NCBI GenBank assembly: GCA_965240325.2
Contig: OZ251236.1
Coordinates: 1,612,001 to 1,676,000, forward strand
DNA length: 64,000 nt
From: Rebecca billardiae RCC1528
Taxonomy: Eukaryota > Protista > Haptophyta
Direction: 5' to 3'
Made by a program: the position numbers and the translations under genes. Numbering within the stretch: the stretch's first letter is position 1; each line of letters starts with the position of its first letter. Positions 1-64,000 of the stretch are shown here, piece by piece. The notes beneath the pieces were generated by a model. That model had not been told where the DNA came from and did not search any database. It saw only the letters and a program-made list of their open reading frames with translations.

Positions 1-2023
1 CGAGCTGGCGCAGATCTTCTGGAACATCGCGATGCTCGGCCTCGTGATCACGTGCATGCTCTACGACGCGAGCGGCGGGCCTCCGGACGCGTCGGCGGCG
101 CCGAGCGTCTCGCTGCTGAGCGCGGTGCTCACGGCGCTTCTCACCGCGGCCCTCTCGTTCCCCGCGCTCGCGCTCTTCCGGCTGCTCTTCCGCTGGGGGT
201 ACGGCCGGCGCTCGGCGCCGCTCTCGAAGCGCGTGTTCGCCACGTTCCTCCGCGCCGAGCTCGCGCAGCGCGAGCGCGAGCGCGCGCCCTTCTCCACCGC
301 CGTCAAGACGAGCGTGCGCACCGGCGCGTACCTGCGGCCCGCGCTGCCGCGCACCAACTCGGACCGGCGCGGCGACGGCGGCGCGCTGCGCGCCGCCGCG
401 CCCGCCGACCTCGAGCTCGCGCGCGAGTTCGCGCGGCGCGCGTCGATCGAGGCGGAGCGCTCCTCCATGCCGAGCATGCCCGGGCTCGCGCCGGTCACGC
501 TGCCCGGCATGCCCGGCCGCTCGTCGCCGCGCGCCAAGCCGCGGCCGCCGCCGGCGGCGGGCATGACGGTGCGCCGGCCGGGCGGGCCCCGCGCCACCGG
601 CCAGCTGCCGCCGAGCATGGCAGCGTCGATGGCGGCGACGGCGGCGGTGGCGGCGGCGGCGGGCGCTTCGGAGGGCGAGCGCACCGACGCGCCCGCCGCG
701 GCCACGGCCGCCAAGCCGGGCAGCCTCTTCGCGCCGCGGGCGGTGGCCGTGCCGAGTGCCGACGCGTTCAAGCAGGCGCGAGTCACGCCCGTGCCCACCG
801 CGGGCGCGCTCGACCCCGGCTCGTTCGGCCGGCACAGGAAGTCGGACGAGGACGAGTTCGAGGCGAGCGGCAGCTTCAACCAAGCGTCGTCCGAGCGCGC
901 CGCCCGGCGCGCGGTCGCCGCGTCGCTCAGCGTCTCGCTCCGGGGCACGAGCGCGCACGCGGAGGCGGAGCGCGTGGCCGCGGCCGAGCCGCCGTCCGCG
1001 CTCGGCCTCGTGCGCGACTTTGCCGACGTGGCGTCGAACCGTCACGGCCGCTCGCCGCACCCCGGCTCGCCGCCGCTGAGGCGCGATGACGCGCCGCTCA
1101 CGCCCAGCGGCCTCGCGGGTCAGCGCCGCCCGCACTCGCGCCCCTCCTCGGCATCGTGCGCCGCCATCTCCGCCGCGTCCACCCCGCGTGCGAGCGCAGC
1201 AGACGGCGAGGAGGCGGGTGCGACCGAGGAGGCGGAGGCGGCGATGCGCACGAGCATTAGCGAGGTGCTGCCCACGCCCCCGCCTAGCCCGCCGCCGCCG
1301 GGCGGTCCGGCGTTCTCGTTCAAGACGGGGCAGGTCCCCGCGCCCACCGACCTGCCGCCCGCCGCCGGTCCCGCCGCCGCTGCTGCGGAGGAGGAGGCGG
1401 AGGGCGGCGGTCTGGACGAGCAGACGGTCGCGCTGCTCAAGCTCAAGTTCGAGGCGTTCGACGCGGACGACAACGGCTCGGTGGACGGCACCGAGTTCGG
1501 CGCGCTGCTCGAGTCGCTCGGCTTCCGGCTGCGCCCGCGCCGCGTCAAGCAGCTCGCCTCGGAGCTGGACACCAACGGCAACGGGCTGATCGGCTTCGAC
1601 GAGCTGTGCGACTGGTACGAGAGGATGGTCGCGGACGAGGCCGCAAAGGAGGCGCGCCGCGCGGCGGGCTGGCAAGGCCGCGTGCGCCGCGTGCTGCGCA
1701 GGCTGACGCCGCCGCCACTCGTCAAGCTCTTGCTCGCGTGGCTGGCGATGTGGGCCATCTTCGTCGTGCTCGCGCTGCTCGCGGTCGCGTACGCGCTCAC
1801 GTTTGGCGCGCAGCAGACGCGCTGGCTCCTCTTCAGCTGGACGTTCGCCGAGGTGCAGACGCTCGGGCTGGAGGAGCCGGTCATCATCGCGATCACCGTG
1901 CTCGCGCCCATCCTCTTCGACCGGCTGCTCTCGCAGGGCGGCGCGACGGGCGAGGCGATCAACGAGCTGCTCGCGACGACCGTCGCGACGGCCGTCACCG
2001 CGATGCACAACCTCTGCGGCTGA
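1..2023 (+). CDS. 3' part of upstream tandem copy of the giant REJ/GPS adhesion-receptor gene (TMs, EF-hand pair); 5'-truncated by window edge
   Basis: 1-2025 is about 99% identical to 17895-19919 (offset 17894). EF-hand loops DADDNGSVDGTE and DTNGNGLIGFDE are present. The ATG at 32 is an internal Met. Confidence 0.9.
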   Translation, partial: ELAQIFWNIAMLGLVITCMLYDASGGPPDASAAPSVSLLSAVLTALLTAALSFPALALFRLLFRWGYGRRSAPLSKRVFATFLRAELAQRERERAPFSTAVKTSVRTGAYLRPALPRTNSDRRGDGGALRAAAPADLELAREFARRASIEAERSSMPSMPGLAPVTLPGMPGRSSPRAKPRPPPAAGMTVRRPGGPRATGQLPPSMAASMAATAAVAAAAGASEGERTDAPAAATAAKPGSLFAPRAVAVPSADAFKQARVTPVPTAGALDPGSFGRHRKSDEDEFEASGSFNQASSERAARRAVAASLSVSLRGTSAHAEAERVAAAEPPSALGLVRDFADVASNRHGRSPHPGSPPLRRDDAPLTPSGLAGQRRPHSRPSSASCAAISAASTPRASAADGEEAGATEEAEAAMRTSISEVLPTPPPSPPPPGGPAFSFKTGQVPAPTDLPPAAGPAAAAAEEEAEGGGLDEQTVALLKLKFEAFDADDNGSVDGTEFGALLESLGFRLRPRRVKQLASELDTNGNGLIGFDELCDWYERMVADEAAKEARRAAGWQGRVRRVLRRLTPPPLVKLLLAWLAMWAIFVVLALLAVAYALTFGAQQTRWLLFSWTFAEVQTLGLEEPVIIAITVLAPILFDRLLSQGGATGEAINELLATTVATAVTAMHNLCG

Positions 2024-2388
2024 GCTTGGATAAACCCAACGGGATTCTCATACCGGCCCAACGGGATTCTCATGGCCTTTGGGCGCCTTATTTTTGGTAG
2101 TAACGACATGGGTATGGTTTTGATAATTTGTGTAGTGTATAATTCTGTTGATTGGCGCAGCTCCATAACTCCATAAGTAATTCGACAAGGTCGGCTATTA
2201 ATTCCTCGATCAATCAAGGGATGATTATGATAATGTCGTCCTCGACTCCTCGCCGACGACGAGTCGCCGTCGTCGTCGTCGTCGCCTGGTGTACCATACC
2301 ATACCCTCGTGGACCCAGGTGGACCCGCATATCTATCATCCTTGAGTGTATTTCTGGCACCACCCCTACCCCTCACGAACGCTCCAAG

Positions 2389-2449
2389 TACAGTTTTACT
2401 AAGAATAAGAGACGCACACACCTCAGGTCTGCAGGCGAGTACGACGCGC
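2389..2449 (+). mobile_element. Short TA|CAGTTTACT family-A element (solo arm)
   Basis: Degenerate match to TACAGTTTACTAAGAATAAGAGACGCACACAGCTCAGGCAGGCGAGAT, which also occurs at 29957, 33246, 34551, 34747 and 47013. Confidence 0.75.
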
Positions 2450-2559
2450 TGGTCATGCTCCTCCAACAACACCTTGGTGCTCGGGCCGCGGCGCGCATTG
2501 GGCGCGCCTTGCCGGGCGTGTCGGGTGCCGACGCGCTCGCACGTCGCCTCCGCCGCCGC

Positions 2560-5500
2560 ATGCGTGTGCCACAACCAGTCCTGCTCGCCGCCGTGCTGCT
2601 CGCCGCGCTGCCTGCCACGCGAGCGCAGACGAGCCCGCCGCCCTCTCCGCCACCCAGCCCGCCGCCGTCGCCAACTGCGGTCGTGCTCGGCCAGACGAAG
2701 ATCTCGGCCACGCAGGGCGGGCTGGCTCAGGCGCTGCAGGATCGCGACGAATTTGGCACCGCCGTCGCCAGCCTGGGCGACGTCGACGGCGACGGCGTGC
2801 CCGACGCGTTTGTCGGCGCGCCGTGGGATGCGATCAACGCCAACATCGGCGGCGCGGGGTACGTGCTGCTGATGAACGCAGAGGGCACGGTGAAGGCGGA
2901 GACGCGCATCGCCGAGCAGGAGGGCGGCTTCACCGAGTCTTTCTCCGGCCAGGCGCACTTCATCGGCGGCTCGGCCGCCGGCCTGGGCGACCTGGACGGC
3001 GACGGCGTGCCGGACATGCTGATGGCGCAGGGCGACAAGGCCGGCTCGACGATCTGGACGCTCTTCCTCAACACGGACGGCACGGTCAAGTCGTACGTCA
3101 AGATCGCGCCCGGCGAGGGCGACCTCGCAGACCTCGGCACTGACAAGTTTGGCAACACAGTCGCGGTGCTCGGCGACGTCGACGGCGACGGCGTCGTCGA
3201 TGCCCTCGTGGGCGCGGGCCGGCGCGACACGCAGTCGGCCTTCGTCCTCTTCCTGCGCACCGACGGCAGCGCGAAGGGGTACCAGGAGATCTCCGAGGCG
3301 GCGGGCGGGCTGGCCGCCTCGCCGTTCGTCAACGGCACCTGGGGCAACGCCGTGTGCGCGGCCGGTGACGTGAATGGCGACGGCATACCAGACGCGGCCG
3401 TGGGCGACGAAAAGTACGAGGACGGCGGACTCAAGTACGGCGCGCTGTACGTGCTGATGCTCCACCGGAACGGCACGGTGAAGGCGGAGGCGTTCATCAG
3501 CAAGGACGAGCTGAGCCTTCTGGCGGCCGGGCACAAGCTCGGCTCGGCTTGCGAAGGGCTGGGCGACCTCGACGGTGACGGTGTGCCAGACCTGGCGGTG
3601 GGCGCGAAAGAGGCTGGCTCCGGCGAGCAGGGCGGGGTGTTCATTCTGAACCTCAACTCGGACGGCAGCGTGAAGGCGTCGGCTGAGATCAGCCAGGGCG
3701 TGGGCGGGCTCAGCGCGAGCGGGCTCGACGAACTCGACCAGTTTGGCAGCGGCCTCGGCTTCCTGGGCGACCTCGACGGCGACGGCTCCCCAGAGCTGAT
3801 GGTCGGGGCGCCGTGGGACGATGATGGCTTCGACAAAGCGGGTGCGGTGTACGTGCTCACGCTCGCCACGCCGCCCTCGTCGCCGAAACCGCCGCCCAGC
3901 CCGCCGCCGAGCTCGCCGCCGCCGAGCCCGCCGCCGAGCCCGCCGCCGAGCCCGCCACCACCATCGCCGCCCCCGAGCCCGCCGCCCAGCCCGCCGCCGC
4001 CAAAGGCGCCGCCGAGCCCGCCGCCATCGCCACCACCAACGCCACCGCCGAGCCCGCCGCCGAGCCCGCCGCCGAGCCCGTCGCCGCCGAAACCGCCGCC
4101 GAGCCCGCCGCCGTCGCCACCACCATCGCCGCCGCCGAGCCCGCCGCCGAGTCCGCCGCCGTCGCCACCACCATTGCCGCCGCCGAGCCCGCCGCCCAGC
4201 CCGCCGCCGCCGAAGCCGCCGCCGAGCCCGCCGCCATCGCCACCACCATCGCCACCGCCGAGCCCGCCGCCGAGCCCGCCGCCGAGCCCGTCGCCGCCGA
4301 AACCGCCGCCGAGCCCGCCGCCGTCGCCACCACCAACGCCGCCGCCAAGCCCGCCGCCGAGCCCGCCGCCGAACCCGTCGCCGCCGAGCCCACCGCCGAG
4401 CCCGCCGCCGTCGCCACCACCATCGCCACCGCCAAGCCCGCCGCCGAGCCCACCGCCGAGCCCGCCGCCGCCGAGCCCGCCGCCATCGCCACCGCCGTCG
4501 CCACCGCCGAGCCCGCCGCCGAGCCCGCCGCCATCGCCACCGCCGTCGCCACCGCCGAGCCCGCCGCCGAGCCCGCCGCCGAGCCCGCCGCCCCCGAGCC
4601 CGCCGCCGAGCCCGCCACCGTCGCCACCACCATCACCGCCGCCGAGCCCGCCGCCGCCGAGCCCGCCGCCGTCGCCGCCGCCAAGCCCGCCACCCTCCCC
4701 GCCGCCGTCACCACCACCGCCCACGCCGCCACCAAGCCCGCCGCCGACACCACCGCCCTCCCCGCCGCCGAGCCCGCCACCGCCGAGCCCGCCACCGAGC
4801 CCGCCGCCTGCCCCTCCGCCCAGCCCGCCGCCGAGCCCGCCACCGCCATCGCCACCACCGTCGCCGCCGCCGAGCCCGCCACCCAGCCCGCCGCCAAGCC
4901 CGCCGCCAAGCCCGCCGCCCAGCCCGCCGCCCAGCCCGCCGCCCAGCCCGCCGCCGCCGTCCCCTCCACCATCGCCACCGCCATCTCCGCCGCCGTCGCC
5001 GCCACCCTCGCCGCCGCCGCCATCGCTGCCGCCGAGCCCGCCGCCGAGCCCGCCGCCGAGCCCGCCGCCGAGCCCGCCGCCGCCGAGCCCTCCGCCGAGC
5101 CCGCCGCCGAGCCCACCACCGAGCCCGCCGCCATCGCCGCCGCCGCCGAGCCCGCCGCCGAGCCCGCCACCATCACCACCGCCGTCGCCGCCACCGAGCC
5201 CGCCGCCGCCATCGCCGCCGCCGTCGCCACCGCCGAGCCCGCCACCGAGCCCGCCGCCATCGCCACCGCCATCGCCACCGCCGAGCCCGCCGCCGAGCCC
5301 GCCGCCATCGCCACCGCCGTCGCCACCGCCGAGCCCGCCGCCGAGCCCGCCGCCATCGCCACCGCCGTCGCCGCCGCCGAGCCCGCCGCCGAGCCCGCCG
5401 CCGAGCCCGCCGCCCCCGAGCCCGCCGCCGAGCCCGCCACCGTCGCCGCCACCATCACCGCCGCCGAGCCCGCCGCCGCCGAGCCCGCCGCCGTCGCCGC

Positions 5501-8500
5501 CGCCAAGCCCGCCACCAAGCCCGCCGCCGTCACCACCACCGCCCACGCCGCCGCCAAGCCCGCCGCCGACACCACCGCCCTCCCCGCCGCCGAGCCCGCC
5601 GCCGCCGAGCCCGCCACCGAGCCCGCCGCCTGCCCCTCCGCCCAGCCCGCCGCCGAGCCCGCCACCGCCATCGCCACCACCGTCGCCGCCGCCGAGCCCG
5701 CCGCCCAGCCCGCCGCCAAGCCCGCCGCCCAGCCCGCCGCCCAGCCCGCCGCCCAGCCCGCCGCCCAGCCCGCCGCCGCCGTCCCCTCCGCCATCGCCAC
5801 CGCCATCTCCGCCGCCGTCGCCACCACCCTCGCCGCCGCCGCCATCGCTGCCGCCGAGCCCGCCGCCGAGCCCGCCGCCGAGCCCGCCGCCGAGCCCGCC
5901 GCCGCCGAGCCCGCCGCCGAGCCCGCCGCCGAGCCCACCACCGAGCCCGCCGCCGTCGCCGCCGCCGCCGAGCCCGCCGCCGATCCCGCCACCATCACCA
6001 CCGCCGTCACCGCCACCGAGCCCGCCGCCGCCATCGCCGCCGCCGTCGCCACCGCCGAGCCCGCCACCGAGCCCGCCGCCATCGCCACCGCCATCGCCAC
6101 CGCCGAGCCCGCCGCCGAGCCCGCCGCCATCGCCACCGCCGTCGCCACCGCCGAGCCCGCCGCCGAGCCCGCCGCCATCGCCACCGCCGTCGCCGCCGCC
6201 GAGCCCGCCGCCGAGCCCGCCGCCGAGCCCGCCGCCCCCGAGCCCGCCGCCGAGCCCGCCACCGTCGCCGCCACCATCACCGCCGCCGAGCCCGCCGCCG
6301 CCGAGCCCGCCGCCGTCGCCGCCGCCAAGCCCGCCACCAAGCCCGCCGCCGTCACCACCACCGCCCACGCCGCCGCCAAGCCCGCCGCCGACACCACCGC
6401 CCTCCCCGCCGCCGAGCCCGCCGCCGCCGAGCCCGCCACCGAGCCCGCCGCCTGCCCCTCCGCCCAGCCCGCCGCCGAGCCCGCCACCGCCATTGCCACC
6501 ACCGTCACCGCCGCCGAGCCCGCCGCCCAGCCCGCCGCCAAGCCCGCCGCCCAGCCCGCCGCCCAGCCCGCCGCCCAGCCCGCCGCCCAGCCCGCCGCCG
6601 CCGTCCCCTCCGCCATCGCCACCGCCATCTCCGCCGCCGTCGCCACCACCCTCGCCGCCGCCGCCATCGCTGCCGCCGAGCCCGCCGCCGAGCCCGCCGC
6701 CGAGCCCGCCGCCGAGCCCGCCGCCGCCGAGCCCGCCGCCGAGCCCGCCGCCGAGCCCACCACCGAGCCCGCCGCCGTCGCCGCCGCCGCCGAGCCCGCC
6801 GCCGAGCCCGCCACCATCGCCACCACCATCGCCGCCACCGAGCCCGCCGCCGCCTTCGCCGCCGCCGTCGCCACCGCCGAGCCCGCCACCGAGCCCGCCG
6901 CCATCGCCACCGCCGTCGCCACCGCCGAGCCCGCCGCCGAGCCCGCCGCCGAGCCCGCCGCCCCCGAGCCCGCCGCCGAGCCCGCCGCCGTCGCCACCAC
7001 CATCACCGCCGCCGAGCCCGCCGCCGCCGAGCCCGCCGCCGTCGCCGCCGCCGAGCCCGCCACCCTCCCCGCCGCCGTCACCACCACCGCCCACGCCGCC
7101 GCCAAGCCCGCCGCCGACACCACCGCCCTCCCCGCCGCCGAGCCCGCCGCCGCCGAGCCCGCCACCGAGCCCGCCGCCTGCCCCTCCGCCCAGCCCGCCG
7201 CCGAGCCCGCCACCGCCATCGCCACCACCGTCGCCGCCGCCGAGCCCGCCACCCAGCCCGCCGCCAAGCCCGCCGCCCAGCCCGCCGCCCAGCCCGCCGC
7301 CCAGCCCACCGCCCAGCCCGCCGCCGCCGTCCCCTCCACCATCGCCACCGCCATCTCCGCCGCCGTCGCCGCCACCCTCGCCGCCGCCGCCATCGCCGCC
7401 ACCAAGCCCGCCGCCGAGGCCGCCGCCGAGCCCGCCGCCGAGCCCGCCGCCGCCGAGCCCTCCGCCGAGCCCGCCACCAAGCCAACCGCCGAGCCCGCCG
7501 CCATCGCCGCCGCCGCCGAGCCCGCCGCCCAGCCCGCCGCCATCGCCGCCACCGAGCCCTCCGCCGAGTCCCCCACCGCCATCGCCGCCGCCGTCGCCAC
7601 CGCCGAGCCCGCCACCGAGCCCGCCGCCATCGCCACCGCCATCGCCACCGCCGAGCCCGCCGCCGAGCCCGCCGCCATCGCCACCACCGTCGCCACCGCC
7701 GAGCCCGCCGCCGAGCCCGCCGCCATCGCCACCGCCATCGCCGCCGCCGAGCCCGCCGCCGAGCCCGCCGCCGAGCCCGCCGCCCCCGAGCTCGCCGCCG
7801 AGCCCGCCACCGTCGCCACCACCATCACCGCCGCCGAGCCCGCCGCCGCCGAGCCCGCCGCCGTCGCCGCCGCCAAGCCCGCCACCAAGCCCGCCGCCGT
7901 CACCACCACCGCCCACGCCACCACCAAGCCCGCCGCCGACACCACCGCCCTTCCCGCCACCGAGCCCGCCGCCGCCGAGCCCGCCACCGAGCCCGCCGCC
8001 TGCCCCTCCGCCCAGCCCGCCGCCGAGCCCGCCACCGCCATTGCCACCACCGTCGCCGCCGCCGAGCCCGCCACCCAGCCCGCCGCCAAGCCCGCCGCCA
8101 AGCCCGCCGCCCAGCCCGCCGCCCAGCCCGCCGCCCAGCCCGCCGCCGCCGTCCCCTCCGCCATCGCCACCGCCATCTCCGCCGCCGTCGCCGCCACCCT
8201 CGCCGCCGCCGCCATCGCCGCCACCAAGCCCGCCGCCGAGCCCGCCGCCGAGCCCGCCGCCGAGCCCGCCGCCGCCGAGCCCTCCGCCGAGCCCGCCACC
8301 AAGCCCACCGCCGAGCCCGCCGCCATCGCCGCCGCCGCCGAGCCCGCCGCCCAGCCCGCCGCCATCGCCGCCACCGAGCCCTCCGCCGAGTCCCCCACCG
8401 CCATCACCACCTCCGTCGCCACCGCCGAGCCCGCCACCGAGCCCGCCACCGAGCCCGCCGCCGCCGAGCCCGCCACCGAGCCCGCCACCATCGCCGCCAC

Positions 8501-11500
8501 CGAGCCCTCCGCCGAGCCCGCCACCGCCATCATCACCTCCGTCGCCTCCGCCGAGCCCGCCACCCACCCCACCGCCGAGCCCGCCGCCCCCAAGCCCGCC
8601 TCCGAGCCCGCCACCGACACCGCCGCCATCGCCGCCGCCAAGCCCGCCGCCACCGAGCCCGCCACCGTCGCCACCGCCGAGCCCGCCGCCGAGCCCGCCG
8701 CCGAGCCCGCCGCCGCCGAGCCCGCCGCCGAGCCCGCCGCCGACGCCACCGCCGTCGCCACCGCCATCACCACCGCCACCGAGCCCGCCGCCGAGCCCGC
8801 CACCGTCGCCACCGCCGAGCCCGCCGCCGAGCCCGCCGCCGCCAAGCCCTCCGCCCAGCCCGCCGCCCAGCCCGCCGCCGAGCCCGCCGCCATCGCCGCC
8901 GCCGCCGAGCCCGCCGCCGAGCCCGCCACCATCGCCGCCACCGAGCCCTCCGCCGAGCCCGCCACCGCCATCATCACCTCCGTCGCCTCCGCCGAGCCCG
9001 CCACCCACCCCACCGCCGAGCCCGCCGCCCCCAAGCCCGCCTCCGAGCCCGCCACCGACACCGCCGCCATCGCCGCCGCCAAGCCCGCCGCCACCGAGCC
9101 CGCCACCGTCGCCACCGCCGAGCCCGCCGCCGAGCCCGCCGCCGAGCCCGCCGCCGCCGAGCCCGCCGCCGAGCCCGCCGCCGACACCACCGCCATCGCC
9201 ACCGCCATCGCCTCCGCCACCGAGCCCACCGCCAAGCCCGCCGCCATCGCCGCCACCGAGCCCGCCGCCCAGCCCGCCGCCGCCGTCTCCACCGCCATCG
9301 CCCCCGCCATCTCCGCCACCGTCGCCGCCGCCGTCGCCGCCGCCGCCATCGCCGCCACCAAGCCCGCCGCCGAGCCCGCCGCCGAGCCCGCCGCCGAGCC
9401 CGCCGCCGCCAAGCCCTCCGCCGAGCCCGCCACCAAGCCCACCGCCGAGCCCGCCGCCATCGCCGCCGCCGCCGAGCCCACCGCCGAGCCCGCCACCATC
9501 GCCGCCACCGAGCCCTCCGCCGAGCCCGCCACCGCCATCACCACCTCCGTCGCCTCCGCCGAGCCCGCCACCGAGCCCTCCGCCGAGCCCGCCGCCCCCA
9601 AGCCCGCCTCCGAGCCCGCCGCCGACACCACCGCCTTCGCCACCGCCATCGCCGCCGCCGCCGAGCCCCCCGCCGATTCCCCCGCCGAGCCCGCCTCCGG
9701 CGCCGCCGCCCAGCCCGCCGCCGCCCAGCCCGCCGCCATCGCCACCGCCGTCGCCGCCGCCGTCGCCACCGCCGTCGCCGCCACCGCCAAGCCCGCCACC
9801 GAGCCCGCCGCCAGCCCCGCCCCCGAGTCCGCCGCCGCCGAGCCCGCCACCGAGCCCGCCACCATCGCCGCCGCCGAGCCCGCCGCCGAGCCCGCCGCCG
9901 CCCAGCCCGCCGCCATCGCCGCCGCCCAGCCCGCCACCCAACCCGCCGCCATCGCCGCCGCCCAGCCCGCCGCCCAGTCCGCCGCCGGCACCGCCACCGA
10001 GCCCGCCACCGCCGTCTCCGCCGCCAAGCCCGCCGCCCAGCCCACCGCCATCGCCGCCGCCGAGCCCACCACCGCCGAGCCCGCCGCCATCCCCGCCTCC
10101 CTCGCCACCGCCGGTGCCGCCGCCCAGCCCGCCGCCGCCATCGCCGCCGCCCTCGCCGCCGCCCATCTCTCCACCCTCGCCACCGCCAAGCCCGCCACCG
10201 CCCTCGCCGCCGCCGAGCCCGCCGCCCGCCAGTCCGCCGGCGCCACCACCAAGTCCGCCGCCGCCCAGCCCACCACCAACGCCACCGCCGAGCCCGCCAC
10301 CGTCGCCGCCGCCGTCGCCGCCACCACCCGGCGCGCCGCCCTCGCCGCCGCCGAGCCCGCCGCCCCTGCACCCGCCCGCGCCGCCGCCGAGCCCACCACC
10401 ATCGCCTCCGCCCTCGCCGCCGCCTCAGCCCCCGCCTCCGCTTCCCCCGCCGATCCCGCCACCGAGCCCACCGCCGAATCCACCGCCGTCGCCGCCGCCG
10501 CCAAGCCCGCCGCCCGCCCCGCCGCCCGCCCCGCCCCCGCAGCCACCGCCGTCGCCGCCGCCGCCGGGCTTGCCACCAAGCCCGCCGCCGAGCCCGCCGC
10601 CCGCGCCGCCGCCGCGCCCGCCGCCGCCCAGCCCGCCGCCCAACCCGCCGCCGTCGCCGCCGCCGAGCCCGCCGCCCAACCCTCCACCTCCAAGCCCACC
10701 GCCAAGCCCACCCCCTTCGCCGCCGCCGACGCCGCCGCCTCCCGGGCCACCGCCGTCGCCGCCGCCCGCTCCACCGCCACAGGCGCCACCGCCGCCGCCA
10801 CCGACGCCGCCGCCGAGCCCGCCGCCCTCGCCGCCGCCCTCGCCGCCGCCGCTCCCACCACCGCCCAGCCCGCCGCGCCCGCCGCCGTTCGTGCCGCCGC
10901 CGCTGCCGCCAAGCGCGTCCCCGCCGCCGAGCGCGCCGCCGCCGTCCGCGCCGCCGTCGCCCCCTCCGCTCTCCCCGCCGCCCTCTCCGCCCGGCAGCTC
11001 GTCCTACCTCGGCCTCACGCTCGACGCCGAGCCGAGCGCGTACGGCACACAGGCGGCGCAGCGGGCGCTGGCCGACGGCCTCGCGAGCGCGGCGGCCATC
11101 CCGGCCGAGTGGGTGGGCGTGGTCTCCGTGTCGGCCGCGTCGGTGCGCGTGGTGCTGCGCGTCTTCCAGCCGAGCGACCCGGCCGCCCCCGACGCGGCCG
11201 CCGCGCTGCAGGCGCTCTCAGCGGAGGGCCTGGGCGCCTCGCTCGGCGTGGGCGTGCTCGTGACGCCCGAGCCGCTCGTCGCGGGCTGCTCCGAGCCGGG
11301 CGCGGCCAACTACGAGCCCGGAGTCGAAGTGGACGACGGCAGCTGCGTGGCTCACTCGCCGCCGCCGCCGGCGTCGCCGCCGAGCGCGCCGCCGAGCCCG
11401 CCGCCCGCGTCGCCGCCGCCGAGCCCGCCGCCGAGCCCGCCGCCGAGCCCGCCGCCGCCGAGCCCACCGCCCCTTCTGCCACCGCCGCCGCGCGTGGCTC

Positions 11501-14500
11501 CGTTCCCACCGCCGAGCCCGCCGAGCCCGCCGCCCGCGCCGCCGCCCAGCCCGCCGCCGAGCCCGCCGCCGGGCGCGCCGCCCGCACCGCCGCCGAGCGC
11601 GCCGCCGAGCGCGCCACCGAGCGAGCCACCGAGCGCGCCGCCGCCGGCGCCACCGCCGTCCTCGCCGCCGCAGCCGCCGCCGCGCCCGCCGCCGCGCCCG
11701 CCGCCGCCGAGCCCGCCGCCGGCCCTGCCGCCGCCGCCTCGCGCTGAGCCGTTCCCGCCGCCTGCGCCGCCAAGCCCGCCGCCGCGCCCGCCTCCGCCGC
11801 GCCCGCCGCCGAGCCCGCCACCGAGCCCGCCGCCCTTGCCGCCGCCGCCACCACCCGGCACGCCCCCGGCGTCGCCGCCCTCGCCACCGCCGCCGCCGCC
11901 GCCGCACGCGCCGCCTCTGCTGCCGCCCTCGCCGCCGCCCTCGCCACCGCCGATGCCGCCGCTGCCGTCGCTGCCACCCTCGCCGCCGCCTCGCCCGCCG
12001 CCGCCGAGTGCGCCGCCCTCGCCGCCGCCGCCGCCGCGCACCGAGCCGTTCCCGCCGCCGGCGCCGCCGAGCCCGCCGCCGAGCCCGCCGCCGAGCCCGC
12101 CCCCGCCGAGCCCACCACCCAGCCCGCCACCATCCCCACCGCCAAGCCCGCCCTCGCCGCCTCCGCTGCCTCCGCCGCGTGATCCGCCGAGCGCGCCGCC
12201 GAGCGCGCCGCCCACGCCGCCGCCCTCGCCGTCGCCGCGCCCGCCGCCTGGCGCGCCGCCGAGCTCGCCGCCGATGCCGCCGCCGAATCTGCCGCCGCAC
12301 GCGCCGCCGCCGCACCCGCCGCCCAGTCCGCCGCCTGGCACACCGCCGCCGATGCCTCCGCCCTCGCCGCCGCCTACGCCGCCGCCGCCGAGCCCGCCAC
12401 CGTCTCTGCCGCCGCCGCCGCGCACGGAGCCGTTCCCGCCGCCGGCGCCGCCGAGTCCGCCGCCGAATCCGCCGCCGAGCCCGCCACCGCAGAGTCCGCC
12501 GCCGAGCCCCTCTCCGCCTTCGTCCCCCAGCCCGCCCTCGCCGCCTCCGCCGCCTCCGCCGACCACGCCGCCGAGCGAGCCGCCGACCACGCCGCCAGCA
12601 CCGCCGCCCACGCCACCGCCACCGCCGCCGCCGCCCGCGCCGCCGCCGCGCCCGCCGCCGGTGCCGCCGACACCGCCGCCGCCGCCGCGCACGGAGCCCT
12701 TCCCGCCGCCGGCGCCGCCGAGCCCGCCGCCAAGCCCACCTCCGTCACCACCGCCCAGCTCGCCACCGCCGCCGCCGCCATCGCCGCCGCCATCGCCGCC
12801 GCCGGGCCCGCCGCCGCACCCGCCGCCGAGCTCTCCGCCGCCGCTGCCGCCACCCAGCCCGCCGCCGCCGCCGCCGCCCGCGATCCGCGTGAGCGTGCTC
12901 GGCGGCAGCCGCGAGGGCGCGCCGCTCGGCTCGGACGACGCGGCGCTCGAGCTCGAGGGTGCGGGCTTTGACAGCCTGGCCGGCGGCGCGTTTGGCGAGA
13001 TCCAGTGCGCCTTCACGCGCGCCGACGGCGGCGGGGACGGTGGCGGCCCGCTGCTCTCGGGCGCGACGGTGCTGAGCGACGCGCGGCTGCGCTGCGCCAT
13101 GCCCGCCGCCGCCTCGTCCGGCGCCCCCTCCGCCGCGGGCGCGTACACCGTCGGCCTCGCCCTCGGCGCCGTGGGCGCGTCCACGGACGTGGATGTCTCC
13201 GGGCTCTTCGGCCCGGTCTCGTTTGAGCTGTACGACATGGCGGCCGTGTCGGTGCTCGAGCTGCGCCCGCCGGGCGGGCCGGTGGGCGGCGGCACGGCGG
13301 TCACGCTCGTGGGCTCGGGCTTTGCCGAGTACGGCGAGGGCCAGCTGTGCTGCGTGCTCGGCGGCGGCGGCTGCGCGGCGGCGGCGACGCTGCTGCCGCC
13401 GTCGGCGGCGGCGCCAACCCTGAGCCGCGCGCGCTGCGTGCTGCCGCCGCCGCTGGGCGGCGCGGCGGGCAGCGTGGCGCTCGAGCTCTCGCTTGGCGGC
13501 GGCAGCGCCGACTCGACCACCGCCTCGGCGCTGCCCTTCCTCGCGTACGACCCGCCCACCCTCGGCTCCGTCAGCCCGGCGAGCGGCGACGCGAACGGCG
13601 GCACGGAGGTGACGATCGGGGGCGCGGGCTTCGACGCGCTGGCCGGCGGCGCGCTGCTGGCCGTGCGCTTCGGCGACGCGCCCGCGCAGCCGCCGGCGCG
13701 CGTCACGGCGGGCGAGGTTGTCGTCTCCACGCGGTACGGCGCCGCGGGCCGCGCGCAGCTCCGCGTCTCGCTCAACGGCCAGCAGTTCACGCCCGCGGCC
13801 GCCGCGACGCCGCCGCCCGCGGGTGCGCTCGCGTTCACGTTCGTCGGCCTGCACGCGCCCGTGCTCGAGGGTGTGGCGTTCAACGGCGCGGCGACGCTGA
13901 TGGTGCTGCGCTTCGACGCGCAGCCGACCGACCGCGCGGGCATGGGCAGCGGCATGGGCGAGTGCTCGCGCGTCCTCGACGACGACACCGTCGCGCTGGT
14001 CGGCGGCGGCGCGGCCGCGGCCGCGGCCGCGCCGCCGCAGTGCTACTGGACGGACGACTCGACGCTCGTCGCGCGGCTGAGCTCGGCGACGCTCGTGCGC
14101 GCCGGCTCGGAGGTGGGCGTGCGCGCGGGCGCGCTGCGCCCCGAGCAGTGCGGCACGCCGTGCGCCGCCGCCCTCGCCTCCGCCGCCGCGCGCGCCGCCA
14201 TCGACGCGGACGCGCCGTGCGGCGAGGGCGTGCCGTGCCCGACGCCTGTCGCAGCCGTGTCGGGCCCGGCGGTGCTCTCGGCGTGCCCGGGCGCGTCGCT
14301 CGCGCTCGACGGCTCCGCCTCGTCGCGCGGCGGCATCGGGCCCGCCGCCTTTGAGTGGCGCGTCGACCCGAGCCGCTCGGCGCGCGCGGCGTCGCTCAAC
14401 GCGCGGCTGAGCGCGCTGCCGGCGCGCACGCCTCAGCTCTCGCTCGGCGGGCCCGGTGCGGCCTCGCCGACCGAGCTCGGCGTGAGCGGCTCGTTCGTGT

Positions 14501-17500
14501 TCGTGCTGCGCGTCACGTCGTTCCTTGGCGTGCCCTCCGCGCCCGCCGAGTGGCCCGTGTCGCGCGGCGACGGCGCCAGCCCGATCCTCGCCATCGACGG
14601 CGCGCCCGAGCTGCGCGCGCGCGCCTCCGAGCCCACGCTGCTGAGCGGGCGCGCGGAGCTCGCGCCGTGCTGGCCGCCGAGCTTCGAGCCGGCGATGGTG
14701 TTCAGCTGGGCGCTCGAGGGCGCGGCGCAGGTGGGCGGCGGCGCGAACGCGAGCAGCAGCGCCTCCGCCGGCGAGCTCGCCGCCGCGACGGACGTGCTGC
14801 TCGCGCGCCTCGCGTCCGCGCGCACCGCGGTGCTGCAGCTGCCGCCGCACTCGCTGGCCGCCGGCTGGGCGTACGACCTGGCGCTCACGGCGAGGATGGC
14901 GGCGGCACCCGCGCAGGCGTCGACGGCACGCGTGCGCGTGCGCGTCGCGCGGCAGCCGCTGCGCGCGGTGATCGCCGGCGGCGACCGCCGCGTGCCGAGC
15001 TCGCTGCGCCTCGCCGTCGACGCCTCCGCGTCATTCGACCCCGATGCGCCGACGGCCGACGGCGGCGACGGCGGCATGCCGCCGCTGTCGTTCGCGTGGA
15101 GCGTGGCGAACGCGAGCTCGCTCGAGCCGGTGGCTCTCGAGCCGTCCGCGGCGAACGCAAGCGGCGCGCTCTTCGAGCTTGCGCCCGGCACGCTGCCGCC
15201 GGGCGTGTACGCGCTCACCGTGCGCGTGTCCGCGCCCGGCCGCGCGCCCGCGGCCGCGTCGGTGACGGTCGAGGCGGTGCCGGGCGCGGTGCCCACGCTC
15301 GGCTTCGAGCCGCTCGGGCGGCGCAAGTGGCCGGCGGTGTTCGACCGGAACCCCGAGCGGCTGACTATTAACGCGCGCCTCGACGCCGCCTCGCGCGCGC
15401 TCGAGGCGGCGGGGCAGGCGCGCTTCAGCTACGAGTGGAGCGCGCGGCGCGTGGGCGCGGCCGGCGCGCTCGAGCCCGCCGGTCTCGACCTCGCGGACAG
15501 CGAGCGGGTGACCACGACGGGCGCGGCGCTGCGCACGGTCGCGATCCGCAGCGGCGCGCTCGCGCCCGGTGCGACGTACGCATTCCGCCTTGCCGTGCTC
15601 GGCGGCGCGCAGCCCGCGTACACGGAGGTGCGCGTCACGATCAATCGGCCGCCGTACGGCGGAGGGCTCGAGGTGGCGCCGGCGTCGGGCGTGGCGCTGC
15701 AGACGAGCTTTGCGCTGTACGCGGCGGGGTGGGCGGAGGACGACGAGGAGGACCTGCCGCTGAGCTACGCGTTCTCGCACGCGCCGCTCGGCACCGACGC
15801 CGTCGCCGCCGTCGCCGCGCTCGGCGCCGCCTCCGCCTCTGCCTCGGCGAGCGCGCTTCTCCCCGCGGGCAACCGCACGCTCACCGTCAGGGTGGCGGAC
15901 GCGCTCGGCGGCGCGGCGCACGCGCACGCGGCCGTGGCCGTCGCGCCGCCCGGCGAGGGCGCGGGGCTACTCGACTCGGTGCTCACGCGCGCGTACGCCG
16001 CGGTCGCGACGGGCGCGGCCGAGACCGCCACGCAGCTCGTGAGCGCCCTCGCCGACGCGCTTGACGCGACGCCCGCGGGCGGCGACAACGCCACCGTCGC
16101 CTCGGCCACGCTCGCTCAGCTGCTCGAGCTCACGGCGGGCGCGGCGGAGGCGTCCGCGCCGACCGCCGAAGCACGCGCGGCGAGCGCGTCCGCGCTCGCC
16201 GCCGTGCTCGAGGCCGCGCCGCCCGGCGCGTTCGACGCCTCCGCGCAGACCGCGGGCCTCGAGCAGGTCGCCGCCCTCGCGTCGCAGTCGGCCGCGTCGG
16301 GCGTCGACGGACCGACCGCGGCCGCGCTGCTGCGCGCGGCGGACGCGGCGCTCTCCGCCGACACCGACGCCGACGCGCCGCTGAGCGCGGCGGAGGCGGA
16401 GGCCGTGGGCGGAGCGGCGACGAGCGCGGTGGGCGCGCTCGCCATCGCGCTGCTCGCCGGCGCCGTGTCGGGCGAGGCGCCCTTCGAGGCCGTGGGCAAG
16501 GCCATCAACGTGAGCGCGACGCGTGCGGACGCGGGCGCGCTCGGCAACATCACGCTGCCCGGGCCGGGCGGCGCGGGCTCGGTGGGCGTGCCGGCGAGCG
16601 TGTTCGGCGGCGTGCCGCTCGAGCTGCTCGAGGGCGGCGTCGACGTCGTGCTCTGGTCCTCGGCGCGCAACGTGCACGGCGACCCGTCGACGCAGGCGAA
16701 CGGCACGGCCGTGGCGTCGGGGCTGGTGACGCCCGTCTTCTCCGTCACGCTCTACTCGGCGTCGGCCGGGCTGGCGCTCACCATCTCCGACCTGCCGGAC
16801 GAGGGGCGCGTGCTGATCGAGGTGCCCGGGCTCGAGGGCGCGGGCGGCGCGGGCGAGTGGGGCTGCGTGTGGTGGGACGAGGGCGCGAGCGCGTGGCTCG
16901 ACGACGGCTGCGAGACGGTGGTCGCGCGTGCGGACGACGGCTCGCTCGCGCGCTACTGCGCGTGCACGCACCTGACCGACTTTGCGGGCGTGGCCGTGCC
17001 GACGGACGCGGACGCGGCGCGCACCGAGGTGGTCGAGTTCAACATCAACACGCTCTCCCTTGATGACGCCGCTGCAGCCGTCGGCGTCGGCTCCGGCCCC
17101 GTCCTCGCGCGCAACCCGTACATCTTCTGGCTGGTGGTGGCGATGAGTGCCGGCTGCGGACTCAGCGTGGCGCTGTTCGGGGCGCGCGACTTGCGCGACC
17201 ACGCGCGGCGCAAGGAGCGCATCCGGCGGCTGCTCGCGAGCGAGGCCGGGCCCGCCGGCGGGCTGCCGGCCTCGCCGGCCTCGCCGGCCAAGCCCTCTCT
17301 CTTCCAGCGCCGCGCGGCCAAGCTCCAGGCGGAGGAGGACGCCCTGTTTGGCGGCTCACCGTGGCGGCCCGCGCCCGCCGACGCGCCCGCCGCCGTCGGC
17401 ACGCACAGCCGGCCCGCCTCCTCCTCCGTCCCGGGGCCGCGCTTGGTGGCGCCGGCGGACGGCGGGGACGCGGGCGGGAGCGTGGCTCGCGCGCCGGCCC

Positions 17501-19917
17501 CTCTCGCCTCCATCTCGCCCGAGGGCAGCTTCGCACAGCGGCAGCCGCCCCAGCTCTCGCCGCGGCGCGGCAGCGACGGCGCCGCTAGCCGCGGCGGCGC
17601 GGAGGCGCTCGGCTTTGCCGACAGGCTCGAGGCGCGGCTCGACGACCTCGACGACCTGGTGGACGAGACGAAGCGGCGCGCGGCGCTCACGATGCAGAAG
17701 TACGCGCGCGGGCGCAAGGCGCGCGCCCTTGTCGACGAGGCCTCGCCCCAGTTCCGCGAGCGCAAGGCGCGCGCCTCGGACCGCACGCGCGACCACTCGC
17801 TGACCAAGCTCGTGCGGCTCGTGGGCGAGAGGCTGAGCACAGACCACTCGCTGCTCGGCATCTGGTTCGCCGACCCGGAGGACGCGAAGCGCGCCGAGCT
17901 GGCGCAGATCTTCTGGAACATCGCGATGCTCGGCCTCGTGATCACGTGCATGCTCTACGACGCGAGCGGCGGGCCTCCGGACGCGTCGGCGGCGCCGAGC
18001 GTCTCGCTGCTGAGCGCGGTGCTCACGGCGCTTCTCACCGCGGCCCTCTCGTTCCCCGCGCTCGCGCTCTTCCGGCTGCTCTTCCGCTGGGGGTACGGCC
18101 GGCGCTCGGCGCCGCTCTCGAAGCGCGTGTTCGCCACGTTCCTCCGCGCCGAGCTCGCGCAGCGCGAGCGCGAGCGCGCGCCCTTCTCCACCGCCGTCAA
18201 GACGAGCGTGCGCACCGGCGCGTACCTGCGGCCCGCGCTGCCGCGCACCAACTCGGACCGGCGCGGCGACGGCGGCGCGCTGCGCGCCGCCGCGCCCGCC
18301 GACCTCGAGCTCGCGCGCGAGTTCGCGCGGCGCGCGTCGATCGAGGCGGAGCGCTCCTCCATGCCGAGCATGCCCGGGCTCGCGCCGGTCACGCTGCCCG
18401 GCATGCCCGGCCGCTCGTCGCCGCGCGCCAAGCCGCGGCCGCCGCCGCCGCCGGGCATGATGGTGCGCCGGCCGGGCGGGCCCCGCGCCACCGGCCAGCT
18501 GCCGCCGAGCATGGCAGCGTCGATGGCGGCGACGGCGGCGGTGGCGGCGGCGGCGGGCGCTTCGGAGGGCGAGCGCACCGACGCGCCCGCCGCGGCCACG
18601 GCCGCCAAGCCGGGCAGCCTCTTCGCGCCGCGGGCGGTGGCCGTGCCGAGTGCCGACGCGTTCAAGCAGGCGCGAGTCACGCCCGTGCCCACCGCGGGCG
18701 CGCTCGACCCCGGCTCGTTCGGCCGGCACAGGAAGTCGGACGAGGACGAGTTCGAGGCGAGCGGCAGCTTCAACCAAGCGTCGTCCGAGCGCGCATCCCG
18801 GCGCGCGGTCGCCGCGTCGCTCAGCGTCTCGCTCCGGGGCACGAGCGCGCACGCGGAGGCGGAGCGCGTGGCCGCGGCCGAGCCGCCGTCCGCGCTCGGC
18901 CTCGTGCGCGACTTTGCCGACGTGGCGTCGAACCGTCACGGCCGCTCGCCGCACCCCGGCTCGCCGCCGCTGAGGCGCGATGACGCGCCGCTCACGCCCA
19001 GCGGCCTCGCGGGTCAGCGCCGCCCGCACTCGCGCCCCTCCTCGGCATCGTGCGCCGCCATCTCCGCCGCGTCCACCCCGCGTGCGAGCGCAGCAGACGG
19101 CGAGGAGGCGGGTGCGACCGAGGAGGCGGAGGCGGCGATGCGCACGAGCATTAGCGAGGTGCTGCCCACGCCCCCGCCCAGCCCGCCGCCGCCGGGCGGT
19201 CCGGCGTTCTCGTTCAAGACGGGGCAGGTCCCCGCGCCCACCGACCTGCCGCCCGCCGCCGCGCCCGCCGCCGCTGCTGCGGAGGAGGAGGCGGAGGGCG
19301 GCGGTCTGGACGAGCAGACGGTCGCGCTGCTCAAGCTCAAGTTCGAGGCGTTCGACGCGGACGACAACGGCTCGGTGGACGGCACCGAGTTCGGCGCGCT
19401 GCTCGAGTCGCTCGGCTTCCGGCTGCGCCCGCGCCGCGTCAAGCAGCTCGCGTCGGAGCTGGACACCAACGGCAACGGGCTGATCGGCTTCGACGAGCTG
19501 TGCGACTGGTACGAGAAGATGGTCGCGGACGAGGCCGCAAAGGAGGCGCGCCGCGCGGCGGGCTGGCCAGGCCGCGTGCGCCGCGTGCTGCGCAGGCTGA
19601 CGCCGCCGCCACTCGTCAAGCTCGTGCTCGCGTGGCTGGCGATGTGGGCCATCTTCGTCGTGCTCGCGCTGCTCGCGGTCGCGTACGCGCTCACGTTTGG
19701 CGCGCAGCAGACGCGCTGGCTCCTCTTCAGCTGGACGTTCGCCGAGGTGCAGACGCTCGGGCTGGAGGAGCCGGTCATCATCGCGATCACCGTGCTCGCG
19801 CCCATCCTCTTCGACCGGCTGCTCTCGCAGGGCGGCGCGACGGGCGAGGCGATCAACGAGCTGCTCGCGACGACCGTCGGGACGGCCGTCACCGCGATGC
19901 ACAACCTCTGCGGCTGA
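2560..19917 (+). CDS. Giant (5785 aa) intronless polycystin-1-like surface protein: signal peptide, 6 FG-GAP repeats, SPPP stalk, SEA-like module, IPT/TIG, REJ, GPS/GAIN, about 5 TM, IQ motif, 2 EF-hands
   Basis: Signal peptide MRVPQPVLLAAVLLAALPATRA at ATG 2560, in frame with ORF 2152. Six GD(V/L)(D/N)GDG repeats (~2680-3870). IPT-like PPGGPVGGGTAVTLVGSGF and SPASGDANGGTEVTIGGAGF. REJ-like INRPPYGGGLEVAPASG..LPLSYAF. GPS CVWWD..W..DGC..CACTHLTDF (~16860-16985). IQ AALTMQKYARGRKAR. EF-hands ~19340-19520. Confidence 0.9.
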   Translation: MRVPQPVLLAAVLLAALPATRAQTSPPPSPPPSPPPSPTAVVLGQTKISATQGGLAQALQDRDEFGTAVASLGDVDGDGVPDAFVGAPWDAINANIGGAGYVLLMNAEGTVKAETRIAEQEGGFTESFSGQAHFIGGSAAGLGDLDGDGVPDMLMAQGDKAGSTIWTLFLNTDGTVKSYVKIAPGEGDLADLGTDKFGNTVAVLGDVDGDGVVDALVGAGRRDTQSAFVLFLRTDGSAKGYQEISEAAGGLAASPFVNGTWGNAVCAAGDVNGDGIPDAAVGDEKYEDGGLKYGALYVLMLHRNGTVKAEAFISKDELSLLAAGHKLGSACEGLGDLDGDGVPDLAVGAKEAGSGEQGGVFILNLNSDGSVKASAEISQGVGGLSASGLDELDQFGSGLGFLGDLDGDGSPELMVGAPWDDDGFDKAGAVYVLTLATPPSSPKPPPSPPPSSPPPSPPPSPPPSPPPPSPPPSPPPSPPPPKAPPSPPPSPPPTPPPSPPPSPPPSPSPPKPPPSPPPSPPPSPPPSPPPSPPPSPPPLPPPSPPPSPPPPKPPPSPPPSPPPSPPPSPPPSPPPSPSPPKPPPSPPPSPPPTPPPSPPPSPPPNPSPPSPPPSPPPSPPPSPPPSPPPSPPPSPPPPSPPPSPPPSPPPSPPPSPPPSPPPSPPPSPPPSPPPSPPPPSPPPSPPPSPPPSPPPSPPPPSPPPSPPPSPPPSPPPSPPPPTPPPSPPPTPPPSPPPSPPPPSPPPSPPPAPPPSPPPSPPPPSPPPSPPPSPPPSPPPSPPPSPPPSPPPSPPPSPPPPSPPPSPPPSPPPSPPPSPPPPSLPPSPPPSPPPSPPPSPPPPSPPPSPPPSPPPSPPPSPPPPSPPPSPPPSPPPSPPPSPPPPSPPPSPPPSPPPSPPPSPPPSPPPSPPPSPPPSPPPSPPPSPPPSPPPSPPPSPPPSPPPSPPPSPPPPSPPPSPPPSPPPSPPPSPPPPSPPPSPPPSPPPSPPPSPPPPTPPPSPPPTPPPSPPPSPPPPSPPPSPPPAPPPSPPPSPPPPSPPPSPPPSPPPSPPPSPPPSPPPSPPPSPPPSPPPPSPPPSPPPSPPPSPPPSPPPPSLPPSPPPSPPPSPPPSPPPPSPPPSPPPSPPPSPPPSPPPPSPPPIPPPSPPPSPPPSPPPPSPPPSPPPSPPPSPPPSPPPSPPPSPPPSPPPSPPPSPPPSPPPSPPPSPPPSPPPSPPPSPPPSPPPPSPPPSPPPSPPPSPPPSPPPPSPPPSPPPSPPPSPPPSPPPPTPPPSPPPTPPPSPPPSPPPPSPPPSPPPAPPPSPPPSPPPPLPPPSPPPSPPPSPPPSPPPSPPPSPPPSPPPSPPPPSPPPSPPPSPPPSPPPSPPPPSLPPSPPPSPPPSPPPSPPPPSPPPSPPPSPPPSPPPSPPPPSPPPSPPPSPPPSPPPSPPPPSPPPSPPPSPPPSPPPSPPPSPPPSPPPSPPPSPPPPSPPPSPPPSPPPSPPPSPPPPSPPPSPPPSPPPSPPPSPPPPTPPPSPPPTPPPSPPPSPPPPSPPPSPPPAPPPSPPPSPPPPSPPPSPPPSPPPSPPPSPPPSPPPSPPPSPPPSPPPPSPPPSPPPSPPPSPPPSPPPPSPPPSPPPRPPPSPPPSPPPPSPPPSPPPSQPPSPPPSPPPPSPPPSPPPSPPPSPPPSPPPPSPPPSPPPSPPPSPPPSPPPSPPPSPPPSPPPSPPPSPPPSPPPSPPPSPPPSPPPSPPPSPPPSPPPPSSPPSPPPSPPPSPPPSPPPPSPPPSPPPSPPPSPPPSPPPPTPPPSPPPTPPPFPPPSPPPPSPPPSPPPAPPPSPPPSPPPPLPPPSPPPSPPPSPPPSPPPSPPPSPPPSPPPSPPPPSPPPSPPPSPPPSPPPSPPPPSPPPSPPPSPPPSPPPSPPPPSPPPSPPPSPPPSPPPSPPPPSPPPSPPPSPPPSPPPSPPPPSPPPSPPPSPPPSPPPSPPPPSPPPSPPPSPPPSPPPSPPPPSSPPSPPPSPPPTPPPSPPPPSPPPSPPPTPPPSPPPSPPPPSPPPSPPPSPPPSPPPSPPPPSPPPSPPPTPPPSPPPSPPPPSPPPSPPPSPPPSPPPSPPPPSPPPSPPPSPPPSPPPSPPPPSPPPSPPPSPPPSPPPSPPPPSSPPSPPPSPPPTPPPSPPPPSPPPSPPPTPPPSPPPSPPPPSPPPSPPPSPPPSPPPSPPPPSPPPSPPPTPPPSPPPSPPPPSPPPSPPPSPPPSPPPSPPPPSPPPSPPPSPPPSPPPSPPPPSPPPSPPPSPPPSPPPSPPPPSPPPSPPPSPPPSPPPSPPPPSPPPSPPPSPPPSPPPSPPPPSPPPSPPPSPPPSPPPSPPPPSPPPSPPPTPPPSPPPSPPPPSPPPIPPPSPPPAPPPSPPPPSPPPSPPPSPPPSPPPSPPPPSPPPSPPPAPPPSPPPPSPPPSPPPSPPPSPPPSPPPPSPPPSPPPSPPPNPPPSPPPSPPPSPPPAPPPSPPPPSPPPSPPPSPPPSPPPSPPPPSPPPSPPPSPPPVPPPSPPPPSPPPSPPPISPPSPPPSPPPPSPPPSPPPASPPAPPPSPPPPSPPPTPPPSPPPSPPPSPPPPGAPPSPPPSPPPLHPPAPPPSPPPSPPPSPPPQPPPPLPPPIPPPSPPPNPPPSPPPPSPPPAPPPAPPPQPPPSPPPPGLPPSPPPSPPPAPPPRPPPPSPPPNPPPSPPPSPPPNPPPPSPPPSPPPSPPPTPPPPGPPPSPPPAPPPQAPPPPPPTPPPSPPPSPPPSPPPLPPPPSPPRPPPFVPPPLPPSASPPPSAPPPSAPPSPPPLSPPPSPPGSSSYLGLTLDAEPSAYGTQAAQRALADGLASAAAIPAEWVGVVSVSAASVRVVLRVFQPSDPAAPDAAAALQALSAEGLGASLGVGVLVTPEPLVAGCSEPGAANYEPGVEVDDGSCVAHSPPPPASPPSAPPSPPPASPPPSPPPSPPPSPPPPSPPPLLPPPPRVAPFPPPSPPSPPPAPPPSPPPSPPPGAPPAPPPSAPPSAPPSEPPSAPPPAPPPSSPPQPPPRPPPRPPPPSPPPALPPPPRAEPFPPPAPPSPPPRPPPPRPPPSPPPSPPPLPPPPPPGTPPASPPSPPPPPPPHAPPLLPPSPPPSPPPMPPLPSLPPSPPPRPPPPSAPPSPPPPPRTEPFPPPAPPSPPPSPPPSPPPPSPPPSPPPSPPPSPPSPPPLPPPRDPPSAPPSAPPTPPPSPSPRPPPGAPPSSPPMPPPNLPPHAPPPHPPPSPPPGTPPPMPPPSPPPTPPPPSPPPSLPPPPRTEPFPPPAPPSPPPNPPPSPPPQSPPPSPSPPSSPSPPSPPPPPPPTTPPSEPPTTPPAPPPTPPPPPPPPAPPPRPPPVPPTPPPPPRTEPFPPPAPPSPPPSPPPSPPPSSPPPPPPSPPPSPPPGPPPHPPPSSPPPLPPPSPPPPPPPAIRVSVLGGSREGAPLGSDDAALELEGAGFDSLAGGAFGEIQCAFTRADGGGDGGGPLLSGATVLSDARLRCAMPAAASSGAPSAAGAYTVGLALGAVGASTDVDVSGLFGPVSFELYDMAAVSVLELRPPGGPVGGGTAVTLVGSGFAEYGEGQLCCVLGGGGCAAAATLLPPSAAAPTLSRARCVLPPPLGGAAGSVALELSLGGGSADSTTASALPFLAYDPPTLGSVSPASGDANGGTEVTIGGAGFDALAGGALLAVRFGDAPAQPPARVTAGEVVVSTRYGAAGRAQLRVSLNGQQFTPAAAATPPPAGALAFTFVGLHAPVLEGVAFNGAATLMVLRFDAQPTDRAGMGSGMGECSRVLDDDTVALVGGGAAAAAAAPPQCYWTDDSTLVARLSSATLVRAGSEVGVRAGALRPEQCGTPCAAALASAAARAAIDADAPCGEGVPCPTPVAAVSGPAVLSACPGASLALDGSASSRGGIGPAAFEWRVDPSRSARAASLNARLSALPARTPQLSLGGPGAASPTELGVSGSFVFVLRVTSFLGVPSAPAEWPVSRGDGASPILAIDGAPELRARASEPTLLSGRAELAPCWPPSFEPAMVFSWALEGAAQVGGGANASSSASAGELAAATDVLLARLASARTAVLQLPPHSLAAGWAYDLALTARMAAAPAQASTARVRVRVARQPLRAVIAGGDRRVPSSLRLAVDASASFDPDAPTADGGDGGMPPLSFAWSVANASSLEPVALEPSAANASGALFELAPGTLPPGVYALTVRVSAPGRAPAAASVTVEAVPGAVPTLGFEPLGRRKWPAVFDRNPERLTINARLDAASRALEAAGQARFSYEWSARRVGAAGALEPAGLDLADSERVTTTGAALRTVAIRSGALAPGATYAFRLAVLGGAQPAYTEVRVTINRPPYGGGLEVAPASGVALQTSFALYAAGWAEDDEEDLPLSYAFSHAPLGTDAVAAVAALGAASASASASALLPAGNRTLTVRVADALGGAAHAHAAVAVAPPGEGAGLLDSVLTRAYAAVATGAAETATQLVSALADALDATPAGGDNATVASATLAQLLELTAGAAEASAPTAEARAASASALAAVLEAAPPGAFDASAQTAGLEQVAALASQSAASGVDGPTAAALLRAADAALSADTDADAPLSAAEAEAVGGAATSAVGALAIALLAGAVSGEAPFEAVGKAINVSATRADAGALGNITLPGPGGAGSVGVPASVFGGVPLELLEGGVDVVLWSSARNVHGDPSTQANGTAVASGLVTPVFSVTLYSASAGLALTISDLPDEGRVLIEVPGLEGAGGAGEWGCVWWDEGASAWLDDGCETVVARADDGSLARYCACTHLTDFAGVAVPTDADAARTEVVEFNINTLSLDDAAAAVGVGSGPVLARNPYIFWLVVAMSAGCGLSVALFGARDLRDHARRKERIRRLLASEAGPAGGLPASPASPAKPSLFQRRAAKLQAEEDALFGGSPWRPAPADAPAAVGTHSRPASSSVPGPRLVAPADGGDAGGSVARAPAPLASISPEGSFAQRQPPQLSPRRGSDGAASRGGAEALGFADRLEARLDDLDDLVDETKRRAALTMQKYARGRKARALVDEASPQFRERKARASDRTRDHSLTKLVRLVGERLSTDHSLLGIWFADPEDAKRAELAQIFWNIAMLGLVITCMLYDASGGPPDASAAPSVSLLSAVLTALLTAALSFPALALFRLLFRWGYGRRSAPLSKRVFATFLRAELAQRERERAPFSTAVKTSVRTGAYLRPALPRTNSDRRGDGGALRAAAPADLELAREFARRASIEAERSSMPSMPGLAPVTLPGMPGRSSPRAKPRPPPPPGMMVRRPGGPRATGQLPPSMAASMAATAAVAAAAGASEGERTDAPAAATAAKPGSLFAPRAVAVPSADAFKQARVTPVPTAGALDPGSFGRHRKSDEDEFEASGSFNQASSERASRRAVAASLSVSLRGTSAHAEAERVAAAEPPSALGLVRDFADVASNRHGRSPHPGSPPLRRDDAPLTPSGLAGQRRPHSRPSSASCAAISAASTPRASAADGEEAGATEEAEAAMRTSISEVLPTPPPSPPPPGGPAFSFKTGQVPAPTDLPPAAAPAAAAAEEEAEGGGLDEQTVALLKLKFEAFDADDNGSVDGTEFGALLESLGFRLRPRRVKQLASELDTNGNGLIGFDELCDWYEKMVADEAAKEARRAAGWPGRVRRVLRRLTPPPLVKLVLAWLAMWAIFVVLALLAVAYALTFGAQQTRWLLFSWTFAEVQTLGLEEPVIIAITVLAPILFDRLLSQGGATGEAINELLATTVGTAVTAMHNLCG
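3870..12880 (+). repeat. Coding SPPP/SPPPP tandem repeat with higher-order 822-bp units
   Basis: Marker CCTGCCCCTCCG recurs at 4807, 5629, 6451, 7177 and 7999 (spacings 822, 822, 726, 822). A 441-bp duplication occurs at ~8530/8971. A non-repeat island lies at ~11000-11350. Confidence 0.95.
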
Positions 19918-19982
19918 GCGCGCGCGGGTCCGGGAGCTTTCGGCTGTCCAATCGCGACGAAACCGATTAGGCAGGCCTTGTT

Positions 19983-22126
19983 CTGGCGGGTTGAGACCCC
20001 GCCTTTTCTGACGAGCTCCGCGCTGGCGCGGAGCGGCGGGCGCTTTCCAGTAAAAGCGTCCGGCCGTTTCAAGCCCCGCCGCACCGGAGCCAGCATGGCG
20101 CCTCGGCCCTGCTGCGCCGTCCCCGCTTCCGCCCTCGCGCTGTCGCCGCCCCCGCGAGCGCCTACGCCTCCGCCGTCCGCACTGTAACGCGTTCCGTCCC
20201 TGTCTGCGCTGTCACCTGTGCTGATGCCACCCATGTTGACAGCCTCACGCCAGCTCACGCCGCATCATGTACGCTCAGTCTCACGGCACCACGGCCCGCT
20301 GCGCCGGCTTGAGCACTCCTGTGGACACACGCGCGCCGGCGAGCCGAGCGATCACGGCTCCAGTGGGCTCAGTAGATAGCCAGCACGTTGTCGCGGACTG
20401 CCATGCGAGGGCCGTGCAAACGCGCGATCGTCGTGAGTCCCGTCCGCGCCAGTGAGGCACTTGCTGCAATGATGATCATGATGTTGCACGTCGAACGTCG
20501 AGAGCCCAAGCTGTGACACAGGCTGCTCCTCGTGTTCACGGCAGAAGCAGATAGGTGGAGCTTTGGCAGCTTCGCCCACTCCCATGCTTCAGAGACTCAG
20601 AGTGCGTCCTGCTGTGTCACGAGGCCGCGTTCAGCTGACAGTAGCACCCGCAGCACGCACACGGTCACGCTGCGGCTGCGAGTCATGCAGTATAGGCGCA
20701 CTGTCTCGGCGCGTCACTCTTCAGACTGACCAGTGTCGACGCATAACCAAGCCGTGCCGTGTGAGCACGGTGAGTATGGCGCGCATGCGGCGTAAGCGGC
20801 GTAAGTGCCGAGCACGAGGCTTCGCCCGGCCCATCCAAGCTGATGGTCTCCGACTCGCGCGGAGAGCACGCAAGAAAGGCACCGCCGCGCGGCGGCGGCA
20901 CTCGCAGCTAAGCTACCTGTTCGCTGGCTCTTGCAGCAGGCCCAACGCAGGGTCGCCGGTCGAGATGTCACTTCGTAGGCCGACGCGACGACGCCCGGGA
21001 CGGTTGCATCGAGCTGAGCAAGTTACAGTAGCTTCTGTTGTTGTCACACTCACAGCGTCCAACTCATCTTCGCGCGCGCGCCGGTATCGTCCTCGTCCGT
21101 CGTCGTTTAAGTCCTCGTGGCGAGGGTGCTTGTCAACGGCGGGTAGCGCGGCTGGGGTTATTATGCCGGCGTGCGGGGGAGGCGCGCCACCACCTGCTGA
21201 ATGCTGCTCATCGACTTGCCCTCCGCACGCCGAGACTGGGGCACCTCCGCCGAACCGACCGTTGAGGCCAGATGTGCACCGCATGAGTGAGACGACAGAT
21301 TGCGGCCGAAAACCAAACAAAACCAACCCAGTTTCACATGGGCCGTGCCAAGTATGACCCCCACCAGCCCTCCCAGCGCGTCAAAGTGTGTCGAAGTGTG
21401 TCATACGGCTGTTGTTGCCCGACCGATGTGCCCGTCGCCAACCGCTAAGCCATCCCGGGTGGCGACGAACGCAATGCTTGCGCGGTGAACGCGGTGCGCA
21501 TGCTACTCATCTGGCGAAAAGGCTGCCATGAGGGCTCCACCCGGCCCATTCTAGTGGATGGGACTGGTGCACGTTGAACTGCTGAGGACACTCACCAGCT
21601 CGCCTGGCGTGCGCGGACGGCGGGGCGCAACGGGAGCGGCCGGATGCGCACCGCATGAGGGAGATGACGGATTGCGAAAATTAGCCAAAAACGGCCAAGC
21701 CAGTTTTGCGTGGGCCGTGTCAAGCATGACCCCCACCAGCCCCCCCAACGCGTCAAAGTGTGTCAAAGTGTGTCATACGGCTGTTGTTGCCCGACATGTG
21801 CCCGTCGCGCCCAAAACCACCCGGGTGCAAACAAGCAGCGCGCGTGCGGTGAGCGCGGCGCGCACGCGGCGCGCACCTGGCGAGACAGCCGGCCCAGACC
21901 CACCCGGACCGCTCCGATTCGCGGCGGCGGCGCGCGCGCCGTCATTGGCGCCCCCCGCGCCTCCGTGCGAGGGGCTTCGCTCGACGAGGTTGCGCTTCGT
22001 GCGCCGCTTCGCCATCGGCACGATGGCGGCCTCTGAGCCGCCGCTACTGGAAAGTGCCAGCCGCTCCGCGGCGTCGCCAGAAAATCGACGTCGCGGAGAT
22101 GAAACGGCTGGGTCTCAACCAGCCAG
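19983..22126. mobile_element. Non-autonomous Mutator-like (MULE) element with 9-bp TSD
   Basis: GGCCTTGTT flanks both ends (19974-19982 and 22127-22135). Imperfect TIRs CTGGC(G/T)GGTTGAGACCC.GCC, with further inverted similarity (GCGGAGCGGC..CTTTCCAGTA). No transposase ORF seen. Confidence 0.8.
21271..21890 (+). repeat. Two diverged direct repeats (about 370-bp period) inside the MULE
   Basis: ATGACCCCCACCAGCCC..GCGTCAAAGTGTGTC.AAGTGTGTCATACGGCTGTTGTTGCCCGAC occurs at ~21355 and ~21727. Confidence 0.85.
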
Positions 22127-22203
22127 GGCCTTGTTCTAGTAGATGAGTCGTGAGGAGTCCCGGCTTTTTGGCTCCGCTGCTGATGAACAACTCCGCTGAC
22201 AAC

Positions 22204-23310
22204 CCAAGGGTAGTAAGGGTGAGCAACTCCGCTGGCGACAGCCGCGAAGGTCGGCAGCCCTCTGTTTGCCGCGAGCGGAGCGGAGCGAGTGCTATCAGCG
22301 GCGGAGGGCGCTGAGGCCGCGCACGGCGTGAGGCGCGGCGTCGGCCGAGTCGGTCCGCGGAGGATGCGCGGCGCTCGGCCCGCTGCGCAGCGGCAGTGCG
22401 CCTCACTTTGCCCCGAGCGCCGTCCTCCGCGTCGCCTCCTTCCCGCCTTGGAGCAGCACGCATGTGCGCGCCGCCACCTTGAAGGCGGCACAGGCTTGCT
22501 CAGACGACCGCACGCGCGTGGCGCGCGACTTGGTCGGCTGCGCGCGCGCGCCGCCGCGGTGCAAGGTAGCGCCGCCGCATGCGCGCGCCGTGCCAGCGCG
22601 AGCCTTTGCTCACGGCCATCTCATGAGCGTAGTGCTCGCTTGTCTGCTTGCTCTCACGAATGATTTGCTGTGCCTCACGCTGGCACTCGTCGGGTCGATC
22701 AGCGAGGTGTTGAGTGACATTGGATACCCAGGACGAAGGCCTAGTCTTGTCTATTCCTTCTCAGCACGAATGTAAGTGGACGCTAAGGCTCCGCATCGAT
22801 GGTACCAACACTCTCGCCGCTGTCTTTTCCAGCTTCCCGTCAGTCCGCAAGTCGGATGCCAAGCAGCATTCGACATGTGTGTGAGGTCGCACTCAGGTCC
22901 GCGCACACGCTCTCGCGCTGGCACGGCGCGCGCATGCGGCGGCGCTACCTTGCACCGCGGCGGCGCGCGCGCGCAGCCGACCAAGTCGCGCGCCACGCGC
23001 GTGCGGTCGTCTGAGCAAGCCTGTGCCGCCTTCAAGGTGGCGGCGCGCACATGCGTGCTGCTCCAAGGCGGGAAGGAGGCGACGCGGAGGACGGCGCTCG
23101 GGGCAAAGTGAGGCGCACTGCCGCTGCGCAGCGGGCCGAGCGCCGCGCATCCTCCGCGGACCGACTCGGCCGACGCCGCGCCTCACGCCGTGCGCGGCCT
23201 CAGCGCCCTCCGCCGCTGATAGCACTCGCTCCGCTCCGCTCGCGGCAAACAGAGGGCTCCCGACCTTCGCGGCTGTCGCCAGCGGAGTTGCTCACCCTTA
23301 CTACCCTTGG
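22204..23310. mobile_element. Foldback element 1: 399-bp near-perfect inverted arms, 309-bp spacer
   Basis: 22204-22602 is the reverse complement of 22912-23310 (one mismatch seen). Termini CCAAGGGTAGTAAGGGTG. ORFs 22289(+) and 22893(-) are mirror images. Confidence 0.85.
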
Positions 23311-23315
23311 CTCAA

Positions 23316-24500
23316 CCAAGGGAGTCAAGGGTGCCCGCGCCCCAGTGGCGCGCTCGGCGGATGTTGAGACCAAGGGAGGTCCGGGCCGGGAGCTCCCAGC
23401 GAGCGGCCAGCGCGACATCACCTCAAGGTTTTTCCTGAGCGCCGGGCGGCAGCGGCGGCGAGGGCGGTGCTCCGCTGGCGGGGCGCGCACGGGGCACGGC
23501 GCTGCGGGCGCGGATGTGTCCGCAGAGCCGGCGCGTGCGGACGGGCTGTTGCGGGAGAGCATCTGGCGCCCTCCTGCGCCGCGCGCATTGCGCCACGCCT
23601 CTTTCGCCTTGACTCAGGGCAGCGCGCACATGCGCGCCGCGTCAAGGCCAGCCTTGCCGCACCGCAGCCGACCGCGCGCGCGCCGTGCGCGGCGTGGTCG
23701 GGAAGGAACGGGCGTGGCTGCCGGGCGAGATGGCGACATCACGTGCGCACGCCATGCCGCCCCGCCACGCCTTGACGAGCGTGTCGCCGGTCCGTTTGCA
23801 CGCCTCTTCGAGTTGTCTCAAATGGTCTGCACGGCCTCGCGGTCGCGACCCTTGTCGGGACGATCATTGAGACACAGAACAGTGCCAGACGGGCACGCGG
23901 ACTACTCTTACATGAATGTCCATCACCACGTGGCCATGTAGAAGTGCTGGGTGCGACGCTTTCCTCGCGCTGATGCACTTTCATCATCTTTTTCGAGCTC
24001 AGGTCTGGCTTCAGGCACGGCAAGAAATCAGCACTCGTCAACAGCTGTGCGGATCCGTTATCGCGCCCTTTCGCGGCGCCGCGGGACGACATGGCGTGCG
24101 CACGTGATGTCGCCATCTCGCCCGGCAGCCGCGCCCGTTCCTTCCCGACCACGCCGCGCACGGCGCGCGTGCGGTCGGCTGCGGCGCGGCAAGGCTGGCC
24201 TTGACGCGGCGCGCGTGTGCGCGCTGCCCTGAGTCAAGGCGAAAGAGGCGTGGCGCAATGCGCGCGGCGCAGGAGGGCGCCAGATGCTCTCCCGCAACAG
24301 CCCGTCCGCACGCGCCGGCTCTGCGGACACATCCGCGCCCGCAGCGCCGTGCCCCGTGCGCGCCCCGCCAGCGGAGCACCGCCCTCGCCGCCGCTGCCGC
24401 CCGGCGCTCAGGAAAAACCTTGAGGTGATGTCGCGCTGGCCGCTCGCTGGGAGCTCCCGGCCCGGACCTCCCTTGGCGCGGGCACCCTTGACTCCCTTGG
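23316..24500. mobile_element. Foldback element 2: about 387-bp inverted arms, flanked by CTCAA on both sides
   Basis: 23370-23756 is inverted at 24090-24476. Outer CCAAGGGAGTCAAGGGTGCCCGCG is at 23316 and inverted ending at 24500. CTCAA at 23311-15 and 24501-05. Exact termini are ambiguous. Confidence 0.8.
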
Positions 24501-24598
24501 CTCAACCCCGCCGCCTGCTCGGTCACACTCAACAGGCGTGGAAGGTAGTAGCAAGAAGGTGGGCCCACCACCCGCCCGCTTCGTCCAGACACCGCGCC

Positions 24599-25609
24599 AT
24601 GCGGCTCTCCGCCGCGCTTCTCGCGCTGCCGGCGCTCGCCGCCGCGCAGGAGCAGTACGCCATCCAGACGATCTTCGACATCGGCGAGCTTCAGACCCCG
24701 GCGGCTGCGTTCCTCGTCGACGAGATGCCTCAGCAGCGCTCGGGCTGCCTGCACAGCCAGTTCGCATCGCTCTCGGCCGCGGTGGACGACATGGTTACGT
24801 CGCTCTTCGCGACGCCCATCTTCTTCATGGAGGAGGCGCGCCCCTCGGCGCACCCGTGCGAGTCGGAGATGCGCGCCACCGGCTGCGACGACGCCTTCTG
24901 CCTCAAGCAGCACCCCGACAGCCTCGGCGACGCGTGCGTCCTCCTGCTGCTCAGCGACATGCTCGACGAGCAGGAGGGTGCGTTCGGCATGCAGGTCTCG
25001 GCTGAGCCCGTCTTCGTGCTCGAGCCCGTCGAGTTCGAGCTCACCTTCTCTCAGGCCGAGCCGCGCGACCAGCCGATGCTGCTCGGCGCGGACGGGCACG
25101 GCCAGCTTGGCTTCATGCGCGCCGCCGCCGACGAGAACTCGGCCGATGCCGACGCCGCCTTCGGCGAGCTGCTGCATGCGATCCACGACGTGATGGGCGA
25201 GGATGGTGGCATGCCGCCGATGATGATGATGGAGCGCGACGGCCCGCCCCACATGATGCACATGCACGCCGAGCCCTCCCACCACCACCAGGCGCATGGC
25301 GCGCAGGAGCGCCCCCTGCAGCAGCACGTGCGCGTCAGCCGCGAGCACGACTTCGCGGAGCCGCTGTGGACGAGCGCGGCGACGCCGACCGAGGCGCACG
25401 CCGCGCACAGCTCCTTCGTGGGCATGCTGCTCATCTTCGTCGCCGCGTGCTGCCTCGTGCGCGCGTGCATCGGCACTCGCGCGGTCGGCCCGTCCGAGCC
25501 GCCGACCGTGGTCATCCTCGAGCCGCTGCAGTCCGGCGCTGTGCCGCCGGTGTACTCGCAGCACGCGCCCGCCGAGCCCAAGCCGGTCTCGGACATCAAG
25601 ATGCTGTGA
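24599..25609 (+). CDS. Type-I membrane protein with a Cys-rich (GLG1 repeat-like) module and a His/Met-rich segment
   Basis: Signal peptide MRLSAALLALPALAAA. Cys module HPCESEMRATGCDDAFCLKQHPDSLGDAC. His/Met tract MMMMERDGPPHMMHMHAEPSHHH. TM FVGMLLIFVAACCLV. Strong coding-type codon usage. Confidence 0.8.
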   Translation: MRLSAALLALPALAAAQEQYAIQTIFDIGELQTPAAAFLVDEMPQQRSGCLHSQFASLSAAVDDMVTSLFATPIFFMEEARPSAHPCESEMRATGCDDAFCLKQHPDSLGDACVLLLLSDMLDEQEGAFGMQVSAEPVFVLEPVEFELTFSQAEPRDQPMLLGADGHGQLGFMRAAADENSADADAAFGELLHAIHDVMGEDGGMPPMMMMERDGPPHMMHMHAEPSHHHQAHGAQERPLQQHVRVSREHDFAEPLWTSAATPTEAHAAHSSFVGMLLIFVAACCLVRACIGTRAVGPSEPPTVVILEPLQSGAVPPVYSQHAPAEPKPVSDIKML

Positions 25610-26186
25610 AGTGTCCACGCACATACCCGCCGCCGGGGCTGTCTCCCGTCGAGCCGCACATCCCAACCCGTGTGCGCATGAGCCGCACTGTCTGCGCAGG
25701 CGGCAGGTCTCGCGTGCGCGCGCTGTCCTGTGTTTGAGCCTGTCTGCGCTCGAGCCCCACGGCCGCCAACTGCGCGCAGCGCAGGGCTCCTCGGCCGACG
25801 ACGTGGTCTGGAGATTGGTTCGAAGGCGCGCACCTGCTCTGGAATGGCCCGGCCGGCGCTGAGTGGCGTGGGAGGAGGCCCTGCGGCTCCGCTGCCGAGG
25901 GGCACAATGACAATGACTCTACTCGGAGTCGAGGCACGGACCGTAGCCCGCGTAGGCAACCCGGGGCACCGGTGCCTGACCCGGTGCACGGGCCTCGCAC
26001 TCGCCGACGGCCCCGCGCCAGAAGCCACCGCGTCACAGGGCTCACAGAGTCTGAAGCCGAGTCATTCTGACGGTGACGACCGTCTGGCTGATGCCGCTGC
26101 ACTGGCAGTGGCAACAGTATACTCTCCCGTCTCCGAGTCCGACTCCGAACTTAGTTAGGCTGCAGACGAGTGCCGACTAACTGCTA

Positions 26187-26704
26187 CAGGCAATCGCGGG
26201 CAATAAGAAGTCAGAGATCTCACGGCTAGCCTCGGTTTCTTAGCCGTTCGGTAGCCCGAGCGCCTACGGAGTCTCAGTTTCTTAGCTAGGTCCGCCCGCC
26301 GCGCAGGCGCGGGGGGCGCAGGGCGGGGCAGAGCCCCCCGGCGCTGCCGTCTTTAGGCCCGGCCGGCGAGGCCGAAGAAAATTTTGGGCCTTTTTGGAGC
26401 AAATCTGGCAGCATGATGTTGCATGGATGCTGCGGTGCACTGGCCAGGAGTCAGTCATCAGGAGAAGTCGGGACTTGGCCTGTACTCGTAGTCGGGCCGC
26501 GCGCCGCGTCCCCGACGGGCCGACTGCGCCTCGCCCTCGTCGGCGGACCACTCGTCAGCCGGGACGACGTAGTCCCGGTTTCTTAGTGTGACTATGCGTA
26601 TAGCGAACCAGCCAATCGCTATAGTCTCAGTTTCTAGGCCAGATCCGCAGATAGCAAGCCCCAGTTTCTTAACGTGACAGCTCCTTATTGCCCGCGATTG
26701 CCTG
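26187..26704 (+). mobile_element. About 520-bp MITE (Tc1/mariner-type, TA TSD), copy 1
   Basis: 21-bp TIR CAGGCAATCGCGGGCAATAAG, TA on both sides, internal GTTTCTTA motifs. Confidence 0.92.
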
Positions 26705-27178
26705 TACGCGTAACACGGTTCATCGGATTTAATATTTTAATAGTGATTAAGCCGCGGTCAACAACCGAGTATTAACTGAACATCGTCATCGGCGGCTGAG
26801 ACTATCATAATCGATATCACTATATATATATATGATACATGCATGGTCCTTTATTATAATATTTAACGGCGTGGACAGCATCGGACAACAATTGAACAAG
26901 CGTCAGGCTCACAGAGTGCCGCAACAGACACTCATACGCCGATACGGAATGCGTCTGCGCCTTGCTTCCGTCCAGGTCAACTACGGGCAGACAGTGGCGC
27001 CACCCGCACGGCCCTGCCCCCCTACGGGAGCGGGGCCGGGGTGGAGCACCGCCTCGGCCTGGGGCACGCGGCGGCGACGGCAGATGCCGCCGCTGCCGAG
27101 CGCCTTCCCGAGCACTACTACATGGTCCGATGAACTAGCAGCTGGCGGTTTCACGCGGTAGTGACTAGTGAACTCGTA

Positions 27179-27692
27179 CAGGCAATCGCGGGCAATAAGA
27201 AGTCAGAGATCTCACGGCTAGCCTCGGTTTCTTAGCCGTCCGGTAGCCCGAGCGCCTACGGAGTCTCAGTTTCTTAGCTAGGTCCGCCCGCCGCGCAGGC
27301 GCGGGGGGCGCAGGGGGGCAGAGCCCCCCGCTGAGTCTTTAGGCCCGGCCGGCGAGGCCGAAGAAAATTTTGGGCCTTTTTGGAGCAAATCTGGCATGAT
27401 GTTGCATGGATGCTGCGGTGCACTGGCCAGGAGTCAGTCATCAGGAGAAGTCGGGACTTGGCCTGTACTCGTAGTCGGGCCGCGCGCCGCGTCCCCGACG
27501 GGCCGACTGCGCCTCGCCCTCGTCGGTGGACCACTCGTCAGCCGGGACGACGTAGTCCCGGTTTCTTAGTGTGACTATGCGTATAGCGAACCAGCCAATC
27601 GCTATAGTCTCAGTTTCTAGGCCAGATCCGCAGATAGCAAGCCCCATCAGTTTCTTAACGTGACAGCTCCTTATATTGCCCGCGATTGCCTG
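27179..27692 (+). mobile_element. About 520-bp MITE, copy 2
   Basis: Near-identical to copy 1 with small indels; same TIRs. Confidence 0.92.
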
Positions 27693-28055
27693 TCATAGTG
27701 TACTCAGCCGACTAGACCTTACATGAGTGGCCGCCATGTACGATTACTATATACAGACTGTCATTATATATATAGCAATTCTGTCGCGTCAATAAGTCAT
27801 TGAGACCGAGTGATATACTGACGATAGGCGGGCGGCCGCCGGTGGCGGACCGTCACTCACGTCAATCTGCGGAGACGGTCCGAGTCGGGCACGACCGCGC
27901 GCGTAGTCGCCGCCATGATACACGCGTCGACCGGGCGCCGTCGATGCGACGCCGTAGCGGCAGCGTCGGCCGTGATACGCCCGAAGCAGTTAGCAGAGAG
28001 TACTCGGTACGGCGGCGCATCAATGCTGGCACGAGGACGAGGGAGGGCGGCGCTG

Positions 28056-29891
28056 TCACGGGCTATAGGTATGCCCGATGAAGATATCGGGGGTGAAGGT
28101 GGCGCCACGCAGCCCAAGCTGAGAGTACACGTACTGCATGTACGCTCCTTGCAGCAGCACAAGTGCCTCGTAGGACACGACGACCACCTCGGCCGGAGCA
28201 GCCAGGCGTGCGAGCGCGTGGGCGAGCAGCTCCTTCGCGTGATCCATCTCGAGCTGCGCCGTCTCCGGGTCGTCGCAGTGCGGCTTCCTCGCGGGCTCGG
28301 AGCTGTTTGCTCCCACGCGCCGCAGCTTGCCACTCATCGCTGCGCCCTCGTCGCGCATCACGAGCACAGCCGTCACGTTTGCTCCGGGCCACCGCGCCTG
28401 CAACACTCGCACGTGCGACGTGACGTTCACAAACATGCGACTGAGCGACGGCAGGCTGCCGTCCGGCTCTGCGCGCAGCGCGTCGATTGTTGGCGCGAGC
28501 ACACGGGCGCCCCGCCGACAAGCCCCTCTCCAAGGGAGAGAGATGTGCTGCACGAGCGTGCGCCCATCAGAAACCATCGCTTGCCCATCCCACTCGTCGA
28601 AGCCCACCACGCCGGCCGCCTGCGCGAGCGTGCGCGCGACGAGCTTGGTGCCACTGCTCTCAGAGCCGAAGACCGAGAAGACTCGAACGGGCTCGAGCTC
28701 GGCCCGCTGGCGCTTGAAAGGCTGCACCACCCACACCAGCTTCCAGAAGGCGTGCCCTGCGAGCGTGCCGGACGTGCCCCGAATCCACGCCCAATCGTCC
28801 TGTGGCTTCGTGCTGGCACCGGCGGGCGGCCGTGCTGCCCGCAGCGGCGGCCGGGTGGCATATTGGCGCAGGCCGCGAGCGCTTGACGCGCGCGCCTGCG
28901 GCGCCTGCCCGCAGTCAAAGAGTGGCGCGTCGACCACATGAATCGCATACGCGGTGAGGTTGCGCGGCAGGTTCTCCTCCGCGCCTGCGCCCTCCAGCCC
29001 CATCCCGTGCTGATGGCGCCGTGAGTGCACCGCCAGCGACGGCAATCGGCCCACGGTGACGAGCGCGAGGCATTGCACGCCGCGGCGCGCGAGGTGGAAG
29101 GTGTGCGCTGTCTCGCTGTGGAACGGCTTTGGGTCGGGATCAGGGTGCCGCCACGGGCACGCGTCCAGCCCGTCGTACCCGCAGCCGCACTCCGTCTCGT
29201 GCCTCCAGTGCCGGGGTCCGTCCCAGCCTGAATCCGCGCAGCCCTTGCGCGGGCGCGCGCGCTGCTCGTAGCTGGCCACATCCCCCGGGGGCAGCACATG
29301 GCGCCAGCTCCTGGCGGCGCCGATCCCTGGGCAGCTGTCCGCTGACAGCGGCCAGCCCAAGTACACGCCGCACGTCTCCGCGAACATGTCCCCGTACGCG
29401 GCGCGGAAGCTGTCGGCTCGGGCTGCGAATGCGCGATCGGACCACGCGAGCACGACCGCCGTGTCGGGCGTGCGATGGCCGAGCCAGAGCGCGAGCTGCT
29501 CAGGCCGCGGCGGCGGCGACTGCAGGTCCACGCGCCAGCGTACGACGAAGTCAAACACATCGAGTGCAAAGTGGCGCAGCGCCAGGTCGAGGAAGAACCA
29601 CTGCAGCGCACTCGTTGGACACGCCGCGAGCACGCCGCTCTGTAGAGCGGTAGGCGCGACGAGCACGACCCGCTCGCGGCGTTGAGCCAGCTTTTGCGCG
29701 ACGAACACTTCGGCCGCGTACGTGGCGACGTGCGGGTTCATGCCCTCGAGCGCCGCACGCGCCTGAGTCAGGTGCTCCTCGGATGCGATCTGTAGCGAGC
29801 CAGTGAGGAGCGTGGCGACAGAGAGGGACGGCTGCGCGGTGCTGCCCAGCGCGCAAGCGAGCGCCAGCACGAGACATGCAGTGGAGCACAT
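28056..29891 (-). CDS. Secretory-pathway protein: N-terminal glycosyltransferase-like domain plus C-terminal sulfotransferase domain
   Basis: Signal peptide MCSTACLVLALACALG (ATG 29891). GT-like motifs LLTGSLQ..QW..FDFVVRWRVDL..WSDRAF. 5'-PSB-like VFGSESSGTKLV, LVMRD and VSYEAL. Confidence 0.7.
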   Translation of the reverse strand: MCSTACLVLALACALGSTAQPSLSVATLLTGSLQIASEEHLTQARAALEGMNPHVATYAAEVFVAQKLAQRRERVVLVAPTALQSGVLAACPTSALQWFFLDLALRHFALDVFDFVVRWRVDLQSPPPRPEQLALWLGHRTPDTAVVLAWSDRAFAARADSFRAAYGDMFAETCGVYLGWPLSADSCPGIGAARSWRHVLPPGDVASYEQRARPRKGCADSGWDGPRHWRHETECGCGYDGLDACPWRHPDPDPKPFHSETAHTFHLARRGVQCLALVTVGRLPSLAVHSRRHQHGMGLEGAGAEENLPRNLTAYAIHVVDAPLFDCGQAPQARASSARGLRQYATRPPLRAARPPAGASTKPQDDWAWIRGTSGTLAGHAFWKLVWVVQPFKRQRAELEPVRVFSVFGSESSGTKLVARTLAQAAGVVGFDEWDGQAMVSDGRTLVQHISLPWRGACRRGARVLAPTIDALRAEPDGSLPSLSRMFVNVTSHVRVLQARWPGANVTAVLVMRDEGAAMSGKLRRVGANSSEPARKPHCDDPETAQLEMDHAKELLAHALARLAAPAEVVVVSYEALVLLQGAYMQYVYSQLGLRGATFTPDIFIGHTYSP

Positions 29892-29958
29892 TGGTGGGCT
29901 CGGGCAAGCGCGCCGGGCGGGGCCGGCGGGACGGCCATGCGCCGCTGGACGACTGCTA

Positions 29959-30069
29959 CAGTTTACTAAGAATAAGAGACGCACGACACAGCTAACCCGA
30001 CTGTCAATCTCGCCTGCCTGAGCTGTACATGTGCGTCGCTTATTCTTATTATATAAAATTAGTAAACTG
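29959..30069. mobile_element. Two-armed (hairpin) copy of the family-A short element
   Basis: Partial forward arm at 29959-29993 and inverted arm at 30003-30069; TA at both ends. Confidence 0.75.
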
Positions 30070-30131
30070 TACAGTTGACTATGTTTTACTATGTTTTAAC
30101 GTGCATACACTTGGTTAAGGCGTGATTGAAA
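30070..30131 (+). mobile_element. Family-B short element (TACAGTTTACTATGTTTTAACGTGCACACTTGGTTAAGGCGTGAT)
   Basis: Matches 47126-47178 and 49886-49924. The consensus shares its first 12 nt with family A. Confidence 0.7.
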
Positions 30132-30461
30132 GGGTGTCGCGCGCCCACAGTGAAATCTATAATATATGATGATGAATATATACTACTCGTCCGGAATCTT
30201 ATTCATCGTAGTAGTCACTACACTGAGTACAGTATCACAGTGCTCACTCAGCCCGAATCCGCGTCGGCGGCGCCCAGTCATTCAGTCGTCGTCCGATCGG
30301 CGTAGCCGCTATTACAGAGTACGTAAAGTACTCTGCATGTTACTACTACTACTACTGATTTAAACAGTGCGACTTGGCATCTGATGTGATCTGTAGTGAC
30401 ATATCGGTCATGCGATGATGCTCCATCCGGGCTGTCGACGCCGCGCGCGCACTGGCGCGAG

Positions 30462-33154
30462 CTATGCGCCGCCGTCGAGGTAGCGCTTGCACACGTACCG
30501 CGCCTCCCAGTCGTGGCACGGGTGGTCGACCCAGGTGCCCGTCTGCACGACCGCGCAGTCGATGTGCGGGTAGCCCACGAAGACGCGGTTGTCCGGGTGG
30601 CCGCGCCGCCAGCGGCGGTACGCGCTGCCCTTGAGCCGCGCGTCCGCCCACTCCCACCCGCCCGCGGGCTCCTCCGCGCCCGGGCTCTGGAACAGCCCGA
30701 TCAGGACCTGGCCCACGAAGAAGCCAGCGAGGCACTCGTGCAGCTTGTGCTCGGCCTCGTCGCCGATCGAGGAGAGGAACGCGCCGTCGTGCGCGGCGCA
30801 CGCCGCGGCGGCGTCGCCCGCGACGAGCGGCGGCCCGCGCGCCGCCGTGTTGTCGCCGAGCAGCGCGTACGCCGCGCGCCCGCCGCGGCCCTCGTACACG
30901 TGCCAGCCGCGCTCGTCGCGCGGCAGCGCGTCGAGGAAGCGCGCGCACGCGCGGCACGCGCGCTGGCCGCGCGCGGTGAGGCCGAGGCACGCCGCGACGA
31001 GCAGCACGCTCCACAGGGCGTACGCGGCGCACATCGCGCGCAGCCGGCGCGTGCGGGGCGCGCCCAGCTTGGACGCACCCGCCGCCGCGTGCCGCGGCGG
31101 ATGCGCCTCCTCGATGGCCGGGACGACGCGAGCGCGCCGCGGCGCCGCGGCGGACGGCGGGGGCGGGGGCGCGCCGCGCCACGTGAAGGGCACGTGGACG
31201 ACGGCATGCGCCGGCTCGAGCCCGGCGGTCACGTCGTCGGAGTCGACGGCCGGCGGCGACGGCGGCGGCACCGCCCGCGGAGGCACCTGCGGCGGCGGGC
31301 GCGGCGCCGCCGCCTCCGCGCCCGCCGACGCGACCCCGTGAGGGGTGCCGCCGCTGGCGGCGCGCTCGAGCCCGCCCTCGGGCGCGCCGCCGGCGAGCTC
31401 GGCAGTGGCGGCGCCCAGCGCGGTGCTCGCCACGCGGCGCAGCGTGCCGCGGATCGCCTCGTTGAACGCCGCGCGGTCCGAGTGGCCCGCGGTCACCTCG
31501 ACGCACGACAGCAGCCACTGCCGGTCGAGCTCCCAGAAGCACGACGTCTGCGCCACGTCGAACGCGTCGAGCGAGTCCGGGGAGAATCCGGGCAGGAGGC
31601 AGCCGTCGATGCGCCGCGCGCCGCCGCCGACGTACTCGTGCGTGACCAGCTCGACCACGCACCACAGCCGCTGCGCGAAGGTGGGGCCCAGCAGCATCAG
31701 CAGCCGCTCGCAGCCGGCAATGTACACGGGCAGACACAGGATGTCCTCGGCCGACGCGTTGCTGTTGTCGTCCGCGGGCAGCAGGCAGTGCCGGTCGATC
31801 CAGAGGGTGGGCTCGCGGCCGTTCTCGGCGAAGAATCGGTCGCGCCACGCCTGCAGCTGCGCCCACTTGTGCGCCGGGGGGTCCTGCGTCGAGTGGGTCA
31901 CAAAGGCTGACAGCGGCGGCGGCGGCGGCGGGCGGGGCGAGGGCGGCGCGGCGCGGTGGCGCGGTGCGCTTGTCAGCGTGCTTGTCAGCCCGGCGGCGCA
32001 CAGCCCCAGCCCCCGCGCGCGCAGCGGGCAGCGCGTAAGCGAGCCCTCCGCCTGCCAGTGGGGCCTCGCGCGCGCCGCGCGCGCGCGCGCGCACCATCGA
32101 TCCCGCCGAGCTCCGCCGGGATCGTGCGCGCGTACATCGCGCGCTCCGCGTCCGCGTCGGCCGCGCTGAACACCGTCGGCTCGAGCTGGTCGAAGCGCAC
32201 GGCGCGGAAGCGGCGCGTCGCGTCGCGCACGAGCTCGTCGACCTCGCAGCCGCCCATCAGCGTGCCGATCCCCGCGGCGGCGGCGACGGCGGGGCTGCGC
32301 GAGACCAGGCAGCCGAGCACGCGCTCGCGCACGCGAGGCACGAGGCACGCCGTCCCCACGACGATCAGCGCGCCGATCCGCACGAGCCACAGCTGGCCCA
32401 TCTCCTCGGCCACGGGGAAGGAGGGCCAGACGAGGTGGAGCATGATCACGTTGAAGGACTGGTTCAGCGCGAGCGCGAGGTAGGTCGCGCCGATCCCGTC
32501 CCACAGCCGCTCGAGCAGCCCGCGCATCGTCACGCGCTGCGCCGCCGCCGCCGCGTCGCCGCCGCCGCGCGGCCCGGAGGCGTGCGCGCCGGCGAGCCCC
32601 GCGAGCAGGTAGACGCCGAGCGCGCACCACACAGCGATGGGCGTGAGCCCGAGGGCGAGGAGGAACATAGTGTACACGCCGCCGCACGTCTGCGCCTGCA
32701 CCGCGCCGAAGCGCTGCAGCCCGCGGCTCAGCTGGCGGGCGCTCGCGATTAGCGGACCGGCGACGGCGATCGTGACGATGACGACGGCGATGGTCACGCG
32801 GTCGGACGGGCGCATGCCGAGGAAGAATATGGGCAGTCCGACGCTGGCGAAGGTGGCGCTGGCGTGGGTGAACAGCGTGTCCTCCACGCGCCCCACGCTC
32901 CACCAGTACCCGATCTGGAACGTGCCCGTCGCGAGCATCAGCGAGCCGATCGCGAACGGAGGGACGGACGTGCGCAGGCGGTAGCGCCGCCCCGCGCGCT
33001 TCGCCTCGAGGAGCTTGCCGCGCAAGAAGTCGAGCTGCGCGGGGCGCGACAAAGCCACCGCGAGAGCGTCGTCCGCAACCGGCGACGAGGGCATCATCGT
33101 GTGGTGGTGGGGCCCCCCTGGTGGTCTCGTACGACGACTGATACTCCTACTCAT
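30462..33154 (-). CDS. About 6-TM protein with TIR/HET-like domain, extra TM and C-terminal C-type lectin domain; exons 33154 (or 33097)-32095 and 31906-30462
   Basis: A GT-AG intron (32094-31907) joins GGID|AFVTHSTQD. Then KW..L..W..F...GREPTLWID..C, CLPVYIAGCERLLMLLG and RLWCVVE. TM YALWSVLLVAACLGL. CTLD AAAAC..LSSI....E..IGL..WEW..W..GHPDN..DC..WVDHPC..YVC. Confidence 0.82.
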
Positions 33155-33245
33155 TCTATGATTCGGAACGACACAGGTAGGACGGCGCAGGTCTCCTGAC
33201 GTACTGTGCCATTTTAAAACTTATTTGCATCGATTCTCTGAGTTC

Positions 33246-33294
33246 TACAGTTTACTATGAATAAGAGACGCACACAGCTCAGGCAGGCGAGATT
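33246..33294 (+). mobile_element. Family-A short element (solo arm)
   Basis: One mismatch to the family-A consensus. Confidence 0.8.
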
Positions 33295-33312
33295 ATGGTA
33301 TCCATAATAAAC

Positions 33313-33441
33313 CAACGTTGAGAATCATTCGTCACCGGTTGTCGCGGGAACTGATTCGAAACTCGAAGTGGTATATTGTGAGTCAACGTTGAGAATCATT
33401 CGTCACCGGTTGTCGCGGGAACTGATTCGAAACTCGAAGTG
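33313..33441 (+). repeat. Perfect 58-bp direct repeat, 2 copies, 13-bp spacer
   Basis: CAACGTTGAGAATC...CTCGAAGTG at 33313-33370 and 33384-33441. Confidence 0.95.
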
Positions 33442-34550
33442 AGTACTTCGCCATCAATTCGCCATCAGTCGCGGATAATACCCCCATAACTCTGATATGA
33501 ATAACCCGAGAGAACAATCAGGAAAACTTCCAGACTGCTTCGCAGTTCGCACTGGCGGGCGCGCGTCCAAGCCCGTCGCAGGGGTGCCCGTCGCAGGTCT
33601 GTATGCTCATGCAGATAGTTCTGACGCCCCTGCTCACCACCCACCTGTCCACCGGGGCACATATCTTATGCTCAAAACCGCACGCGGCCTCGCGACGTGC
33701 TGCGCCAGCGAGCGACGCGGTTGGCGCGCCCCGCGGCGCGGCGGCGTCAGACGCCACGCGCGAGGCTGGCGGCACCACCCGCGTGCGCGCGGACGCGCCG
33801 GCTCGGGCGACGCGCGCCGCCTCAGCTCGAGCACGAGCGCGAGCGCGCGGCGCCGGCTCGGTAGTCTGTGGCGGCGGAGTGCTCGAGCTACACTGCGCGC
33901 GGCGCCGAGCGGCTTGCGTGCGGTGCCAGCGGAGGAGCACTTGTCGATCAGAGGGTGAGACTGTCGTAGTCGATGTCGCCGCCCGCCGACCTAGCGGCGA
34001 GCACGGAGCAGCTGCGGGAGGTGCCAGTGTGAGACAGCCAGCGGCTGTCGCCCCTCACGGGCCCGTGCTGTGGGCGCCCGCGTGGGGCGCCTGCGGATGA
34101 GGATGACGGGTCGTAGTAGTGCGTCGCCGCGTGCCGGCCAAGCGGCGCGCCGCGCGCAGCTGCAGAAGAGGGGCTTGGACAGTGTCAGCGCGCCGCCTAG
34201 TGCGCTCTACTGGGCGATGAAGCGTCAGATGAGGTTAGTAGTCGACGTCGCAGCCCGGCGCGCCGGCAGGCTGCTGCAGATCAGCAGTGCTTCGGATGCT
34301 GGGGAACCTGCGGCCCCTGTGCTCGTCCTATTACTCCCGCACCGCCATATGCCCCGTTCTAGCTAGGGTGGAGCAATAAGGGGCACGGAGGAGGCCAGCG
34401 CCAAGGGCCAGATAGGTGCAACGGCGTCCCGACCTGCTGCAACGCCCCCAATGAGGCGATGCTATAAGCCTGCGGCGCGGCTGGCTGGACGCGGACTAAC
34501 TGAAAGAGGGTGCCCGAGTGCCTACTTCCCGGACCCGCTGCGTGTACTTG

Positions 34551-34598
34551 TACAGTTTACTAAGAATAAGAGACGCACACAGCTCAGGCAGGCGAGAT
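34551..34598 (+). mobile_element. Family-A short element (solo arm)
   Basis: Exact consensus match. Confidence 0.8.
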
Positions 34599-34746
34599 AG
34601 AGCTGTTGATCTCCACATGCACCGCTAGAAGAATGCGGGAAGAATATCAGCTGCTGCTAGTATTATAATAATTAGCTGGCAGGTGCCAATATTTCAGTGA
34701 TGATATGGCTGAAACTCAATTAATACTAACACCGTTGGAGGGCCTG

Positions 34747-34799
34747 TACAGTTTACTAAGAATAAGAGACGCGCACAGCTCAGGCAGGCGAGATTGACG
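34747..34799 (+). mobile_element. Family-A short element (solo arm)
   Basis: One mismatch to consensus. Confidence 0.8.
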
Positions 34800-36357
34800 G
34801 CCCGCACCCACGCGGAAGTGTACTTCTGCGCATCGGTGAGCGGCCGCCGCCATGCGCGGCGATGCCGATGTAATGTCGCGGCATGCGCGCCGGACGCGGC
34901 CGGCCTGGCCGCGGTCCGGCCGTCGCAGCACTCGCTGGTGACGCTGCACGCAGGCCATCTAATGGCGGCGCTGCCTACCAGGACTGACTCATGTAAATCA
35001 TCTGCCTTTTTTAGTATCGGGCTGGGCTGTAGGCCCGCCCCTGTTGCCTGACTCGGATTCTATCATGAGTGTCCGTTTGACGACACGAAGTGACACAAAG
35101 TCGGCGTTGGAATGGCAGAGCACTGGTAACGGCTCCGCCTGCACCGGAATCGAAACAGGTTGAATAGCTCTGAGGGCGACTTAGGCTGCCCGGGATAAAA
35201 GAACCGTAACATTTAACAAATATTAGTTAAACTATGCAAATAATTAACTGAACTTCGGCACTGAATCGCTGCTGTCACTCACGCTGCCACGGGCCGGGCT
35301 GTCGGTAGCTCCTACTCCAAGTGGTCCGGAAGGCTTTGTCCGTTTGCGGCTACAAGTATCTCCCTTGCTTTGTCGCAGCCTCGCAGGTCCAGTACTCCGA
35401 TAGTACAGCCGCCGTACTATCGGAGAGTACTGGAACGGCGCTGCATGTCGCGCGCGCACCGAACCGCAACCGACCGGTCGAGCACATGACAGAGTTGACA
35501 CCGAGATTCCCGAGACCGCCGGTTTTCGCCCGATTCGCAATTGCCCACCTCGTCCGGTCGCGCGTGCAGGTCGAACGTACTGTGACGTAGGTCGTAGCCG
35601 ACTGATAACACATTAACGCTGATTTCTGTGAACCGTGTGACCGATCAGGGCGGAGGTACGGGCCGCCGTCAGCACCGACAAGTTTCGGTGCTGATGTGAC
35701 TTGGGTGGTCCTCGTCAGCCTTGCACGACGAGCGCTCACACTGGCCACCACACCACGCGCTGCACACGACCGTGGCCTCGCGCGAACCCCTGGCGCGCGC
35801 ACAGCCCACGCGTGAAGCCGCGTGAAGCGATGAGTGTCAGTGTGCGATGGCGGGGAGCAACACGGAAGTTGCGAAGAGAAAGGACCGCCATCATCAAATA
35901 CCTATGATCCTTTGGTTGCGAACCGACATCAGCAGGCTGATGTGGTTAGCCCCGGGACTGGAGGACGGCCTGATGAATCATCATCAGTTAAAATTCCCCA
36001 CCCAACCTCACCACTGACCGAGACACCAAGTGCCTTGTTTGGGAGTATTAATTACGCGCCTACTGATATTGGTCCGGGCGTGACGGCGGGGGTTTCATAT
36101 GACGAAGTTTCCTCAGTTTGATGCTCATTTTCAGTTTTCACACCCTTTTCAGGGTTCTTGTCGGCAGTTATGAATACGCCGCCGGTTGGCGGGCAGCACG
36201 GAGCTCGAACGCCAAACTGAAATAAACGATCCGCATCAATCGGCGCGCACGGTGCGAATCGTCCACGCAGCTGCGCACGAGCCACGACTCCCCCACGCTC
36301 ACGAGCGCAGTCGCCTGGCGCCGGCGGGGTGGCGCGCACGCCTGAGCCGGCCGTGGC

Positions 36358-39300
36358 ATGCGGCGCGCCGGCCGCGCGCTCGTGGGCCGCTCTGTGCTGC
36401 CATGCCTCGCCCTCTTCATCGGCGCGCACTGCGCTCGCGCCGCCTTCGTCTTGACCGACGGCCCGCCGCAGCTGCGCGGCCTCGAGCTGGTGGCGGCGCA
36501 GCAGGCGTTCTCGCCCGACGTCTTCGACGTGGCCGGTCCCGTCGTGCTCACGCGGCGCGAGGAGTGGTCGTACGCGCAGGGGTGTCCGCCCGCCTTCGTT
36601 GGCAACAGCTCCCTCGCGGGCGCGATCGTGCTGCACCTCGACCCCAACTGGGCGCGGTGCAGCCACGAGCAGCACGCGCGCGCGGCGGGTGCGCGCGGCG
36701 CCGTCCTGTGGCTCGACTTCCCGCTCTCGTTCTCGGAGCACTTCCACATGGTGCCGGGGATGACGCGCAACTTCTGGGCAGACGGCGACACCCGCGAGCT
36801 CGCGGCGCCGCCCGCGCTCCACTTTGCGCAGGTGGACGCGCTGGCGCTGGTCGAGGCGCTGCAGCTGCAGCGCCGCGCCGCGCGCGACGGCCGCTCGTCC
36901 GGCGGCGCCATCCGCGCGCGGGTCTCGCACACGGCGGGCGAGCGCAGCGCGTGGGAGCGGCTATGGGGCTCCCCGTGGTTCACGCTGCTGCGCGCCCTCC
37001 TCGCCCTCCAGTCCCTCGCGTGCATCGAGCTGGCGCTCTGCCGGCTGCACGCGTACTGGCGGTCGGACGAGCGGAGGCTGCAGCTGAGCGCGGCCAACGC
37101 CGTGCTGCTGGCCGAGCTGCTGTGCAACGCGGTGGGCGTGGCGAAGGTGGTGCTCGACCCGCTCCAGTCGACGGGCCTGCTGCCGGTGCGCATCTCGCTG
37201 CTCATCCCCGCCTTCGCCATGCCGACCCTCGCCATCGCCACCATCTTCTTCTTCGGTGCGCGAGCGCGCGCGCGCGACCGCGCAGGCCGCGACACACTGC
37301 GCGCGCGCGCCGCGCTGCGCGCGCGCGCCGTGCGGGCACGGCCGTCGGCAGCGAGCGCGCGCGGCGCGGGAGCAGCGTGGCGGGCCGGCCACCCCGCGAC
37401 CTCGGCGCCTGCGCCCGCGCACCCCACGCCCGCCGCGCCGCCGCTCGCACAGCGTACTTTGAGGCGGCGATTCGGTCTGGCGGGCTCGCGCCCGGCCGCA
37501 TCACGCAGGTGGCGCACTCGCGCGTCGTGCTCGTCGCCATCGCCCTGGTGCTGCTGTGCACGGCGGCGGCCGTGACGGTCGCGCTCACCGTCTCGATCAA
37601 CATCATGACCAAGCTCCTCGTGCTCGCGGTGATCCCCTTCGCGCTGGCGTGCGCGATGGCCAAGCTCAGCGCCCATCTCCTCGCGCGCACGCGCGCTCGG
37701 CTCGGGGGCGTGCTGCCTCCGCCCGTGCTGCGCCGCGTGCTCCGCATCCTGCGCGCGACGACCGTCGGGAGCGTGTGCCTCGCGCTGGGCTGGGGCAACG
37801 CGTACATGCAGTACGGCCCGACGCGCGCCGCCCTGCAGCTCGCGTGGACCAGCGCGGCCTTCGGCGCCGTCTCCTACGCGCAGATCGAGGCGTTCAGCCC
37901 GGTGGGCGTGCGCGTGCTGCGGCTGCCGCTGCGGCGCGCGACCGAGGCGGCGGCGCGGCTGGGCGCGCGCGCGCTCGGCGCTGCGCGCCTGCTGCGCCGG
38001 CGCGATGGGCACGGGGCGAAGGTGAGCCCGGCCGGGCGTGAGCCGTCGGACACCGAGCTCTACGCCCAGCTCAGCGCGAACGCCGCGCGCTCCCCGTCGG
38101 GCGCGGCGGCTCCCTCTCCGCCCGGCGGCTGCGGCGTGCGCGCGCACTCGGCCGGCGTGGTCGCGGACAAGGCGGTCGGCGCGCACGCCGCGATGGGCGC
38201 GGCCGCCGGCGCGGGGCTCGAGGCAGCCGCGGAGCCCGCGGCGGGCGGCGGCGCGGAGAAGCCCGCGGAGGGCGTGCCGCACGTCGACGAGGACATCGAT
38301 GCGGTCGTGCCGTGGCGGGGCGAGCCCGGCGGCTGCGCCCCTGCCGACGACGCGGCCGCAGAGGCGGCGGTCGTGCCGCTGCGGCAGCGCACCCTCGTGC
38401 TGCCCTCGCCGGCAGATCGCGAGCTCGACGCGCGCGCACGGGGGCGGCCCGAGTGCCGCCAGCCGCCCGCCGAGCTGCCGCGCTCGAGCGAGGGCAGCGA
38501 CGACCGCTCGCCCGACGAGCCGCCGCCCGCCTCCGCGCGCACGGCTTGGTGCCGCGTGAGCGCTCCGTTCGGCAGCGCGGGCGGCAGCCGGCTGGGCCAG
38601 CAGCTGCGCAACCGGCTGGCCGTCGGGCTGGGCGGCGCGGCAGCGCAGCCGGCGCAGCCCGCGCCGAGCCCCGTCGAGCTGCGCCGGCTGCTCGGCCTCT
38701 CGTACTTTGCGCTGCGCGAGTTTGCGGCAACGCACGCGCTGGGCGGCGGCACGAGCAGCGCGGAGGTGGGCCAGCTGGTGCGCGCGCTCACGCTGGGCTC
38801 GGGCCTCTCGTACGCGGAGCAGTCGATCGGCGAGACGACGGCGGGGAAGCCGCGCCGCGCGGCGGTGCGCCGCGCCAACGTCTTCGTCTCGCACGCCCAG
38901 CAGTGCTCGTTTGCCAAGCTGCTCGACGCGCTCGAGGCGCACGCGGCGCGGCACGAGCTCGAGCTGGGCGCCATGTACTGCTGGATGGACGGTGCGCAGC
39001 AGCGCGGCGGGCGCAGCACGCCGCGCGCCGCACCGCGCGTGTGCCCGCGCCGCCCCGTCGCGATCATCCACCGCGGCGCACACACTCACGCACACACGCA
39101 CGCACACACGCGCGCACACACCGCCCCTGCCTCTGTGCCGTGCCCCACGCGCGCGCTGCCCCACGCGCGGCGCTGCCCCGCGCGGCGCTGCCCGCCAGTC
39201 TTCTCGATCCGCCAGCACGACGTCTCCGCAGACGTGCGGTACATCGGCGAGATCGTGCGCGAGATCGGCACGCTCGTGATGGTGCTCGACCCGTGGGACA

Positions 39301-40784
39301 GGCCGCTGGCGCTCACGCGCGCGTGGTGCCTCTTCGAGCTGCACCAGTGCGTGAAGGCGAGGGCGCACGCGGCGGAGGCGGCGCACGGCGCGCAGCCCGC
39401 GCAGGCGGACGGCGCGGCCGCGGCGACGTGCGTGGGGGACTCGCCCCCCACGCCGCCGGCGTGGATGCGGCGGCGCGGCGGCGCGGCGGCGGCGGGGGCC
39501 GGCGGCGGCACCGGCACCGCCGGCACCGGCACCGCCGGCGGCGACAGCGGCCGCGGCGGGCTCGCCGCCACCCTCGTCGGCAGCGCCGCCAAGGCGCGCG
39601 TCAGCAGCAGCAGCACCGCACCCGCCGGCAGCTGCAGCTCGAGCAGCTTCGGCGCCGGAGGGCGGGCCGGCGCCACGCCGCCGGCGGCGGCGGGCGGCGG
39701 CAGCGCCACGCCCGCCGCCGCGGCCACCGCGGACGCCGGCGGCGTGGCGCTGCACCTCACGCTCGCCCCGGCCGAGGCGTCCGCACTCGTGCGCGCCCTG
39801 CGCCGCGACCGCGCGGCGGCCGAGGCTGCGCTCGTCTCCTTCGACGCTCGGAACGCGGAGGCGTCGGTCGAGGCGGACCGGTGGATGATCTTCGAGGCGA
39901 TCGAGAAGGAGCACCTCGCGCACACCGACGGCTCCGCCGCCTCGTTCGGCGGCGGCGAGAGCGCGCGGCGCCGCCGGCTGCAGGCCGCCAAGCGCGCCCG
40001 CCGCCCGTCATGCTCGCCCCTGGGCGGCGCCGCGCGCGCCGTGCCGATGGAGGAGGCGGTCGACGCCTTCAACGCGACCGTCGCCGCGGAGGTGCGGCGC
40101 GCGCTCACGGCGTTCACGTGGGCGGTGCAGCACGCGAGCGGCGCGGGCAGCAACAGCGGCTCGGGCGGGTGGGACGCGCACGCCGCGCGGCTGCGAGGCC
40201 GCTTGACCCGCCCGTCCGGCGGCTCCGCCTCCGAGGCGACCGACGGCGGCGGCTCGGTCGAGAACGGCGGCGCCGGGGGCGGGGGCGCCGTCTGGTCGAT
40301 CGGCGGCGGCGGCGCCAGCTCCTCCTCGCTCACGAGCCCGGCGCGCTCGCCGTACTGCTCGGGCTGGCGCGGCCCGGCGGCGCTCAGCCCCGGCGTGGGC
40401 GAGCGCCGCCTCAGCCCGAGCTCGAGCACCCACCGGCTGCCCATGGCGATGGCGAGGGCGCGGCTCAGCACGTCGCCGCTAGAGCTGGCGCCGCCGGTGC
40501 GTCGGGGCGCGTCGGACGCCGCCCGTCCGGGCCTGCAACGCCCCCGCTCCACCACCGCGCACGACGTCGGCGCTGGCTCGGCCCACGGCGTTCGACGCTC
40601 CAGGCAGGCAGCGGGGCTGGCAGCGCTCCCCCGGCGGAGCCAGAGCACGTCGCGCTCGCTGGCAGGGACGCCCGAGCGAACCACCCGCCGCCTCTCGAGC
40701 ATCACGGACAGCAGGGCGAGCTTGTCGTTGGCGAGAGACTCGGCTGGGGGAGACCCGGCGGGCCATGTGGAGCCCTTGGACTGA
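36358..40784 (+). CDS. Signal peptide, PA-like domain, about 7 TM and cytoplasmic TIR/HET-like domain; exons 36358-37255, 37453-38991, 39199-40784
   Basis: Intron 37256-37452 joins IFFF|AYFE. Intron 38992-39198 is in frame and joins YCWMD|VFSIRQH. PA-like LAGAIVL..CS.E..AR.AGARGAVL. TIR-like ANVFVSHA..F..LLDAL and LVMVLDPW..PLALTRAWCLFEL..AEAS..DR..IF. Confidence 0.8.
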
Positions 40785-41028
40785 GTCCGAGGACGCCGTT
40801 CGACGGCCGTACCCGCGTAGCAGTGCACTCAGCAGTGACTTAGCGCCACTGAGCCGACTGATGACTGATGGCTCCGCAGGCCGGTCGCGGCGGCTATATG
40901 GCGCTTTATAGTAGTATATATATATAGCGGCTCTTCATGGCTCCGCTCTAAAGAGCCACAGCGGCCTGACCCAGAGGCCAGTGCGCAGCGCGTGACGCCA
41001 GTGCGCCGCGCGCGCCGCGTGCCCGCCG

Positions 41029-42552
41029 TCATCTGCGCCGCAGCTTGCTGAACAGCGGCGGCGGCTTGGCGCCCAGGCTGCTGCCCAGCGCGCCCGCGGA
41101 GCCCGGGCGCTGCTGGCGCGCGCCCTCCCCGCCACCGCCGCCAGCGCGCGCCCGCTCCGCGCCCACCGCCGCGCGCGTGCGCTCGAGCTCGAGCTCGAGG
41201 TCCGTGATGACGGACGTGAACGCGTGCGCCAGACGCTCCTCCACGTCCGCGCGCTCGCGCTCGGCGCGCACCAGCCGCGCCTCGAGCTGCGCGACGCGCT
41301 CGGCGAGGGCGACCTTGGTGCGGTCGCCGACCTTGTCGAGCGCGGCCTGCAGCCTGCGCACCTCCGCCTGCAGCTCGCCGTTCTCCGCCGTCGCCGCCTC
41401 GAGCGCCGCGGCGGCCGCGGCGCCGCCCGCGGCCGCGCGCGGCGCCGCGCCCGGCAGCGCGCCGTCTGTGGAGTGCTGCGCCCACAGGTCCTCGATGGCG
41501 CGCTCGGCGTGCGCGCGCTCGAGCTCGCGCGGCGAGGGCGGGCGCTCGTCCTCCTCGTCCGCCCCGCCGAGCGCGGGCAGCCGCGGCGCGCTCCCCGCGC
41601 TGCCGTGCGCGCCCGGCCCCCGCGCCCTCGGCTCGGCGGCCGCGCCCGTGTGCGCGGCGCTGAGGTCGGTCACCCCGGAGAAGGCGGACGCGCTGTCCGA
41701 CTCGTCGGCGCGGCTGAAGTTGCGCAGCCAGCGCGCGACGAGCGTCATCCGCATCACGCCCACCGAGCCGTCCGCCGGCAGCGGCACCTCGACCTGCGTG
41801 CGGCTTGTCTCCGCGCTCGCGTACCGCGACAGGTCGAGCGAGGTCGAGGCGATCGTGCGCCGTGTGCCGCCCGCCGTCAGCTGCGCACGCGCGCCGCGTG
41901 GGCGCGCGCGCGCGCAGGCGGGCGGGTTGGTGCGGCCGCGCGGGCGGTGCGCGCGCGCCCGCGCGGGTGCGGCGCGGTCCGCGCCCCGTGCCCGCCCCGC
42001 TCCGCGCCTGCGCCGCGCACCTCCTTCAGCTGGAACTCGCACAGCTTGGGCTCGTACACGGAGCGCTGCTCGTCCAGGAAGATCGTGCACAGCAGCGCCA
42101 TGTCCTGCTGCGCGAACGAGGCGCTGACGGAGAGCGAGCCGTCGACGGGGTCGAGCTCCTCGTGCACTTTCACCGGCTTGCTCTGCGCGCGCGCGCGCGC
42201 ATGAGCACGCCATGCGTGCTGAGCGTGCGCGCGCGCGCGCGCGCGCGCGCGGCGCGCTGTCCGCGGCCTCTCACCGTGACCACCTTTGCGCCCCGGCGCC
42301 AGACGAGGAGGACCTCGCCGTGCGGGCTGCGCAGGTCGATGTGTATGTCCTGCGCCGCCCGGGCACGGCCGCGCGCACGCTCAGACTCGGCCGGCGCGGC
42401 TGTGGGCTCGGCGGCGCGCTCGCGCATGGCGTCGCGCGCCGCACATGGCACGTGATGTAGAACTTCATCGGGCGCTTGCCGAGGTGCGGCTTGCCCAGCC
42501 GCGGCTTGGAGAGGTGCGGAGGGTTGCGCATGGAGCTCGCGATAGCCTTCAT
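41029..42552 (-). CDS. NT-type C2 (EEIG1/EHBP1-like) domain protein with C-terminal coiled coil; exons 42552-42445, 42349-42275, 42182-42021, 41880-41029
   Basis: Three phase-0 GT-AG introns give a continuous frame. Motifs VLLVWRRG.K, CTIF..YEPK.CEFQLKE and IAS.SLDLSRYA. Confidence 0.85.
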
Positions 42553-42854
42553 GCTCCGCGGCGGGCGCTCGTCACGGCGTGGCCGCCCTCCGCGCGCGCT
42601 TGCTTGCCCAAGGATCCCGGCTGCCTTACTTGATGCCCTCCTGGCGAGGGGAAGATGGCGGCTGCAGGCTGCTTGCCCAACGCCCAGCAATTGAGATTGC
42701 GTCGAGATCTCACGCCCAGCTGGTTCAGCGGCAGGTTGGCAAACAGCAGCCGCTCACCGCTTGCAGCTTGCAGCGGTGCTGGGCAAGCCGAGCTTGCTCA
42801 TCTGCACCGGCTGCGCAATGCACTGAGCGGGGCAGCGCGCGGCCGGCCGGCGCG

Positions 42855-44918
42855 ATGGACCGCGTGCGCGCGGAGAGCGGGCGCGAGTTCAGCTTCGCCG
42901 ACTTCCGCATCGTGCACGAGATCCACCGCTCTTCCTCCGGCGCCGTGTACAAGGCGCTGCACCGGCGCTCCAACGCCAAGGTCGTGCTCAAGGAGAAGAA
43001 GGCGCCCGAGCTCGGGCCGGGGAAGCAGCTGGACAACGAGGCGGTGCTGCTCTCCGCGCTCGACCACCCGAACATCATCAAGTGCCACGGCCACTTCCAC
43101 GACGCCGCGCGCCGCTCGCTCTTCATGGTGCTCGAGGACGCGCCGGGCGGGGACCTGCAGGCGTCGCTGCGCGCGCGCGCGCTCACGCGGCGCTACCTGG
43201 GCGAGCGCGAGGTGCTCGTGCTCTTCCTGCAGATCGCGCGCGGCGTGGAGTACCTGCACGCGCGGAACATCGTGCACCGCGACCTCAAGGCGCTCAACGT
43301 CGTGCTCGACGCCGAGGGCGTGCCGAAGGTGTGCGACCTGGGCGTCTCGCGGCTGCGCTCCGACCAGACGGTCTTCCTCGACTCCTTCCACGGCACGCCG
43401 CTGTACCTGAGCCCCGAGCTGGTGGACAACGAGCCGTACACGGAGAAGACGGACGTGTGGTCCCTCGGCGTGCTGCTCTACCAGCTCGCCGCGCTCCGCC
43501 TGCCGTTCGAGGGCAACTCGCTCGGACAGATCGTCGGGCTCATCAAGAATGGTGCGCACGCGCACGCGCACGCGCACGCGCACGCGCACGCATGTGCACG
43601 CGCACGCGCGCGCGCGTGCGCACGCGCGGAAGGCGCGCATGCGCCCACCGCACGCGCCGCCGCCCCGCCGCCCTGTGCCGCGCAGGCACGTACGCGCCGC
43701 TGCCCTCGCACTTCTCGCGCCACCTGACCAAGCTGCTGGGCTCGATGCTGCACCGCAAGCCCTCGCACAGGCCCACGCTCACCGTGCGCGCGCGCGCGGA
43801 CGCGCGGACGCGTGGCGGGCGTGCGCGCGCGCGACACGCGCCTCGCCCCGCGCCGCCGAGCACGTGCGCGCGGCTCACGCGCGGCCCTCGCGCGCGCGGC
43901 TCCACAGGAGATTGTTGTGTACTGCGAGCAGCTGATCGACCACCTGGACGGCAAGTCGGGCGCACAGCCGCGGGGTGGGGCGAAGGAGGGCGGCGCGGCG
44001 CGCGCGGACGGCGGCGCCGAGCAGCGGGCCCGGCAGGAGGCGGGCGCGGCCGCGCCGACGGAGCAGCGCGCCTCGGCCGCCGCCGCGCCCGAGCTGCGGC
44101 GCACGGACACGGCCGAGGCCGAGCGCGCGGAGCGTGCGGAGCGCGCGGAGCGGCGCGCGGGCGCGGCGAGCGGCGGCAGCGCCACAGAGTCGGGCTCGGA
44201 CTCTGGGCACGGCGGGCGGCGCGCGCGGGGCGCGCACCCGCCCACGCCTGCGCCCACCGCCGAGTCGACGCGGGACGACAGGCTGCGCCAGCGCGCGGAG
44301 GCGCACGCCGCGTCGCGCGGCCCGTCGATCCCTTCGAGCGCGCAGCCGTCCGCGCGCGCGCCCGCGCCATACGACACGCCGCCGCGCGGCGCGCGCGAGG
44401 GCGCGGCCGGAGCCCAGCCCGGCGGCGGCGGCGCGCGCGCCGAGCAGGCGCCGCCGCCGCCCGGCACGGGCGGGAGCTCTGACGGCGGCTCGCGCCGGCA
44501 GCAGCTGCTCGCCCAGCGGGAGGAGGAGCGGCGCGCGCGGCTGGTGCAGGCGTCCTCCGCGCGCGCCGCCGGACACCCGCCCTCCTCCTCGGGCGCGCCC
44601 TCCACGCCGGGACACTCCTCCGCCTCCGCCTCCGCCTCCGAGTCGGCCGACGCGGAGCGCGAGATGTACGCGCTGGCGGCGCGCGTGCACCGGATGCAGC
44701 TCGAGGCGGCGGTGTGGGAGGAGCAGCCCGCCGGCTGGCGGCCCTCCGGGCTCGAGCCATCCGAGCCGTCCGAGCCCGAGCGCAGCCCGGCGCCCCTCGA
44801 GAGCTCGCCCTCCGAGCGTGAGCCGAGCGAGGCGCCCTCTGCGATGAGCCGGCGCTCGTACAACATCTTCACGCACGAGTGGGAGGAGCAGCCGCTGCGC
44901 CAGCCCGCAAAGAGGTAG
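42855..44918 (+). CDS. NIMA-related (NEK-type) Ser/Thr kinase; exons 42855-43551, 43686-43783, 43908-44918
   Basis: VVLK, HPNII, HRDLKALN, DLG, GTPLYLSPE, PYTEKTDVWSLG. Introns at 43552-43685 and 43784-43907. Confidence 0.92.
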
Positions 44919-45509
44919 GCGAGGGCGGCACTGCCCACCGTGAAGCTGCTCGAGGAGCTGTCCTGATGCGACCGTCCGCGGTACGACAGCGCCGTGCCTA
45001 CAGCGGCTGCCTACAGCTTGACACGGTCGTGACACGTACTCGCATATCGTCGGCGCGCATCATCATACTGACGATCGATGCATGCGGCGTAGCAGTAGTA
45101 TCATCAGCAGCAGAGTGCGTCGCTCGCGTCGTCAGCATCAGCAGACGATATTCGTCGTCGATCTGATATCACTCATCAGCATTCTGCATTACAGCCAGCA
45201 GCTCGCGGAGCTACTCGCCGGGCTAACTGGCGGAGCCTGCGCTGCTGATGTGACGATCGATATGAATGACCGTTGACGACCGCTGATGTGATATGATGAT
45301 GATGATCGGTCGATCGGAATATGTGACTCGATATGCATGACGACCGCGCCGCGCTGCTGCACCGTATAAATGTCGTATATATATATATATTTAATTCAGC
45401 AGCACAGTCATCGCCTAGCCGGCCGTAGGCGCTTAAGTCGCCGCAGCAGATGCGATGCGCGGTGGCGGCTGCATGCCGCGCCAGCCGATCGTCCCTGCGC
45501 CAGCCCTGC

Positions 45510-46997
45510 CTACGCCGCGCGCACGCGGTGCGCGCGGCCCGCCACGATGGTCTCGCGCAGGGTCCGGCGCAGGGTCCGGCGCCGGCCGAGCTCAAACTCG
45601 TACCGCCGGCGGAACGTCTCGAGGACGAGGTGGTTGCTCATCTCCTCGCCGCCGGAGAAGTAGCGGTCGTACGCGGCGCGCACCGCCGCCTCCATCGCGC
45701 CGAGCCGCGCCCTGTCCGCCACGAGCCGCTCGAGCAGCGGCACCACGTCCGCGCTCAGGTCCGCGTCCGCGGGCACGTTGAGCGACAGCGCCGCCCAGTC
45801 GATCAGCTCGGGGTACGGCAGGATGGAGCCGTCCACGCCGAAGAAGACGGGGATGGCGCCGGCGGCCATCACCTCGGACAGTCGGTTCGTCGCGGGCTGC
45901 CGCCCGGGCGGCAGCAGCCCGAACGTCGTGTTCATCAGGTCGTCGTACTCGTAGCTCGAGTAGAGCGCGTCGATGCGCGCGCAGCAGCGCGCGTGCTCTG
46001 CAGAGAACGGGTGCGAGCGCGCGACCGGCTTGTGCGCGCCCGTGGGGCTCACGTTGAGCGGCGGCGGGTTGGGGCACTCCTTGCCCTTGTACCGCCCGAC
46101 GATGACGACGCGGCGCGGCTCGTTGTGGTGCAGCAGCCCGATCTCCCGCCCGCGCTTGTGCGCGGCGAGGCTCCCCTTGAAGGTGAGCAGCCAGCGGCGC
46201 GCGTGCGCGGGTGTGCGCGCAAACCGCGCGCGCAGCCGCGGCCGCGCCGACTCGCCGGGCAGCGCGATGGACACGTCCAGCCCGGGGACGAAGCGCGTGA
46301 CGTCGGTGCGCGTCGAGGCGATCGCCGCGCGGCCCAGAAACCCGCGGCGCTCGGCCTGCGTGATCCCCTTGTCCGTCGCGTCGCGCAGCACGAAGCGGAA
46401 GCCGTCGCCGTGCCAGTGCGGCAGCGTGCTCAGCACGCGCAGCTCGTCGCCGCGGCACGAGCGGAGCTGGACGAAGAAGGCGCACGCGCGCGTGGGGCTG
46501 TGCGTGACGAGCGACTGGCTCCACTCGTCCAGCACCGGCGTCTTCAGGCAGTAGTGCGTCGGCGGCGGCGCGTTCGCGCGCGTGACCACGTACACACGGA
46601 AGGGGCGGCGGCAGCCCGCGCGGTCGAGGCACGACGCCTTGGTGCAGCCGAAGGTGACGGGCTCGGGCTCGGCCACGCGGTGCGGCATGGCCTGCTTGAA
46701 GCTGGTCTCGTTGAAGCCCACGACCAGCCGCAGGCACTGGCGCAGCCCCGGGCACCGGCCGGCGATCGTCGAGCGCGCGCACTCAACGCTGAACGCCCCG
46801 CGCCGGCTGAACAGATCGGCACCGCGCGCCTCCTCGGCCTCCGCGCCGAGCCCGCGCTGGCTCAGCGCGACACACGCGTGCGGGACGGCGTGGATGGACA
46901 GCAGCGCGATGCATGCGCGCGCGCGCACGCCCCTTGCCGGAGAGCGCACGCACTCGGACACCATCCTCGGCGGCCGACCGCGTCTGTACGTCGCCAT
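45510..46997 (-). CDS. Exostosin-family (GT47) glycosyltransferase
   Basis: RRWLLTFKG, YDDLMNTTFGLLPPG..RLSEVMAAGAIPV and LPYPELIDW. The start codon is uncertain. Confidence 0.9.
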   Translation of the reverse strand: MATYRRGRPPRMVSECVRSPARGVRARACIALLSIHAVPHACVALSQRGLGAEAEEARGADLFSRRGAFSVECARSTIAGRCPGLRQCLRLVVGFNETSFKQAMPHRVAEPEPVTFGCTKASCLDRAGCRRPFRVYVVTRANAPPPTHYCLKTPVLDEWSQSLVTHSPTRACAFFVQLRSCRGDELRVLSTLPHWHGDGFRFVLRDATDKGITQAERRGFLGRAAIASTRTDVTRFVPGLDVSIALPGESARPRLRARFARTPAHARRWLLTFKGSLAAHKRGREIGLLHHNEPRRVVIVGRYKGKECPNPPPLNVSPTGAHKPVARSHPFSAEHARCCARIDALYSSYEYDDLMNTTFGLLPPGRQPATNRLSEVMAAGAIPVFFGVDGSILPYPELIDWAALSLNVPADADLSADVVPLLERLVADRARLGAMEAAVRAAYDRYFSGGEEMSNHLVLETFRRRYEFELGRRRTLRRTLRETIVAGRAHRVRAA

Positions 46998-47012
46998 GGC
47001 TGCACAATTACT

Positions 47013-47064
47013 TACAGTTTACTAAGAATAAGAGACGCACACAGCTCAGGCAGGCGAGATTGAC
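47013..47064 (+). mobile_element. Family-A short element (solo arm)
   Basis: Exact consensus, 16 bp from the GT47 ATG. Confidence 0.8.
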
Positions 47065-47125
47065 GCCCGCCAACTGTCACCGCCCATGAAGCCGTCGCCG
47101 ATGGTAGCGCCGCCGGAAAAATTCG

Positions 47126-47178
47126 TACAGTTTACTATGTTTTAACGTGCACACTTGGTTAAGGCGTGATAGAAACTT
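47126..47178 (+). mobile_element. Family-B short element
   Basis: Matches 30070 and 49886. Confidence 0.7.
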
Positions 47179-47316
47179 AGAAGTCCCCGTGCGCTCCCGC
47201 GGTCGGGAGCTCGGTCCCTCGCCTTTCTGGTTCTGAGCACCGGTTGAAATGCTTCGTCAGTCGCGCACGCCGGCTTCGGGGACGCGAACTCGCGCGATCT
47301 CATCATCTCGAGCAGC

Positions 47317-47625
47317 ATGGCAGGCATCGCCGGCCGCGGCCCGCACGCGCTCATCCTACTTCTCGTCGCGCTGGGTGTTGCCGTGATTTTCCTCATTGGC
47401 GCCACTTCGCAGCCCGGTCAAGGCCCCCTCGGGGCTCCGGAGCCGGGCCAGGGCCCCGGCTCTCCTGTCCCGCACCCTGAGCTGCTTTCAGACGAGTGCG
47501 CAGATTACTGCCAGATGATGTGCAACAAGTGGACGGGCTGCCATCGATGCTCGGTAGAGCCAAACCCCGGCTGCTGCGAGATGTGGTGCAACAAGTGGAC
47601 CGGCTGCAAGAAGTGCCCGACTTGA
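47317..47625 (+). CDS. Small secreted or membrane-anchored protein with two CxMxCNKWTGCxxC repeats
   Basis: Hydrophobic N-terminal segment, Pro/Gly linker, 10 Cys in two repeats, coding-type codon bias. Confidence 0.7.
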   Translation: MAGIAGRGPHALILLLVALGVAVIFLIGATSQPGQGPLGAPEPGQGPGSPVPHPELLSDECADYCQMMCNKWTGCHRCSVEPNPGCCEMWCNKWTGCKKCPT

Positions 47626-48384
47626 ACTCCGAGCTTGCCTTGTCCGACAGCACACTTTGGTGGCATCGGCTTTGCGTTCAGCACTGGCTGTCCATCCAGA
47701 AGCCAATGGGACCGCCCATCCCCATGGCATCGCAAGGTGGCCCGAGATCATGGCGCTGCTGATCAAGAACCCACCCAGCCCGACGGTACGTCCCTGGTCG
47801 GGCACTCGTCGCTTGCGCTGCGGCTCCGAGCCTCCGATATTCACCGTTGGTCGGCACGCGCGGCGCCGCGTCGGGCCGTGGACACAGGACTGAGGACAGC
47901 GTCACGGCACTCACAGCGTCGCCGTCGCCGTCGGCAGACGACGACGACGATAATTATAATCAGCAGACGCTTAGTGTAGTGGCGGCGCCTGGGCCCCGTG
48001 CCAGCAGAATCGTAGTAGTAGTCATCAACATTGACGCGGGCTATAAATAATGGCGGCGCGACTCACGCCACACGGGGCCTGCTGGCGGCTCGGACCGGGG
48101 GCCGAACGGGCCCTCGTCGTGGCCCCGCCTCAGCGGCCTAGCGAGTAGCGGGCTGGGCTACGACGGCCGGTGCCAGGGGCGGGCTGCCAGCACTCAGCAG
48201 CCAGGGCGCAACCGGCACCGCCGCAGCGCCGTCGTCCGCCTGCTATCAATGGCGACTACGACTCGGCGGGCTGATGCAGAGCTCGCTGGGCCGGCGCAGG
48301 TCGTCGCGTCGTCCACGCCCCCCGCGCGGCCGCGCGTGGCGTGCACAAGCTGCCCGGTCGGACAGACGCCAGGCCGCCGCCGCG

Positions 48385-49836
48385 TCATACCCTCGCACGG
48401 GCGCTCGCAGTGGCCGCCGACGGCTCGGACGGCGTGGCGGGCGTCGTCGGCGCTGCCGCCGCCGCCGCCCCATCCGGCGGCTTGTCGAGTGTCAGCCAGC
48501 GCGGCCCGGCGTAGGCGATGCCGAGCGCGCCCACGGGCGCGGTGAGCACGATGGCGACGACCGAGAGCACGAGGACGCTCAGGCCGTACGCCTCCGCCTC
48601 TGCGCCCAGCTGCTGCGCGCGCGCGAGGTCGAGCGCGGCGCCGCCCACCGCCGCCTGCACCGTCGCCTTGGGCATCCACGCGACGGCGACGAACGCTGCC
48701 TCGCGCTGGCTGAGCCCGTGGCAGCTCGCGGCGGCGCGCGTCGCGGCCAGCCGGACGGCGAGCCCGCCCGCGAGCACGGCGACGGACATGCCGAGCGCGT
48801 CGGCGCTGAGCACGTCGAAGCGCACCGCGGCGCCGAGCAGGCCAAAGAGCAGCGGCTGCGCGACGGCCGTCCACAGCGCGTTGAGCGAGGCGGCGCACGG
48901 CGCGGCGCGCGCCTTGCCCCAGCGCGCGCCCGCGGTGCAGCCGAGCACCACGGCGCCGAGCGCGCCGCCGCCGGCCAGGTGCACGCGCCGCCCTCCGAAG
49001 ACGGCGAGCACGCCGCCCGCGACGAGTGCAGCCGTCCGCCTGCTGTGCGGCAGCTGTGCAGGCACGGCGGCGGCGAGCGCGCCAGCGCCGAGGCCGAGCG
49101 CCGTGCCCGCCACCAGCTCGACCGGCCCCTTGAAGGCGAGCCACACCAGCCCGCCGCCGGCGGCGTCCGCGGCGCCGGCGGCGACGAGGGAGAGGCAGAT
49201 GCCGAAGCCGCTGATCGCCAGCACGTCGTCCAGGCTCGCGGCCGCGAGCACCACGCTCGGGATCCCCTTGGCCACGCCGTGGCCGCGCTCCTGCAGCTCG
49301 AGCAGCCCGGGCACCACGACCGCGGGCGAGACGGCGGCGATGACGAAGCCGAGGAGCGCGGCCCACACGGGCGGCAGGCCGAGGAGCACGTGCCCCAGCC
49401 CGGCCACGGCCGCCGCCTCGCACGAGCACGGCACGAACGCGAGGCGCAGCGTGAGCAGCCCGACCGCCCTCAGCTTGCGCACGTCCAGGCCGAGCCCGGC
49501 GCGGAGCATGATCACGACGAGGGCGAGCGAGCGCATCGCGTCGGACCACGCGGCGGGGAGGCCATCGACGAGCCCGCCGGGCAGGTTGCGAAGCACCACG
49601 CCGCTCAGGAGCATGCCCAGCAGCGGCGGGAGCTTGGTCCAGCGGCGCAGCGCCTCGCCCGCGAGCACGGCGAGCGTGTAGATGAGCATGACGGCGAACA
49701 TAGGGCCGCCGGGCGCGAATGGGGGGCCGCCGACGAGCCACGCGCCGAAGCACACGTACACCCACAGCAGCACGGTCACCACCTCGCCCACGCCTGGGCG
49801 CAGGGCCGGCGCGTCGTCTGCCGATGCATCGTCCAT
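48385..49836 (-). CDS. SLC9B/NHA-type Na+/H+ antiporter
   Basis: PPLLGML..G, IMLRAGLGLD, AVSPAVVVP, AASLDDVLAI, PKATVQAA; many TM segments. Confidence 0.93.
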   Translation of the reverse strand: MDDASADDAPALRPGVGEVVTVLLWVYVCFGAWLVGGPPFAPGGPMFAVMLIYTLAVLAGEALRRWTKLPPLLGMLLSGVVLRNLPGGLVDGLPAAWSDAMRSLALVVIMLRAGLGLDVRKLRAVGLLTLRLAFVPCSCEAAAVAGLGHVLLGLPPVWAALLGFVIAAVSPAVVVPGLLELQERGHGVAKGIPSVVLAAASLDDVLAISGFGICLSLVAAGAADAAGGGLVWLAFKGPVELVAGTALGLGAGALAAAVPAQLPHSRRTAALVAGGVLAVFGGRRVHLAGGGALGAVVLGCTAGARWGKARAAPCAASLNALWTAVAQPLLFGLLGAAVRFDVLSADALGMSVAVLAGGLAVRLAATRAAASCHGLSQREAAFVAVAWMPKATVQAAVGGAALDLARAQQLGAEAEAYGLSVLVLSVVAIVLTAPVGALGIAYAGPRWLTLDKPPDGAAAAAAPTTPATPSEPSAATASARARV

Positions 49837-49885
49837 GCTGATACACGGCTTTGTAGTTTGTACAGATACTGTATTGTACAGTTTG

Positions 49886-49924
49886 TACAGTTGACTCAGA
49901 TTTCACGTGCACACTTGGTTCAGG
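49886..49924 (+). mobile_element. Degenerate family-B short element preceded by TACAG stutters
   Basis: TACAGTTGACT..ACGTGCACACTTGGTT.AGG; TACAG also at 49861 and 49877. Confidence 0.55.
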
Positions 49925-50251
49925 TACACGGTAGGTGAGCCGCGAGAGAACGCCTCGTCGTCAGATTCGCGCCGCCCCTCTGCCAGGCCGTGGCCGCGGG
50001 GAGGCTGCGCTTGGCGCGTGCTCGCAGCCTTCTCGGGGGAGGCGTGTGCGCCCCCCGACGCGCACGCAGCTTGCACCATCTCGTCGCCGGTGGGCTCGAT
50101 CACCGGCCCGGGCGGCCACTGGCTGCGCGTCGACGCGCAGGGCGACGACGCGGCGAAGCGGAGCGAGCGCGCGACCGTCGCTTCTCTGAGCGCCTCGCTG
50201 TGCGCGTGCCTGCGCTTGGGCCGGCGCAGCAACCTGAGCAGCGGCGACCCT

Positions 50252-51718
50252 ATGCACACGCCCTTTGGCCGCCAGTCCACGCTCGGCAAGCTCTTCACCG
50301 CGCGCTCCACGCTGCCCGCCGCCGAGCTGCCGGAAGCGATCGCGCCGTCGCAGCTCGAGCGCAGCGCGGAGGAGAGCGCGCTGGTGGCGGCGCTGCGAGC
50401 GCACGCCGGGCGCGTGTGCGCGGAGCACGGCCTCGACGGCTCGGCCGCCGTGCTCACCGAGCAGCGCCTCCTCCGCTACGCGCGCTTCATCGACGAGCCG
50501 CTCTCCGAGTGCGAGCGCTTTCTGCTGCTGCGGCAGCAGCTGGGGCTGGGCGCAGTCGCGGAGGCGGTGGCGCAGGGCAGGGCGTTCCCCGGGGAGCGGG
50601 AGATGCAGGGCGTGTGGGAGCACAACCTCTTCGGCGCCGCCGTCACCGACCGCGAGGGCCGCCCCGTCTTCATCGCGACGATCGGCGGGCTGTCGTGCAC
50701 GCGCCGCCTGCTCGTGGGCGCGGGCGAGCAGAGCGCGCGCGCGCACCTGCTGCACGCGCTCGAGGCGCTGAACGCGCGCGTCTCGGCGCTGTCGGAGCAG
50801 CGGCAGCTGCTCCTCTCGTACACGTACGTGCTCGACGCGTCGGGCTTCTCCTTCTGGCAGGCGTGCGTGAGCGACTCCGGCCGCGCCTTCTTTGCGCAGC
50901 TCGGCGCCGAGCTGAACCGACTGGCCGTGCCCGCGCTGATCGCGCGCGTGCTGCTCGTGCGGGTGCCGCCGCAGTGGCAGCTGATCTGGAACGCGGCGCG
51001 GCTGGTGCTGCCGCCCAAGGTGCAGCGGAAGGTGCACGTGTGCTCGGACGCCGCCGAGCTCGCGCGCTTCATCGAGCCCGCGCAGCTCCCCGCGCGGTAC
51101 GGCGGCAGCTGCGCGGACGCGGCGTGCTTTGTGCGGCAGCGCTTTGAGCCGCTCGGACGCGGCCGGGCGGATGCGGGCGCGCACGAGCGGCGCCGGGCCG
51201 AGGCGCACGCGGCGGCGGAGGGTGGGAAGGCGGGCGGTGCGCCGAGCGGTGAGGCCGCGGAGCCCGTGCGCTCGCCGCGCTCGCCCTTCGGCGGCGGCGG
51301 CGCAGGCATCGCGCTCGGCATGCTGCCGGGCGGCCACAGCCCGCGCGGCGGCAGCGGCAACAGCGCACGCGCGAGCTCGGCCGCGTCGGCCGCGGGCGCT
51401 GACGGCGCGGCGCGCGCGAGTAGCAGCAGCACGGCGTCCTCGCGCTCGATGAGCGGCGGCTGGGCACTGGGCCGCCCGACGGGCATGGGGCGTGGGCCGC
51501 CCACCGCGTGCGCCGCGGCCAGCTCAGCCGCAGCGACGACACCGGCGCAGCCTGCTACCTCGGGCGCAGTGGTCGGCGGCGCGGTGGGCGCGCCCGCGAT
51601 GGCGGGCGGCGGCAACAGCGGAGTGGCGCCAACCAGGTCGCCAGCGCGGTCGCCACGTGGGCTCGGCATCGTCGGCGGCGCGATCGGAGGCTCCGCATCG
51701 CCCAAAGCTCCGAGATGA
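50252..51718 (+). CDS. CRAL-TRIO/Sec14 lipid-binding protein with low-complexity tail (start may lie further upstream)
   Basis: RLLRYAR, TDREGRPVFI, YVLDASGF, IWN....LP.KVQRKVHV, FIEPAQLPARYGG. Confidence 0.85.
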   Translation: MHTPFGRQSTLGKLFTARSTLPAAELPEAIAPSQLERSAEESALVAALRAHAGRVCAEHGLDGSAAVLTEQRLLRYARFIDEPLSECERFLLLRQQLGLGAVAEAVAQGRAFPGEREMQGVWEHNLFGAAVTDREGRPVFIATIGGLSCTRRLLVGAGEQSARAHLLHALEALNARVSALSEQRQLLLSYTYVLDASGFSFWQACVSDSGRAFFAQLGAELNRLAVPALIARVLLVRVPPQWQLIWNAARLVLPPKVQRKVHVCSDAAELARFIEPAQLPARYGGSCADAACFVRQRFEPLGRGRADAGAHERRRAEAHAAAEGGKAGGAPSGEAAEPVRSPRSPFGGGGAGIALGMLPGGHSPRGGSGNSARASSAASAAGADGAARASSSSTASSRSMSGGWALGRPTGMGRGPPTACAAASSAAATTPAQPATSGAVVGGAVGAPAMAGGGNSGVAPTRSPARSPRGLGIVGGAIGGSASPKAPR

Positions 51719-51997
51719 CGCGAGTCCGACGGACCCGGCTTCCGGGCTGTGATTCGTCCTCCGCGGACGCGGTCGTCGTCGGCCAAAAATAAGCGGCAGG
51801 GGTACAGTTTTCTACGGTAAGGTATCCCCATGCGGTGAAGCATGTAGTTAGAGACGTTAGGATCCGAATAATCATCCGATTCGCTCGCCAGCCAATCACG
51901 TGAGGGACGTACCGTTCGAGCGAAGCACGGCGCGCGTCGCGCGCGTATCACCTTTGGCGTGAGGGCCGCCGCGGTGCGCCGGCAACGCACGGCCAGC

Positions 51998-54155
51998 ATG
52001 CTGCGGTCATGCATGTCCATCTGCGGCGCGCCGAAGCACGACGACGCCGACGAGACGGCGCCTAAGCGGCAGGCGGTTGGCCCAACCGCTGGCGCCGGAG
52101 CAGCGGCCGCCAAGCCCTCGGGCGCGGCGAGCGCGGCCAAGGGCGGCAAGGAGCCCGACTTCAGCGGCGTGTGGGAGCTCTCCAACTCGAAGAACTTCGA
52201 CGCGTACCTCGAGGCGCTCGGCGTGAGCTGGCCGAAGCGCAAGGTTGCCAAGCAGCTCAAGCCGAAGCAGACGTGGTCCAAGGCGGGTGACACGTGGCGC
52301 TTCAACGTGCAGACGCCCATCGGCCCCAAGACGGAGGAGTTCCCGATCGGTGCGCGCACGCGCGGCGCGCGCGCGCGGCGCGCGGGGCGCGGTGCTCTCC
52401 TCGCGGCTGAGCCGCCGCGCGCGCTCTCCGCGCAGGCGTTCCCGTCGAGGACGACGTGGACGGCGAGAAGATGACCAAGACCAGCCAGTGGGAGGGCGGC
52501 GTGCTCGTCACCACCGTCGTGCCCAAGAGCCCGCAGAAGCCGCGCAACACCATGTGCGCGCACACTCGCGCGGCTGCTGGCGGCACCGCCGCGCGTGCTG
52601 ACGGCGAAAGGGCGCGGGTGCGCGCGCGGCTGACTCCTCCCCGCGCGGCGCGCGTGCCTCCGCGCCGCAGGCGGCGCTACCTGCGCGGCAGCGGCCCCTC
52701 GGCCAAGCTGATCCTGGAGATGACTGTGAGCACGCCCAAGGGCGACGTCACGTGCGAGCGCGAGTTCACGCTCATCAGCAGCGGGCACGCGACGATGACG
52801 AAGCAGCTCACGCGCGCGATCGCCCCGCCGCCCGCCGCCGGCGGCGGCAAGGACGACGGCGCCGCCGTCGACTTCAGCGGCGTGTGGGAGCTGAGCGAGT
52901 CGAAGCTGTTCGACGAGTACCTCACCGCGATGGGCGCGAACTGGACCAAGCGCAAGGTCGCCAAGCAGCTCAAGCCGAAGCAGACGTGGTCCAAGGCGAA
53001 CGGCACGTGGCAGTTCAACGTGCAGACGCCGATTGGCCCCAAGACCGAGAAGTTCCCCATCGGTGCGTGGCGTGCGCGTCGCCCGAACGGCGTGGCGCAG
53101 CCGGCGCGGCGAGCTGCGAGCTCACGAGTGCCCAACCGCGCGCGCCGCGCGCACACCGCACAGGCATGCCCGTCGACGACGACGTGGACGGCGAGAAGAT
53201 GATCAAGACGAGCTTTTGGGAGGGCGATGTGCTCGTCACCACCGTCGTGCCCAAGGACGAGGCCAAGGCGCTCGCGCTCGGAGACATGTCCATGTGCGCG
53301 CGCGCAGCCGCGCGCGCCGCGCCAGCGTCGCGGCGGCGGCTCGTCAGCTGCGACGCTCTCACGCGCCTGCGCGTCGCCTGCGCGTGGCGATGTGCGCAGG
53401 CGGCGATACATCACCGACTTCGGGACGGCCAAGGAGCGCCTCGTGCTGGAGATGAAGGTGGGTGACATCACCTGCCTCCGCATCTTCACGCGCGTCGGCC
53501 CGAGGCCCGCCGGCAGCGACGCGGCCGCGGCCGCAGCCGCGCCCGTCGCCAAGCCGAGCGCGCCCACGAAGGCCGGCGACGTCGACTTCAGCGGCGTGTG
53601 GGAGCTGAGCGAGTCGAAGCTGTTCGACGAGTACCTCACCGCGATGGGCGCGAACTGGGCGAAGCGCAAGGTGGCGAAGGGCCTCAAGCCGAAGCAGACG
53701 TGGTCCAAGGTGGGCGGCACGTGGCAGTTCAACGTGCAGACGCCCATCGGCCCCAAGACAGAGAAGTTCCCGATCGGGGTGCCCGTCGACGACGACGTGG
53801 ACGGCGAGAAGATGACCAAGACCAGCCAGTGGGAGGGCGACGTGCTCGTCACCACCGTCGTGCCCAAGGACGCGGCCAAGCTCACCGCGCTCGGCAAGAT
53901 GTCCATGTGCGCGCACCCGCTGCGTGGCCGCTGCACCCGGCCCGCCGCCGCGCAGGCCGTGCCGCACCGCGCGCCGCGCCGCGCGCGCGGCCACTGACAC
54001 GCGCTGCGCCGCCTTGCTGCCCACACGCTCGCAGGCGGCGGTACATCCGCGGCGAGGGCAGCGCAGAGCGGCTGGTGCTCGAGATGATCGTCGGCAACAT
54101 CACCTGCCTGCGCATCTTCGAGCGCGTTGGCCCGGCCGCAGCGGCGCGGGTATGA
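51998..54155 (+). CDS. Protein of three tandem FABP/intracellular lipid-binding domains; introns 52350-52435, 52554-52670, 53063-53163, 53294-53399, 53907-54034
   Basis: Three copies of DFSGVWELS.SK.FD.YL.A.G..W.KRKVAK.LKP..F.IG.P.DDDVDG..RRY..L.LEM....TC.R.F. Five GT-AG introns restore the frame. Confidence 0.88.
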
Positions 54156-54526
54156 GGGCCGCCAACCTGCCGTCCCCTTGCGTCGAGCCTGCGCACTGGG
54201 CGGGCACCCAGCAGAGTCCGCGATCCATCCTGGGATGTGGGTCCGTTGGCTTCTTGCATGCCGCGCCCGTCGCTCGCGCTGAGCCCTGGACAGCGCACCG
54301 CGGCAGGCGCCAGGCGGCGCCCGGCTTCTGCCGCGCCTGCTGCACGTACTGCTATCACGACGCGCGCGCGCTTCCGAGTGTGAGTGTCCGCGGACGATGA
54401 GTGCCAGCGAGCGAGCCCCAGCGACGAGCGTGGCCACGGGCGGCGGGGCCCGCGTCAGGCTCTACCCGCTGAGGCCGTCACGCGTGTCTCGTCAGACAGT
54501 CTCAGGCTTCTCAGCCCTGGCGTCAG

Positions 54527-56923
54527 TAGGGGGTCCATGACAGCAGCCCACTGATTTGTGATTTTCGACAACCATGCGATTTAGGTGTGTGACGAGCGAG
54601 GCGCTTGCGAAGGCACCCACAAATATGTCCCGGAACCCAGCCCAGCCGTCAGAAGCACGCAAAACCGACTCCGCGTGCCGTCGCGCGGTCGTGCGCGCGC
54701 GCCAGCTGCGCTACTGTGTCACATACAGATTCAGCCAAACGTCAACGACTTGTTATGGCGGCTAAATGACGGTATATCGCCGAACTTACTTATTCATAAC
54801 CGTTGCAACCCGCCCAAATAAAATTACGGCGGAATTGCTGATTTTTAGAAGGCACGATGAGTGCGCGTAGAGGGCGAGGAAAAACTACTCCAAGATCGAG
54901 CATGTTACCCATTTAATTAGAGACACGTACCCGTATATATGCGCATACCTACCCGCTTATTATATAATGCGGGTGTGTTTTAAATATATATTCAGGGTGC
55001 TGTCAATATGGGGGTACCTTGTTCACTATTCGTGCTGGGTCATCCGAATAGGCCGCGCCGCCGCGCGGAGACGGCGGGCTCATGCCACCGTCGAACCGTG
55101 CCGCAGCAGGCCCGGACGGACCTGAGGCGGGCGGCGGGCTGCGTGCCGAAGCACACTACCAAGCCCACCTCTGAGCATGCCACCATCCCCATAGTCGTGA
55201 GAGAGTCCTCCGCCATCGAGGCTTGCGTGCGCAGACTAGCAGTCGCCGCCGCCGAGCTTGCCGCGGTCCGTTCGGCGACTTCCGTGCCCGTGCTCTGTGT
55301 CACCGGCGTCGTCGCCGTTCGTCGTACCCTAGCCCACGCGAGGGCGTCACCGGTCCACCAGTACTGCGGCGGACTGCGCGCGCTTCGCCGCGCGCTCGCC
55401 CTCGAGCTCCGCCGCTCTCCTCTCGCGCTCGAACTCGGCGCAGTCGGCAGCCATGGCAGCCCGCTCGGCCGCAGCTCGATCTGTGCCCCCGCTCGGTTGC
55501 GTTGGCGCGCAAGCTGGCGCGCGCAGCGTCGGCGACGGCGCGCGCGATCGCCTTGCGCGACGAGTTCAGCTCCACCTGCTGCTCCGTCAGGCGCACCTGC
55601 TGCTCCAAGATGATCGCGTGCTCAGCAGGAGTCACGCGCTGCTCGTGCAGCTGCACCTGCACGCGGCCTGCTGCGGACGCGCGCGGCGCGCTGGCGTCGG
55701 GGGGCGAGTAGAGGTCGCGGAAGGGGCAGCTGTCGTCGCCGGCGCCCAGCGACGTGTCGTCGACATCCAGCTCCGCCTTCCTCTCCGCCGCCGACGCGCC
55801 CTGCTTCCGGCTCAGGATGCGCTCCATGTCCTCGTGCTTGCCCTTCCACCACCTGTGCACGGTCATCAGCCAGATGCCGATCACCTCGAGCCGCGGCGAG
55901 TCGTGGCGCAACGAGATGCCGAGCGCATCCACGCAGACGAGCGTGAGCGCCTTGGGCTTCTTCGTCCGACCGTCGCGCGCGGTCTGGGCGCACGCAGGGG
56001 TGAACACTCTGACCAACGGCTTGTGCTTCTTCGAGTTCTCAAGCATGAGCTCCACGAGACCACGAGCGTGCGGAGGAGGTCGAGGAGCATGAAGTCGAGC
56101 ACCGATGCGTACCGCGGGCGAGTGCCGGCCACGCGCCAGCTGGTCGAGGGCTGTAGCACGTGGATGGCGCGCGCCGCCACCGCCGTCTCCTCGAGCTGCT
56201 GCGCGCTGACGTTGACGTCAGGCCGTAGCTCGGGCCTGCACGGTTGCTCACAGTCGAGGCCGTCCGCGGAGGAGGCGAGCCCCTCGGCGGTGCCGGCAGG
56301 GACCTCGGGCGGGTCGCACACACCCATGGGCACGCGTGCATCATCATCTGCCGCGCCCTGGACCTCGTCATGCCCGGCACAGCGGTCCGCAAGTTGGTCG
56401 GCGGCAGCTGGCCCTTGCGGCAGAGGCGTCGCGGGCACGTCCGAGGGCGAGATGGCAGCGACGGGTGGGGAAGGAGACAGTGTCCAGTCGTTGTCGATGC
56501 CCATCCCACCATATTGCGCATGTTCGTCTCCGTATTGCTCTCCTGCACGTGCTCCTAGGACGCGCTCCTTGGTCGCGAGCAGCACACGTCGAGCACGCAG
56601 ATTCAAATGATGAAGCACGAGCGTCGTTTGGCCAGCGACTCCCAGCGAGAGCCCGGTCCACACGAACCGTGGCTACGTGTCCGTGTCCACCGAGTCGCTC
56701 GGCGAGGCGCCCGCGCCGATGTGGGCGCGCCCAATGGCGAGCGGACGGCCGTCGACGAGGGCCATCAGCCTTGCCGACCCCGTTCAGAGCTCCGCTCCCG
56801 CGCCGGGCGGCGGGCCGAGCCGAGCGCGGATTTGGAATCTGCCGATCGCGAAAACACGCCGAACAAGTTCTGAAAAGGAAAAGAAAAGAAATCAAAACTC
56901 GATTTAATCAGATGGACCCCCTA
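54527..56923. mobile_element. Non-autonomous hAT-like DNA transposon: 12-bp TIR, 7-bp TSD
   Basis: TAGGGGGTCCAT at 54527 and its reverse complement ending at 56923. GCGTCAG lies directly outside both ends (54520-26 and 56924-30). Confidence 0.8.
55040..56610 (-). pseudogene. Frameshifted cargo ORF inside the hAT-like element
   Basis: Protein-like segments switch frame near 56060 (..LDFMLLDLLRTLVV / ELMLENSKKHK..) and again at ~55500-55300. No DDE motif recognised. Confidence 0.45.
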
Positions 56924-57106
56924 GCGTCAGGCGCTTCCTCGGGCGTCTGCTGCTCGGGCTCAGATCTAGCTCAGAGGCGATCATCAGCATACATATATCA
57001 GCATCATTTATCGCCATCGTCCGGTCGCCGCACTCTGTCTGACTCTGCTCAGACTGCTCACTGCTGTGACTCTGATCAATGCTAACAAGATCATCAGACT
57101 ACTATA

Positions 57107-58945
57107 CAGTGGGCTGGTCCCACTGGCGGAGCAGAAATTCAAAACTATCTGACGATCGGCGCGGTCTCAGCGACTCGGAACAAACGGGGTGCGACAGACT
57201 AGCGCCGGCGGGGTATGCGCCGGCGTCTGAGCTCACCAGCGCGACTTCAGCAAAGCGCGCGGACGAAAATCAGCTCTCCGGGAGGGCCCCTGGCCTGCGC
57301 GGGGTCGCGGTCGCGGCGCCGGGCGCGGGGATGCTGTCAGCTTCCGAGCCCGTACAGCTCGTCGCGCGCGCTCGGGGTGCGCGAGGCGACGCGGTACGAC
57401 GGTGGCGTGGACCACCACCTCACGCCTCGCTGCGTCGTCAGCGTGTACAGCCCACCGCTGCCACTAGCGCCAATGTGAATGGCACTGCTCGGAACAGCTC
57501 GATGCGTCGCGCGTCGTCGTTTGCGTCGACTCGTCGCTCGGCCGGAGGTGCAGCTGACGCGCTCGCCGAAGCAGCACCGCAGACTCCGCTCGATGGTGTG
57601 CGCGGCGTGAAGTTCGCACCGAACGTCTTCTTGTGGCGAGATGCGCACCGCCCGCCGCAGCGCCCGCCGCTGCCGAGCCGGCCGCCGCTGCGGCCGCCGC
57701 GCCGGCTGCCGCCGCAGCGACCGCCGTCGCTGCGCCATCAGCCGGCCCGGTGCTGCCGCACTCGCCGGGCGACCCCTCGAAGATGCGCGCAGCGTGACGT
57801 GCGCGGCGAGTAACTCCTCGTCGCGAGATGCGCTCCACCCGCCGTCGCGCCGGCCGCCGCGGCGTCCGCCGCCGCGGCGTCTGCCACCGCGCCGCCCCGG
57901 CTACAGACAGTGCCGGCGCAGCGCCCGACCGCTGCGGCGCCCGCCCGGCTGTCACGCCCGCATTCAGCAGGCCCGGTGCTGCCGCGCTCGCCGGGCGACG
58001 AATCGATATCGCGCGCGGCGTGACGTGCGCGCCGAGTGACTCCTCGTCGCGAGATGCCTCTGCCAGCAGCCGCGCCCGCCACCGCTGCTGCACTCGCCGC
58101 CGCGCCCCGGGATGCCACCGCGCCCGCGCCCGACCGACGTCACGCCCGCCGTCAGCAGGCCCGATGCTGCCACGCTGGCCGGGCGCCGCGGTGGTCGCGG
58201 CGTTTGATGCCGTCGCAGACGGCGTGCGAAGCGCGGCGTCGGTACCCGCCCACCCTGCACGATGTTGCCGCGCTGCAACCTCAGCTTGATCGCTGACTCC
58301 ACGCTGAGAGCTCGCGAAGAGACAGCCCACCCGCACAGTGGCAGTCTTCGCCCAGGAGCGCCGTATGCGTAGCGGTGGGTGCGGAACGTGGCGCTCGACT
58401 TCTCCTCGGCGTCCGAGTCCTGCATCTGCTCCTGCACCAGCCCCTCCCATTCTGCGCGCGGGCGCGGAGTCGGTGGCCGCGCCGCACGATGTCGACGCGA
58501 GGGGCGCCGCAGCAGATGTCAGGTATGGTGACCGCGCTTCCGGCGGGCGTTTTCAAGCGGAACTTCTGGAACGCGTTGCTCACTGAAACTTGTGCGGAAC
58601 CACCGTGCCCGATTTTGCACCCCGCGGACGCACGGTCGGCGCGCCGAGCGAGCGCGCACCAGCGCGGGCACCCGGCTTGTGCCTCTGGTCGTGGAGCCAG
58701 TCGCCACGATTCGGCGGCGCCTTGAGCTTGCGCGCGTCCGCAATCGCCCAGGTTCGCCTCACAACTCGTGGTGCTCACTTCCCCGCCGGCTCACGCGGCG
58801 GACTTGCATTCGCCTCGCGCCACAGCGCCCGCGCCCCCTCGCGGGGGCGGCTTCGAAGCCGCCGCCGCCGTCCGCCGCGCAACCGCCGAAGCTTCGCCAA
58901 AACTCCGGTCCGTTGTTTTGCAGGTCCCCCAGTGAGACCCGCCCA

Positions 58946-58948
<3 letters not shown>
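57107..58948. mobile_element. Non-autonomous Tc1/mariner-type element (TA TSD) with internal repeats
   Basis: Imperfect TIRs CAGTGGGC(T/G)GGTC(C/T)CACTGG(C/G)GGA, TA on both sides. About three internal diverged repeats at 57600-58060. Confidence 0.75.

Positions 58949-59038
<90 letters not shown>
58949..59038. repeat. (TA)45 microsatellite abutting the element's right TIR
   Basis: Pure TA tract. Confidence 0.98.
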
Positions 59039-59039
<1 letters not shown>

Positions 59040-59403
59040 GATCATTCTATATGATTTAACGACTGCGCGCTCATATACAGCGCGTTGCATACCACGTCGT
59101 TAATATACAGCGCGCGTAGTATTATTATTTAAAAATACTCGTCGTCGTCGCGTCATATCGCGCGAATCGCCGAATGTAATGACGATCGATCGCCGATATT
59201 GTGATGCGCATGCTGCCGCTGACCGCCGATATATATATAGTCTACCGCGCTCGCGATATATCATCGATCGATCGTCATCATCGTCAGATTCATCATCACT
59301 TTATCATCACGATGCCATCAGCCGCGTCGTCGTCGGCCCGCGCCTCCCGCGTCCCGCGCCGCCCGTCGGATTCTCATGGCCGAGCGCGTGATCAGCGCAT
59401 CAT

Positions 59404-61780
59404 GGCCCGCGGTGCAGGGCGGAGCGCGTAGCGTGGAGCCCCGCCGGGGGCCCTCACTACGTTGTCAAAAAGATCTTTTGATCAAAGAAAAGGGGATGGG
59501 GGACGATTTTGAGGGCTGTTGGAGGGTGAGTTTTCGATTTTTCGAGGGGTACGTTGGCCCATGGGCATAGTGCTCTGCATTAGCAACTACGCGCTTGACG
59601 AAATAAGCGCGCCCACGCCATTCCGCATAAGTCGATGGACGGACGTGGGATCAGATACCCCGGGGGTGAAACAAGTGAGTATTTTTGTCCTTCTTGTATG
59701 CTGGAGTACGAGTTTGCCGAGCGACGTTTGATTGTTTTGGGTCGAAAACAGCTATGAGGCCAGATTCTTTTGAATAGCGCTTGCGAAAAGAAGTTACCCG
59801 CCTGTCTCGATGGATGAACCGCCTCATGGTATTGAAAGAGATTCTTTTGAATAGCGCTTTTAAACCAAGTTACCCACCTGTCTCGTTGGATGAACCTCAT
59901 CATCATATTGAAGAGATTCTTTTGAATCAGAGCGCTATTTAAAGCCAGTTACCCGCTTGCCTCGATGGATGAACCGCCTTGATAATATTGAAAGATATTC
60001 TTTTGACGAATAGCGCTTGTCACAACCAAGTTACCCGCCTGTCAGCTGTCTGTCTCGTGCTCGCGAGCGGCGCGACGACATCGGCCCGAGCGAGGATGCC
60101 GCCTTCAAAGGCGCGCACCGAGTGCGTGCGCGACGGGTACCGGCCGGCCGCTGGTCTCGACCTATCGCCCTCGGCCCTCCCCGAGCGCGCCTGCAGGTAC
60201 CTCCGGACGCGCATTCGGCTTGCTCACTCGATCAGCTCACTCACAGCTGCCGGTCACGCAGCCGCGCGGCGGCCCCGCGACCCGAGGTCCGCGGCCCAAA
60301 GTGTGTGTGCGCGCCGCGCCGGTGCCCTCGCGCCGGTGGCGTGGGCTGGCTGGCCGCTGGTCTCGCCCACGCGCCCCACTCGCCCCAAGCGCGCAACGCC
60401 TGCGGGAAGCGCCGGCACCATACCTACCTAACCTGCGCGTCGACGCCCGTCCCGCCGCGAGGCCCGCGCCTCGATCGATCGTCGATCGGACCGCGTGCGT
60501 GCGACTCCGTCCGCGCCCGCGCGCAGGGTGGGAGGGGCTGATGCAGGAGCAGATGCAGGACTACCTCGAAATTGCACGCGACGAGGAGGTGCCCAGCGCG
60601 CACTTTACGCTGCGCGCATCATCGAGTGGTCGCCCAGCGAGCGCGGCAGCTGGCCACCGGGCCGGCTGACGGCGGGCGCAGCTGCCAGCTGCGGACGCGC
60701 AGCGGGCGCGGAGTGGAAGCCGGCGCAGCGGCCGGGCAGCGGCGGCCGGCGCGGCAGCACGCTCGTATACATCGCGGCAGCTACCGCCGTCGTGCGGGGA
60801 AAGCACACGCTCTCGGCGGCTTCCAAGATGCCGACGGGCCACGGCGTGCACTCCGTGCAGGCTGCGTGCGCGCTGCAGTGGCTGTCTGTGTCGAGCTGCT
60901 GCGGCGTGTGCTCGAGGCGCGGCGCTCGCACGGGCTACGCGGGCGCAGCGGGTGCGCGCAGCTGGCGCACGCAGTGCCACGTCCTGCGGCGCCAGTTTGG
61001 CGGCCGTCCGCCCCCCCGAGCTCGAGTTCTGCGCGCTTTGCGACGGCGCGGCCGGCAGCGCCCATCTGCCTGCTTGCTTGGGCACGCCAGCATGTCCGCC
61101 GCCGGGCCTGCTGCGCGCGCCGAAGCTGGAGGGCGGAGGAGGGCGCTGGGCTGCTCCTACGGCGTGCTGCAGCCCGGGCAGGCTCTACCGCGGCGCGGCG
61201 AGGCCGTCGCGCCTGCTCGCCGCCGTCGAGTCGCCCGTGCTGCGTGACCCTCGGCCGCACGTGCTCGCTCGGCGGCACCGCAGCAGGCGTCCCATACCAG
61301 TATACTCGAGCCGCTGTGCGCACCCAAGGCGCGAGCTGCTCGAGCGGGCCAGGTGGGCCCAGGGGGTGCGTGCAGCTGGCACACGCAGCCCCGGCCCGTG
61401 TCATGGGGTGTCGGTTTGACGGTCGCCAGCCCCTGTGGGCTCGAGCGCTGTGCGCTTCACCACGGAGGTGCTGGCAGCGCCCCGCGGCGCGCAACGGCGG
61501 GGCAGCATGGCCGCCGCCGGCGCCGCCGCACATGCCGCCGCTTACGGGCAGTCGAGAGCTTGGGGCAGCACCTACGGCGCATGCTGCAGCTCGGGGCGGG
61601 CTCTGCCAGCCTGCTGTGGCGTGATCGCGCATTTTCCAGACCGTCGACTCGCCCGCGCTGCATAATATTCCATTATTCGTTTGCCGCGCGTGCTCGACGG
61701 CGCTCCGCGCTGCTGCTGCCGCTACGGCCGCGCGTTGGACGGACAGCATATGCCGACGGAGGGTGCACCGCGGGCCCCTA
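59404..61780. mobile_element. Candidate degenerate element
   Basis: GGCCCGCGGTGCA (59404) is inverted at 61764-76. The right end reads TAGGGG on the minus strand, like the 54527 element. ACTACGTTG occurs at 59456 and 61781. Internal homology to the 57107 element. Confidence 0.35.
59762..60043 (+). repeat. AT-rich minisatellite, about 3.6 copies of a 75-81-bp unit
   Basis: A(G/T)ATTCTTTTGA..AGCGCT..AGTTACCC.C.TG.CTCG.TGGATGAACC starting at 59762, 59839, 59914 and 59995. Confidence 0.9.
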
Positions 61781-61993
61781 ACTACGTTGGTTCTACGGAA
61801 GGACCGCGGAACGCGGTCATATATATGTATATCATCGATCATCTCATCGTCGCGTATCGTAGTATAGTCATATCATCATCATCGTCAGCAGATATATGTC
61901 CGAGGCGTCGCGTCGTACGTCGTCAATATCGATGCTGATCGTCACGTGACGCGCGCGCCGCCTCGTCGTCTCAGTAATAACGCACTACTACTA

Positions 61994-62540
61994 CAGGCAA
62001 TCGCGGGCAATAAGAAGTCAGAGATCTCACGGCTAGTCTCGGTTTCTTAGCCGTTCGGTAGCCCGAGCGCCTACGGAGTCTCAGTTTCTTAGCTAGGTCC
62101 GCCCGCCGCGGAGGCGCGGGGGGCGCAGGGGGGCAGAGCCCGCCCCGCTGAGTCTTTATTTAGGCCCGGCCGGCGAGGCCGAAGAAAATTTTGGGCCATT
62201 TTGGAGCAAGTCTGGCATCAGCATGATGTTGCATGGATGCTGCGGTGCAGTGGCCAGGAGTCAGTCAGGAGAAGTCGGGACTTGGTTGGCCTGTACTCGT
62301 AGTCGGGCCGCGCGCCGCGTCCCACGGGCACTGCGCCTCGGCTGAGTCGGCGGACCACGTCAGCCGCGACGACGAGTAGTCCCGGTTTCTTATTGTGTGA
62401 CGACTATGATGCGTATACGGCGAACCATCCAATCGCTAGTCTCAGTTTCTAGGCCAGATCCGCATTGATAGCAAGCCCCAGTTTCTTAATTCTGCTTGAC
62501 GTGACGACAGCTCGTCCTTAGTATTGCCCGCGATTGCCTG
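61994..62540 (+). mobile_element. About 520-bp MITE, copy 3 (more diverged, lengthened by insertions)
   Basis: Same TIRs and body as the 26187 copy, with many 1-7-nt insertions. Confidence 0.9.
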
Positions 62541-63228
62541 TCGTATAGTCACACGGACGAAGTCTCATGCAGCCGATCAGCAGTTGATGACTCTGCGAGA
62601 CGGGCGGACGGCGGTACGGTCCGAGCCAGCACGCACCGTGTGAGTGACGATGCCGCATACTGCTGTCGATCTGCTAGCTTATTAGATGATGCCAGTGACA
62701 ATAATGATTACGTACGTCATCGTCAATGATCAATGACTGATGGCGGTCGTCACCGAAGGCCTCGTCGAAGTCGAAGACACCGCCAGTCGCGTCTGATGAA
62801 TAAGTGGCGGCGGCGAAGGGCGGCGCTGGACCGCGTACGGTAACGGTGACGGTGTGATAAGTGCAGACGACAATTCCGGCCGCCAGGATCACTGAGGAGC
62901 GGCACGCGTGCTGCTTATGAGCCGATCATCACCCGCGCCGCGATGTCGATGACGATTCGGACGTCTGAGACTCTCAGGATGCAGCGAATGCGGATTCGAT
63001 GACGACGCGAATGTCGTCCGACAATGTCGTCAGCGTCGTCGTCGCGTCTCAGCGCGCGCGCGCAATGATGACAGATGAATGGATGGCCATTGCCAGGTCG
63101 TGCGTCATTACGCGTGCGCGCCGTTGCCGAGCGGTCAGAGAGGGCGGTGGCAGGTGCCGACTGTGCGTCGTGCTCAGCGTGCACCGTGCACGGCGATGCC
63201 CGCGCGGTGGCCGGGCGCTCCGAGTCGC

Positions 63229-64000
63229 TCACGCGCCCGGCGTGCCCGCCGCCTCGGCCGCGCCGTGCGCGTGCACGGCGGAGGGAGAGCGCAGCAGCGA
63301 GAGCGCGCCGAGCACGGAGGAGGGCGGCGCCGGGCGCGTGCCGATCCAGTGCAGCATGTTGGTGCGCGAGTTGCCGTTGTCGAAGAACTTGAGCTGGCCG
63401 AGCTCGCTCAGCGCGCGCGTCGGGTTGAGGATGGCGTGCGCCGCGACCGCAAACCCGGCCCACGCGTCCTGCATCTGCCCCGCGCGCGCTGAGAGCTGCG
63501 CGTACTCCTCGGCCACGTACGCGGCGGGGAGCAGCGCCTCGGTGAAGGGCGTGATGGGCATGATGTTGATGCCGTGCACGTACTCGAGCTCCGCGCCGAA
63601 CCACGTGCCCACGACCACGTCCGTCGCGCCGACCACGCCGACCATGCGCTGGCTCGCGACAAACGCCGGGTCGTAGACGGCGGAGGCGGAGGGCACGTGC
63701 CAGTACCACTGCGCGGCGCGCACCTCGGTCGCGAGGAGCAGCCGCGCCCACGCGCCGAGCTGCGCGTCGCCCATCGCGTCCGCGGCGAGCATCGCGCCGT
63801 AGTACCCGTTCACCGCCTCGGAGGACGACTCCTGCGACTTGCCGTCCGCCATCGGGAAGAGCCCCGACGCCCACGAGTGGCCGTCGTACAGGTCCTTGCA
63901 GCGCGCGACCGGGAACCGAGCGCGGGCCTTGGCGCCGCCGCCGTCGGCGCTCGGCGGGTTGGCGATGTCGCGGATGATGTCGCCGATGGCGGCCTTGTGC
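63229..64000 (-). CDS. Glycoside hydrolase family 81 endo-beta-1,3-glucanase, 3' part (5' end beyond window)
   Basis: IRDIANP..FP..R.KD.YDGHSWASGL, GKSQESSSEAVNGYYG, TWFG...YVHGINIMP.TP, FFDNGNSRTN. Confidence 0.95.
   Translation of the reverse strand, partial: HKAAIGDIIRDIANPPSADGGGAKARARFPVARCKDLYDGHSWASGLFPMADGKSQESSSEAVNGYYGAMLAADAMGDAQLGAWARLLLATEVRAAQWYWHVPSASAVYDPAFVASQRMVGVVGATDVVVGTWFGAELEYVHGINIMPITPFTEALLPAAYVAEEYAQLSARAGQMQDAWAGFAVAAHAILNPTRALSELGQLKFFDNGNSRTNMLHWIGTRPAPPSSVLGALSLLRSPSAVHAHGAAEAAGTPGA

Follow-up and report, generated by a model that had tools for sequence, protein, structure and literature searches.

Two divergently transcribed genes, A and B, belong as separate members to a very large, haptophyte-rich and mostly protist family of TIR/HET-like membrane proteins, and most likely stand as neighbours without forming a functional unit. 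Both are real genes, and they lie within the window, the whole 64,000-nucleotide stretch of DNA that was analysed. Gene A (minus strand) starts with an ATG at 33154 and gene B (plus strand) with an ATG at 36358, which places the start codons 3,203 bp apart and confirms the divergent pair, with starts about 3.2 kb apart, described in the initial annotation. As that annotation had also read, each product carries a membrane bundle followed by a domain with the elements F..H, W-x-D and R-x-W-C-x-x-E. Each looks like a self-contained one-chain receptor, and the evidence supports a receptor-like topology in both, the ectodomain facing outwards and the TIR-like domain lying within the cell.

TIR-fold domains lie behind immune and cell-death signalling in organisms as different as bacteria, plants and animals, and microalgal sensing of viruses and other threats is largely uncharted, hence the interest of a family that couples a TIR/HET-like domain directly to multi-pass receptors with lectin-fold or PA-like ectodomains. 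In the literature searched, we found no description of multi-pass TIR/HET-like receptors with such ectodomains. The family is very large, and its matches far exceed what chance would give: a profile of the gene A domain retrieved 3,540 cluster representatives at E<=1e-3, the clusters being defined at 50% identity.

Structure of gene A

Gene A encodes, in order, six membrane helices, the TIR/HET-like domain, a Pro-rich linker, a seventh helix and a C-type-lectin-fold domain. Exon 1 (32095..33154, minus strand), an open reading frame ending in ...ELGGID, comprises a cytosolic N-terminus, the six membrane helices (approximately residues 60-87, 93-112, 119-155, 159-192, 210-242 and 248-271) and three short helices. 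The six-helix bundle was modelled by AF2 with a pLDDT of 85.3 (model mfaac48a2f987); Foldseek gave no match to it below E 0.3, and a VIA-wide comparison returned generic helical bundles only (Z<=10.6) with no specific PDB fold. By blastp, this N-terminal bundle shares 25-35% identity with the bundles of many family members.

The intron (31907..32094, minus strand) is 188 nt long, of the GT-AG type (G|GTGCGC...CAG) and in phase 1, and it separates the D from the A in D|AFVTHS. Once spliced, the junction GID-AFVTHS agrees with DIDAFLSHSW and HCDAFLSHSW of homologues, and an intron occupies the same place in L005, a relative of gene A (P0006/L005; 66% protein and 77% DNA identity). Since this intron lies just ahead of AFVTHS, the whole signature of gene A stands unhidden in one open frame; the earlier reading of a signature split by an intron in both genes, and so hidden from the ORF track, fails for gene A, and only the gene B signature is split (38992-39198).

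The TIR/HET-like domain of gene A (31416..31906, minus strand) reads AFVTHS ... LWID ... RLWCVVEL ... FNEAIRGTLRRV and is backed by AF2, Foldseek, VIA and profile evidence. The Pro-rich linker (31035-31415, minus strand) and the seventh membrane helix (30978..31034, minus strand; MCAAYALWSVLLVAACLGL; hydropathy score 2.1) follow, in a layout also found in P0006 and P0035, both of which share the architecture of TIR-like domain, helix and lectin domain. The C-type-lectin-fold domain occupies 30462..30920 on the minus strand, including the stop codon (30462-30464). Its assignment comes from phmmer against the PDB, with CL-P1 at E 4.7e-4 and collectin-11 at E 1.8e-3; its sequence agrees with CTLDs, including the W-x-W and the Cys framework, and shares 35% identity with the lectin domain at the C-terminus of P0035. 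No Pfam match was obtained at E<=1, Lectin_C included. Sugar-binding C-type lectins carry QPD or EPN together with WND. In the phmmer alignment, the gene A domain lacks these canonical Ca2+/sugar-binding residues, with HPD at the position of QPD in CL-P1 and WVD at WND.

Comparison with L005 gave dN/dS values of ~0.5 for the domain and ~0.8 for the membrane exon, which suggests fast evolution of gene A, although dS is unreliable here because of an extreme GC3 bias.

Structure of gene B

Gene B encodes a signal peptide, a PA-like domain, seven hydrophobic helices by hydropathy and the TIR/HET-like domain. Exon 1 (36358..37255, plus strand) holds the signal peptide, a weak PA-like ectodomain and membrane helices 1-3, as delineated with Pfam and hydropathy, and is collinear with residues 9-315 of P0151 from Diacronema lutheri. 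The PA match (Pfam PF02225) is weak in gene B, where E is 0.037 and the 14.6 bits fall below the cut-off of 23.9, and reaches E 0.001 and 19.6 bits in P0151. Of the differing ectodomains first proposed, a C-type lectin in gene A and PA in gene B, the lectin fold is thus borne out by the PDB comparison, whereas the PA label is weak. The design of PA, seven helices and TIR-like domain recurs in P0151 and P0152. A language-model look-up with the seven-helix core of the B type returned GPR137, THH1/TOM1 and PRRT3 at 0.77, which is below the useful range.

Intron 1 (37256..37452, plus strand; 197 nt, G|GTGCGC...CACAG) was deduced from the sequence; the acceptor at 37452 alone restores the frame and leaves a 22-residue loop, compared with 23 residues in P0151. 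An alternative acceptor at 37508 was ruled out as it breaks the frame, while 37452 suits both the frame and P0151. In exon 2 (37453..38991, plus strand), membrane helices 4-7 are followed by a cytosolic linker, long and of low complexity, and from 38877 by the start of the TIR/HET-like domain (NVFVSHAQ...CWMD); the P0151 domain used as a phmmer query detected it at E 3.8e-10. Intron 2 (38992..39198, plus strand; 207 nt, G|GTGCGC...CCAG) is in frame, free of stops and contains tandem repeats, and it splits the signature as NVFVSHAQ...CWMD|VFSIRQHD...RAWCLFEL. The resulting exon 2/3 junction coincides exactly with residues 693|694 of P0151, and the three B-type paralogues of D. lutheri are likewise interrupted by an intron at this point.

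Exon 3 (39199..40784, plus strand) carries the rest of the domain, a tail and the stop codon (40782-40784). The core remainder, VFSIRQHD...RAWCLFEL, extends to about 39360. A low-complexity insert, some 130 residues long, separates it from the C-terminal half of the domain (about 39744-40100; LHLTL...FDARNAEASVEADR...AFNATV), and a Ser/Gly/Ala-rich C-terminal tail precedes the stop, all on the plus strand. Matches at E 5e-19 and 1e-5 were obtained by phmmer for this exon, which is collinear with P0151 residues 694-1057; its low-complexity parts may include further in-frame introns.

Fold and conserved residues of the TIR/HET-like domain

For the gene A domain, structural modelling supports a flavodoxin-like alpha/beta TIR fold. 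AF2 predicted the domain with a pLDDT of 91.1, and the best 50 Foldseek matches were all TIR domains, with probability up to 0.99; the AlphaFold and Foldseek check set out in the initial annotation therefore came back with TIR domains exclusively among those 50, in line with the TIR/HET-like fold and conserved Glu proposed there. In VIA, the highest matches were the TIR domain of SARM1 (Z 9.1), RUN1/RPV1 (8.9) and RPP1 (8.7). Atlas neighbours were haptophyte proteins (TM 0.85) and then bacterial TIR_2/ThsB clusters (TM 0.55-0.62). Searched against the PDB, the A-type profile matched TIR domains only, with RlWCvvEl aligned to STWCLNEL of SNC1, so that the Glu of R-x-W-C-x-x-E falls on the catalytic Glu of this plant TIR domain. 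Eleven positions of the domain (F2, H5, S6, D9, K14, W36, D38, R80, W82, C83 and E86) never vary across the 72 aligned members; E86 is the Glu of the helix that follows strand C.

Gene B has a comparable Glu helix, RAWCLFEL. A TIR fold is supported for its domain, judged from its separate exons and the contiguous homologue P0151, indirectly, by way of a B-type homologue that matched the A-type profile in hhalign (91.7%, E 8e-7). With the gene A domain as a tblastn query, gene B stayed unmatched at E<=1. By sequence, then, the two domains are distant relatives, in keeping with the earlier view that they are distinct subfamilies.

Pfam places the family only weakly. The window domains, tested as gene A and gene B pieces, had no match to TIR, TIR_2, ThsB_TIR or HET at E<=1, and among the 72 members weak matches were obtained to HET in 44 (best E 1e-4), TIR_2 in 38 (best E 1.9e-6) and TIR in five. 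P0002 matched HET (PF06985) at E 0.0097, its 16.7 bits falling short of the cut-off of 22.5. The name given in UniRef to the B-type homologues of D. lutheri is 'Heterokaryon incompatibility domain' protein. In the W-I-D-x-x-C-I-x-Q block, gene B keeps the Gln (WMD|VFSIRQ), whereas gene A (LWIDRHCLLP...) is without the Gln carried by 69/72 members. Gene A is alone among the 72 in having neither the SHSW Trp nor the C-x-D-Q Gln, a divergence at two near-invariant positions that is common to its relative P0006, and the alignment places a 5-residue insertion in its loop after strand B. Given the missing Trp and Gln and the loop insertion, the gene A domain may be catalytically or assembly-impaired.

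These data bear on whether the domains would act as enzymes. They might instead serve as non-enzymatic adaptor or death-fold modules that only interact or oligomerise, like the TIR domains of TLR/MyD88 or as proposed for fungal HET, with no NAD+ cleavage. HET similarity is as common as TIR_2 similarity among the 72 members, enzymatic activity of HET was not found in the literature searched, the TIR domains of MyD88 and IL-18R are among the structural matches of gene A (Z 7.6-8.2), and the gene A loop after strand B is altered. We nevertheless regard an adaptor role as possible but rather doubtful: the Glu is invariant in 72/72 members, within a W-C-x-x-E helix aligned with the plant TIR catalytic Glu, and the structural comparison is headed by TIR domains that are enzymes, those of SARM1, RUN1 and RPP1.

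Spacer and linkage of the two genes

The spacer between the start codons (33155..36357, 3.2 kb, unstranded) shows GC contents down to 0.42-0.60. Two repeats recur in it, one of ~52 nt that is present three times and one of 58 nt whose two copies are exact; its ORFs had no Pfam match and the spacer itself no Rfam family. The host DNA is very GC-rich, and the alga is of haptophyte type. Neither A nor B occurs among the annotated D. lutheri proteins, and two proteins of the window were met in short Logan contigs only; the alga is therefore Pavlovales-like but distinct from that assembly.

The initial annotation had interpreted the locus as a co-regulated surface-sensing NADase pair like RPS4/RRS1. 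By this analogy, A and B would form a sensor/helper pair co-regulated from a shared upstream region, and their TIR-like domains would work jointly: gene B would be the executor, and gene A, with its altered loop and without the Trp and Gln, a modified sensor or a regulator. Their divergent orientation fits such a pair, as does their placement in different subfamilies, which sets them apart from a plain tandem duplication of recent date, and the gene A domain has diverged at the two near-invariant positions, as in P0006. However, the spacer yielded no regulatory element shared by the two genes: the ~52-nt upstream element stands ahead of gene A and two unrelated minus-strand genes and is absent in matching orientation ahead of gene B. 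The 3.2-kb repeat-bearing spacer also contrasts with the ~0.6 kb between two head-to-head B-type genes of D. lutheri, and the Glu is kept in both A and B, unlike in RRS1.

Nor is the linkage kept at the closest loci, where the synteny check gave no A/B pairing. The closest B relatives, in D. lutheri, are three near-identical B-type genes in a row, two of them head-to-head, flanked by B copies and unrelated genes with no A-type neighbour. Nine A-type loci of other organisms (seven metagenome contigs, 4-11 kb in length, besides L002 and L003 with their 10-kb flanks) hold one family member apiece in a scan with A-type and B-type probes, which other kinds of TIR gene would escape. The comparison covers few, short, closest loci rather than true orthologous loci, and is hence a weak one; the contigs of P0006/L005 and P0035 are under 2 kb, and a synteny search via the sulfotransferase-like flanking gene (28059-29891) matched only itself, in one Logan contig. 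We consider a co-regulated sensor/helper pair very unlikely. A membrane-level sensor/executor TIR pair, in which gene A, lectin-fold and short of two near-invariant residues close to the loop behind strand B, would regulate or be guarded by gene B, with its seven helices and canonical TIR/HET-like domain, is likewise drawn by analogy and is highly improbable; if true, it would be a cell-surface counterpart of the paired plant TIR-NLRs.

The adjacency might alternatively reflect an old local inverted duplication of a TIR-bearing receptor gene followed by swaps of membrane parts and ectodomains, so that the link would be historical and not functional. Local inverted and tandem duplication does occur in the D. 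lutheri cluster, and domain shuffling is evident, the lectin domain being N-terminal in P0174 and P0138 and C-terminal in gene A and P0035. An origin of this kind is unlikely, given that the A and B domains are very distant from each other, that the intron positions of the two genes differ and that their membrane bundles comprise six versus seven helices. With the possible paired module unsupported by these tests, the locus adds two more members to the family and no new principle.

Proposed mechanism

That A and B sense ligands, oligomerise, act as enzymes or serve in immunity is putative throughout, and the following model is accordingly conditional. As separate receptors, gene A would expose its C-type-lectin-fold domain outside, the seventh helix joining it to the TIR-like domain inside, behind the six-helix bundle, and gene B would present a PA-like domain outside, then seven helices and the TIR-like domain inside. 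Either a bound ligand or a change that the membrane bundle registers may act as the trigger that brings the cytosolic TIR-like domains together, presumably by oligomerisation. The invariant Glu of R-x-W-C-x-x-E could then cleave NAD+ or make a nucleotide signal, as SARM1 and the TIR enzymes of plants and bacteria do; or else the domains, once assembled, might recruit partners. Should the domains prove to be active NADases, the family would represent a major, simple receptor-enzyme signalling system of marine phytoplankton.

Relation to known systems

The gene A domain shares its fold with the enzymatic TIR domains of human SARM1, plant RUN1, RPP1, L6 and SNC1, and bacterial ThsB, AbTir and SPARTA TIR-APAZ (Z 7.5-9.1 over 105-128 residues), and W-C-L-x-E-L of the plant domains aligns with the invariant-Glu W-C-x-x-E helix of the family. 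However, identity is just 10-18%, the family has motifs of its own (D-A-F-x-S-H-S-W and L-W-I-D-K-x-C-x-D-Q) and extra C-terminal helices, and it is fused to multi-pass membrane bundles, whereas the enzymatic TIR domains are joined to NB-ARC/LRR, SAM/ARM or Argonaute partners.

Fungal HET domains are marked by the motif blocks ALSYxWG, WIDxLCIxQ and RxWxxQE. The blocks of HET (PF06985) resemble AFxSHSW, WIDKxCIDQ and RLWCxxE of the family, but homologue matches to HET are weak, the window domains have none, and gene A is without the Gln. HET is a cell-death or incompatibility domain remotely homologous to TIR, and HET-like domains occur outside fungi, Haptophyceae included (PMC4986451). In fungi, HET is N-terminal to NACHT/WD40 or free-standing, whereas the family domain is C-terminal to a membrane receptor.

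A possible haptophyte precedent is provided by Gephyrocapsa huxleyi, in which TIR genes defined by Pfam TIR models are induced early in infection by the virus EhV and their products are proposed to be receptors (PMC12489294). These proteins have an N-terminal extracellular region or several N-terminal membrane helices followed by a TIR domain with a conserved Glu; in this layout they resemble A and B, and that report contains no lectin or PA architectures or gene pairs.

The head-to-head plant TIR-NLRs RPS4 and RRS1 are likewise divergent, with a TIR-fold domain in both products, and their TIR heterodimer (4c6t) is among the fold matches of the gene A domain. A and B differ from them in having neither NB-ARC nor LRR, in the 3.2-kb spacer, in that conserved linkage was not found, and in the Glu of both domains. 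Toll-like and IL-1 receptors follow the same logic as A and B, in that a membrane span connects an ectodomain for ligand binding to a TIR-fold domain in the cytosol. Those receptors are single-pass with LRR or Ig ectodomains, whereas A and B are multi-pass (6+1 or 7 helices) with lectin-fold or PA-like ones, and gene A inverts their order, its TIR-like domain preceding the last helix and its ectodomain being C-terminal.

TIR-fold domains of two subfamilies

The window contains two divergently transcribed genes: a minus-strand gene (gene A) for a multi-pass protein with a TIR/HET-like and a C-type-lectin-fold domain, and a plus-strand gene (gene B) for a PA-like, seven-helix, TIR/HET-like protein. 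The initial annotation, which had put their starts about 3.2 kb apart, was largely correct in its observation of this locus; a 3,203-bp spacer separates the gene A ATG at 33154 (-) from the gene B ATG at 36358 (+). GC content is very high across the window (about 0.6-0.85), and its introns are GT-AG with a recurrent G/GTGCGC donor, which marks the DNA as eukaryotic.

A TIR-like fold had also been proposed, and for gene A this was supported by structure comparison. The AF2 model of its domain (pLDDT 91.1) gave TIR domains for all of the best 50 Foldseek matches, and VIA returned Z 9.1 for the SARM1 TIR domain, 8.9 for RUN1/RPV1 and 8.7 for RPP1. In the ESM Atlas, the nearest shapes were haptophyte hypothetical proteins, H-NOX fusions and oomycete TPR fusions, with bacterial TIR_2/ThsB clusters ranking next. 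In the PDB, a profile of the family matched TIR domains only (SNC1, SIGIRR, TLR and AT1G72930; E 0.05-1.3), aligning its RlWCvvEl with STWCLNEL of the plant protein SNC1, the helix that bears the established catalytic Glu of plant TIR domains (PMC9153377). Among 72 aligned family members, Pfam HET was matched weakly in 44 (best E 1e-4), TIR_2 in 38 (best E 1.9e-6) and TIR in five; the gene A and gene B pieces of the window themselves matched none of these three models.

A profile built from the gene A domain and two homologues retrieved 3,540 representatives of 50%-identity clusters at E<=1e-3, most of them 450-600 residues long with the membrane bundle at the N-terminus. One member from a low-GC organism (P0003, 1110 aa) carries two tandem copies of the unit of six-helix bundle and TIR-like domain.

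The gene A domain is too distant from gene B to be matched by tblastn, yet the B-type domain matched the A-type profile (91.7%, E 8e-7) over the block that begins with strand A and ends with the Glu helix. The two domains are thus TIR-fold, HET-like and of different subfamilies, as had been suspected, with the fold of gene B predicted through homology to the A-type profile.

Structure of gene A

The first exon (33154-32095, -) covers a cytosolic N-terminus, six membrane helices and then three short helices (AF2 pLDDT 85), and a PDB structure search gave no specific counterpart of the six-helix bundle. A 188-nt GT-AG intron (32094-31907, -) follows, whose removal brings ...ELGGID next to AFVTHS; homologues have an uninterrupted DIDAFLSHSW at this place, and L005, the locus of a 77%-identical relative, has an intron at the same position. 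Exon 2 (31906-30465, -) is a single open frame in which the TIR/HET-like domain is joined through a Pro-rich linker to a seventh helix and then to the C-type-lectin-fold domain (PDB phmmer E 4.7e-4). Canonical sugar binding by the latter is doubtful because HPD and WVD stand in for the sugar-binding motifs QPD and WND.

The order of TIR-like domain, helix and lectin domain recurs in P0006, the protein of the L005 locus, and in the A-type homologue P0035, whose contig is intron-free and transcript-like. In family members P0174 and P0138, by contrast, the lectin domain is N-terminal. The architecture of gene A is therefore a genuine one rather than a by-product of adjacent ORFs. The layout in the Emiliania huxleyi-like cluster of P0174 and P0138 is lectin domain, helix, six-helix bundle and TIR-like domain. 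All that the E. huxleyi CCMP1516 annotation has of this architecture is a 233-aa fragment, labelled as a C-type lectin domain protein, so the reference gene model looks truncated.

Gene A is an outlier, the only one of the 72 members in which the S-H-S-W Trp and the C-x-D-Q Gln are missing, and its loop after strand B contains a 5-residue insertion. These losses and the loop change are common to P0006, and gene A retains the Glu and the other invariant residues. Its dN/dS against L005 (about 0.5-0.8, an estimate that codon bias makes unreliable) would fit a rapidly evolving receptor family.

Structure of gene B

The first exon (36358-37255, +) covers a signal peptide, a PA-like domain with a weak match (Pfam E 0.037) and helices 1-3, and is followed by an inferred intron (37256-37452, +). 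Exon 2 (37453-38991, +) supplies helices 4-7, a long linker and NVFVSHAQ...CWMD, and exon 3 (39199-40781, +) supplies VFSIRQHD...RAWCLFEL and, beyond a low-complexity insert of ~130 residues, the C-terminal domain half. The intron between them (38992-39198, +; 207 nt) is in frame and stop-free. The closest named relatives of the product are from the haptophyte Diacronema lutheri, in which P0151, a B-type homologue, is collinear with all three exons; the exon 2/3 junction falls exactly between its residues 693 and 694, where an intron is also present in the three D. lutheri paralogues. Two other proteins of the window occur only in short Logan contigs, and the source is therefore a Pavlovales-like alga distinct from the annotated D. 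lutheri assembly. The claim that an intron splits the domain signature in both genes holds for gene B only; in gene A the intron lies just before the first motif.

Paired module or chance neighbours

We found no support for the proposal that the two genes form a co-regulated pair. In D. lutheri, the genes most closely related to gene B are three near-identical PA, seven-helix, TIR/HET-like genes clustered in a row (L001, JAGTXO010000001.1, 2242163-2265899; 1076, 1065 and 1078 aa), with no A-type neighbour found. The last two of these are head-to-head about 0.6 kb apart, and the cluster shows that the family has recently been duplicated locally, in inverted or tandem fashion. Nine A-type loci from other organisms, two with 10-kb flanks and seven on metagenome contigs of 4-11 kb, each held a single family member with no second one nearby. 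Within these comparisons the family appears expanded and its linkage not conserved, the situation that the initial annotation had named as refuting a pair; the tests are weak because the comparison loci are not true orthologous loci. If the genome has roughly 100-135 members and perhaps 15,000 genes, the latter total being assumed from D. lutheri, about one adjacent pair would be expected by chance, about 0.2-0.4 of them head-to-head.

At 3.2 kb, the spacer is longer than the roughly 0.6 kb that separates the head-to-head D. lutheri genes, and it contains low-GC stretches and repeats. A sharply bounded ~52-nt repeat (TACAGTTTACTAAGAATAAGAGACGCACACAGCTCAGGCAGGCGAGATTGA) has five copies in the window (29958-30010, 33247-33296, 34549-34601, 34745-34797 and 47014-47065, +), with none expected by chance. 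Three sit 17-140 nt before the ATGs of three unrelated minus-strand genes (sulfotransferase-like, gene A and exostosin-like), in the same orientation relative to each, and two more lie within the spacer. Since no copy in matching orientation was found upstream of gene B, gene A has this element in common with unrelated neighbours and not with gene B. The repeat may serve as a core promoter or leader element, or represent a spliced-leader relic. Two exact 58-nt direct repeats (33313-33370 and 33384-33441), 71 nt apart, lie shortly before the start of gene A, where the spacer is low in GC. Collectively, the paired-module reading is unsupported.

Possible function

Each product is most likely a self-contained receptor, in which the ectodomain or membrane bundle would sense a signal, the cytosolic TIR-like domains would then assemble, and the invariant Glu would support NAD+-consuming catalysis or signal production. 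Mechanistically, the leading alternative is that the TIR-like domains act purely as adaptors. For receptors of this family a defence role is plausible by analogy, because a 2025 study of Gephyrocapsa huxleyi described TIR proteins that combine N-terminal membrane helices with a conserved Glu and are induced early in virus infection (PMC12489294). HET-like domains with remote homology to TIR were already reported in Haptophyceae by Dyrka et al. (PMC4986451); the designs of gene A and gene B are variants of TIR-fold receptors not described in the literature searched.

Other features of the window

Upstream in the window lies a giant open frame (2152-19914, +) whose GC content is extreme (0.85) and whose GC skew is strong. 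Two adjacent ORFs (52471-53199 and 53227-53994, +) have a near-identical segment in common (DFSGVWELSESKLFDEYLTAMGANW...KQTWSK..GTWQFNVQTPIGPKTEKFPIG) and resemble a small gene duplicated in tandem, perhaps one of the lipocalin or fatty-acid-binding type.
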